Part shown: positions 1 through 64,000 of the stretch, in pieces
Numbering within the stretch: the stretch's first letter is position 1
How the letters are laid out: each line of letters starts with the position of its first letter
Origin: the human T2T-CHM13v2.0 reference genome, Homo sapiens
DNA: 64,000 nt
Strand: one strand, 5' to 3'
NCBI RefSeq assembly: GCF_009914755.1
Contig: NC_060932.1
The notes under the pieces: generated by a model
The model's database searches: none
What the model was told of the DNA's origin: nothing
Seen by the model: the letters and a program-made list of their open reading frames with translations, nothing else
Translations under genes and position numbers: made by a program

Positions 1-379
1 AGTTAGGTCTTTGTATATTAATCTAAGACTCTTTCATATTTGAACACTTTATTAACTTTGTTACTTTTGAGTTAAAATCTTCTCAAAGCTGGTAATTGTG
101 TCTGATAAGGCAAATTTGGTAGAAAGCCCATCACAGGGCCCCTCATATGTGGATAATTGATGAATAAATATGCCAAATGGCAAACTACAGCACATAAATC
201 TGAGAGGTGGAGTCCTAATGACATTGATTTATTCATTAAACAAGCATCATTTGGCACTTATTATGTTTAAGAGCTTGTGCTAAGTGTTCATGTGCTCAAA
301 GTGGAGAATTAATTAATATCACCCGATTTATTTGCTCTAGTTCTTCTCTAAGTTGAGTGTGATTGCAGATATCAGGTAC

Positions 380-465
380 CTTCTCTATTCCTCAGTTTCT
401 TATTTTATAATGAGGGATTTGGTGATTCCCAAGGTCCCTTGCAGTTCTGTAGGCTCATGATTCAA
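380..465 (+). mobile_element. MIR/MIR3 fragment
   Basis: CCTCAGTTTCTTATTTTATAATGAGG core followed by AAGGTCCCTTGCAGTTCT...ATGATTC. Confidence 0.5.
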
Positions 466-1157
466 TGTGGTTATGTCATTTCCTAAATTGAGAAGTCATA
501 TCTCTTAACTTTCCAAATTAGATATGGCTTAATTAACATAGTTACATAACTGAAAGAAAATTTTAAAAATGATACATGAATGACAATTACTATCTTGGAT
601 GTACTATGGGTTTCTCTCAGCAATATTTTAAGTATAGATGAATCATAAACATGAGGATTATATTTCTCCTAAAATAAACATGGCTAAAATCTCAGATGAT
701 ATTTTCTTGGCAAAATGCACTTCAGATTTTATTGAACTAAATACATTTGAAAATCAGATGCTACACTAAGAATACGATATTCATTCAATATTCATACCTT
801 TGAAATGAAGTAAATTAAGACAATTTGTTGGGTATTTCAGGCTGAAAAGCTTACTGCTTTTATTCCCGTGATATTAAAATAAAAGTAAATTGGGGACTTA
901 GTCCATTTTAAGGCCCAAACCACAAAGGCCTTACTACTCCTCACATCTATTGCATGGGTTTCTTTGCCCACAGTTAAACAAATTCCTCTATACCTTTTGC
1001 CTCTCTACTGACCATTTCTTTCAGACTGGCTTCACTGAACACTGACTCTTTCCATAAATTCTCAAGGTCCTCTGAAGAGTAGGTGTTCTTTCTCCCACAC
1101 ATCATATAGTTCAGAGTTTCCAAATTATATTCAGCTCATGACTCCTTATCTTCATAT

Positions 1158-1211
1158 AAATGAATGAATGAATGAATGAATGAATAAATAAATAAATAAA
1201 TAAATAAATAA
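1158..1211. repeat. Compound microsatellite (AATG)n(AATA)n
   Basis: Seen directly. Confidence 0.95.
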
Positions 1212-2049
1212 GTTTCCTTGAAGCTTCTTGCCAGTTGGCTAAACATTCTTTTACCTATTCTTGACACTATCTCCTATCATCCTCCTGGTCACTTCTCCCA
1301 ATTCAGTATAACTTTTGGCACCTGCTTCAAATCATTTATTTCCTGCTACTCCAAGTAATATCAACTATTATTGTGTTCCTCTAACCCTGAACACAATAAT
1401 ATTGAACTTGTTATCTTCTCCTTTCCTTTACTTATTATCCTTCTCATGTATCTACCCAGAAATCTTCCACTTCTGAAATTAAAAATTCCTTCAGTGTACT
1501 GTGGAACCACAGCTTTCTACTCTTCCCACAAATTTCTCCAATTTCCTTAGACTCCAAATCACAGATCTTTCTACTTTCTACTCTATTAATCACTGCTTTC
1601 TTTTTTCTCCATTACATCTATGATACATTGCTTCAAAACTTCTTCCTTGACACTGTCCTTGGAAACACCTCTATCCTGAATGAAGTCAACTAGCCTGTGA
1701 ATACTGTTTAGGAAATCACACAGCTGGTCATTGAACCAATGGTTAAGCTCTCTCTTCCATTCTTGAACTGTTAACAAAAAGAGAAGCAATTGAGTCTCAT
1801 GGTAATATCAACCACTCGTTCTTCAAGTCATTCTTCCCTTATAACTCAACTCTCAATCTGTTTTCTCAACAGATAAAATATGTCAGAGAGGCACTTTGTT
1901 AACTTTTATACAAAGGGTGGAAAATGAGACCAGATGATCCTTTTAAACTTCATATCCTTAGAGTAGAAACTCTCTCTCTTCTATAGAGAGTTGAAGAGTA
2001 GCATTTATTAATTATCACTCATCAATTTCCTCAGGAACCCATAAACCCT

Positions 2050-2162
2050 AAGAGGTGCAGGGTAAAACTCTTTTGTTCTCCTTTGTAAACTTAGAACCCA
2101 GCACAATGACTAACACATAGTAGAAATTCAAACAATATTCAATGAAAGCATGAATCAATGCC
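2050..2162 (+). mobile_element. L2 3'-end fragment
   Basis: CCCAGCACAATGACTAACACATAGTAG...AATATTCAATGAAAGCATGAATCAATG resembles the L2 terminus. Confidence 0.55.
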
Positions 2163-2929
2163 TGGGTGATGATCAGGGAATTTCTGACAAATATGTTTGT
2201 GAGTTGAAACTTGTAGCTAATTGTTTCAGTTGCATGCTTGTTATATGATTTTATTTCAGCAAACTATCTCAAACCATTTTTATGAGTCTTTGGTTTTAAT
2301 ATAACTCAAAATACACTCTGTCAAGTACGTTTCTCCATAGACTTTAAACATAGGTTCTTTCAGGTGAAATTTAATCCTAATGTTTACAATTCATCCACAC
2401 TTAAATCATCAAAATACCACTGTAGCAATCTCAGTTGGGTATTCAACTTGTGATTCCCTAATTAGATAATTGTTTGTATATTTAAAACAAAATTATTACT
2501 TGCCCTTAATTATTTAGATAATTGTTTAAATTATATACTTTTTGTCTTGTGTGTTGAAAAGCCATAATCACACTAAAATACATCCTAATTTTAGGATACT
2601 TCAGTCTTTATATTGGGGAATACAGTTTTTGATATAACAAATGAGAATTTTAAATGTGGTCTTTTCAATAGAGGCCTATTTAATGATTAATGTATAATCC
2701 ATATAAGTCATTCTTAATATAGAAAAATATTTTGATCAGTTTAGCAGTTTTCACTATTTCTGGTCATTTTAAAATAATTCAGTTGTCAGTCTCAAGAAAA
2801 AATGATTCTCATATTGCAAACAGAAAATCAAGTTGGAACACTGAAAGCAGCTTAGATCTGAAATACATGGAAAATTACAGTAAGAAATTAAAGTTTCCTG
2901 GAATTTTGTTTTTCTTGTCTTTTTACAGG

Positions 2930-3665
<736 letters not shown>

Positions 3666-4020
3666 TCAATGTTAGTATTTAAATAGTCCTTTTGCCATTT
3701 CACCTTACTGAGTTTTACAAAGGCCAAGGGGAAAACAAAGTGTGCAAACATTTCTGAGAAAAAAGGTAAGATAATGCTATAGCATTTACTATGGTTCAAA
3801 TGTGTAGCTAATGTTCAATTCTGTTTCATGTGTGTTCTCAAAATACTTAAAAGCTTGAGATAAGGCACAGCAAAAGAAGTACTTTTTCACTGATAGAGAA
3901 ACAAAGAGAGTCAATATTTGGACCCTTCTCTGTGTAAAGAATGGAATGATCTAGTCTGGATAAATACTAAATATAAATAAAAGTTGGCTTCTTGCTAATT
4001 ACATTCCACAATATAAATTT

Positions 4021-4176
4021 TGTTTTCACCAAACAGTATTTTAACATTTTAGAATACAAAATACTGTTTCACCAAACAGTATTTTAACATTTTAGAACAT
4101 TTTAGAATATAACATTTTAGAATACTGTTTCACCAAACAGTATTTTAATACTTTAGAATTATAACATTTTAGAATA
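4021..4176. repeat. Local triplication of TTTCACCAAACAGTATTTTAA with AACATTTTAGAA sub-repeats
   Basis: Three copies at ~4024, ~4067 and ~4128. Confidence 0.9.
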
Positions 4177-4427
4177 AAAAATGTTATTCACTTCTAAACG
4201 ATGCTCTTATTTTTCCAAAATTCTAGGAAAATGATGCTAGAAATTGGCTGGGAGAGGATTAAGAGGATACAGAGGCTATTTTAACCATTTTACTTAAAAT
4301 TGTATCCAATTGTTATCCAATTTTTGATTACCATCTGAATACTTAGAATAACAATATGCATCTATCTTTAACATTTACTAGGTTCTATAAATTTTATGTA
4401 CCAAGTGCCTTCTATATCTACATAACT

Positions 4428-4472
4428 ATATCTGTATCTGTCTGTCTATCTATCTATCTATCTATCATCTAT
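4428..4472. repeat. (TCTG)n(TCTA)n microsatellite
   Basis: Seen directly. Confidence 0.9.
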
Positions 4473-4534
4473 ATGTACGTATGTACATATTTCTGATTTG
4501 ATCCTAACATACAAAAAGAAAACTATAGCCCAGA

Positions 4535-4775
4535 GGCCAGGCATTGTGGCTTTTGCCTGTAATCTCAACACTTTGGGAGGCTGAGGCCGGCAGATGGCTT
4601 GAGGCTAGGAGTTTGAGACCAGCCTGGCCAACATGGCGAAACCCCATCTCCACCAAAAATACAAAATTTAGCACTGGTCAGTGGTGGCACACACCTGTAG
4701 TCCCAGCTACTCAGGAGGCTGAAGAACAAGAAGTGCTTGAGTCTGGGAGGCGGAAGTTGCGGTGAGCTGAGATGG
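4535..4775 (+). mobile_element. Old Alu (AluJb/Sz-like), 3'-truncated, no tail
   Basis: GGCCAGGCATTGTGGCT...GCTTGAGGCTAGGAG...GAGCTGAGATGG, after which Alu similarity ends. Confidence 0.9.
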
Positions 4776-7700
4776 CCTGCTGATTACCCTGACTTATGCT
4801 GAAAGAGACTGGCTTCTTGACCATTCTTCACTAATGAACAATTTACCAAGAGACTATTTCTTTAGGCATCAATGCTTCATCTCAACTCACAAAACAAGGT
4901 ACTAATGTGCTCAGTGGCAATGTTGTCCAATCTCTTAACTCTTCAAAAACTAATTTTTAAATGAAAGATGTACATTTTATTAGTGTATATAACTAACCTA
5001 AAAATTATTAAATTATATTTCTGACTAAAGACTGGGAGATTCTTTTGAAAACCAGAAAGAGAAATTTATTTTAAACAGGCCAATTATCCTTCCTTCTCAC
5101 AGGTTGAGATAGAGCAGGAAGCACAGGGAGTAGGGTGGGGCGTTGCTGGAGCCAGCTCTATAGAGTGAGATCCTCAATCTCATGGTCAGACCACAGTCTA
5201 CATTCTCAATGTGGCTGTGATAGTTTCTGTAGAGACCTATAAACCACTTTTGATGATTACCACATCTGTATCACATATACACCAAGGCTTGGCCTTTGTT
5301 ATTCTGAATATACAGACAGGTATGTCTAGCTTGTGCTTTGGCTCAGTAGGTGGCCTTTGTTTCCAAAGATATGACCCCTCTTTCCAGCCTGAGAGATAAG
5401 GATCAGGTATTTTAACAGACAATAAAGAACTGAGATGTTTTGTTCTCCTATATACCCTATTCCTTGGATACTTCCTGTGATCTGAACAAGAGATCAAATT
5501 GCAATATCCCCTATGCTAGACTGTTGTGACAACTAAGGTTGCACTGGAAGCAACCAGTCCCACATTTTTCATAATAACTGATATTAAACCAATCATTGAA
5601 CTCCTTATCTGCTCCTGGACAGTTAGGAAAAAAAGTTATTAAGTCATCTGGTCATACTATCAATGGGTAAAGGACCTGGGGTCACTTTGAATAGCAGCAA
5701 GCCCAGTCCTGCCAAAACTACAAAAATGACCTACACAAATAAGTCACTAGTATCAAGACTATAAAACTCTCTCTATATAAATGGTCTCTGATAATTGTGG
5801 TATTGGCTACATTATAGAGAGATCCACACAATCTCAAATAGTAGCTGATAACTTATCTTATACCATTTCTCTTGTTACACCATCCTTTGGTTTAGACATC
5901 ACACATTTTGTTGCTGTTGTTGTTTAATTAGTAGGCAGTTGGCAATATTGCTTTTGATTTCAGAATATCCACAAGGAAAAGCATACTTAGTCCATACGGC
6001 ACAAACAAGAGAAGGATGAAATCAAATATTAAGATCAATTCCTTAACTTCAGGCAGTACTCAGAAGGGGCCTGCGTTTGTAATTCACCATTGCTTTCTCC
6101 CTTCGTAGCTATAGTCACCTTGAGGAAGAGACCAAAATTCACAAAGTGGCTTGAATTCTTAGATCCAGAGGGTTAGTTTTCTTGGCACATTTTTCTTCAA
6201 AAAAATGTTATAATATGTGTAGTTAAGAAAAAAAACCAATCTTCTCTTTTCTTCAAAGCTGAGCCAATTAATTTAGCACAATGCCACACACACTCAGGCA
6301 GGAAGCTCTGTTTTCAATTATCACTTACATATCACATTATGAGTAGAGTGGTTGAAATTGGAGCTTTAAAAACAGACCTTGCTAGTTATGATTTCACAAT
6401 TCATCCCCTTTTTCTATTGCTTATTTAACTGAAATATCATACATTTCCCCCAGTTTAATAAAATTAGTATCAAGAGAATTATCTATCTATAAAACTATTT
6501 CATTACACAAGTATTTCTACTTCAGCAATCTAAGAATTTCACAACTTCAGTTTCAAAATCTTTCTCTTAATGAGTAAAAGCCAAATATATCATTTTTGCT
6601 TAGTTATTTTAGAAATCATTTAGCACTTTCCAATTATTTGAACTCAAACCAATGCTCGGTATCTAGCTAACATGCTCACCTGAATTTTAAGCAATTATTT
6701 TATTCGACTTTTATATCAACAGTGATGATCTGCATGCATGAGTATAAGACCTGAAAACTTTCTAAAAATTTTAGATACTGACTGCGATTTTAATTTAACC
6801 AAACTGCTGCTATCTTTCATCACAAAGATAAAATTTTTATTGGTGTGCACCCCCCTATGATATTGTTTGTAATATCCAGGAGGATAGAGGATGATGTTAC
6901 TCTTCATATCACAGGGGGTGTACAGTCCTATGCGATATGGTCTGTAATATTTAGAGGGTGAGAGGATGATGTTAATCTTCATATCACAAAGGGTGTACAC
7001 ACCCCTGCTATATTGTCTGTAATATCCAGAAAGGGAGAGGATAATGTTACTCCCCATATTGCAGGGAGTGTACACCTTCCTGTGATATTGTCCATAATAT
7101 ACAGGGAGGGAGAGGATGACGTTACTCTTCATATCGCAGGCGGTGAACATTTCCCTGCAATATCGTTGGTAATATCCAGAAGGAAAGAAGGTGATGTTAC
7201 TCACCATATGGCAGAGGTGTATACCCTTCTGCGTTATTGTCCATGATAACCAGAGAGGAGAGGATAATTTTACTCTACATATGGCAGGGAATATTCATGC
7301 CACTGTGATACTGTTCATAATATCCAAGGGGGGAGAGGATGATGTTACTCCCCATATCGAAGGGAGTGTACAATCCCTGCGATATTGTTCACAATATCCA
7401 CGGGGGGAGGAGATGATGTTACTCCTCATATCGCCAGGTGTGTACCCCCCCCGCGATATTGTTTGTAATATTCAAGGAGAGAAAAAATGATATTAGTCCC
7501 CATATTGCAGGAGGTGTACACACCCTTGCCATATTGTTGATAATATCAAGTGGAGGGAGATGATGATATTGTTCCCTATATCGCAGGGAGTGTACACCCC
7601 CCTGTAATATTGTTTGTAATATCCAGGAGGGAGTTGATATTACTCCCAATATCATAACACATCCTGTGTGTACATCCTCGGTGATATTGTTCATAATATC

Positions 7701-10336
7701 CAGGGTGGCAGATGATGATATTACTTACTCCCAATATCACAGGATGTATACACCATCCTATGATATTGTTCGTAATATCCAGGGAAGGAGAGGATGATAT
7801 GATTCCCAATATAGCAAAGGGTGTACGCCTTCTTGTGATAATTTTCATAATATTCAGAGGGGGAGAGGATGATATTACTTATAATTTTCAGTGGGATAGC
7901 ACAAAATTATTCCTAATATTGCAGAGGGTGTACATCCTCCTGTGATATTGCTTGTAATATCCACTGGGGGAGAAAATGATATTAATCCCAATATCGCAGA
8001 CATTGTACACCCCTCTGTGATATTGTTCATAATATCCATTTGGGGAGAGGATGATATTACTCCTCATATCGCAGGAAGTGTAGAGCTTCCTGTGATATTA
8101 TTCGTAATATCCAAAAGAAGAGCGGATGCTATTACTGCTAGTATCGCAAGGGGTGTACACCCTTCTGTGATATTGTTCATAATGTCCAGAAAATGAGAAG
8201 ATAGTATTACTCCCCATATCGCAGATGGTGTACACCCATATGTTATTGTTCATAATATCCAGTGGGAAAGAGGATGATAATACTCCCCATATTGCAGGAA
8301 GTGTACACTCCCCTGTGATATTGTTTGTAATATTCAGGGAGAAGGATAATATTACACCCCATTTCGCAAAGGGTGTACACCCGCTGTGATATTGTTCATA
8401 ATATCCAGGAGGGGAAAAGATGATATTACTCCCCATATTGCAAACGTGTACACCCACCTGTGATAGTCTCAAAAATATTTAATGGGGGAAAAGATAACGT
8501 TACTACTCCTCATATTGCAGAGGATGTACACCTTCCCTGTGATAATGTTCATAATTTCCAGTGGGGGAGAGGATAATATTACTCTGCATATCGCAGGTGT
8601 GTACACCCCCCTGTGATATTGTTTGTAATATCCAGGGTTTGAGAGGATGACATTATTCCCCATGTCACAGGGGATACATGTCCCCCTGTGATATTGTTCA
8701 TAATATCCAGGGACGGAGAGGATGATATTACTTCGTGTATCTCAGGGGATGTACATTCCCCTGTGATATTGTTCATCATATCTAGGGGAGAGAGGCTGAT
8801 AATACTCCCCATATCGCAAAGGGGGTTCATCTTCCTGTAATGCTGTTCGTAATATATAGGGAGGAGAGGATGATATTACTCCCCATATCACAGGGGGTGT
8901 ACACCCCTCTGTGATATTGTTTGAAATATCCGAAGGGGAAGTGGATGATATTACTTCCCTGTGATATTGTTCGTAGTATCCAAAAAGGAAGAGGGTAATA
9001 ATACTCCCAATATGGCAGAAGGGCTTACACCCTTCTGTGATATTTTTTGTAATATCCGGGGGGGGGAGAGGATAATATTACTCCCAATATCGCAGGGGGT
9101 GTACATCACCCGCGATATCGTTCATAATATCCAAAAAGGAAGAGGATGTTATTACTCCCAGTATTGCATGCGTTGTACACTCCCCTGTGATATTGTTTCT
9201 AATATCCAAGGGAAAGAGGATAATATTACTCCCAATATCACAGGTGGTGTAAACCACCCTGTGATATTGGTCATAATATCCAGGTGGGGAGAGGATGATA
9301 CTACTCCTCATATCGCAGTGGGTGTTCACCCCCCTGTGATATTGTTCCTAATATTTCCGGGAAGGTGAAATTATATTACTTCTGACATCACAGAGGGTGT
9401 AGACCTTCCTGTGATATTGTTCGTAATATCCAGGAGAGGACATTATTCCTCATGTCGCAGAAGATGTACACCCATCTGTGATATTATCATACTATCTAGG
9501 GAGGGAGAATATAATATTACTCCCCATATAGCAAAGGAGGTACACCCTCCTGTGATATTTTCATAATATCCGGGGTTAGGAGAGGATGATATTACTTCCT
9601 ATATCACAGAAAGTGTAGACCCCCCTGTCAAACTGTTCATAATATCCAGGGTGGGGAAAGGATAATTTTGCTCCTCATATGGCAGGTGGTGTACTCCCCC
9701 TTGTGATGTTGTTTGCAATATCCAGGGGTGGAGAGGATAATATTACTCACCATATCGCAGGAGGTGTACACCCCCTGTGATATTGTTCATAATTTCCAGG
9801 GGGTGAGAGGGTAATATTACTTCCCATATTGCAGGGTGTGTACACCCTGTCATATTGTTTGTAATATTTAGGGGAGGAGAAGATGACAGTACTCCCCATA
9901 TGGCAGGGGGTGCACAAATCCCTGTGATACTTTTTGTAATATCCAGGGAGGGAGAGGATGATATTACTCTCCACATCGCATGGGGTGTAACCCCCCCTTT
10001 GATATTGTTCATAATTTCCAGGGGGTGAGAGGATAATATTACTTCCCATATTGCAGGGAGTGTACAGCCCCTGTGATATTGTTCTTAATATCTGGAGGGG
10101 AGGGGGGAGACGATATTGCTCCCCATATCACAGGTGGTCTACACCATTTTGTGATGTTGTTCACAATATCCAGTGAGAGGATGATATTTCTCCCCATATC
10201 ACGGGGGTGTGCACCCCCTTGTGATATTGTTCGTAATATCCAGAAGGGAAGAGAATGATATTACTCTCCAGATCACAGGGAGTATATATTCCCTTGTGAT
10301 ATTGTTCCTAATATCCGGGGGGAGAGGATGACATTA

Positions 10337-10873
<537 letters not shown>

Positions 10874-13800
10874 TTATATTACTCACAATACCGCAGGGGT
10901 GTTCACAACCTTGTGATATTGTTTGTAATATCGAGAGTGAAAGAGTATGATACAACTTACAATATCGCAGGGAGTGTACACCTTCCTGTGACATTGTTTG
11001 TAATATCCAGGGGGGAAGAGGATAATTTACTCCCGATGTTGCAGCGGGTGTACACTCTTCTGTGATATTGTTCGTAATATCAAGGTGGTGAACGATGATA
11101 TTACTCCCAATATCGCAGAGGGTGCACACACCCCCGTGATATTTTTTCTAATATACAGGGGCAAAAATGATGATATTACTACCAATAGTGCAGGGGATGT
11201 ATAACCCCCTTGTGATATTGTTCCTAATATCTTGGAGGAAAGATCATGATATTACTGTCAATAGAGCAGGGGGTGTACACCCCCCCCCGTGATATTGCTT
11301 CCAATATCCAGGGGGCAGAAGATTATATTAATCTCAATATCACAGGGGTATCCACCGAGCCTGTGATATTGTTCCTAATATTAAGAAAGTATGAGGATGA
11401 TATTACTCCCAATATCGCAGGGGGTTATTTCCCCTGCAATATTATTCGTAATATCTGGGAGGGAGGAAATGATATTTCTCCCGATATCGCTGGTTGTGTA
11501 AATCCCCCCCGTGATATTGTGTTAACATCCAAAGCGGGAGAAGATGATGTTACTCCTAATAGCGCAGAGGGTGTACACCCCCACTGTGATATTGTTTCTA
11601 ATATCCGGGAGGGAGATATTACTCCAAATATCGCAGGATGGGTAAACCCCCTCTGTGATATTGTACCTTATATTCAGGAATGGAGAGGATAATATTACTC
11701 TCAATATCGCAGCAGGTGTACACCCCCCACCGTGATATTGTTCCTAGTATCTATGGTGGGAAGGATGATATTACCCCCAGTATTGGACAAGATGTACACC
11801 TTCTCTGTGATATTGTTCCTAATATTCAGTTGGGAAGAGAATGATATTTCTCTCAGTATCGCAGGGGGTGTACACCACTTCTGTTATATTGTTTCTAATA
11901 TCCAGTGGAGGAGAAGATGTTACTGCAATATCGCAGGACTTGTACACCCCATTTTTGATATTGTTTTTAATACCCATTGGCAAAGAGGATGATATTACTT
12001 TCAATGTCACAGGGGGTTACACCCTTTCTGTGATATTGTTTCTAGTATCCAGGGACAGAGAGGATGATATTATTCCCAATATCGTAGAGGTTGTACAACC
12101 CCTCTGTGATATTGTTCCTAATATTCAGGAAGGGAGAGGATGATATTATTCCCAATATCACAGGGAGTGTACACCCCCTTTGTGATATTGTTCCTAATAT
12201 TAAGAAAGGGAGAGAATAATGTTACACCCAATATTACAGAGGGTGTACACCGCCCCCCCCCCCGTGATATTGTTTCTAATATTCAGGCAGAGAGTTGATA
12301 TTACTTTCAATATCACAGGGTTGTACACCCCCACTGTAATATTGTTCCTAATATACGGGGATGGGGGGAGAGAATATTACTCCAGAGGTCACAGGGGGTG
12401 TACACCCCCCTTGTGATATTGTTCCTAATATCCAGTGGAAAAGAGGATGATATTACTCCCAATATCGCAGAGGGTGTGTACTCCCCCTGTGATACTGCTC
12501 CTAATATCATGAAAAGGAGAGGAGATTATCACTCCCAATATCGCAGAAGGTGTACACTCCCACTGTGATATTGTTCCTAATATCCAAGTGGGGAGAGAAA
12601 AATATTACTCCCGATATCAAAGGGAATGTACACACCCCCCGTCATATTGTTTCTAATATCAAGGGAAGGAAAGGATGATATTACCCTCAATATTGCAGGT
12701 GGTGTACAACCCCCCCTTGTGATAATGTTCCTAATATCCAAAAAGTGAGAGGCTGACATTACTCCCAATATCACAGGGGGTGTACATCATTGCAAGGGTA
12801 ATGGTGTACAATATCAAGGGTGGGAGACGATATTACTCCCAATGTCGCAGAGAGTGTACACCCCCCGTGATGTTTTTATTTAATATCCAGGAAGGGAGAA
12901 GTTGGCATTACTTCCAATATCGCAGGAGTTGTACACCCCTTCTGTGATATTTTTCCTAATATCTAGGGGCGGAGAAAAGATTACCTTCAATATCGCAGAA
13001 CTTGTACACCCTTCCTCTGATATTGTTCCTTCTCTCCAGGGAGGGACAGAATCATATTATTTTCAATATCACAGGGGGTGTACACTCCCTTTGTGATAAT
13101 GTTTCTAATATCCAGGAGAAGAGAGAATAATATTACTTCCAATATCGCAGGTGATATACACCCACCCTGCGTTATTGTTTTTAATATTTAAGAAAGGAGA
13201 GGATAATATTACTTTAAATATTGCAGAGGGTGTACAACCCGCTGTGATATTGTTCCCAATATCCAGGGGCGGAAAGGATGATATTACTCCCAATATCACA
13301 GGGGGTGTACACCCATTCTGTGATACTGATATCCAGGGAGGAAGAGGATAATATTACTCCCAATATTACAGGGGGTGTACACCTTCCCTGTGATGTGGTT
13401 CCTAATATCCAGGGGGCAGAGGATGATATTACTACTAATATTGCTAGGGTTGTACACTTCTTCTGTGATATTTCCCCAAATATTCATAGGGGAAGATGAT
13501 GATATTACTCCCAATATTGCAGGAAATTTACACCCACCCTGTGATATTGTTCCTAATATCCGGGAGGAAGAGGATGATATTACTTCCAATATCGCATAGC
13601 GTGTACACCTCCCTGTAATATTGTTCCTAATACCCAGCAGGGGGAGAAGGTAATATTACCACAAATATCGCAGGGTGTGTACTCCTGTCCTGTGATATTG
13701 TTCCTAATGTCCTGAAAGAAACAGGATTATATTACTCCAGATATCGCAGGGGGGGTTCACCCCCCGTCATATTTTTCCTAATATCCAGGGGAGGGGAGGA

Positions 13801-16800
13801 TGATATTGCTTTCAATATCGCAAAAGCTGTACATCCACCTTTTTGATATTGTATTTAATATCCAGGAGAGAGGATCATATTACTTTCCCCACCCCGTGAT
13901 GTTCTTCCTAACATTTATGGGGAAAGAGGATGATATTACTTTCAGTATCCAGGGGATGTATACATCTCTGTGATACTTTTCCTAATATCCACCGTGGGAG
14001 AGGATGATATTACTCTTAATATCACACAGGGTGTACAACATTTCTGTGATATTGTTCCTAATATCCAGGGGAAGAGAAGATAATATTATTCCCTATATTG
14101 CAGAGAATGTACAAACCCCCTGTGATACCTTTTAAATATTTGGTGGCAGAAAGGATGATATTACCCTTAAAACTGCAAGGGGTGTACACCCCCCCGTGAT
14201 AATGTTCCTTGTATCCAAATTAGGGGAGAATGATATTACTCCCAATATCGCAGAAGATGTACACTCCCCCTGTGATATTGTTCCTTATAACCAGGGGGAG
14301 AGAGGATAATATTACTCCCAATATTGCAGGTGGTGTATACCCCCCTGTGATACAGTTTTTAATATCCAGCGGGGGGAGGATAATATTACTCCAATATCTC
14401 AGAGGGTGTACACTCCCCCCTTGATATTCTTCCTTATATCCAGTGGGGGAGTGGATGATATTACTTTCAATATCGCAGCGGATGTACACATCCCTGTGAT
14501 ATTGTTTCTAATATCCAGAAGGGGAGAAGATGATATTGTTTGCAATACCACAGAAAGGGTTCACACCTCCTGTGATATTGTTTCTCATATCCAGTGGGGG
14601 AGAGGATGACATTATTCCCAATATTGCAAAGGGTGAACACCACCACTCTGTGATATTGTTCCTAATATCCAGAGAAGGAGAAGATGATATTACTCTTAAA
14701 ATAGCAGGGGGTGAACACCTCCTTTGTGATATTATTTCTAATATTTAGGGTGGGAGAAGATGATATTACTCCCAATATCGCAGAAGATATACACCACCCC
14801 TGTGATATTCTTTCTAATATCCAGGGAGAGAGAATATGATATTACTCCCAATATCGCAGGGTGTGTACACACCCCTTGTGATATTGTGCCTAATATCCAG
14901 GGGGTAGAGGATGATCCTAATATCCAAGAAGGAGACGATGATATTACTGTTAATATCGCAGAGGGTGTACACCCCCCTGTGATATTGTTCCTAATATTCA
15001 AATGGGGAGAGGAGATATTACTCCCAATATCGCAGGGGGTGTACAAACCTTCTGTGATATTCTAATATCCTGGGGGAAGAGGATGATATTACTGCCAATA
15101 TCTCAGAGGAGGTATATACCCCCTCTGTGGTATTGTTTCTAATATCCGGGGGGGAGAGGATGATAATACTACCAATATTGCAGGGGCGTTACACACCCCT
15201 GTGATAGTGTTCCTAATATCCAGGGGAATAGAAAATAATATTACTTTTAATGTTGCAGGGTGTGTTCACCCCCCTTGTGATATTGTTTCTAACATGCAGG
15301 GGGGAGGGAATGATTTTACTCCCAATATGGCAGGGGCTGCACACCCCCTTGTGATATTGTTTCTAATATCCAGAGATGGAGAGGATGATATTACAACCAA
15401 TATCGAAGGGACTGTACACTCCCCGCCGTGATACTGTTTTTAATATCCAGGTGAGGAGAGAATAATATTACTCCCAATGTCACAGGATGTGTACATCCTT
15501 TCTTTAATATTGTTTCTAATATTTGGGGGGGGAGGTTGATATTACTTACAGTATTGCAGGGGGTGTACAGACGCCCTGTGGTATTCTTCCTAATATCAAA
15601 AAAAAAGAGAGAACGACATTACTCCCAATATCGCAGGGGGTGTACACCCTCTTTGTGGTATTGTTCCTAACATTTAAGAGGGAGAAAATGATATTACTCG
15701 CAGTAATATCGCAGAAGGTGTACACCCCCCTGTGATATTGTTCCTAATATCCAAGAAGGAGATGATGATATTACTGTCAATATCGCAGAGGGTGTACACA
15801 CATCATGTGATATTGTTCCTAATATTCAGGAAAGGAGAGGATGATATTACTTTCAATATTGCCAGGGGTGTACACTCCCCCTCTGATATTGTTCCTAATA
15901 TTCAGAGAGGGAGGGGTAATATTACTCTCAATATTGCATGAGGAGTAGACCTCCCCGGGTGATATTGTTCCTAATATCCAGGTGAGGAGAGGATGACATT
16001 AATCTAATATCACATGAGGTGTACACCCCCCAGTGATATTGTTCTTAATATAAAGAGGGGGAGAGGATGATATTACTCCCAATATCACTGGGTGTGTAAA
16101 ACCCCGGGTGATATTGTTTCTAATATCTAGGGGGGGAGAGAATAATATTACACTCAATATCGAAGGGAGTGTACACCCCCCTGTGATATTCTTCCTAATA
16201 TCCAGTTGGGGAAAGGATGATATTACTCCGATATCATAGGGAGTGTACAGCGTCCTCGTGATATTGTTCCTAATATCTGGAGGGGAGAGAAGTATATTAC
16301 TCCCAATATTTCAGGAGGTGTACATTCCCCATGTGATATTACTTCTAACACCTGGGGGGTGTAGGAAGATATCACTCCCAATATCGCAGAGGATGTACAC
16401 CCCTTCTGTGATATTGTTCCTACTGTTCAGAAGGAGAGATGATGATATTACTCCCAATATCGCAGAGAGTCTACACCCCCTGTGGTATTGTTCTTAATAT
16501 CCAGGTTGGGGGAGGGTAATATTACTCCCAATATCACAAGTGGCATACACTTTCCCTGTGATATTGTCTCTAATATTTAGGAGTGGAGAGGATGATATTA
16601 TTCCCCATATTGCAGGGGTTGTAAACCCCTTCTAATATATTGTTTTTAATTTCCAGGGCGTGAGAGGGTAATATTAGTTTCAATAGTGCAGGCGGTGTAC
16701 ACTCCCATGTTATATTCATCCTAATATTCAGGTGTATACTCTTGTTGTAATATTGTTTTTACTATCCAGGGCGGGAGACAAAAATATTACTCCCAACAGC

Positions 16801-19800
16801 CCAGGGTGTGTACACTCCTCCATTGGATGTTGTTCTCAATATCCAGGGGTGCAGAGGATGATATTACCTCAATATTGCAGGAGGTGTATGACCCGTGTGA
16901 TATTGTTCCAAATATCCAGGGAAGAAGAGGATGTTATCACTTCTAATATCACAGGTAGTGTACACCCTCCCTGTGATATTGTTTCTAGTATACAAAGGGA
17001 AGGGGATGATATTACTCCCTATATTACAGGGGCGGTAAACACCCGTTATGATATTGTTAATAATATTTAGAGGGAGAGATGATGATATTACTGTCAATAT
17101 CACAAAGGGTGTACACCAACTCTGTGCTATTGTTCCTAAAATCCAGTGGAAGAGAGGATGAAAATAATTCCAATATCGAAGACTGTGTACACCCCTTCTG
17201 TGATATTGTTCCTAATATTCAGGGTGGGAGAGGATGATATTGCTCCCAGTATTGGGAGGGGTGCACACACACCCCCGTGAAATTGTTTTAAATATCCAGG
17301 AAGAGAGAGGTTGATATTACTCCCAATAATGCGGAAAGTGTACACACACCCTGTGGTATTGTCCATAATATCTAGGGGGGAGAAAATAATATTACTCCCA
17401 ATATCATAAGAGGTGTAAAACCCCTTTGTTATATTCTTCCTAATATTTAGAGGAAAGAGGATGACACTACTCCCAATATCGCAGGGGTTGTACACGCCCC
17501 CTGTGATATTGTTTCTAATATCCAAGAAGAAGATGATATTACTCCCAATATCGCAGGGGGTGTAACCCCTTTTGTGATATTGTTCCTAATATGCAATGAG
17601 AAAGACGATGATATTATTGTCAATATCGCAGGGGGTGTACAGTCCCCTTGTGATACTGTTCCTAATATCCACAGGGGAACAGGATGACATCACTCCCAAT
17701 ATCGAAGGGGGTGTACACCTCCCCTGTGACGTTGTTACTATTTCCAGAAGGGAAGAGAATGATATTACTTCCAACACTGCAGCCGGGTGTACACCTCCTC
17801 CGTGATATTGTTTCTAATACTCAGGAGGAAAGAAGATGATATTACGCTCAATATCGCAGGGACTCTACACCCCCTCCTGTCATGTTGTCTCTAAAATCCA
17901 GGTGGGGAGAGGATCATATCACTCCCAATATCGCAGGACGTGTACACCCTCCCGTGATATTGTTCCTCATAATCATCAGGAGAGAGGATGATATTACTCT
18001 CAGTGTCGAAGGGGCTGTACACCCCCTCTGTGATATTGTTCCTAATATCCAGGAGGGAAGAGGGTAATAATACTCTCAATATCGCAGGCGGTTTACACCC
18101 CCCTTGTGATATTGTTCCTAATATCCAAGGGGAAAGACGATGATATTACTGCCAATACCACAGGGAGTGTACACCACCCCTGTAATATTGTTCCTAATAT
18201 CCAGGTTGGGAGAGGGTGATATGATGCCCAGTATTGCAGAGGGGTCCACCTTCTTCGTGATATTGTTCCTAATATCCAGCGTGGGAGAGGATGATTTTTC
18301 TCCCAATAATGCAGGGGGTGTACACCCCCTCTGAGACATTGTTTACAATATTATTGACGAGAGAGGATGATATTACCCCCTATAGCACATGGGGTAAACA
18401 CCCTCACTGTAGTATTGTTCCTAATATGTGGCGGGGAGAGGATGATATTACTCCCAGTAGCGCAGGGGATGTACACCCCCCCCTTTGATATTGTTCCTAA
18501 TATCGAGCAGAGGAGAGGATGATATTACTCCCAATACCGCAGTAGGTGTACACACAACCCCCCCGGTGATATAGTTTCTTATATTCAGGGGGGAGAGGAT
18601 GATATTACTTCCAGTATTGCAGGAGGTGTACAACTCCCTGTGATATTGTTCCTAATATCCATGGGCGGAGAAGGTGATATTACTCCCAATATCGCAGAGG
18701 GTGTATACTCTCCTTGTGATATTGTTCCTAATATCCAGAGCGGGAGATGACAATATACTAAAATAGTGCAGGGGGTGTACACCTCCCTGTGATATTGTTC
18801 CAAATATCCAGGAAAGGAGAGGAAGATATTACTCCCAATATCACAGAGATTGTACACCCCCCACCTTGTGATATTATTCCTAATATCCACAGGGAAGAGG
18901 CTGATATTACTGCCCATATTGCAGGGGGCGTACACCCCTGAGATATTGTTAATATTTTCCAAAGGGAGAGATTATTATATTACTATCAATATCGCAGGGG
19001 GGGGAGTACATCACCCCTGTAATATTGTTACTAATATTCAGTAGAAAAGAAAATGATATTAATTCCAATATTGAAGGGAGTGTACACCCCTTCTGTGATA
19101 TTGTTCCTAATATTCAGGGTTGGGGATAGAAAATGATATTACTCTCAGTATCGCAGGGGGGTGTACTATCTCTGCAATATTGTTTCTACTATCCAGGGGA
19201 GAGAGGTTGATAATACTTTCAGTGTTGAAGGGGCTGTACATACACGCTGTTGTATTGTCCCTAGTATTCAGCGGGGAGAGGATGATATTACTCCCAATAT
19301 CACAGGCGGTGCACACCCCCTTTGTGATATTGTTCCTAATATTTAGTGGAAAGAGGATAAAATTACTCCCAATATCGCGGGGGGTGTACACCCCCCCGTG
19401 ATATTGTTTCTTATATCCAGAGAGAAAAGGATGATATTATTCCCAATATCGCAGGGATTGTATACCCCTTTTGTGATACTGTTCCTAATATCCAATGGGG
19501 GAGAAGATGTTGACTGTCAATATCGCAGGCGGTGTACCCACTCCTTGTGATATTCTTCCTAATATCAAGAGGGTGAGAGAATGACATTACTCCCAATATC
19601 GCAGGGGTGTACACCACCCCATGATACGGTTTCTAATATTCGGGGGAAAGAAGATGATATTACTCTCAATATCGAAGGGAATGTACATCCCCCTTGTGAT
19701 AATATCCTTACTATTCAGGTGGGGAGAGGATGATGTTACTCCTGATATTGCAAATGGTTTACACTACCCCGTAATATTGTTCCCAATAACCATGGGGGAA

Positions 19801-22800
19801 AAGGTTGACATTACTTCCAATGCCATAGGGAACGTACGCCCCTCCCCGTGATATTCTTCCTAATATCTGGGAAGGGAGGGGATGATATTCCTTTCAATAT
19901 CGCAGACGGTGTACACCCCACTTGTGATATTGTTTCTAATATTTGAGGGGGGAAACGATGATATTACTGTCAATATCACAGAAAATGAATCTGGACCCTC
20001 CTCCCTGTGATATTGTTCCTAATATCTAGGTTGGGAGACTGTAATATTATGCCCAATATCGCAGAGGGGTACACCCCCTTTGTGATATTGTTCCTAATAT
20101 CCAGGATGAGAGAAAATGTTATTTCTCCCAATATTACAGAGGGTTTACATCAACTCTCAGATATTGTTCCTAATATTCAGAAGGAAAGAGGATGATATTA
20201 CTTTCAATAGCCCTGGGGTGTACACTTCCCCTGAGATATTGTTTTTATTATGCAGAAGGAAAGAGGATAGTATTACACGGAATAGCACAGGGGGTAAACA
20301 CCCCCTCTGTAATATTGTTCCTAATATCCAAGTGAGGAGAGGATATTACTCCCAATATCGCAGGGGCTGTCCACCCCCTCTGTAGATATAGTTCCTAACA
20401 CCGAAGGGAAAAGAGGATGATATTATTTTCAATAATGCAGGGGATGTACTGCTCCCCTGTGATATTCTTCCTGATACCCAGGTTGGGAGAGGATAATATT
20501 ACTTCCAATATCGCAGAATGTGTACACCTTGCCTGTGATATTGTTCCTGATATCCACCAAGGGAGATGAAGAACATATTACTCTCAATATTGCAGAGAGT
20601 ACACAAGCCCCTGTGACACTGTTTTTAATATCCAAGGAAGGAGAAGATGATACTACTCCCAATAGAGCAAGGAGTGTACACACCGCTATGATATTGTTCC
20701 TAATATCCGGGGGGGAGAAGATTACATTACTCCCAATATCACAGTTCTTGTACACACCCCCCGTAATACTGTTCCTAATATCCAGGGGGTAGAGGATGAT
20801 ATTACTTTCAATATCACAGTTCTTGTACACACCCCCCCTGTAATACAGTTCCTAATATCAAGATGAGGAAAGGATAATATTACTCTCAATATCGCAGGGG
20901 GTGTACACCCTCCCCGTTATATTGTTCCTAATATTCAGAGGGGAAGAGAATGATATTACTCCCAACATCGTGGAGGTTTACATTCTCCCGGTGATATTGT
21001 TTCTAATATCCAGTGGGAAAAATGATGATATTACCCCCCAATATCGCAGGGGGTGTACAAGAAACCCCTGTAATACAGTTTTTAATACCCAAGAAAAAGA
21101 GGATTATACTATTCCCAATATCGCAGAGGGTGTACACCTCCCCCCCATGATATTCTTTCTAATATCCAGAAGAGGAGAGAATGATATTACTTTCAATATC
21201 GCAGGGGGTGCACACATCCCTGTGATAGTGTTTTTTCTATCCTGAGGGGGAGAAAATGATATTACTCCCAAAATCGCAAGGGGTGTACAACCATCCTGTG
21301 ATATTGTTCTTAATATCCACGGAGGGAAAGGATGACATTACTCCCAATATTGCAGGGGGTGTACATCCCATTTGTGATATTGTTCCTAATAACCAGGGAA
21401 GGAGAGGATGTTATTATTCTTAATATCTCAGGGAGTGGACACCTTCCCTGTGATATTGTTTATAATATCCAGTTTGGGAGAGGAAGATATTGGTTCCAAT
21501 ACTGCAGAAGGTTTACACCACCCCTAATATCCAAGGAGAAAGATAAAAATATTGCTCCCAATATTGCAGGACGTGTACAGCCTCACAGTTATATTGTTCC
21601 TAATATCCAGAGAGAGAGAAGATGACATTACTCCCAATATTGCATGGGGTACATACTCCCCTGTGATGTTGTTCCTAATATCCAGGGGAGGACAGGATGA
21701 TATTATTCCCAATATTGCAGAGGGTGTACACCCCCCTTGATATTGTTCATAATATCAAGGTGGGAGAAGACAATATTATTTCCAATGTCGCAGAGGGTGT
21801 ACACCTCCTCTGTGATATGGTTCCTAACATCCAGGTTGAGAGAGGATATTACTTTCAATATCACAGAAGGTGTACACCCCACTGTAATATTGTTCATAAT
21901 ATTTAAAGAGGAAGAAAACAGTATTACTCCCAATATGTACAAGGGGCGTACATCCCCCCTGTGATATTGTTTTTAATGTTCAGGAGAGAAGAGGACAATA
22001 TCACTTATTGTTCGTAATGTTTATAGGGAAGAGTATGATATTATTCCGAAAATCCCAGAGGGTGTACACCAACCCTGCGATATTGTTTCTAATATCCTGA
22101 AGGGGAGAAGATAATATTACTTCCAATATCGCAAGGAGTATCCACCCCCCCCGCCATGATATTGTTCCTAATATCCAGAAAGGGAAAAAATGATATTATT
22201 CCCAATATCGCATGAGGTATATACCCCCTTGTGATATTGTTCCTAATATCCAGCGGGGGAGAGGATGATATTACTCTTAATATTGCAGGGGGTGTACACC
22301 CTCCCCTGTGATATTGTTTTTTATATCCAGGAGGAGAGGGGATAATATTACTTCAAATATCACAGGGAGTGTACAATTCCCTGTGATGGTGTTCCTAATA
22401 TCCAGAATAAGAGAAGAGGATATTACTCCCAATATCGCAGAAGCTGTACACCTCACCCATGATATTGTCCCTAATATCCAGGCGGACAGAGGTTGCTATT
22501 ACTCCCAATACTGCAGGAAGTATACACACCTAATGTGATATTATTCCTAATATCCAGGGGGGAGAGGATGATATTACTTTCAATATCACAAAAGGTGTAC
22601 ACCCTGTTTGTGATATTGTTCCTAATATTAGGGGGGAAGAGAATGATGTTACTGCCAATATCGCAGAAGGTGTAAACACCCCGTGATATTGTTTCTAATA
22701 TCCAAAAAGAAAGAAGATGGTATCACTCCAAATGTCGCAGGAGGTGTTCACTGCCCTTGTGATATTTTTCCTAATATCTAAGAGAAGAGACGATGATATT

Positions 22801-24269
22801 AGTGTCAATATCGCAAGGATGTACACACCCCCGTGATATTGTTCCTAATATCCAGGTGGGGAGAGGATGATATTACTCTAAATATCGTAAGGGATTTACA
22901 TCCCACCCCCGTTATATTGTCCTAAATATCCATGTTAAGAGAGGGTGATATGTCCAATATCGCAGAAGCTGTACACAACCCTGTGATATTGTTCCTAATA
23001 TTTTAGGGAAAAAGAGGACGATTTTACTCCCATAATCGCAGGGCGTGTAAACCCCCCTTGAGATATTGTTGTTAATATCCGGGGGAGGAGAGGATGATAT
23101 TACTCGTAATATCACAGGGGGTATAAACCCATTCTGCAATACTGTTCCTAATATGAAGGGGGAGAGAAGATAATGTTACTCCCAATATCGCAGGGCATGT
23201 ACATCACACCTGCGACATTGTTCCTAATATCCACTGCAGGAAAGAATGATACTACTCCCAATTTCGCAGGAAGTGTATAGACTCCTTGTGATATTATTCC
23301 TAATATCCAGGTGGGAGAGATGGAAATATTACTCCCAATATCGCAGGAAGTGTACACTGCCCCTGTGAAATTTTTCCTAATAACCACGGTGGGAGAGGAA
23401 GAAATTATTTGCCATATCGCAGGGGGTGTACACCGTCCGTATGACATTGGTGTTAATATCTAGGGAGAGAGAAAATGATATTACTCCCAATAGTGCAGCA
23501 GATGTACAGACCCCCTGTGATATTGTTCCTAATATACAGAGGGAGAGAGGATGATATTACTCCCAACATCGCGGGGCGGGGGTGTACACCTTCTCTGTGA
23601 TATTGTTTCTAATATTCAGGGAATGGAGGATGATATTACTCCCAGTATTGCAGTGGGTATACACAACCCCTGTGATATTGTTCCTAATATTTAAAGTAAG
23701 ACAGGATGATATTATTCCTAATATCATAGGGGGTGTACACTCTCCCTGTGACAGTCTTCCTAATATCCAAAAGGGGAGAGGATGATATTACTTTAAATAT
23801 CGCAGGGGGTGAACACATCCCTGTGATATTGTTTCTAATACCCGGACGGTAAAGAGATGATAAAACTCCCTAAATATGCAGAAGGTGTACAACATTCCTA
23901 TAATATTATTCTTGGTATCTGGGGGGAGAGAATGACATTACTCAAAATATTACAAGGGGTGTACACCCTGGCCTCGTTATATAATTCTTCTTATACAGGG
24001 GGTGCAGAGAGGATGATATTACTCTCAATATCGTATGAGTGTACACTTCCCCTGCGATATTGTTCCTAATATCCAGGATGAAAGAGGATGATATTACTCC
24101 CAACATCGCAGAAAAAGTACATCACACCTGTGATATTGTTCCTAATATCCAGAACGGAAGAAGATGATATTACTCCCAATATCGCAGGGTGTGTACACCA
24201 GCCCTGTGATATTGTTCCTAATATCCAGAGGAAAAGAGGATATTACTTTCAGTATCTCACGGGAGTGAC

Positions 24270-27200
24270 CATATGTAAAGTAATATCACCCCCTTCTCTC
24301 CCCCTGGATATTACGAGCGACATGGGAGGGGGGAGGACACACCCCGCCACATCGGGAGTAACATCACCCCTCCTTCCTTTTTATGAGCCACTTGGCAGGG
24401 GGATGTCAACACAGCGTGTTTATATTATTGAGAGTAAAATCATGTCCCTCTTTGGAAATACGAGCAACGTCACAGGGGTGTGTACAGCACCTGCGATATT
24501 GGGAGTAATATCACCCTCTCCTCCTCTGGATATTAGAAACAATATCACTGGGGTGTGTACACCTTCTGCGATATTGGGAGTAATATCATATCCTTTTCCT
24601 CTGGATATTAAGAACAACAGCACAGGGAAGGTGTACACCTCCCACCATATTGGGAGCAATATCCTATTTCACCCTAGATATTACAGGGGGGTGTACAGTC
24701 CCTGCGGTATTGGGAATAATATCATTTTATCTCTCCACCCTTGATATTAGGAACAATATCACAGGGGTGTTTACATTCCCTGCGATATTGAGAGTAATAT
24801 CATCTTCTCTCCTTTTGGATATTAGGAAAGATATCACAGGGGGTGTGTACACCCTCTGCGATTTTGAAAGTAATATCCTCTTCTTCCCTGTATATTAGAA
24901 ACGATATCACAAAAGGAATGTACACTTTCTTTGATATTGGGAGTAATATTATCTTCTCCCCTTCTTGGTATTAGGAAAGATATCACGGGGGTGTGTATAC
25001 CTTCCGTGATATTGAGAGTAATATCATCCTCCTTTTTCCTGGATATTAGGAAAAACATGTGAGGGTGGGTGTACACTTCCTGCAATATTGGGAGTAATAT
25101 CATCCTCCATCCTCATATATTAGAAACAATATCCCAAAGGACGTGCACATTCCCTGCGATATTTGGAATAATATTGTCTTCTCCCTTCCGGATATTAGGA
25201 ACAATATCACTTAGGGGTGTACACCTCTTGCGATATTGGGAGTAATCCTCTTTCCCCTTGGATATTAAAAACAATATCACAGAGGGGGTGTACACCCTCT
25301 TAGAAATTGGTAGTAATAACATACTGTCCTTCCCCGGATATTAGAAACAATATTACAGGGTGGGTGTTCACCCACTGCAATTTTTGGAGTAATATCATCC
25401 GCTCCCTTCATAGATATTAGGAACAATATCACAGGCAGGGTGTTTCCCCCACCTGCGATATTGGGAGTAATATCATGCTCTCTTCACCTGAATATTGGAA
25501 TTATTCCCAATATACCCCCTGTGATATTGGGAGTAATACCATCTCTCCTGGATATAATAAATGTTGTCACAGTGGGGGTGTACAAACCCTGCGATTTTGA
25601 AAGTAATATCATCTTCTCCATCACTGAATATTAGAAACATTGTCACACAGATGCGTATACCCCTGTGATATTAAAAGTAATAGCATCCTCTCCCCTCCTG
25701 AATATTAGGAAGAATATCATGGGGAGGAATTGTATACCCCCTGCAATATTGGGAGTAATATCTTCTCCCCCCCGGATATTAAAAACAGTATCACAGAGGG
25801 GTGTACACTCTTTGTGAAATTGGGAGTAATATCATCTTCTCACCCCTGGATATTAGGAACAAAATCACAGGCAAGGTGTGTTCACCCTGCGATATTGAAA
25901 GTAATATCATCCTCTCCGAACCTGGATCACTCCCACCGTGATATTGAGAGAATCATCATTTCTCCTAGTGGATATTGAGAACTATTTCACCCAGGCGGTG
26001 TTCCCCCCACCTGCGATATTGGGAGTAATATCATCCTCTCCCCCACTGAATATTAGAAATAATATCATGGGGGGGGTGTACACCCTTTAAAATATTGAGA
26101 GTAATATCATCCTCTTTCCTTCTGCAAATTAAAAACAATATCACGGGGGGTGTATGCCCCCGCGATATTGGAAATAATATCATACTCTCCCCTCCTGGAT
26201 ATTAGGAACAATATCATAGAGGGGGTGTACACCCCCTGCGATATTGAAAGTAATATAATCACCTCCCCCCTCTGGATATTCACAACAATATCACGATGGG
26301 GGTTTACATCACCTTCGATATTGGGATTAATATCCTCTTTTCCACTGGATATTGGAAACAATATCACAGGGGGTGTACACCCCCTACGATATTGGCAGTA
26401 ATATTATTGTCTTTCTCCTGTATGTTATTAACAACATCAAAAGGGTGGTGTATACCCCCTGAATATAGGAAGTAATATCATCTTCTGCTTCCTGGATATT
26501 AGTTACAATATCACAGGGGATGTGTAGACTCCCCGCGATATCGGAAGTAATATCATCTTCTCCCGTCTGGATATTAGGAAAAATATCACAAGGGGTTGTA
26601 CACCCCCTGTGATATTGTGAGTAATATCATCCTCTTGTTCTCTAGAAAGTAGGAGCAATGTAACAGGGGGTGTAAACCTCCTGCGATATTGGGAGTAATA
26701 TTGTCGTCTCGTTTTCTAGAGATGAGGAACAATATCACAAGGAGAGTATACACTCCCTGAGATATTCGGAGTAGTATCATCCTCTTCCCCTTTGGATGTT
26801 AGAAACGGTATCACAGGAGGGGTGTGCACACCCTGCGATATTGAAAGTAATATTATTCTCTGTTCTCTGCGACATTAGAAACAATATCACAGGTGGAGTG
26901 TACACACCCCACGATATTGTGTGTAATATCATCCTCTCTTCTCTTCAATATGAGAAACTATATCACATCGGTGTGTACACCCGCTGCGTTATTGGGAATA
27001 ATATTATTTCTCCCCGCCTGGATATTAGGAGCAATATCACAGGGAAGGTGTACAACCCCTGCGCTATTGGGAGTAATATCACCCTCTCCCCCACTGGATA
27101 CTAGAAACAACATTTCAGGGAGGAGTGTAAACTTTTTGCGATTTTGGTAGTAATATTATTCTCTCCGCCTTGGATATTAAAAAAGAATAAGAATATTACA

Positions 27201-30200
27201 TAGGGGTGTACACCCCCTGCGATTCAGGGTAATATCACCCTTTCCCCACCTGAATATTAGGAACAATATCACAGGGGTACACACCCTATGATCTTAACAG
27301 TAATATCCTCTTTCCTTCTGAACAATATAAACAACATCACAGTGGGGGTTTACACCCTTTGCTACATTGGGAGTAATATTATCCTTCTTCCCCTGGATAT
27401 TAGGAATAATATCACATGGAGGGTGTACACCCCCTGCGATATTGGAAGGAATATCATCTTCTCCCCTTATAATTATTAGGAACAATATCACAGGGGGCGT
27501 GTACACCTCCTGCGATATTGGGAGTAACATCATCCTCTCCCCACCTGAATATTAAAAACAGTATCACAGGGGTGTGTGTGTACACCCCCTGTGTGTGTAC
27601 ATCCTCTCTTCCCCTGAATATTAGGAATAATATCACTAGGGTGGTGTACATCCCCTGCAATATTAGGAGTAATATCATCCTCTCCTCCACTGGGGATTAG
27701 GAAAAATATCACAGGAAAGGTGCACACCCCCTGCGATGTTGAGAGTAATATCATCGTCTCCCCCCTTAGATGTTAAGAACAATATCACACGAGAAATGTG
27801 CATCCCCTGCGATATTGGGAGTAATATTATCCTCTCCGACCCTGGATATGAAAAACAATATCACAGGAAGCGTGTACGTTCTCTGAGATATTGGGAGTAT
27901 TATAATTTTCTCTCCTTTAAATATTAGGAACAATATTTTTAAAAAGGTGTACACCCCCTGCGACATTGGGAGTAATGTCATCATCTCCCTTCTGGATATG
28001 AGGAACAATACCACAGGGGGTGTGTTTACCCCCTGCATTATTGGGAGGAATATCAGCCTCTCCCTCCCTGGATATTAGAAACAATATCACAGTGGGGGGT
28101 TTACACACTCTGCGATATTGGGAGTAATATCATCCTCTCCCCACATGGATATTAAAGAAACAATATCACAGAAGGGGTGAATACCTTCTTCAATATTGGA
28201 TGTAATATCATCCTCTTCCCCCCACACCCCGCCGGATATTAGGAACAATAACACAGGGGGTTGCACATCCCCTGCGTTATTGGGAGTAATATCATTCCCT
28301 CCCCCATTGGATATTAGGAACAATATCACAGGAGTGGTGTGCACCTCCTGCGATATTGGGAGTTAATATCATCTTCTCCCCACCTGGATATTAGAAACAA
28401 TATTATGGGGGGGTGTACACCCTCTGCGATATTGGGAGTAATATCATCCTCTCCCCCTCTGATTATTAGAAACAATATCACAGTGGGGTGTACACTTCTT
28501 GCAATATCGGAAGTAATATCATCCTCTCCCCCCTGGTATTAGAAACAATATCACAAAGGGGATGTACACACCCTGCGATATTGACAGTAATATCATCATC
28601 TTTTTTCTTGGATATTAGGAACAATATCCCATGGGGGTTCACACCCTTGCGATATTAGAAGTAATATCCTCCTCTCCCCTTTAGGATATTAGAAACAATA
28701 TCACGGGGCGTGTACACCCTCTGTGATATTGAGAGTAATATCATTTTCTCCTCACGATACATTAAGAACAATATAAAAAAGGGGGTGTACATCTGTTGCG
28801 ATATTGGGAGTATTGTCATCTTTTTTCTTCTGGATATTAGGAACAATACCACAGTGGATGTGTACACCCCTGCAATATTGAAAGCAATATCAACCTCTCC
28901 CCCCCCCCAGATATTAGGAAAAATATCAAGGGGGGCTGTACACCCCTTGCGATACAAGGAGTAATATTATCCTCTCCTCACCTGGCTTTCAAAAACAATA
29001 TCACAGGGGGTTGTACACCCCTTCGATTTTGGGAGTAATATCCTCTCCCTCTCTGGATATCAGAAACAATATCACAGGGTGAATGTACATTCCCTAGGAT
29101 ATTGGGAGTAATATCTTTCTCTTTACCTTTGGATATTAGGAACAATATCACAAGGGGTTGTAAAACCCCTGCGATATGTATACTAATAGTATCCTCTTCT
29201 TTCCTGGATATCAAAAACAATATCACAAGGTGGATGTACACACCCTGCGATATTGGGAGTAATATTATGCTCTCTTCCTCTGGATATTAGAAACATCACA
29301 GAAAGGGTGTACACCCCTACGACATTGGGAATAATATCATCCTCTGCGACCCTGAATATTAGGAACATTATCACAGGAAGGGTGTGATAACCCCCTGCAA
29401 TATTGGGAGGAATGTCATCCTCTCCCACCTTGAATATTAGGAACAGTATCACAGGAAGGGTGTACACCGTACATCCCCTGGGATATTGGGAGGAATATCA
29501 TCCTCTCCCACCCTGAATATTAGAAATAATATCACAGGAGATTGTTCACCCTCTGTAATATTGTAAGTAATATCATCCTCTCTCTCTCTCTAAATATTGG
29601 GAACAATATCACAAGAGAGGTGTACACCCCTGGTGATGTTGGGTGTAATATTATCATCTCTCGCTTTGGATATTAGAAACAATGTGACAGAAGGTGTGTA
29701 CAACCGCTGCGGTATTGGGAGTAATATCATCCTCTCTCCACTTGAATATTAGAAACATTGTCACCTGGGGAGTGTAAACCCCCTTGCGATTTTGGACATA
29801 ATATCATTATTTTCCTTCCTGGATATTATGAACATTATCACAGAATGCGTGTACACCCCCTGTGATATTGGGAGTAATATCATCCTCTCCCTTTTTGGAT
29901 ATTAGTAACAATATTACAGAGGAGGTGTACACCTCTGCGATCTTTGGAGTAATATTATCTTCTCCCCCTTTGGATATTCAGAAAATATAACATGGGGTTG
30001 TACACTCCCTGCGATGTTGGAAGTAATATCATCCTCTCCCTCCTGAATATTAGGAACAATATCAAGGTGGGGGTGTACAGCCCCTGCAATATTGGGAGTA
30101 ATGTCCTATTCTCCCCCTTATGATTTTAGGAACATTATCACAGGGGAAGTGTACACCTTCTGCGACATTGGGAGTAATATCATCTTGTTTCTTTCTGGAT

Positions 30201-30738
30201 ATTAGGAACAATATCCCAGGATGGGTGTAAACCTCCTGCGACATTGGGAGTAATATCCTTCTCTCCTTCTTTGGATATTAGGAACAATGTCACAGTGGTG
30301 GTGTACACCCCCTGCGATATTGGGAGTAATATCTTCCTCTCCTCCACCCCTCCGAATATTGGGAACAATATCACAGAAGGTGTTTACACCCTGTGCGACA
30401 CTGGAAGTAAAATCATCCTCTCCGCCTCCGGATATTAGCAACAGTATCACAGGAGGGTGTACACCCCCTGCGATATTGGAAGAAATATCATCCTCTCTAA
30501 AACTGGATATTAGGAACAATATCACAGGGAAGGTGTACACCTGCTGCGATATTGGGAGTAATATCATCCTTCCCCACCCTGGATATTAGGAACAGTATCA
30601 CAAGGGGAATGTACACCCGCCGCAATATTGGGAGTAATATCATCCTCTCCCTTCCTGGATATTAGGTACAACATCACCGGGAGACGTACTCTCCCTGGGA
30701 TATTGGGAGTAATATCATCCTCTTCCCCCATGGATATT
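24270..30738 (-). repeat. Inverted block of the same satellite
   Basis: Monomers read as the reverse complement (GCGATATTGGGAGTAATATCATCCTCTCCCC...GGATATTAGGAACAATATCACA) between ~24270 and ~30738. Confidence 0.95.
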
Positions 30739-33700
30739 GGGAGTGTACACTCTCCTGTGATATTGTTTCTAATATGCAGGGGGGGAGTTGATATTAATCC
30801 CAATATCGTAAACACCCTGTGTGTATATCCTCTGTGATATTGTTCATAATATCCAGGGTGGCAGAGGATGATATTATTCCCAATGTCACAGGATGCATAC
30901 ACCATCCTATGATATTGTTCATAATAAAGGGGAGGAGAGGATGATATTACTCTGAATATCGCAAAGGGTGTACACCTTCCTATGATATTGTTCATAATAT
31001 TCAGAGGGGGAGAGGATGACATTACTTCCAATATCGCAGGAAGTGTACACTCCCCTGTCATATTGCTTATAATTTTCAGTGGGGGGGAGCATAAAATTAT
31101 TCCCAATATCTCAGAGGGTGTACATTCCCCTCTGATATTGTTTGTAATACCCACTGGGGGAGAAAATGATATTACTCCCAATATCGCAAAGATTGTACAC
31201 CCCCCGTGATATTGTTCATAATATCCAGGGGGAAAGAGGATGATATTACTCTTAATATTGCAGGGGTGTACACCTATTTGTAATATTGTTCATGATATCC
31301 GGGGGGGAGAGAAGGATATTACTCTTAATAGGGCAGGGGATGTACACCCCTTGTGATATTGTTTGTAATATCAAGGTGGGGAGAGAATGATATTACTCCC
31401 AATTTTGCAGGGGATGTACGCCCACCTGTGATGTATCCCCAATATTGCAGGGGGTGTACGGTCTTCTGTTATATTGTTCGTAGTATTCAGGTGGAAAGAA
31501 AATGATATTAACCTCAATATTGCAGGGGGTGTACACCCTCCCATGATATTGTTCATAATATCCAGTGAGGAAGAGGATGATATTACTTTCTATATTGCAG
31601 CAGATGTAAAACCCTCTGTGATATTATTTGTAATATCCAGGAAGGGAGAGGATGATATTACTTCCCATATCACAGAGGGTATACACCCTTCTGTGATATT
31701 GCCCGTAATATGTAGAGGGGTGGTGGTGAGAATGACATTAATCCCGATATCGCTAGAGATGTACACCCCTCTAGTGATATTGTTCGTAATATCCAGGTGG
31801 GGAGAGGATGATATTACTGCTTATATCGTAGGAAGCATAGAATGTCCTGTGATATTATTCAAAATATCCAAAAGAAGACCGGATGATATTACTTCCAATA
31901 TTGCAAGGGGTGTACACCCTTCTGTGATATTGTTCACAACTTCCAGGGAATGAGAAGACAATATTACTCCCCATATGACAGGTAGTGTCCACCCCCGTAT
32001 GATATTGTTCATTATATCCGGTGGGAAAGAGGATGATATTACTAGCCATATTGCAGGAGTTGTGATATTGTTTGTAATATTCAGGGCGAGGGAGGATAGT
32101 ATTACCCTCCATATCACAAAGTGTGTACACATCCTTGTGATATTGTTCGTAATATCTGGGGGGGTAGGAAGATAATATTACTGCCTATATCGCAAAACGT
32201 GTACACCCACTTGTGATAGTCTCCAAAATATTTAATGGGGAAAAGGATAATATCACTCCCCATATCGCAGAGTGTATACACGTTCCCCGTGATAATGTTC
32301 CTAATATCGGGGAGGGGGAAGAAGATGACATCACTCCCCATATCGCAGGGTGTACGTGTCCCTCTGTGATATTGTTCATAATATCCATGGAGGGAGAGGA
32401 TGATATTACTTCTTATATCGCAGGGGGTGTGCATTCCCCTGTGATACTGTTCGTCACAGCCAGGGAGAGAGGCTGATATTAATCCCCATATCACAAAGGG
32501 TGTACACCTTCCTGTAATATTGTCCATAATATCTAGGAAGGGAGAGGAAGCTATTACTCCCCATATCAAAGGTGATGCACACTCCTCTGTGATATTTTTC
32601 ATAATATCCAAGGGGGAAGTGGATGATATTATTTCCCTGTGAGATTGTTTGTAATATCCAAAAAGGGGGGAGGGTGATTACTCCCACTATCACAGAAATT
32701 GTACACCCTTCTGTGATATTGTTTGTAATATCCAGGGCTGGAGAGGATAATATTACTCTCAATATCACAGGGAGTGTACATCACCTGCAATATGGTTTGT
32801 AATATCCAAAAAGGAAAAGGATGTTATTTCTCCCAGTATTACAGGGATTGTACACTGCCCTGTGATATTGTTTTTAATATCCAGGGGAAAGAGGATAATA
32901 TTACTCCCAATATCGCATCTGTTATATTGTTGGTAATATCCAAGGGGGGAAGAGGATGATACTACTCCTCATATGGCAGTGGGTGTACACACCTCTGTGA
33001 TATTGTTCATAATATTTCAGGGAAGGTGAAATGATATTACTCCTCATATCACAAAGTGTGTAGACCTTCCAGTGATATTGTTTGTAATACCCAGGAGGAG
33101 AGAGGATGATATTACTCCCCCCGTCACAGAAGGTGTACACCCATCTGTGATATTTTCCTAATATCCAGGAAGGGAGAAGGTAATATTACTCCCCATATCG
33201 CAAAGGATGTACACCCTTCTGTGATATTTTCATAACATCCGGGGTTGGGAGAGGATGATACTACTTCCTATATCACAGAAAGTGTAGACCCCCCTGTGAT
33301 ACTGTTCATAATATCCAGGACGGGGAAAGGATAATATTAATCCTCATATGGCAAGTGGTGTACTCCCCCTTGTGATGTTGTTCATAATATCCAGGGGTGG
33401 AGAGGATGATATTACTTACCATATCACAGGAGGTCTACATCTCCCTTTGTTATCGTTCATAATTTCCAGCGTTTGAGAGGATAATATTACTTCCCATATT
33501 GCAGGGTGTGTACACCTCCTGTGATAAATGTTTGTAATATTTAGGGGAGGAGAGGATGACATTACTCCCCATATCGCAAGGGGTGCACACTTCCCTGTGA
33601 TATCATTCGTAATATCCAGGGAGGGAGAGGACAATATTACTCCCCATATCGCATGGGGTTTACACCCATCATGTGATATTGTTCCTAACACCCAGGAAGG

Positions 33701-35000
33701 AAGAAAATGATATTACTCTTAATATTGCAGGCGGGTTACACTCTCCTTGTGATATTGTTCCTAATATCCAAGGAGAAAGACGATGATATTACCGTCAATA
33801 CCACAGGGAGTGTACACCACCCCTGTAATATTGTTCCCTAATATCCAGGTTGGGAGATGGTGATATTACACCCATCACAGAGAGATACACCTTCTTTGTG
33901 ATATTGTTCCTAATATCCAGCGTGGGAGAGGATGTTATTTCTCCCAATATTGTATTGGGTAGACACCTCCTCTGAGCTACTCTTTATAATATTATTGGTG
34001 GGAGAGGGTGATATTACCCCAAATAGCACAGGGGTAAACACTCCCGCTGTGGTATTGTACCTAATATGCAGGCGGGGAGAGGATGATACTACTCCCAATA
34101 GCGCAGGGGGTGTACACCCCCCCTTTGATATTGTTCCTAATATTGAGAGGGGAAGAGGAAGATATTACTCCCAATAGCACAGTAGGTGCATGCACACCCC
34201 ACCTGTGATATTGTTCCTAATATCCAGAAGGAAAGAGAATAATATTACTCCCAATATTGCAGGGTTGTACATCACTTCGTGATATTGTTTCTAACATTCA
34301 GGGGGAAAGAAGATGATATTACTCTCAGTATCAAACGGGGTGTACACTCCCCTGTGATATTGGCCTTAATATTCAGGTGGGGAGAGGGTGATATTACTCC
34401 TAATATCGCAAATGGTGTACACCCCCCATAGTATTATTCCCAATAACATTTTGGGGAAAGGATGATATTACTCCTAATGGCACAGGGAATGTACACCCTC
34501 CTTAAGATAGTCTTCCTAATATCTAGGGGATGATATTACTTTCAATATTGCAGATGGTGTACACCCCCTTGTGATATTGTTTCTAAATTTCGAGGGAGGT
34601 AGACGATGATATTACTGTCAATACCACAGAAAATGGACACTCCCCTTGTGATATTGTTCCTAATGTCTAGATTGGGAGATGGTAATATTACACCCAATAT
34701 CACAGAGGGGGTACATCCTCTTTGTGATAGTATTCCTAATATCCAGGATAAGAGAGGATGTTATTTCTCCCAATATCACAGTGGGTGTACATCCCCTCTC
34801 AGATATTGTTCCTAATATTCAGAAGGAAAGAGAATAATGTTACTTCCAATAGCGCAGGGGGTGTACACTTCACCTGTGATATTGTTTTTAATATGCAGAA
34901 GGAAAAAGGATAATGTTACACTGAATAGCGCTGAATGAAAATACTCCCTCTTTGATATTGTTCCTAATATCCAGGTGAGGAGAGGATGATCTGTAGATAC

Positions 35001-37878
35001 TGAGTTAATTTTTGTGTAAGGTGTAAGGAAGGGATCCAGTTTCAGCTTTCTACCTATGACTAGACAATTTTCCCAGCACCATTTATTAAATAGGGAATCC
35101 TTTCCCCATTGCTTTTTTTTTTGGTCAGGTTTGTCAAGATCAGATGGTTGTAGATGTGTGGTGTTATTTCTGAGGCCTCTGTTCTGTTCCATTGGTCTAT
35201 ATGTCTGTTTTGGTACCAGTACCATGCTGTTTTGGTTACTGTTGCCTTGTAGTATAGTTTGAAGTCAGGTAGTGTGATGTCTCCAGCTTTGTTCTTTTTG
35301 CTTAGCATTGCCTTGGTTATGTGAGCTCTATTTTGGTTCCAAATGAAATTTAAAGTAGTATTTTCCAATTCTGTGAAGTAAGTCAGTGGTAGCTGAATGG
35401 GGATAGCATTGAATCTATAAATTACTTTGGGCAGTATGGCCATTTTCACAATATTGATTCTTCCTATCCATGAGCATGAAATGTTCTTCCATTTGTTTGT
35501 GTCCTCTTTCATTTCCTTGAGCAGCAGTTTGTAGTTCTCCTTGAAGAGGTCCTTCACATCCCTTGTAAGTTGGAGTCCTAGGTATTTTATTCTCTGTAAT
35601 TGTGAATGGGAGTTCACTCATGATTTGGCTCTCTGTCTCTTCTTGGTGTATAGGAATGCTTGTGATTTTTGCACATTGATTTTGTATCCTGAGACTTTGC
35701 TGAAGTTGTTTATCAGCTTAAGGAGATTTTGGGCTGAGATGATGGAGTTTTCTAAATATAGGATCATGTCATGGGGCAAACAGAGACAATTTTACTGCCT
35801 CATTTCCTAATTGAATACCCTTTATTTCTTTCTCTTGCCTGATTGCCCTGGCCAGAACTTCCAATAATATGTTGAATAAGAGTGGTGAGAAAGAGCATCC
35901 TTGTTTTGTGCTGGTTTTCAAAGGGAATGCTTCCAGTTTTTGCACATTCAGTATGATATTGGCTGTGAGATTATCATAAATAGCTTTTATTATTTTGAGA
36001 TACGTTCCATCAATACCAGCTCATTGAGAGTTTTTACCATGAAAGGCTGTTGAATTTTGTTGAAGGCCTTTTCTACATCTATTGAGATAATCATGTGGTT
36101 TTTGTCATTGGTTCTATTTATGTGATCGATTACATTTATTGATTTGCATATGTTGAACCAGCCTTGCATCCCAGAGATGAAGCTCACTTGATCATGGTGG
36201 ATAAGCTTTTTGATATGCTGCTGTATTTGGTTTGCCAGTATTTTATTGAGGATTTTCGCATCAATGTTCATCAGGGATATTGGTCTAAAATTCTATTTTT
36301 TTGTTGTGTCTCTGCCAGGCGTTGGTATCAGGATGATGCTGGCTGGCCTCAAGAAATGAGTTAGGGAGGATTCCCTCTTTTTCTATTGATTGGAATAATT
36401 TCAGAAGGAATGGTACCAGCTCTTCTTTGTAACTCTGGTAGAATTTAGCTGTGAATCCATCTGTTCCTGGACTTTTTTTGGTTGGTAGGCTATTAATTAT
36501 TGCCTCGGTTTCAGAACCTGTTATTGGTCTACTCAGAGATTCAACTTCTTCCTGGTTTAGTCTTTGGAGGGTGTTTATGTCCAGGAATTTATCCATTTCT
36601 CCCAGATTTTCTAGTTTATTTGCATGGTGGTGTTTATAGTATTCTCTGATGGTAGTTTGTATTTCTGTGGGATCAGTGGTGATATCCCCTTTATCATTTT
36701 TTATTGCGTCTATTTGATTCTTCTCTCTTTTCTTCTTTATTAGTCTTGCTAGCGGTCTATCAATTTTGTTGATCTTTTCAAAAAACCAGCTCATGAATTC
36801 AATGATTTTTTGAAGGGTTTTTTATGTCTCTATCTCCTTCAGTTCTGCTCTGAACTTAGTTATTTCTTGTCTTCTGCTAGCTTTTGAATTTGTTTCCTCT
36901 TGCTTCTCTAGTTCTTTTAATTGTGATGTTAGTGTGTCAATTTTAGATCTTTCCTGCTTTCTCTTGTGGGCATTTAGTGCTATAAATTTCCCTCTACACA
37001 CTGCTTTAAATGTGTCCCAGAGATTCTGGAATGATGTGTATTTGTTCTCATTGGTTTGAAAGAACATCTTTGTTTCTGCCTTCATCTCGTTATTTACCCA
37101 GCAGTCATTCAGGAACAGGTTGTTCAATTTCCATGTAGTTGTGCGGTTTTGAGTGAGTTTCTTAATCCTGAGTTCTAATTTGATTTCTCTGTGGTCTGAG
37201 AGATAGTTTGTTGTGATTTCTGCTCTTTTACTTTTGCTGAGGAGTGTTTTACTTCCAATTATGTGGTCAATTTTAAAATGAGTGTGATGTGGTGCTGAGA
37301 AGAATGTATATTCTGTTGATTTGGGGTGGAGAGTTCTGTAGATGTCTATTAGGTCTGCTTGGTGCAGAGCTGAGTTCAAGTCCTGGATATCCTTGTTAAT
37401 TTTCTATCTCATTTATCTGTCTAATATTGACACTGGGGTGTTAAAATCTCCCATTATTATTGTGTGGGAGTCTAAGTCTCTTTGTATGTCTCAAAGAACT
37501 TGCTTTATGAATCTGGGTGCTCCTGCATTGGGTGTATATATATTTAGGAGAGTTAGCCCTTCTTGTTGAATTGATCCCTTTACCATTATGTAATGGCCTT
37601 CTTTGTCTCTTTTGATCTTTGTCGGTTTAAAGTCTGTTTTATCAGAGACTAGGATTACAACCCCCACCTTTTTTTGTTTTCCATTTGCTTGGTAGGTCTT
37701 CCTCCATCCCTTTATTTTGAGCCTATGTATGTCTTTATATGTGAGATGGGTCTCCTGAATACAGCACACCTACAGGTCTTGACTCTACCCAATTTGCCAG
37801 TCTGTGTCTTTTAACTGGGGCATTTAGGCCACTTACATTTAAGATTAATATTGTTATGTGTGAATTTGATCCTGTCAT
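35001..37878 (-). pseudogene. L1 ORF2p endonuclease/RT (frameshifted, truncated near codon 960)
   Basis: ATG at 37878 (MTGSNSH). [36 protein letters not shown] and [15 protein letters not shown] fragments in the ORF track. Confidence 0.93.
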
Positions 37879-37938
37879 GATGCTAGCTGGTTATTTTGCC
37901 CATTAATTGATGCAGTTTCTTCATAGTATTGTTGGTCT

Positions 37939-38962
37939 TTACCATTTGGCATGTTTTTGCAGTGGCTGGTACTGGTTGTTCCTTTCCATGTTTAGTGCTT
38001 CCTTCAGGAGCTCTTTTAAGGCAGGCCTGGTAGTGACAAAATCTGTCAGCATTTGCTTGCCTGTAAAGGTTTTTATTTCTCCTCCACTTATAAAGCTTAG
38101 TTTAGCTGGATATGAAATTCTGGGTTGAAAACTCATTTCTTTAAGAATGTTGAATATTGGCCCCCACTCTCTTCTGGCTTGTAGGGCTTCTGCTGAGAGA
38201 TCCGCTGTTAGTCTGATGGGCTTCCCTTTGAGGGTAACCTGACCTTTCTGTGGCTGCCCTTAACATTTTTTCCTTCATTTCAACCTTGGTGAATCTGACA
38301 ATTATGTGTCTTGGGGTTGCTCTTCTTGAGAAGTATCTTCGTGGTGTTCTCTGTATTTCCTGTATGTGAATGTTGGCCTGCCTTGCTAGGTTGGGGAAGT
38401 TCTGCTGCATAATATCCTGAAGAGTGTTTTCTAACTTGGTTCAATTCTCCCCATCACTTTCAGGTACACCAATCAAATGTAAATGTGGTATTTTCATATA
38501 GTCCCATATTTCTTGGAGGCTTTGTTCTTTTCTTTTTACTCTTTTTTCTCTAATCTTGTCTTCTCACGTTATTTCATTAATTTGACCTTCAATTACTGAT
38601 ATCCTTTCTTCTGCTTGATCGAATCGGCTATTGACACTTGTGTATGCTTCATGCAGTTCTCATACTGTGATTTGCAGCTCCATCAGGTCATTTAAGCTCT
38701 TCTGTACACTGGTTATTCTACTTAGCCATTCATCTAATCTTTTTTCAAGGTTTTTAGCTTCCTTGCAATGGGTTAGAACATGCTCCTTTAGCTCGGAGAA
38801 GTTTGTTATTGCTGACCTTCTGATGCCTACTTCCATCAACTTGTCAAACTCATTCTCCATCCAGTTTTGTTCCCTTGCTGGCAAGGAGTTGTGCTCCTTT
38901 GGAGGAGGAGAGGTGTTCTGGCTTTTGGAATTTTCAGCCTTTCTGCTCTGGTTTCTCCCCAT
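37939..38962 (-). pseudogene. L1 ORF1p (disrupted)
   Basis: ATG at 38962. Fragments MGRNQSRKAENS..., NFPNLARQANIHIQEIQRTP and FQPRISYPAKLSF...HAKW* lie in different frames. Confidence 0.92.
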
Positions 38963-39950
38963 CTTACAGGTTTTATCTACCTTTTGTCTTTGAGGTTGGT
39001 GACCTATGAATGGGGTTTTCATGTGGATGTCCTTTTTGTTGATGTTGATGCTATTCCTTTCTGTTTGTTAGTTTTCCTTCTAACAGAGAGGTCCCTCAGC
39101 TGCAGATCTGTTCGAGATTGCTGCAGGTCCACTCCAGACCCTGTTTTCCTGGGTATCACCACAGAGGCTGCAGAACAGCAAATATTGCTGCCTGATCCTT
39201 CCTCTGGATGCTTTGTCTCAGTGGGGCACCCAACTGTATGAGGTGCCTGTCAGCCCTAGGAGTTGTCTCCCAGTGAGGCTACTTGGGGGTCAGGGACCCA
39301 CTTGAGGAGGCAGTCTGTCTGTTAGCAGATTTTGAATGCCATGTTGAGAGAACCACTGCTCTCTTCAGAGCTGTCAGGCAGGGATGTTTAAGTCTGTAGA
39401 AACTGTCTCCTGCCTTTTGTTCAGATATGCCCTGCCCCCAGAGGTGGATTCTAGAGAGGCAGTAGGCCTTGTTGAGCCATTGTGGGCTCTGCCCAGTTTG
39501 AGCTTCCCTGCCTCTTTGTTTACACTGTGAGCATAGAACTGCCTACTCAAGCTTCAGCAATGACGGATGCCCCTCTTCCCACCATGTTCCAGCATCCCAG
39601 GTCAATCTCAGACTGCTTTGCTAGCAGTGAGCAAGGCTCCATGGTCGTGGGACCCACTGAGCCAGGCACATGAGGGAATCTCCTTGTCTGCCAGTTCCAA
39701 AGACTGTGGGAAAAGCACAGTATTGGGCAGAAGTGTACAGTTCCTCCAGGTACAGTCACTCACGGCTTCCCTTGGTTAGGAAAGGAAAATCCCCCGACCA
39801 CTTGTGCTTCCTAGGTAAGATGGTGTACGTCAGTCGGAAATGCAGAAATCACCCCTCTTCTGTGCTGATCTTGCTGGGAGTTGTAGGCCAGAGCTGTCCC
39901 TATTCAGCCATCTTGAAGGCACCCTTTGACATGATTTTTTTTTAAGGTTG

Positions 39951-40658
39951 TCTAATGCTTGAGGTTCTTGCCTAGCCACATCAGAATTGGAGTGGTGGAT
40001 GACCATGGCGAGTGATAGAGAAACGGACCGATAGAGAGAAAAAGCTGTAGGCTTTATTGAGCAGAGTGAAAGTATAAAGCTTCCACAGCATGGAAGGGGT
40101 CCTGCACGGGCCAGAGTTAAATTACACAATTGCCTTTTAAACTCTTTAAGGCAGGAAATATGTGCAGCAGGAAGATGTTACCAGAGCAGGAAACAAAGAC
40201 AATTAAACATTTGTGACATGTCTTAGATCTTGAGGAAAACTGGAATTGCAACTTCGGTTTTATCTATTTTATGACCTTGCAGCAGCATGGCAAAGGAGAC
40301 AGGATCTTACAGGACTTTACAAAGTATGTTTATAAGGAATTGGAATTGGGAGCATAGATAAGGTCTTCTGGTCACAGAAAAATGGGCAGTTAACATTCCT
40401 TTTACTTTAGTTTTGGGGTAGAGGAAAGGGAGAGAGGCAGACAGGGCACAGGGAAACTTACAGCAAAATTTTCATTGTTTATAGCTTTCTTGGGGAAGAC
40501 AACACATGCACAAATCCTGATGTTAGGAATAGTTTAAGCATATATCTTCAATATTATTCATCCAGGACTGAAGCAAGTCCTGATGTAGGAAATGAGTGAG
40601 TTTCACAGCTTTCTAAGCCCCTACTCAACCCAGGAAGCCCAGCTAGCCTCTCCTCTCA
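39951..40658 (-). repeat. 3' LTR (LTR30-like)
   Basis: Preceded by the PPT. AATAAA at 40053-40058 (minus strand). Terminal CA mutated to GA. Confidence 0.95.
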
Positions 40659-40669
40659 GTCCCCCCTCT
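40659..40669 (-). promoter_or_regulatory. Polypurine tract
   Basis: AGAGGGGGGAC immediately before the 3' LTR. Confidence 0.9.
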
Positions 40670-40731
40670 AAACAGACACCCCAACTGCTGTTGGGAACTG
40701 GGCAGTGGTGGTTCTGGCTACTTCCTGCTGG

Positions 40732-42325
40732 TTAGGGGCAAAGAAGGGGCCCTGCAATTGTGGTGTCCTCCAGAGGGGAACTTTCTAGGCTAGATGAGGG
40801 ACCAGCGGGTCGATCCAGGGGTCCTCAGTAGAAGCCATGGGTTGAGCTCATTTGAGGTTCCATTTGTAAGACCAGTTGTAGCTTGATGGCCTTGATCCTG
40901 GAGGAAAGAAATTTGACAAGGAGGTTAAAAATCAAGGCCGAAAGGTGAGTAATAGTAGGATGGCTGTCCCAGGGCCTAGAAAGGGGAGGAGCCAAGGTAT
41001 CCATTGGTTAAACATATTCCAGGGTCCTGAGTGTTCAAGCTCCTTTTTCCTACTTTATATCCATTCTGTTATTTTTTTTTTACCTTTTCAATAATGATTC
41101 CTGAATGGTTAATGAAATAGCAACATTCTTCTCCTAAGAAGAGGCAGGTTCCTCCTTTTTCAGCTGTTAATAGGACTAGGGCTCTTCGGTTTTGGAGGAC
41201 TACTGCAGCTAGAGAATTAAGTCGGCATTGAAGGGCCACTAGGGAGTTGGCAACTTGTTCCATGACATCATTTAATTCTCATGATCATTTATAATAGAAT
41301 TAGGTGGAGGAGGTTATGCCTCCAATTCCAGTTCCAAGACTGCCCAGTGTTCCAGCTCCCACAATAAAAGGGACAACAAGGGCTTGTGTGTGGCAGGATT
41401 GGGGTGTAAGGAGACTTTGTAACTCTTGTTCAGTATATATGGACATGGGAGGCGCTAGAAAGGAGGGAAAGCATAGTTCTTTTGGAGTGCCATTTAGGCA
41501 TTGATAGGCTGTGTTATCAAAGATGAAAAAGATGCCTGAAGTTAGACAGGTGAAACCTGAGGTTACTGATACCCAGGACTGACATTGGAGGTGCACTTAT
41601 TGAGAGTCATGCTGAAGTTTATGCATGTGAGATTTGAGGCCTGTGTGACTGGTAAATCGGTGACTATGGGACCGATTAATTTGGTGGTGTTTAGGAATGG
41701 GGCGGATAAGTTCCACTCTCTGGGGACAGGGACTGGGACATATGGTTGAATACACAAGGGGAGACACATCCAAAAGTTGGTTGGATTACTAGGAAAGGCC
41801 TCTAGTATTCCTGAAAGAGATACCGTTAAACAGCCTCCAGAGACAAGAATGAGAGTTAAGTGTTTCTTGTAGCCTGGAAAGGTCTACCTTCTTGTATGGA
41901 CTGGGAGTACAGGAGAGCTGGACTAAGTTTTTAATTACTTGTTGAGTATGCCATTCTTTAGCCTCATCTTGGACGCCTCTTCTGTCAGACATACCTATAT
42001 GGGTATAACATGTCCAACAAGCATTGGCCCCCCATTTCTCAGGGTAGTCACCTCGGATCATTTTTCCTTGGTGATGTGTATGGCCTTTGTGAGAGCAGAG
42101 AGAAGCAGTTTTATAACATTCTTTTCTCATGTAAGTATATGTGGCAAAAGATGCGGGTGCTCGGAAGGGGCTACCTAATCCCCAAGAGTTTCTGAGAGAA
42201 TGCCAGCTGACTCCTCCAAGGGAGGCACACTGACATGGGGGTTGCGTGGTAGTTGGAGAAAGGGGCATGAGTATGAAGAGGATGGCAGGAAGCCGGAGGA
42301 TGGCAGGAAGCCTAAGAGGAGTCAT
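40732..42325 (-). pseudogene. ERV env, syncytin-1/HERV-W-like (disrupted)
   Basis: Signal peptide at 42325, WMCLPL, fusion peptide VPFIVGAGTLGSLGTGIGGI, ISD LQNRRALVLLTAEKGGT, CX6CC (CLFLGEECC), TM PWLLPFLGP, end AGPLLCP*. Several frameshifts. Confidence 0.93.
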
Positions 42326-42522
42326 GACCTGTTGTAGGTGGAATGGTCATAGGAAAGAGGAGGGAAAAAGGAGTAAATTGCTGTTAGAAGGAAGGACAAT
42401 AGAAGAAAGGTTGATGTGATTAAGATTTTTGTCCCAGCTGGAGCTACAGTGTATAATCCTACTGCAAAGAGTATAGTTAGTATACTGCTTAAAAATGTAA
42501 CAAAACAGTAGAAGGATTCCAT
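42322..42522 (-). CDS. Putative 66-aa hydrophobic ORF between pol and env
   Basis: ATG at 42522 (MESFYCFVTFLSSILTILFAVGLYTVAPAGTKILITSTFLLLSFLLTAIYSFF...). Its TGA overlaps the env ATG (ATGA). No evidence of expression. Confidence 0.3.
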   Translation of the reverse strand: MESFYCFVTFLSSILTILFAVGLYTVAPAGTKILITSTFLLLSFLLTAIYSFFPPLSYDHSTYNRS

Positions 42523-42578
42523 TAAAGAGAGCAAGGAGAGATGTCAAAGATCATGTAGGTTTTTTTACTTATCCTCTT

Positions 42579-45500
42579 TTATGTAGGGAGAAGTTCCTCT
42601 TCAGGATTAACTGCAGGAGTTTTTCTGGTCTGAGATGTTTCCTTCCAAAATAGGAGTTGCAGGTCCTCTAGTGGCTGACAGGTGTATCGAGGCTGGTCTG
42701 GCTGACCTTGTGACTCCTGAGATGATGATCCTCTAAGTTCCTCAGGAGGTGTCTAAGGTTTAACTCAGGTGTGGTGAATCCAGGATTCCAGTCCTGCCAC
42801 TTTAACTGTAGTAGGGGTAGAGAGGATTACTGAGTATGGTCCCTCCCATAAGGGATCTATAGATGGAGAGGTAGAGGGGAGAGACTTGACCAATACTAGA
42901 TCTCCTGGTGGAAACAACACTGTTCCTTTTTCCCTGTCACAACTTTTCGGTAAAGTTTTAAGGTTTTGTTGATATTTTGCCAGAGAAGTTCTATCTTTGA
43001 CTAAATTGGCCATTTCCTGATTGAGCAGGAAGTCATTTGTGAGAAAAGTCTGTCCATACAGCATTTCATACGGACTGAGCCCCATTCTGTGAGGGGATTT
43101 TTCAATTCTTAATAAGGCAATGGGCAAGAGAGTGGGCCATGGGAGATGAGTTTCTTGTGCTAGCTTTCTCAAATGCCTCTTGAGTGTTTCATTCGTCTTT
43201 TTGGCTTTCACTGAGGATTGTGGCCTCCAGGCACAGTGAAGGTGGTATTGTATTCCTAGTGCCTTGGAAATTCCTTGAGTTATTATAGCTTTAAAAGCTG
43301 GATCGTTGTCACTTTGTAAGCTTTGGGGAAGTCAAAGTCTAGGAATTATTTCATGAACTAAGACTTTAACCACTTCTTGGGCCTTCTCTGTTCTACAAGG
43401 TAAGGCTTCCACCCAATTTGTAAAGGTATCAACACAGACCAATAAGTATTAACATCCTTTTGACTTTGCCATATGGGTAAAATCTAACTGCCAGTCCTCT
43501 CCAGGATAATGTCCTGTTCTTTGTCCTCCTGGAGAGGCCTTACAGTAGGCCAAGGGGTTATTCTTTTGGCACACTTCACAGGCTTTGACTACTTGCCAGA
43601 TGGTTTTGAGGAGGTTTGGCCCTGTAAATAGGGATGTGGCCATCTTATGGGTTCTTTCAATACCCATATGAAAAATTTGGTGGAGGATTCTAAGTATTTT
43701 CCACTGGCTGGCTTCGGGTATGAGCACCTTTCCTTCCTCTGTTGTTAGCCACTCCGAGGGGAGAAAACGATGTCCTTGTGAAAGTCCCTTTCTGTTTCAG
43801 TTGGGAAATACTGGGGCTTAACCTCCTGGAGGGGGTTGCTCCATACCAGGGGCCCTTCCATGGGCATTTCTGAAGGAAAGTCCTACCTGGCAGCAATTTT
43901 GTCCTAAGTGTCTGCTTGGCGGTTTCCTTCTGCTTCTTCTCCTTCACCTTTCTAATGTCCTCGGCAGTATAAGACTGCCACCTCCTTAGGTTTTTGCACT
44001 GTGTGCAATAACTCCGTGATTTCTCTGTGGTACTTAATGGGTGTTCCTCCAGAGGTTAGGAACTCCCTTTCTTTCCATATTGTAGCATATGCCTGTAGGA
44101 CTAGATAAGCATACTTGCTATCTGTGTACACATTTATTCTTTTCCCTTCTCCCAGTTCTAAGGCTCGGGTAAGCGCCATTGGTTCTGCTAACTGAGCACT
44201 GGTCCCTGGGGAAAGAGGCTTACTTTCAAGTACTGCTGCATCACTAACTATGGCATAGCCTGCCTTTCGTACCCCATTTTCTACAAATGAACTTCCATCG
44301 GAGTACAGGTTAAGGTCAGGGTTAGTTAAGGGTACTTCTAAAAGATCTTTTTGGGTGGCATAAGGCTGAGCTATAATTTGTTGGCAGTCATGCTCAATTG
44401 GTTCCTCATCCTCTGGGAGAAAAGTGGCAGGGTTGAGGGCTGCACACGTGCGTATTTGAAATACTGGTTCCTCAAGGAGTAGTGCTGGTATTTAAGTAGG
44501 TAGTTATCTGAGAGCCATAAACTTCCTTTAGCATTTAATATGCCACTTAAATCATGAGTAGTCCAGACAGTGAGATCCTTTCCTTGTATTATTTTAATAG
44601 CCTCTGACACTAAGATGACTACTGCTGCAACCACTCATAAACAGTGAGGCCAGCCTTTGGCTACTATATCAACTTCCTTACTTAGGTATGCCACTGGTTG
44701 TGGGGCTGTCCCACGAGTCTGAGTAAGAACTCCAAGAGCTATTCCTGCTCTCTCGGTGACATAAAAGGATAAATTTTGTCCTGTGGGAAGGCTCAGGGCT
44801 GAAGCTTGTACCAGGGCCTGCTTTAAAGTTTTGAAGGCTGTTTCCACCTCTGACTCCCATTCTACTAGATGGGTATTTGCCTTCTAAGTCTCCTTTATCA
44901 GCGTATAGAGTGGTCTCACCATTTCACTGTATCCAGGAATCCACAGTCAGCAAAAGCCAGTGATTCCAAGGAATCCCCACAACTGTTTCAATGTTTTGGG
45001 GTGAGGATATGACAGTATAGGCTGAATAGCTCTTTGCTAAGGGCTCTAGTTCCTTTGGCAAGGACTAGGCCTAGATATTTAACTTGTTGTAGACAGACCT
45101 GGGCCTTTGTCCTAGACACTTTGTACTCTCGATTAGCTAGAAAGTTTAAGATATCTAGAGTAGCCTGCTGACATGAGGCTTCCAAACTGATAGCCAGAAA
45201 TACATCATCCATGTATTGGAGGACTAGAGTGCCTGGACTTGAGAATTGGCCTAGGTCTTGGGCCAATGCCTGACCAAACAGATGAGGGCTATCTCTAAAC
45301 CCTTGGGGCAAGACCGTCCATGTAAGCTGGAACATGTGGTCTGTAGGATCCTCAAAGTCAAAGAGGAACTGGGAGTCAGCGTGCAGGGGAATGCAGAAGA
45401 AGGCATCTTTGAGGTCCAGAACAGTGAACCATTCTGCTTCCTCTGATATCTCAGAGAGCAGTGTATAGGGGTTGGGTACAGCAGGATATAAAGGAATTAC

Positions 45501-46148
45501 TGCCTCATTGATGATTCTGATGTCTTGCACTAATCTCCACTGACCATTTGGTTTTTGTATTCCTAGGATTGGGGTGTTGCAAAGACTGCTGCATTTTCTT
45601 ACCAAGACTTGAGCTTTTAAATGTCTAACAATATCCTGTAATTCTTTATGAGCTTCAGGCCTTAAGGGATATTGCCTTTGCTAAGGAAAAGTGGTGGGGT
45701 CTTTTAGCCTGATTTGAACTGGATGGGCATTTTTTTGCCCTTCCGAATTGTTCTTCCAAAACGACAATTCAGGGTTGATTCCTTCTTCAAGTAGGGGACA
45801 ACAAATGGGTAATTTTTCCCCATATTCATGTAGATAATAGCCCCAGATTGAGCTAATATGTCCCTCCCTAACAAGGGTGTGGGACTTTCGGCATAACAAG
45901 AAAGGCATGTGAAAAGAGCAACGTCTCCCAATTGCAGCTGAAAAGGTGAGAGAAATACCTGGTTACAGGCTGTCCTAAGATTCCTTGGATAGTAACAGAC
46001 TTTGAGGACAGTCATCCAGGGCAGAAGGTTAAAACTGAGAAGGCCACACCAGTGTCCAGGAGGAAGTCCACTTCTTGGCCATCAGTGGTCAAACTTACCT
46101 GGGGCTCTTGAGGGTGATGGCATGAGCTGGCGCTTACCCCGGGCACCT
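42579..46148 (-). pseudogene. ERV pro-pol (PR, RT, RNase H, IN; disrupted)
   Basis: FLLDTG (protease), LDLKDAFF, LPQGFRDSP, QYMDD (RT), YTDSKYAY (RNase H), HHCC region, WQLDFTHM and WEGPY (integrase). Confidence 0.95.
42857..42882 (-). promoter_or_regulatory. Putative env splice acceptor
   Basis: Pyrimidine tract CTCCCCCTCTACCTCTCCATCTATAG| in the 3' part of integrase, a position typical of class I ERVs. Inferred only. Confidence 0.45.
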
Positions 46149-47608
46149 TCAGTCCTGTTGCTGAATCATCTGGTTGGGTGCTTCTGGTCCAGAGGGCCTT
46201 CATCCTCTGGGGCAGTGCACCTTCCAGTGATTGCCTTGACATATTGGACATGGATGAGGGGGTGGTTTGTTTCTTGTTGGACAATCTTTCTTAAAGTGTC
46301 CTTGCAAACTGCACTGATAACAAGCCCTACTAGGCAATTGGCCTGTTCCTCTTTTGATTCCCTCTGAGCCACCAAGGTCTGCCTGTCTGAGGACCATGAC
46401 TAAGGCTGCAGCCTTTCTCTTATCTCGCTTTTCCCTTTCGGCCTGTTCCTCTTGGTCCCTGTTAAAGAACACTGAGGTTGCCAGGTTGAATAATGCCTCC
46501 AAATTTTGTTCTGGGCCTAAGGCAGACTTTTGGAGTTTTCCTCTAATGTCAGCCACTGATTGGGTGATAAATTTATCCTTTAAATAAAATTGGCTTTCTA
46601 CAGAACCTGGAGTTAGGGCAGTGTGCTTTCTTAGATCCTCCTTTAGCCTTTCTAGAAAAGCAGAGGGGTTTTCCTTTTTTCCCTGCATAATTGTGGATAG
46701 CATTGAGTAGTTCATAGGCTTTTTCTTAGTCTTCCTCAACCCTTCCAAAATGCAAGTTAGCAAATGCCTGTGGCTCCAATCTCCATGATCTGAGTCAGTA
46801 TCCCAGTGAGGGTCTACAGTGGGGACTGCCTGCTGCCCTGTGGGGAATTTTTCCCTCTCCTCCAGGGCCATTCGATCGTTTACCTGGTTAAGGTACCACA
46901 GATCCCCACATTGACAGGCTGCTGTTAAAGCTGCTTCTTTTTCAGTAGGACTTAAGGTCTAATTAAGAAATAACATGATATCTCTCCATGTTAGATCAAA
47001 GAACTGCCCTAATCCTTGCAGGACATCTATATAGTTATCAGGATCATCCAAGAATTTCCCTAAATCTGACTTTATGTGTTTTAAATATGAGAGTGAGAAA
47101 GAGACATGTACACGGGTGGGCACAAATTCTCCTCCTACTGCTTGTAAGGGACATAGTTTGGGTGCCTAGCTCATGGAGTTTACTTTCTCTTTCCAGTGTG
47201 CCTTTAACACTTTAGTGGGGCCGGATGGAGGAGAGTCAGCAAGGGAGAATAGTAGGGCTGAAAGAGAGGTCCTGAATATGGAAACAATTGTGGGCCTCTG
47301 TCATTTGGGCAAAGCTTTCAGGCTTGGCGCAGGACAGTATGGTCAAGAAGGGCAAAGAAAGCCTGTACATAAGGGACTTCACTCCATTTACCTTCCTGTT
47401 TACAGAAAAGATCTAGTTGTAGAAGGGCGTTATAATTAATACTTCCCTCAGGGGGCCAAGTTTCTCTGTTTTGTAAGGAATACTGTGGCCAGGCAGTGGT
47501 ACAGAAGAAAATCAGCCACTTCTTTTTTAAGTTTTCAGGGTCGAATTTGTCCCAGTTATTCAGAATATATCTTAAGGGAGTGTCTGGTTTTGAAGGTGTG
47601 GTGCCAAT
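46149..47608 (-). pseudogene. ERV gag (start codon mutated to ATT; frameshifts)
   Basis: MA-like [15 protein letters not shown] and [13 protein letters not shown]-like IMQGKKENPSAFLERL, knuckles CYQCSLQGHFKKDC and CPICQGNHWKVHC, ends QQD*(TGA). Confidence 0.93.
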
Positions 47609-47746
47609 CTGAAATTTTAAACACAAGGATGCCCACAGCCCTGGTTAGTTCTGTGCCTTGTTTTCCCTTAGGGCGTCCCCTAAGAGTCAGGTCCAATTAT
47701 GCTCAAATCTCATGGCCGCTTTTCCTGAGCTCTCCATCTACCAGAT

Positions 47747-48821
47747 TCAACCATGCTTACTGGCAGGATGGAAACTTCCCTTGCACCTGCCATGCAGTCA
47801 TTGACCACTAAATAGGGCACAAGGACTGTTGGATTTATTGTGGTCCTTCTGCCAATGTGTCCTGCCTGTTCCAGGATGGCAAGGCCTGGGTCAGGGGCAC
47901 CACTGATGCTTGCATGCTAAGGCCCAATTTACGTGGGCCTGGCCGTAAAACTGTCCTTCAAGGAGAAATCTCTGAATTAGCAACAGGAGGCTTAGTAAGC
48001 TTAAAGGGGGTGGTGGAGGTCCTCTAGGCCAGGGCCAAGAGAACAGCTGCTGTACTTTAGCCTTCTGTCCCCACTTGCCATCAAAAGAGTAAGCCCTCAT
48101 TTCAAGGTGGTACCAGTATCCTTTGTCCCAACTGACTATATTTTCTTCCTTCCAATACCAATTATTGAATGGTTGAAACAACAATTCAATGTCTCTAAGA
48201 CCCGTGCCTATGCACCACAGATTGTACCTGAGAGGTCCCAAGGAAGGTGAAAGTCTATCTGGGAGCAATGGATGAAATGCCCTAAGGCTTTTACTATCCA
48301 CATGAAAATTACAGACCTGTCTTTAAATTGTCCTGATGCGGGGGACCATACACTATGGTGGTGGACTCGCCCTTCCAAGTGGCCATCAAATGGTGACATC
48401 TGCCTAAACCCCGGAGGGCACCATGAACAGGGATCTTCTGGGCATCACCCCAAGAATTTAAGACTTCTAAATAGGGAATCTTGATCCTGCCTAGCAGGAA
48501 TCACCTTGATTGCAAGATGAGGAAAGAAGTCTAGCTGGTGGACATTAGGACCCAGGAAGAAGGAGTCAGAAGATGTGGCTGTCTCACGCTCAGTAACCCG
48601 TGCAGGGGGAGCCTCTGGCGGGGTCATTGTCTCAACCAGGATATCTGGGAGACTAAGAAGGCTGCTGAGCCCTCCCAGGTGTACTTCAAGACCACCGTGG
48701 AAAGCAAAAGAATTGGAACTGGTTCCAGGCCAACCAATGCTCCCAGCCTTGAAGGGTCAGGGATTGTTAGACAGCCCTTTTCCAGACAGCCTGACACCCA
48801 TGTCTTCAGTCTGGCGGCCAT
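47747..48821 (-). pseudogene. Pre-gag ORF remnant (frameshifted)
   Basis: Chain of overlapping minus-strand ORFs 48624-48821, 48445-48627, 48208-48399 and 47891-48301. The frame continues past two TGA codons to 47747. Confidence 0.6.
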
Positions 48822-48918
48822 GCTAATTGCCTTTAAGTGGCCTACAGGTGCCCAGTATTTAGCCTCCTAATTCTAAGGAAGGATAGGACATAATAGCAAG
48901 CGAAAGAGGTCCAATCAT

Positions 48919-48924
48919 ACTCAC
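48919..48924 (-). promoter_or_regulatory. Putative major splice donor of the provirus
   Basis: ATG|GTGAGT about 30 nt downstream of the PBS. Confidence 0.65.
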
Positions 48925-48955
48925 CATGTGACAATCTAGATGCATTTCCTGGAGT

Positions 48956-48973
48956 CTCCTGGCTGGCTCACCA
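48956..48973 (-). promoter_or_regulatory. Primer binding site, tRNA-Arg(ACG)
   Basis: TGGTGAGCCAGCCAGGAG is a 17/18 match to the complement of the tRNA-Arg-ACG 3' end (TGGCGAGCCAGCCAGGAG), 3 nt after the 5' LTR. Confidence 0.9.
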
Positions 48974-48976
48974 AAA

Positions 48977-49687
48977 TGTAATGCTTAAGGTTCTTGCCTA
49001 GCCATGCCAAAGAATTGGAGTGGCGATGACCATGGCAAGTGATAGAGACACGGACCGATAGAGAGAAAAGGCTGTAGGCCTTATTGAGCAGAGTGGAAGT
49101 ACAAAGTTTCCACAGCATGGAAGGGGTCCCAAACAGGTAGCCAGAGTTAGATTATACAATTGACTTTTAAACTCTTTAAGGAGGGAAATACGTGTGGTGG
49201 GAAGATGTTACCAGAGTGAGAAACAAAGACAATTAATCATTTATGACATGTCTTAGATCTTGAGGAAAACCAGAATTGCAACTTAGGTTTTATCTATTTT
49301 ATGAACTTGCAGCAGCATGGCAAAGGAGACAGGATCTTACAGGACTTTACAAAGTATGTTTACAAAGAATTGGAATTGGGAGCATAGATAAGGTCTGCTG
49401 GTCACAGGAAAACAGGCAGTTAACGTTCCTTTTACTTCAATTTGGGCGGAGGGGAAAGGAGAGAGGCAGAGAGTACACAGGGTAACTTACAGCAAAATTT
49501 TCATTGTTTATAGCTTTCTTGGGGAAGACAATACATGCACAAATCCTGATGTTAGGAATAGTTTAAGCATATATCTTCAGTATTATTCATCCAAGACTGA
49601 AGGAAGTCCTAATGAAGGAAATGAGTGAGTTTCACAGCTTTCTGAGCCCCTACTCGACCCGGGAAGCCCAGCTGGCCCATCCTCTCA
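48977..49687 (-). repeat. 5' LTR (LTR30-like)
   Basis: TGAGAGG...GCATTACA termini on the minus strand. Direct repeat of 39951-40658, followed by the PBS. Confidence 0.95.
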
Positions 49688-50505
49688 GTTGCATAGTATT
49701 CCATGGTGTATAAGTACCACATTTTCTTTTTTTCTTTTTTTTTTCTTTTTGAGATGGAGTCTTGCTCTGTCACCCATGCTGGAGGGCAGTGGCACGATCT
49801 CTGCTCACTGCAAGCTCCGCCTCCCAGGTTCTCGCCATTCTCCTGCCTCAGCCTCCTGAGTAGCTGGGACTACAGGCGCCTGCCACCACATCCAGCTAAT
49901 TTTTTGTATTTTTAGTAAAGATGAGGTTTCACCATGTTAGCCAGGATGGCCTTGATCTCCTGACCTTGTGATCTGCCTGCCTCGGCCTCCCAAAGTGCTG
50001 GGATACAGGCGTGAGCCACTGCGCCTGGCCCAAGTACCACATTTTCTTTATCCAGTCCACCACTGATGGACATCTAGGTTGATTCCATGTCTTTGCTATT
50101 GTGAATAGTGCTGTGATGAACATACGAGTGCATGTGTCTTTTTAGTAAAATGATTTTTTTCTTTTGGATGTATAATCAGTAATAGGATTGTTGGGCTGGA
50201 TGGTAGTTCTAAGTTCTTTGAGAAATCTCCAAACTTGTTTCCACAGTGGCTAAGTTAATTTATATTCTCACCAAGAATGTATAAGCATTCCATATTCTCT
50301 ACAGCCTCAACAGCATCTGTTGCTTTTTGACTTTTTAATAATAGCCATTCTGACTGGTGTGAGATGGTATTTCATTGCAGCTTTTATTTGCTTTTCTCTG
50401 ATGCTTAGTGATGTTAATCATTTTGTCTATATTTGTTGGCTGCTTGTGTGCCTTCATTTGAGAAATATCTATTCATGACTTTTGCCAGTTTTTAATGGGG
50501 TTATC
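49688..50505 (-). mobile_element. Older L1 (L1PB/L1MA-like) 3' region that hosts the ERV and the AluY; a short stub continues at 39928-39950
   Basis: Removing the provirus rejoins GACATGATTTTTTTTTAAG-GTTG-CATAGTATTCCATGGTGTATA, which matches the L1 3' region. Translates as MFITALFTIAKTWNQP. Confidence 0.85.
49730..50030 (-). mobile_element. AluY
   Basis: CAAGCTCCGCCTCCCAGGTTCTCGCCATTCTCC and TTAGCCAGGATGG diagnostics. 18-bp TSD AAGTACCACATTTTCTTT at 49712-49729 and 50032-50049. Confidence 0.93.
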
Positions 50506-51370
50506 TGAAGAAATCTTTGCCTACTCTAAGGTTGCAAAAACATTCTCCTCTGCTTTCTTCTACAAACTTAATGGTTTTGCTTTTTTGTTTAAATCTATGA
50601 TCCATTTAAAATTTTTGTTTGTTTCTGGATTGAGTTAAGAAACAAAGTTAATTTCTTTCATATAGATATCAAGTTGTGTCACCTTCTTTTATGGAAAACT
50701 TGCTTTCCTCATTGAAACACTATGGGGACTTTGCCAAGTATATATAAATTGACAGTATAAGTGTGAATTAATTGCTATACCATTAATCTATTAGTCTATT
50801 ATTATGCTGTCTGGATTACTGTAATTTTATAGTAAGTTTTGAAATCAAGGTGCCATGAGTCCTACAGTTTATTTCCTTTTGTTATTATTTTATGGGGTAC
50901 AATGTGATATTTTGATAAATGTTTACATTGTGCAGTGATTAAATCAAGCAAAGCCACTAGTAAATGCCCTTGGTTGATTTGACCAAAGACATGGAAAAGC
51001 AGAAAGAAACCATGAGTTAAGTCAAATGCTTTTTCACAAATACATCTGGACGTCAGCTTTACGCAAGGCCTAGATATCATCAATACTTGCTATCTGATGT
51101 CAGAAATGAATATTAATCTGGGTTTTGGTGAGCCATTGCCCTTGCCCTCCTGCAAATTCAAATACTTAAATACATTACGTGGGCCAATTATTATGTAAAA
51201 TATTCTCATATATGCTATCTGACTTGAGAGTATTTCCTTTTATTAAATATTACTTTAGCTTTTCCAGAGACTTTATATTCCATAGAAATTTCAAATTAAT
51301 TTCTCAAGTTTTTACACAATCTCAGCCAGGTTTTTCATTTGGATTGCATTAACTCAATACATGAATTGGC
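50506..51370 (-). mobile_element. Degraded L1M fragments
   Basis: GAAATCTTTGCCTACTCTAAGGTTGC, TCTATGATCCATTT, TTTATAGTAAGTTTTGAAATCA and TTGGATTGCATTAA are L1M-like. Boundaries approximate. Confidence 0.55.
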
Positions 51371-52142
51371 ATGGGATTTTTTTTGAAATATATTAAGGAA
51401 AATACAAATAAAAGACATTATTGTTGATGTTAGTACAAGAAATAGGGGAATAAATTGACATTGAAATTTTTAGTATAAATCTGCAAAACTTTACCTAAGT
51501 AAAATCTGTATGAACACACTAAAGATATATGATATACAAACCAAATGCTATGAAATGTTCTAAACTAGAGGCAAAGAAGATTCACTGATTCACTTGAGAC
51601 TTTTATTGAGTACCTACATTATAGCTGACTAGGATCTCCAAATATACATGAGACAGTGCCTGCCACGCAGACAAAACTCAATGTTTGTTGAATGAGGAAA
51701 TAACTGAGATATACTCCACAAAGAGTTTGTGATCTCTTAAAGGAGGCACCCATACAAACAAGTAATTAAAAGGCAATATTGAAATACTTGTGGGAGACCT
51801 TGGGGAAGAGCTGCTAAATCTGATAAGCTATCTGATTTCAGTAAAATGCAGTATAAAATTGGTTTTGTGTAAATGAAGTTTACAATCCTAAAATACTCTA
51901 AGATCCTAATTGGCACCTAGGGAAGTCTAGTTACATGTTTTTCTCTTTATACTCATTCCTTCTGTGTTATTTTAAGATAAAAGAAATTTAAAGTGCCATA
52001 GCTTTATAAGTCAATATTTATGTTTTTTAAAAATTATTTACAATGGATTTATCTAAACATAAATATGTCACTTTATTTTCCTGTAAAACTTGTGGTGTAT
52101 AAAGACCAATAAATTATTTTATTTTTCTGTTTAAAGATCTTA

Positions 52143-52381
52143 CTCATAGACGGGAATTGAACAATGAGAACACATGGACACAGGAAGGGGAACATCACAC
52201 TCTGGGGACTGTTGTGGGGTGGACGGAGCGGGGAGGGATAGCATTAGGAGATATACCTAATGCTAAATGACGAATTAATGGGTGCAGCACACCAGCATGG
52301 CACGTGTATACATATGTAACTAACCTGCACATTGTGCACATGTACCCTAAAACTTAAAGTATAATAATAAGAAGAAAAAAA
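52143..52381 (+). mobile_element. 5'-truncated young L1 (L1PA3-like) 3'UTR with polyA
   Basis: CTCATAG...GGAGATATACCTAATGCTAAATGACG...AAAGTATAATAATAA. TSD AAAGATCTTA at 52133-52142 and 52382-52391. Confidence 0.93.
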
Positions 52382-52794
52382 AAAGATCTTAATGTATTTG
52401 AAAAAAGGCATTGGGCTGTGTTGCTTTTGCATGTGATTCTGGTTCATTTAAACCCTCTGGTTTCTCTGACCTTGTGTGAAAACTCTTTTATATGCATTCC
52501 TTCAACTGTGAACAAACATTATCATCTACTGTGTGCCAGATTTAAAAAAAACATGAAACCTATAGTTTTATGTACAAGTTAAAATAAAGATATTCTCTGA
52601 CAAGTTTATTACACATAGACACTGCTTGAAATAATTTTTAGAGAATTTATTACATTGGTAAGAAAGAGTAGTCCAGGAAGAAGACATCTGAGAAAGGAAG
52701 CGAAAACAGAATTTAATATGTTTTCTATTTTAAATGATACTCTAAACATTTATATTCTTAAAAGACTCAGGCTAAAATAGCACATGATACCATG

Positions 52795-53165
52795 TACTAT
52801 GGTTTAATGTGTCCCCCAAAAGTGTGTATGTTAAAAACTAATCTCCAACCCAATGGTATTGAGAGGTGGGGCCTAATAAAAGCCGTAATGAGTGGGTTCA
52901 TCTTATTCTCTAGGTGAAGGGTTAATAACCATAATAGTGGCTTTGTTATAAAAGCAAGCTCTCTCTGGCTGTCTTGCTCTTGCTTTCTCACCATGTGATG
53001 ATCTTTGTTATGTTTTAATGCAGCAAGAAAGCTTCTACCAGATGTTGATGCCATGCTCTTGGACTTCTCAGCCTCCAGAACTATGAGAAATAATGTCTTT
53101 TATTATTATTATTAATTACCTAGTCTATGGTGTTTTGTTGTAGCAACAGAAGGCAAACTAAGATA
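52795..53165 (+). mobile_element. MaLR solo LTR (MSTC/MSTD-like)
   Basis: TACTATGGTTTAATGTGTCCCCCAAA...GGACTTCTCAGCCTCCAGAACT...AACTAAGATA. 5-bp TSD CCATG at 52790-52794 and 53166-53170. Confidence 0.88.
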
Positions 53166-54059
53166 CCATGGATATCAACTTGGGAGGAAGGTTTAATTTG
53201 TTGTGTGTTCAGGATAGAAGCAACTAGGAGTTAAAAGTGTGCTGTGATACACATTTTGTTTTAAGAAGTACATACATTTGATAAATTTCAAACAAATAGG
53301 GAAATATAGCCTAAATAAAAGATTTTTATACAGGTAAACCCCACAAGACATAAAATGGGAAAAAATGTGTCCAGTATAAAACAATAAGGAAGAAAAAATA
53401 AAATTATGTATAAAAAATAGAAACCACATAATATTAAATAAATGTAAATAAGCCCTCTTTAACACAAGTAATAATAATTGCTAATGGCATAAGTTTCTTG
53501 ATCAAGACATGAATATCCACAATGAATTTAAAAATCAATTCGATAATGTAATAAAAAAGATGAGAACGTTTGAAAGGATATATTTCCGCTCAATCCTCCA
53601 CTTTCCATTCAATTAGGCTGTAATAAGGACAAAGCCTCACTTTTGAGATTTGATTGATGGCAGTTTTTCAAGTCCTCAGCTTTTCTTTTCCTCTTTGCCC
53701 CACATCTCAACAACAAGATTCTGAACCTCAGTTCTGGCTCCATCCACTAATCACAATAAAAGCCCCAAACCACCAATGTTTCCTTTTTGTTTAACTCCCA
53801 ACTGTATCTGAAATATTCTCTTTGAAAACCATTTTGCTATTTACTCTGTGAGCAATACAGCTTATTTCTCATTCCATTGGTGCTAATGTATCATTCCTCT
53901 CATTATCCATAAATCATTGAGGAGAGGGATTGTGGATGGCAACTGCTCAACCTCCAGCAGGGGATTCTAGGTACCCAAATAAAATAGAGGCTTTTTCCAT
54001 CACAGTGTCTAAAATTTCAGCCTACTACTAACAACTCTGTTTCTTCTGGATGCTTTCAT

Positions 54060-54245
54060 TTTTCAGTAGCACTTGTCACCATCTGACATATAATATGGTT
54101 TTACTTCATTAGTTCAATCTATTATTACATGTTTTTCCTACTAAAATATAAGCTTCAGATAAGCAGGATTGTAACCTATTTCTTTATATCTAGAACCTAA
54201 AGCAGTGTCTCACATTAAACATTCAATATTTGTTAAATGCAATAA
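54060..54245 (+). mobile_element. L2 3'-end fragment
   Basis: TAGCACTTGTCACCATCTGACATA...TAGAACCTAAAGCAGTGTCTCACA...AATATTTGTTAAATG. Confidence 0.6.
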
Positions 54246-54249
54246 TAAA

Positions 54250-56815
<2,566 letters not shown>

Positions 56816-57404
56816 CCTACTCTGCTCTATGTTTCCTATTAGTTTCACTTAGTTTGATGTTGGTTTACCCATATGGGCCTAGATTTTATTTCAATTTCTA
56901 CATTGCTCAGACTTCTATCAGCTGCCCAACTCTTTTCGTATCTCCAGGATTAGATGCAGGTGAGGCAGCATGCAGTCTATGCTTAGTTTACTATGTGATC
57001 CTCCCTTTTGTAACATTGCTTATAGTACTTATTAATTCTCATACATCTGCATAGTTCCCATTTTATTGGGTGGTTTGTCACTCTCAAACTTTTTTCTTCC
57101 TTATAAAGCAGGAAATTTAAAAACATTCTCAATTATTTTTAGTGATTCATACATAGACAAAGTGGATCCAGCTGACAAGTTCTTGGCTTCCACTGGCAAC
57201 AAACTCTTTCCTGAACAAAAGGGCTATCTGAGAGCTGAGAGCACAGCACACAGTGTTCTATTCTTTGGAACTTGAGTCCTCTGTGTGCCCTTTGAAGTGT
57301 CACAAAAAAAAAAAAAAAATCCTTAACAAACAAAGCTTCCCATTACAGGATCCCTACCTACTCCTCTCGTCTCAGCTTTTCACTTCCTGAATTTCACTTT
57401 GTGT

Positions 57405-57405
57405 C

Positions 57406-57436
<31 letters not shown>

Positions 57437-57466
57437 TATATACACAACAACATATATATATATATG
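57405..57466. repeat. (TA)n(CA)n compound microsatellite
   Basis: Seen directly. Confidence 0.9.
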
Positions 57467-59963
57467 ATGTTGATAGTTCCTGAATTTCATCTGTAAAATG
57501 AAATTTTATTATTTTATATCACAGTTTTAAACTTCTATAATTCTATATCATAGCTGCATATGAAGAGCACATGAAATTCATGAGACTGAGATTTATATTT
57601 GATCTTCACACCATGGTTGTTAGGCATATATGTATAAAAATGGCAAAATGGTGAATAAAAATTATTTTATTGTAAGTATACATTTATATCTGATAATTCT
57701 TTCTATATTTTGTCTCCCATCCCAACTAATTTCAGAGTTTTTGCAATGCCTTTGTTTTAGGACCAGAACATAATATTAACACATAAACTATTTTACCACA
57801 GAATTAACCTATAAATACACTCAGCATGTATTGGATACTGTAGCAGCTTCAATATAGTTTGTAAACATTTGGTCCAGGTTTTTACAAAAGGCTTTTATTC
57901 TGTAATAGTCTATCACCCAGGTTTCTTTGATTCAAATTGTTATCACATCTCGATGTTTTTTCTAGTTCTCTTAAAGCATACATCCCATTTAAAGACTTTG
58001 GTCTATGAAGACAGTCACAATTAGTTGAGCTGTAAATATGATTTTGTTTGGTTTTATTGTTTATACATTTTAGTATTTAAATTTTGACAGATATAGTTTT
58101 TGAAATACTCTATGCATAACTACAAGATTTTTTAAAATCTAGAGAAACAAGCAGAACCTCTCTTTCAGTTATAATTCCGGGTCTCATATATATATTTTTA
58201 TTTAAAATGTAAAGCCATTAGATGGAGAAATTGGATCATCCACTACGCTTTGAAAGGTGATTACAGACCATCACAGAACTGAAAACACTCAGCCTCTTTA
58301 AATCCTTCACAGCAGTATAATTTAAATAATAATATAAATTGTCTTATAAAGAAATAAATGTTAAACTTACAATTAAAAATTCAGGGAAGAAAACAAAAGC
58401 AATGCGGACTAATGCTTAAATTGTTCCTTCTTTAGTTGTTAAATCTATAGTTTTTGTATCGATAATGAAGTTTTTAAAAGGCATATAATTTTTAATTGCT
58501 AATTACTGTTAATTTGGGTTTCTTAGTAGTTTTGTGCTAATTTATTTGCATACAGGTCTGAAAGCTTTCGATGAATTAGATATTCAGTTTTTTAGTTATT
58601 TTCCTATTGCTATGTGTTTTTAATTAGAGAAGCTGTGTTTTGTTCTGTTCTATTAAAAATAATAGCTGCTCTAATATTCACATCAAGTTCTCAAATATAA
58701 TGTAAATAACTTATTGATTGGTAGATTTCTCGCTTTATTTTATGGCTGCATAAAGATATGATATTATTCCCCTCTTGTTCTTTCTAATAATTATTATTTT
58801 CTTGGAGGAAAAGAGAAATTCAAGACTGAATGATTAGTTTATTTTAAAAGTAACTTGTTAATTAAAGAGAAATTAAATATGAAAATATGACAAAGAACTA
58901 AAAATTATCTGATTTTCCCTATCAACTGTGTTAAATCTGTATGTCTTTATTTCTTTTAATGTATTGAAAGAGCCTCAAAGATCAGCAATGTCATAATATT
59001 TGCCTATACTTTTAGGCATAAGAAAATGAAAACTGTATGTCTATTTCACAATATTTTATTCCTCCTTTTCTCTCTCATTCTTTGACCTACTTTCACAACT
59101 CAGTTTTAGCTAACCATTTTGTGATTTTGAAATATTTACATGTTTTCTTGAATTTTCATTTTGATGCATATTTTTAAGCAGGAGTAAATTATAATAATGT
59201 GAAAGGATAACCTAATCAGTGAGACCCATTTTGAAGAAATTTAATTCAGAAGTAGTTTTCTTTAATAAAAATGTTAGTGTATATAAAATGTGATTAAATT
59301 TGGCCCTATGAATTATATACAAATCTTAAATACAATTTTTGCTGTAAAAATATATCATGAATTGAGAAGAAAAAATTCTTCAGTAAAGAAAGCAAATTAG
59401 TGAAGTTCAAATAAATAAATCTTTGTTTTTTAAAGATTAGGTTTTAAATTCACAGTGTGAATGGAATTTTATGTGATAATTGTCCTTTTCTATCTATGCA
59501 TTTGTTGTTATAAATTTTAACTATCTTGACAAGATACTGATAATTAATTCTTGATGACATAATTCTTTTCTAATCTAGACTAAATAACAAAGGGATTCAG
59601 AGACTTCCTATATTTCTTGGGAAAAAAATTTGTTTTAAGGTGATTGAAAGTGTAGTTTTCAAAATTTCTAGTCCTTATGGCATTTATAATGAAGGAAATA
59701 TTACCATAAGTTATATTGAGAACCTAGTATTGTAATCCACCGTACCCTACTGCAGTAACCGTAACAATGAGTCTTCCCAAACAGTAACTGAAAAAAAGGC
59801 ATTTACTTAATTGGTATGTATCTACATAACATTTAATACTCAGAAAATTTGCAGCATGCATATATATTTAAACTTTTTGATGATGAAAATGTCTATGAAA
59901 GCAACCAAAGTGGACATTTTATTTCATTTGCTTCTTTTCATGATAACTATGCACATAAGAATA

Positions 59964-60324
59964 CAGGTTGAGCATTCCTCATCCAAAAATCCAAAATCCA
60001 AATGCTTTAAAATCGGAAACTTTTTGAGTGCTGACGTGATACCACAAGTGAAAAAGTTCACAACTAACTTCATGTGATGAATCACAGTCAAAACACAGTC
60101 AAAACTTTGTTTCATGCACAAAATTATTTAAAATGTTGTATAAAATTACTTTCAGGTTATGTGTTTGAGGTGTATATGAAACATAAATGAATTTCATGTT
60201 TAGACTTGGGTCCTATCCCCCAGGATATCTCATTAAGTATATGCAGATATTCCAAAATGCAAAAAAATCTGAAATCCAAGACACTTCTGGTTCCAAGCAT
60301 TTTGGATAAGGAAAATTCAACCTG
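59964..60324 (+). mobile_element. Tigger4b/MER46 (Zombi) non-autonomous DNA transposon
   Basis: TIRs CAGGTTGAGCATTCCTCATCCAAAA and TTTTGGATAAGGAAAATTCAACCTG, TA duplication on both sides, 361 bp. Confidence 0.9.
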
Positions 60325-60329
60325 TACTA

Positions 60330-60870
60330 CTTACAAGTAGCCTATTAAAAAATACTGTATATATTACCAAAAAGTTAGAAAACGAAATGGAAGAAAATTA
60401 TCTTTTAACATATAAACAAGAAGATAAAAATAAATGTGTGAATAAACTTAACAAGAAATATTCATCTGCTACATAAAATTAATTTCTAAATATTGAGAGA
60501 AAATTCCATATTGTAAATGTGCTAATTTTTTCTAAATTAATCTATAAACTCAATTTAATTTTAATAAAAGTACTAACTGCAATGTTTTCCAAATATGATA
60601 ACCTTATTTTAAAATGCATATTAAATATAATCTTAAGGTTATCTAAGAGTAGATAAGAAATTCTAAAAATGTAATAAGGGGTGGGGCACTCACTGTGCTA
60701 GACAATAATATTTATTATGAAGCTCTAGTATTTTAAGCAGTTTGGTACTGGATATAAATAATTAGTAGAATAGTTCAAAATCCAGACATACATGTATGTG
60801 GAAAGGAATTATAGGATAAAGGTACTGCTTCAGACCTGTGGAGACAAGATAGATTAAATATCATTTTTTT
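60330..60870 (+). mobile_element. Degraded L1M ORF2 3' fragment
   Basis: GAATAAACTTAACAAGA, CTAAATTAATCTATAAACTCAAT, TTTTAAAATGCATA and TTTGGTACTGG are L1M-like. Confidence 0.55.
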
Positions 60871-60899
60871 ATTGTTTGAATTATTTAGCTGACTGTGCA

Positions 60900-61130
60900 T
60901 ATTAATTTTTAAAAAACATCATGTATATGTAATTATTAGAGAATTTATATGTATAACATAGACATTTACATATATGAATATAAGATAACATGTAATATAT
61001 TAATATATACATATACAAAACTGAATAAAATACATGTTTATATATGTGTCTGCATATATACATGTGTATATAAATATATACATATATAGTTATGTGTGTG
61101 CATACATTATGTATAGATATGTATGTGTTT
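60900..61130. repeat. TA/TG-rich low-complexity tract
   Basis: Seen directly. Confidence 0.8.
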
Positions 61131-62582
61131 CAAAGAAAAATAAAAATGCTTAAACATACATTAGATACATTGTTTTATGGTAATATGTTCCTAATTTTCA
61201 TTTCATGGGTTTTGGGTTTTTTTGGCTTTTTTTGCTTCAAGAAAATGGTACATCATAAAAGTATAATTTTAAACTCAGGATGTGGACAAAATAAAAGCTT
61301 TAGGAAAAATAACATTTGATCCTTTTTCATTTTTCACAGAAATTAAGTCAACATAACGCACGGGATAAAATTTCTGAAAAGATACCAATGAGAAAACTCT
61401 ATATAAATTTTATTTAGAAATTTAGATGGTATTATTTAAATACTATAGTTAATTTAATCGTTACATTTAATATTTTAAAACCAAAATTTAAATTTAAATA
61501 TAAATTTAAAATACCATTTCTGCGATGATGAGGTATGTATTCTGGTATTAAAAAGAAAATAAAAATAAAATTATTCTTATAGTGATTTCAGTAAGGAGCA
61601 CATCTAACAGATTCTGATTGGATAATAATGTAATAACTCAACTAAATAAATATAGATGGAGAATCCCAATCCAAAATTGAAACATTAATAAAATTCATTT
61701 AAAAAATCAAGTAAATATCCACAATTATTACCCGCCAACTAAAAAGGAAAAAGAAAGAGAGAAGTAATTAATAAATGTATTGGGGAAAAAAGTAAGCAAG
61801 GAGATTGACAGCTCTGACATAAAAAATATAAACAGAGAAAGAACCCGCCCTAATTTCATGGAGTTCAATTTTCAAACAAGAGTTAGATCATTGGTCTCCA
61901 AGTTCATTTACTCTTGGAAAAGAAAAGCTTTCTGTTTTAAGAGTAAAGGGCTTATTTTAATGACAGATTCTTCTTACACTACAATATTATTTAAGTATAA
62001 ACAAATCAGAACTATATGGATTGAGTTTCCTTCCAACAGCACATGGCTTGTATGTTACAGGGAAACCCCTCCAGGCTACATGTTTTATCAAACCTAGAGC
62101 ATACTGAAATAGTTTTAAGATGTTAAAAATATACAAACTGTGGCCAAAAGTACCCATTCCTGAATCAAATAAAACACCATGATCATAAAATTCTATATAT
62201 ACTGTTTAGAATAGAATAGCGTGGGAAACACCAACATTTGCTAGAAGGTGTAATATATTTCTGCAGAAAATTCTAAGGCTATCTACTCTCTCTTCCAAAA
62301 ATACATCATATCTATAACATTAAAGAAAACATTTAATCAAAGCATCAATGAATAATGTGTACCCAGGCACACAAAGAGGAATCACTTCACAATGTGATAT
62401 TCCAATATGAAGGATAGGCATAACTTACTCTGTTTCATTAAGATGTATTTTTCCTTCATTAACACCCATATCCTATTCCTCCTATGGTAGATTCACACTA
62501 CCACTTCCTTCTTAACACACACGCACACACACAATGTTCATTTTTAGCTTCTTTGGAATATAATTCATTTTAGTGATTTTGG

Positions 62583-63596
62583 TGTTGCGGTGATGCTGTA
62601 ATGCATCAACTTAATTAGATTGACCTACATATTTTAGAATTTGCTTCCCTCTGTGTTTTGTTAGAGGGTCCGCATGTGAGGTTCTTATGGGAGATTTTGA
62701 AGGTGGAAATAAAACCACAATCATTGTGTTGCTCACCTATGTTGTTCCTAAGCTTCTGGCTTAACTCATGGGTGTGAGGCTGTAGCCATGCCTGAAACTT
62801 CCCCAAGGATATAATTTGGATATTTGGCCCTGCCCAAATCTCATGTTGAAATAGAATCTCCAGTATTGGACGTGGGGCCTGGTGGGAGGTGTTTGGGTCA
62901 CGGAGGCAGATTCCTCAAGGCCTGAGAGATCCTATCCTGTCCCCAAAACAGTAAGTAAGTTCTCACCATATCTGGCTGTTAAAAAGTGTGGCACCGTCCC
63001 GCATCCTTGCCCTTGCTCCTGCCAGGTGAGATGCCTGATCCCCCTTTGCCTGCTGCATGATTGTAGGCTTCCTGAGACCTCCCCAGAAACAGATGCAGGT
63101 GCCATGCTTCCTGTACAGCCTACAGAACCATGAGCCAGTTAAACCTCTTATAAATTACCCAGTCTCAGGTATTTCTTTATCACAATGCAAGAATGACCTA
63201 CTACACCCACCTTCCTCATACTGTCCTTCAGCGTTTCCAGCTCCTGGGGGAGGAGCCTGTGTTTAGATCCATGAGAAAGGACCCTGAGTTTTAGAGGATA
63301 CCTACACCATCCATGAACTGACAAGGATTTCAGTCCAAATTCATGGGTTTGTTCTTGTTCTCCATCAGTGTGATTTGAGTTTCCAGGTTATTCTTGCCCT
63401 CCTGCACTTTCCTTACTGGTTGCCTTTCCTTAGGACTCATGAACATGACAGTCTCACAGAGGCTGCCTGACCAGCTCTCACAATTGCATTAGGTCAATCT
63501 CTGTAACAAAATGGTTAATACAAACATACACGCAAACAGACACACACATATATGCATATGCACTTCTGCTTCTGTAATTGAATCTTTACTAGTATA
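62583..63596 (+). mobile_element. Old ERVL-type LTR (MLT2/LTR16/LTR33-like) hosting the MST
   Basis: Start TG...GCATCAACTT and end CTTCTGCTTCTGTAATTGAATCTTTACTAGTATA resemble ERVL LTR termini. Confidence 0.45.
62807..63205 (+). mobile_element. MaLR solo LTR (MSTA/MSTB-like)
   Basis: GATATAATTTGG...CCCAAATCTCATGTTGAA...TAAATTACCCAGTCTCAGGTATTTCTTTAT...CTACA. Imperfect TSD CCCAA/CCCAC. Confidence 0.88.
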
Positions 63597-63777
63597 AATA
63601 CTTGGAACTTAAGGCTCACTGGCAGCAGATGGATAATATATTTGGAAATCAGGAAGTTCTTCGAAAGAGCCTATCATTTACATAGCTATATACACTGCTG
63701 ATTTTCAAGTTTCGGCTTTGAAAATACCTATGCAACAAGTATTAGATGTGGATGTTGATTGATGTGTTCTTGAATTT

Positions 63778-63910
63778 CTGGTCAGTGTTTTTTGGTTGCA
63801 AGTGACAGAAACCTAGCTTATACTAGCTTAGATTAAAATAAAATCCATTGAGCTATGTAAGCAAATAATAAGAATGGTAGAAAAACTAGAAACAGGAATT
63901 GAAATGCCAT
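63778..63910 (-). mobile_element. MLT1 (J/K/L-like) fragment
   Basis: TTGGTTGCAAGTGACAGAAACCTAGCTT is a typical MLT1 terminus motif. Confidence 0.55.
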
Positions 63911-63937
63911 CGGAACTTTCAGTGATTTCTAAATTGC

Positions 63938-63986
63938 TTTTCAACTTCTTTTTCAACTTCTTTTTCAATTGTGTTTCAACTTCTTT
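63938..63986. repeat. Short tandem repeat of TTTTCAACTTCTT
   Basis: 3-4 imperfect copies. Confidence 0.8.
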
Positions 63987-64000
63987 GTCTTTCAAACCAA

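What the first reader, a model, noticed from the sequence alone, without database searches (positions are those of the whole stretch)
34985..35003. Right-junction filler of the 28-kb satellite matches the LEFT flank: the array looks captured into one DNA break
Seen: the 10 nt CTGTAGATAC (34991-35000) between the last monomer (...GAGAGGATGAT) and the L1 (TGAGTTAATT...) belong to neither element. The junction GATGATCTG|TAGATACTGA (34985-35003) is an exact concatenation of GATGATCTG (6724-6732) and TAGATACTGA (6772-6781). Both pieces lie 60-120 bp outside the other end of the array, in the same order and orientation. There is microhomology to the satellite (GATGAT) and to the L1 (TGA). Established: short templated inserts copied from near a break end, flanked by microhomology, are a signature of polymerase-theta end joining or MMBIR. 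Inference: both array ends took part in one repair event, so a pre-formed satellite block was pasted into a break with deletion and no TSD. That would be a route by which SATR arrays disperse as mobile units.
Basis: partly seen in the sequence, partly recalled or inferred. Interest (0 to 1): 0.8.

Follow-up and report, generated by a model that had tools for sequence, protein, structure and literature searches.

The report
Copied filler at satellite–L1 junction
Ten bases wedged between a 28-kb satellite array and a broken L1 element look copied from DNA just outside the array's other end, a repair scar suggesting that both borders of the array were made in one DNA-break repair.

Summary
GATGATCTG (6724-6732) and TAGATACTGA (6772-6781) abut at 34985-35003, and neither occurs elsewhere in the window. 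Chance is unlikely: 0 of 20,000 flank shuffles and 0 of 35,030 mock fillers under same-strand colinear tiling reach 19 nt. The filler is neither L1 nor satellite, and it is not a recurring monomer variant.

Best reading: a two-tract (3 + 7 nt) templated insertion bounded by 6-nt and 3-nt microhomologies, typical of polymerase-theta end joining. The L1 lacks its 3' end, so the junction postdates L1 insertion. The array's internal divergence exceeds the L1's, so the array was already long when the junction formed.

This supports "both borders made in one event". It does not show capture from elsewhere:
- no donor array was found;
- 0 of 6 other arrays carry a similar scar;
- a local complex deletion that kept the array fits equally well.

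Orthologous primate loci would decide, but they could not be searched here. This is a neat single-locus case of a known kind of scar, of moderate interest.

The parts
6724..6732 (+). Template 1, GATGATCTG, in single-copy left-flank DNA. The first 6 nt are microhomology to the array's last bases; the last 3 nt (CTG) were copied.
   Evidence: Flank 6560-6842 is single-copy in the genome and not satellite-like.
6772..6781 (+). Template 2, TAGATACTGA, 39 nt downstream of template 1. The first 7 nt were copied; the last 3 nt (TGA) are microhomology to the L1 break point.
6842..34990. Satellite array of 75-76-bp monomers, 370 monomer hits, with no higher-order repeat at lags 1-30. Mean pairwise monomer identity is 0.736.
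6842..24241 (+). Forward-oriented block of the array (226 monomers).
24251..30738 (-). Inverted block of the array (86 monomers).
30739..34990 (+). Forward-oriented right block (58 monomers). It contains old copies of 8576-9900 and 17965-18486.
34985..34990 (+). GATGAT, the last satellite bases and the 6-nt microhomology with 6724-6729.
34991..35000 (+). 10-nt filler CTGTAGATAC, made of CTG (as 6730-6732) plus TAGATAC (as 6772-6778). The internal joint has no microhomology.
35001..35003 (+). TGA, the first L1 bases and the 3-nt microhomology with 6779-6781.
35001..39924 (-). L1 on the minus strand, complete at its 5' end but missing its 3' end. The estimate of roughly 1.2 kb missing rests on a recalled full length of about 6 kb. 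There is no inverted 3' arm, so this is not twin priming.
10372..10710 (+). Single Alu with a (CT)n(AT)n tail inserted inside the array. It is a marker that this part of the array has not been re-amplified since.

Best explanation
The 10 nt between the last monomer and the L1 are a templated insertion made during end joining.

Proposed mechanism (inferred): a free 3' end annealed by a short overlap to single-stranded DNA of the unique segment that now lies just left of the array. It copied a few bases, fell off, re-annealed 39 nt further along the same template and copied a few more. The newly made overlap then sealed the joint. Two directions of synthesis fit the sequence:
- The L1 end primed at TGA, copied 7 nt, then copied 3-9 nt, and sealed through GATGAT to the satellite end.
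- The mirror image, starting from the satellite end.

Such scars are the hallmark of polymerase-theta end joining, with microhomology-mediated template switching as the close alternative. They use templates within about 50-100 nt of a DNA end. The left flank must therefore have been at or beside a break when the right junction formed. It follows that both borders of the array were made in one multi-end repair event.

Timing (inferred): the event came after the L1 had inserted, and the array already had essentially its present length and diversity.

Shown: the exact two-piece copy, the overlaps, the improbability by chance, the L1 truncation and the relative ages. Inferred: the enzyme, the order of steps and the single event. 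Not decided: whether the block came from another locus or was a resident fragment kept while DNA on both sides was lost.
For: - Exact 9+10-nt abutting matches, unique in the window, same strand and same order.
- Chance tests: 0 of 20,000 shuffles; 0 of 35,030 mock fillers in the colinear test. Across 626 other real 300-bp windows of the locus the best score is 17, against 19 for the flank next to the other array border.
- The filler is not L1: 7 of 7 copies read differently. It is not satellite. The 16-mer is not recurrent: 1 exact hit genome-wide, and 44 hits at one mismatch or fewer against 94 for the reversed control.
- Tract lengths of 3 and 7 nt, more than one round of copying, direct orientation and an AT-rich template match the description of polymerase-theta templated insertions in PMC7165422 (passages read).
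- A 3'-truncated L1 that is complete at its 5' end can only arise after insertion.
- The L1 is 88.5-90.3% identical to 7 paralogs over 1.5 kb. The array's background identity is about 72-74%. Its best internal duplicates are 79.7% over 2.2 kb, with sub-blocks at 82-92%. A single Alu sits un-amplified inside the array.
Against: - The templates lie 61-118 nt from the left border, beyond the 50-bp working definition. In the extrachromosomal assay of PMC7165422 a 6-bp microhomology 30 bp from both ends already failed.
- The internal CTG|TAG joint has no microhomology.
- The left junction shows no reciprocal scar: only 7-mers against the right flank and 10-mers against the array, both at chance level.
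- Weak local alternatives exist in the L1: TGTAGAT at 35149-35155 and the reverse complement of TGATCT at 35137-35142.
- Among 35,030 mock fillers scored on any strand and in any order, 17 positions also reach 19.
- The finding comes from a very large scan, so a 1e-4 coincidence is not impossible.
- The age argument assumes that satellite and L1 mutate at similar rates.
- Only one genome was available.
Confidence: 0.55

Rival explanations
1. Resident array with a later right-side deletion. The array had long sat against the left flank. A break in or beside it removed the right part of the array, the intervening DNA and the L1 3' end. The joint was made by replicative template switching (MMBIR/FoSTeS type) that reached back 28 kb to the far flank.
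For: - Multi-template insertions with microhomology are described for MMBIR-type events (PMC8421209, passages read).
- The array is rich in palindromic motifs and has two orientation switches, so breakage is plausible.
- No donor array is needed.
Against: - Nothing in this model explains why the template should lie within 120 nt of the array's other border rather than anywhere else nearby.
- A 3' end finishing in GATGAT would find far longer homology in hundreds of monomers than at one isolated GATGAT outside the array.
- Templates in the cited work lie within 100 bp.
Confidence: 0.17
2. Chance. The filler is untemplated or locally templated end-joining junk, and its likeness to the left flank is coincidence.
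For: - 17 of 35,030 mock fillers reach the same score when any strand and order are allowed.
- The flank is AT-rich.
- Only 10 of the 19 matched bases are filler, and one tract is just 3 nt.
- A 7-mer and a 6-mer in the nearby L1 cover 8 of the 10 filler bases.
- The finding was picked from a scan of very many windows.
- 0 of 6 other arrays show anything similar.
Against: - 0 of 20,000 shuffles.
- 0 of 35,030 mock fillers in the same-strand colinear test.
- The best template among all 300-bp windows of the 64-kb locus is the one beside the other array border.
- Both k-mers are otherwise absent from the window.
Confidence: 0.15
3. Short seed, later growth. Only a few monomers lay next to the left flank when the L1-truncating joint formed, so the template was truly local. 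The array then expanded in place to 28 kb.
For: This keeps the template within ordinary end-joining range without a 28-kb fragment. The array has a domain structure, with monomer types differing between edges and centre, and shows internal duplications.
Against: - Growth after the L1 truncation should leave long blocks more alike than the L1 is to its paralogs (88.5-90.3%).
- Instead, mean monomer identity is 0.736 with no periodicity. The best 2.2-kb duplicate is 79.7%, and only 225-bp windows reach 0.91-0.92.
- One Alu inside the array was never co-amplified.
Confidence: 0.06
4. Flank duplication then decay. A tandem duplication or a long staggered-break duplication first placed a second copy of 6724-6841 to the right of the array. 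Two later deletions (39 nt, and from after TGA into the L1) left the two fragments.
For: The pieces are in the same order and orientation as in the flank. GATGAT could have mediated the duplication joint.
Against: It needs three events where one suffices. The two deletions must both end at the exact bases seen. There is no other trace of a second flank copy.
Confidence: 0.05

Closest known systems
Locally templated insertions (TINS) of polymerase-theta-mediated end joining (PMC7165422, passages read)
   Same: A short insertion identical to DNA near a break. Tracts are under 10 nt, there is more than one round of copying, microhomology sits at the outer alignments, and the direct-repeat orientation is the one expected when one end copies another end.
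   Different: The template is 28 kb from the joint in today's sequence and 61-118 nt from the other border, against 50 bp or less in the definition. This is an evolutionary scar, so enzyme dependence cannot be tested.
MMBIR / FoSTeS templated insertions (MMB-TI; PMC8421209, passages read)
   Same: Multi-template insertions bounded by microhomology at a rearrangement joint.
   Different: The signature searched for in that work is an inverted copy within 100 bp. Here both tracts are direct copies, and one internal switch lacks microhomology.
Microhomology-mediated insertion and eccDNA-reintegration models for satellite spread in Drosophila (Rsp-like into 1.688; PMC7403614, passages read). A related claim for Tribolium (PMC11610590) was seen only as a search listing.
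   Same: A block of satellite bordered by microhomology joints with no target-site duplication, read as a product of break repair rather than transposition.
   Different: There, many young and near-identical clusters share junction types, and syntenic empty sites were shown. Here there is one old array, a unique junction, no donor and no outgroup.
Capture of extrachromosomal DNA fragments at double-strand breaks (for example mitochondrial DNA inserts). This comparison is recalled from general knowledge; no call supports it.
   Same: Foreign DNA ligated between two ends of one break, often with deletion and short fillers.
   Different: The size (28 kb) and the satellite nature of the fragment. 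The origin of the fragment is unknown.

Membership tests
Polymerase-theta templated insertion (TINS) | Insertion of 3-30 bp identical to DNA flanking the break | tested here: met
   The 10-nt filler is a 3 + 7 nt exact copy of 6730-6732 and 6772-6778. It counts as 'flanking' only if the left flank was at the break.
Polymerase-theta templated insertion (TINS) | [quoted passage not shown] | tested here: inconclusive
   The templates are 61-118 nt from the left border and 28 kb from the right joint. The original end positions are unknown.
Polymerase-theta templated insertion (TINS) | Microhomology at primer-template alignments; short synthesis tracts; more than one round for longer inserts | tested here: met
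   6-nt GATGAT and 3-nt TGA at the outer edges, 0 nt at the inner switch, tracts of 3 and 7 nt.
Polymerase-theta templated insertion (TINS) | Dependence on POLQ | not testable with these tools
   This is a germline event of the evolutionary past.
MMBIR templated insertion (MMB-TI as defined in PMC8421209) | Inverted copy of a template within 100 bp of the insertion | tested here: not met
   Both tracts are direct copies. The only inverted match is the TAGATAC reverse complement at 6659-6665.
Satellite block inserted at a new locus (capture / eccDNA reintegration) | Empty orthologous site in an outgroup | not testable with these tools
Satellite block inserted at a new locus (capture / eccDNA reintegration) | Donor or sister array of matching age elsewhere in the genome | tested here: not met
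   - The best matches elsewhere are 67-77% identical. Only 1 of 334 and 16 of 324 candidates were scored, and the self-match was not returned, so these two searches are weak.
- 32-mers allowing up to 3 mismatches: the right-end one is unique, the left-end one has 3 hits at 3 mismatches, and an interior one hits many arrays at 2-3 mismatches.
Satellite block inserted at a new locus (capture / eccDNA reintegration) | The same kind of junction scar at other arrays of the family | tested here: not met
   0 of 6 other arrays with both ends in hand show a cross-flank match of 10 nt or more. The 9-mers seen there are satellite sequence at fuzzy borders. Many more arrays exist but could not be fetched.
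Transposon-type insertion | Target-site duplication directly flanking the insert | tested here: not met
   Only a 7-mer, AATTTTT, is shared between the border regions, and its right copy is L1-internal.
L1 twin-priming inversion (would make 35001 an original L1 insertion joint) | Sense-oriented L1 3' arm with poly-A following the inverted arm | tested here: not met
   The L1 5' end at about 39924 is followed by non-L1 DNA. No L1 3' sequence occurs in 1-6841.
   No repeat library was available. Dispersed arrays of the same 75-76-bp monomer exist on many chromosomes. SATR1 is described as dispersed in primates in bioRxiv 10.1101/2025.08.04.668424 (passages read).

The most novel reading that the evidence does not exclude
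A ready-made satellite block of about 28 kb left another locus as a linear fragment or circle. It may have carried about 120 bp of its old flank. A single microhomology-driven end-joining event then captured it into a break in a catarrhine ancestor, deleting the L1 3' end. If so, large interstitial satellite arrays can move as passive mobile units, and the copied filler is the first base-level scar that ties both ends of such an array to one repair event in primates.
Probability: 0.3. Interest if true: 0.7.

Novelty: new member of a known kind. Interest (0 to 1): 0.45.

Why it matters
How interstitial satellite arrays come to be scattered over many chromosomes is poorly documented at base resolution in primates. 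A filler that links the two borders of a 28-kb array gives a concrete and cheap test. Complete ape and monkey assemblies can show whether the site was once empty, whether the array was resident with extra flanking DNA, or whether the two borders differ in age. The same tiling statistic can be run over every array border in complete genomes, to ask whether break repair with templated synthesis is a regular way in which arrays are placed or trimmed.

Tried and rejected
- Left flank as degenerate satellite, which would make GATGAT homologous to the monomer. Rejected: the profile scan finds nothing in 6300-6841 even at E<=100.
- Filler as diverged L1. Rejected: 7 of 7 L1 copies read ...CCATCT before the shared sequence.
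- Filler as a recurring monomer variant. Rejected.
- L1 twin priming or an original L1 insertion joint. Rejected.
- L1 target-site duplication partner in the left flank. None found.
- Reciprocal filler at the left junction. None found.
- Whole-array self-BLAST timed out. It was replaced by monomer matrices and a restricted BLAST.
- Genome DNA searches with 1-kb array ends returned neither the self-match nor most candidates, so they are weak evidence against a donor.
A smaller fetch gave one more complete array.
- No structure, protein or RNA tool was relevant.
Full report
**Observation.** GATGATCTG lies at 6724-6732 and at 34985-34993. TAGATACTGA lies at 6772-6781 and at 34994-35003. Neither k-mer occurs anywhere else in the 64-kb window on either strand, and CTGTAGATAC occurs once. 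The two pieces abut at the right junction. In the left flank they lie 39 nt apart, in the same order and on the same strand.

**Borders.** I built a profile from 246 full-length monomers of the array. It places satellite homology from 6842 to 34991. It finds nothing satellite-like in 6300-6841 even at E<=100, so the flank GATGAT is not a decayed monomer.

The L1 lies on the minus strand. In the own-genome search, 40 of 1,883 candidates were scored. The 39 non-self matches begin at query base 11 or 13, which is window 35001 or 35003. All 7 fetched copies read ...CCATCT where the window has the filler.

The L1 is complete at its 5' end, near 39924, and is followed by unrelated DNA. It is not the inverted arm of a twin-primed insertion. 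No L1 3' sequence lies in 1-6841. No partner of the L1's 5'-flank target site is found to the left. A 3'-truncated L1 can only arise after insertion, so the junction is younger than the L1.

**Chance.** I scored how well the 10-nt filler can be tiled by at most two exact matches to a 300-bp template, extended outward into the junction. The observed total is 19 nt.

| Test | Result |
|---|---|
| 20,000 dinucleotide shuffles of the left flank, both strands, any order | 0 reach 19; 4 reach 18; 5 reach 17; 16,693 give no tiling |
| Real junction vs 348 real non-array 300-bp windows | maximum 17 |
| Real junction vs 278 array windows | maximum 15 |
| True flank vs 35,030 overlapping mock fillers, any strand and order | 17 reach 19; 47 reach 18 |
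| Same, restricted to same-strand colinear tiling | 0 reach 18 or 19; 29 (four clusters) reach 17 |

I put the per-test probability near 1e-4.

Weak local alternatives exist in the L1: a 7-mer at 35149-35155 and an inverted 6-mer at 35137-35142. Both are at chance level.

**Not a family feature.** The junction 16-mer is unique in the genome. Hits with one mismatch or fewer (44 in total) are fewer than for the reversed control (94). The 283-nt left flank is single-copy.

**The array.** It holds 370 monomer hits of 75-76 bp in three blocks: forward (6871-24217, 226 monomers), inverted (24251-30738, 86) and forward (30739-34963, 58). Mean pairwise monomer identity is 0.736, with no periodicity at lags 1-30. 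The median nearest-neighbour identity is 0.861.

The best long internal duplicate is 31592-33768 against 7916-10092, at 79.7% over 2,212 columns. Within it, the stretch 8576-9900 scores 0.82-0.92 in 225-nt windows. A second duplicate, 17965-18486 against about 33610-34150, scores 0.83-0.88. One Alu sits inside the array and was never co-amplified.

The L1 is 88.5-90.3% identical to seven paralogs over 1.5 kb. If substitution rates are similar, which is an inference, nearly all of the array's diversity predates the L1. It therefore also predates the junction. That argues against growth from a short seed after the joint was made.

**Mechanism.** The scar matches what PMC7165422 (passages read) describes for polymerase-theta end joining:
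- insertions of 3-30 bp identical to flanking DNA;
- tracts rarely longer than 10 bp;
- several rounds of copying for longer inserts;
- direct repeats when one resected end copies another;
- earlier rounds of synthesis creating the microhomology that finally seals the joint.

Two mirror-image paths fit. In the first, the L1 end anneals at TGA (6779-6781) on the 3' overhang of a left chromosomal end. It copies 7 nt, re-anneals 39 nt further along and copies CTG plus GATGAT. It then pairs with the satellite end. In the second, the satellite end anneals at GATGAT on the overhang of the left end of a fragment that includes 6724-6841. It copies CTG, then TAGATACTGA, and pairs with the L1 end through TGA.

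Points against this mechanism:
- The inner switch has no microhomology.
- The templates lie 61-118 nt from the left border, beyond the 50-bp working definition.
- The left junction carries no reciprocal scar.

Template switching of the MMBIR type is the close alternative. Multi-template events are described for it, but the published signature is an inverted copy within 100 bp (PMC8421209, passages read).

**What follows and what does not.** The strongest argument is one of location. The best template in the whole locus lies beside the array's other border. That is expected if both borders were made in one event, or if the array was then very short. It is unexplained if a long resident array merely suffered a later right-side deletion. 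In that case a 3' end finishing in GATGAT would also have had hundreds of better partners inside the array.

One genome cannot separate capture of a block from elsewhere from a local multi-break event that kept a resident array and lost DNA on both sides. No donor was found:
- The terminal 1-kb pieces match other arrays at only 67-77%. These searches scored few candidates and missed the self-match, so they are weak.
- A 32-mer from the last monomer is unique at up to 3 mismatches.
- A 32-mer from the left end has three hits at 3 mismatches.
- A 32-mer from the interior hits many arrays at 2-3 mismatches.

Six other arrays with both ends in hand (chr7, chr4 twice, chr15, chr9, chr14) show no cross-flank match of 10 nt or more. 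The claim of a general dispersal route is therefore not supported here.

**Comparison with what is known.** Templated insertions are a well-described scar. Spread of satellite clusters through microhomology joints and circular DNA has been proposed for Drosophila (PMC7403614, passages read). There it rests on many young clusters, shared junction types and empty syntenic sites, all of which are lacking here. SATR1 is described as dispersed in primate genomes in bioRxiv 10.1101/2025.08.04.668424 (passages read). I searched for 'SATR1' and for satellite, eccDNA and microhomology terms. I saw no paper that treats this chr8 array, but these two searches do not show that none exists.

**Verdict.**

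| Reading | My probability |
|---|---|
| Templated origin of the filler | about 0.8 |
| Both borders made in one event, with an already long array | about 0.55 |
| Capture from another locus | about 0.3 |

This is a new, well-marked member of a known kind of repair scar, of moderate interest, and it can be tested directly with existing complete primate assemblies.

Noticed in passing
window 24241-24262 and 30738-30739: There are two orientation switches inside the array. The first sits at a hairpin-like motif (ATTACTTT...AAAGTAAT) and is followed by about 200 bp of badly decayed monomers (24263-24460). The second falls within the GATATT / GTGTACAC palindromic motifs.
   Followed up: partly
whole array, 6842-34990: The monomer has dyad symmetry. 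It contains a GGGGGTGTACACCCCC-type palindrome and two GATATT...AATATC inverted pairs. As a result, nearly every monomer also gives a partial reverse-strand profile hit.
   Followed up: partly
L034/L035 (chr4:173.14 Mb), L039 (chr9), L040/L041 (chr14), L042 (chr3), L043 (chr4:22.57 Mb), L045 (chr7:7.17 Mb): Orientation switches are common in this family. Seven of the 11 arrays looked at, including this one, have blocks in both orientations. Some of these arrays were seen only in part.
   Followed up: partly
window 8576-9900 vs about 32250-33580; 17965-18486 vs about 33610-34150: Old in-register segmental duplications inside the array (82-92% and 83-88% in 225-nt windows). The right 4-kb block is partly built from copies of the left and middle parts.
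   Followed up: yes
window 10372-10710: A sense-oriented Alu lies inside the array, with its tail turned into (CT)n(AT)n. It is flanked by CAGAAG-like short repeats that may be its target-site duplication.
   Followed up: partly
L040 about 4370-4450 (chr14:16.905 Mb) and L039 about 3900-3921 (chr9:14.983 Mb): The chr14 array abuts a truncated antisense Alu, and the chr9 array abuts a poly-A run. At least one other array border therefore also postdates a primate retroelement. The identification of the Alu is by eye and from recall.
   Followed up: no
window 39953-40660 and 48979-49689: An unidentified repeat directly beyond the L1 5' end has a 90%-identical copy (over 713 aligned bases) about 9 kb further right.
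   Followed up: no
(tool behaviour): Own-genome DNA searches with 1-kb satellite queries did not return the query's own locus, and they scored only 1 of 334 and 16 of 324 candidates. Negative results for repeats from this route are unreliable.
   Followed up: partly
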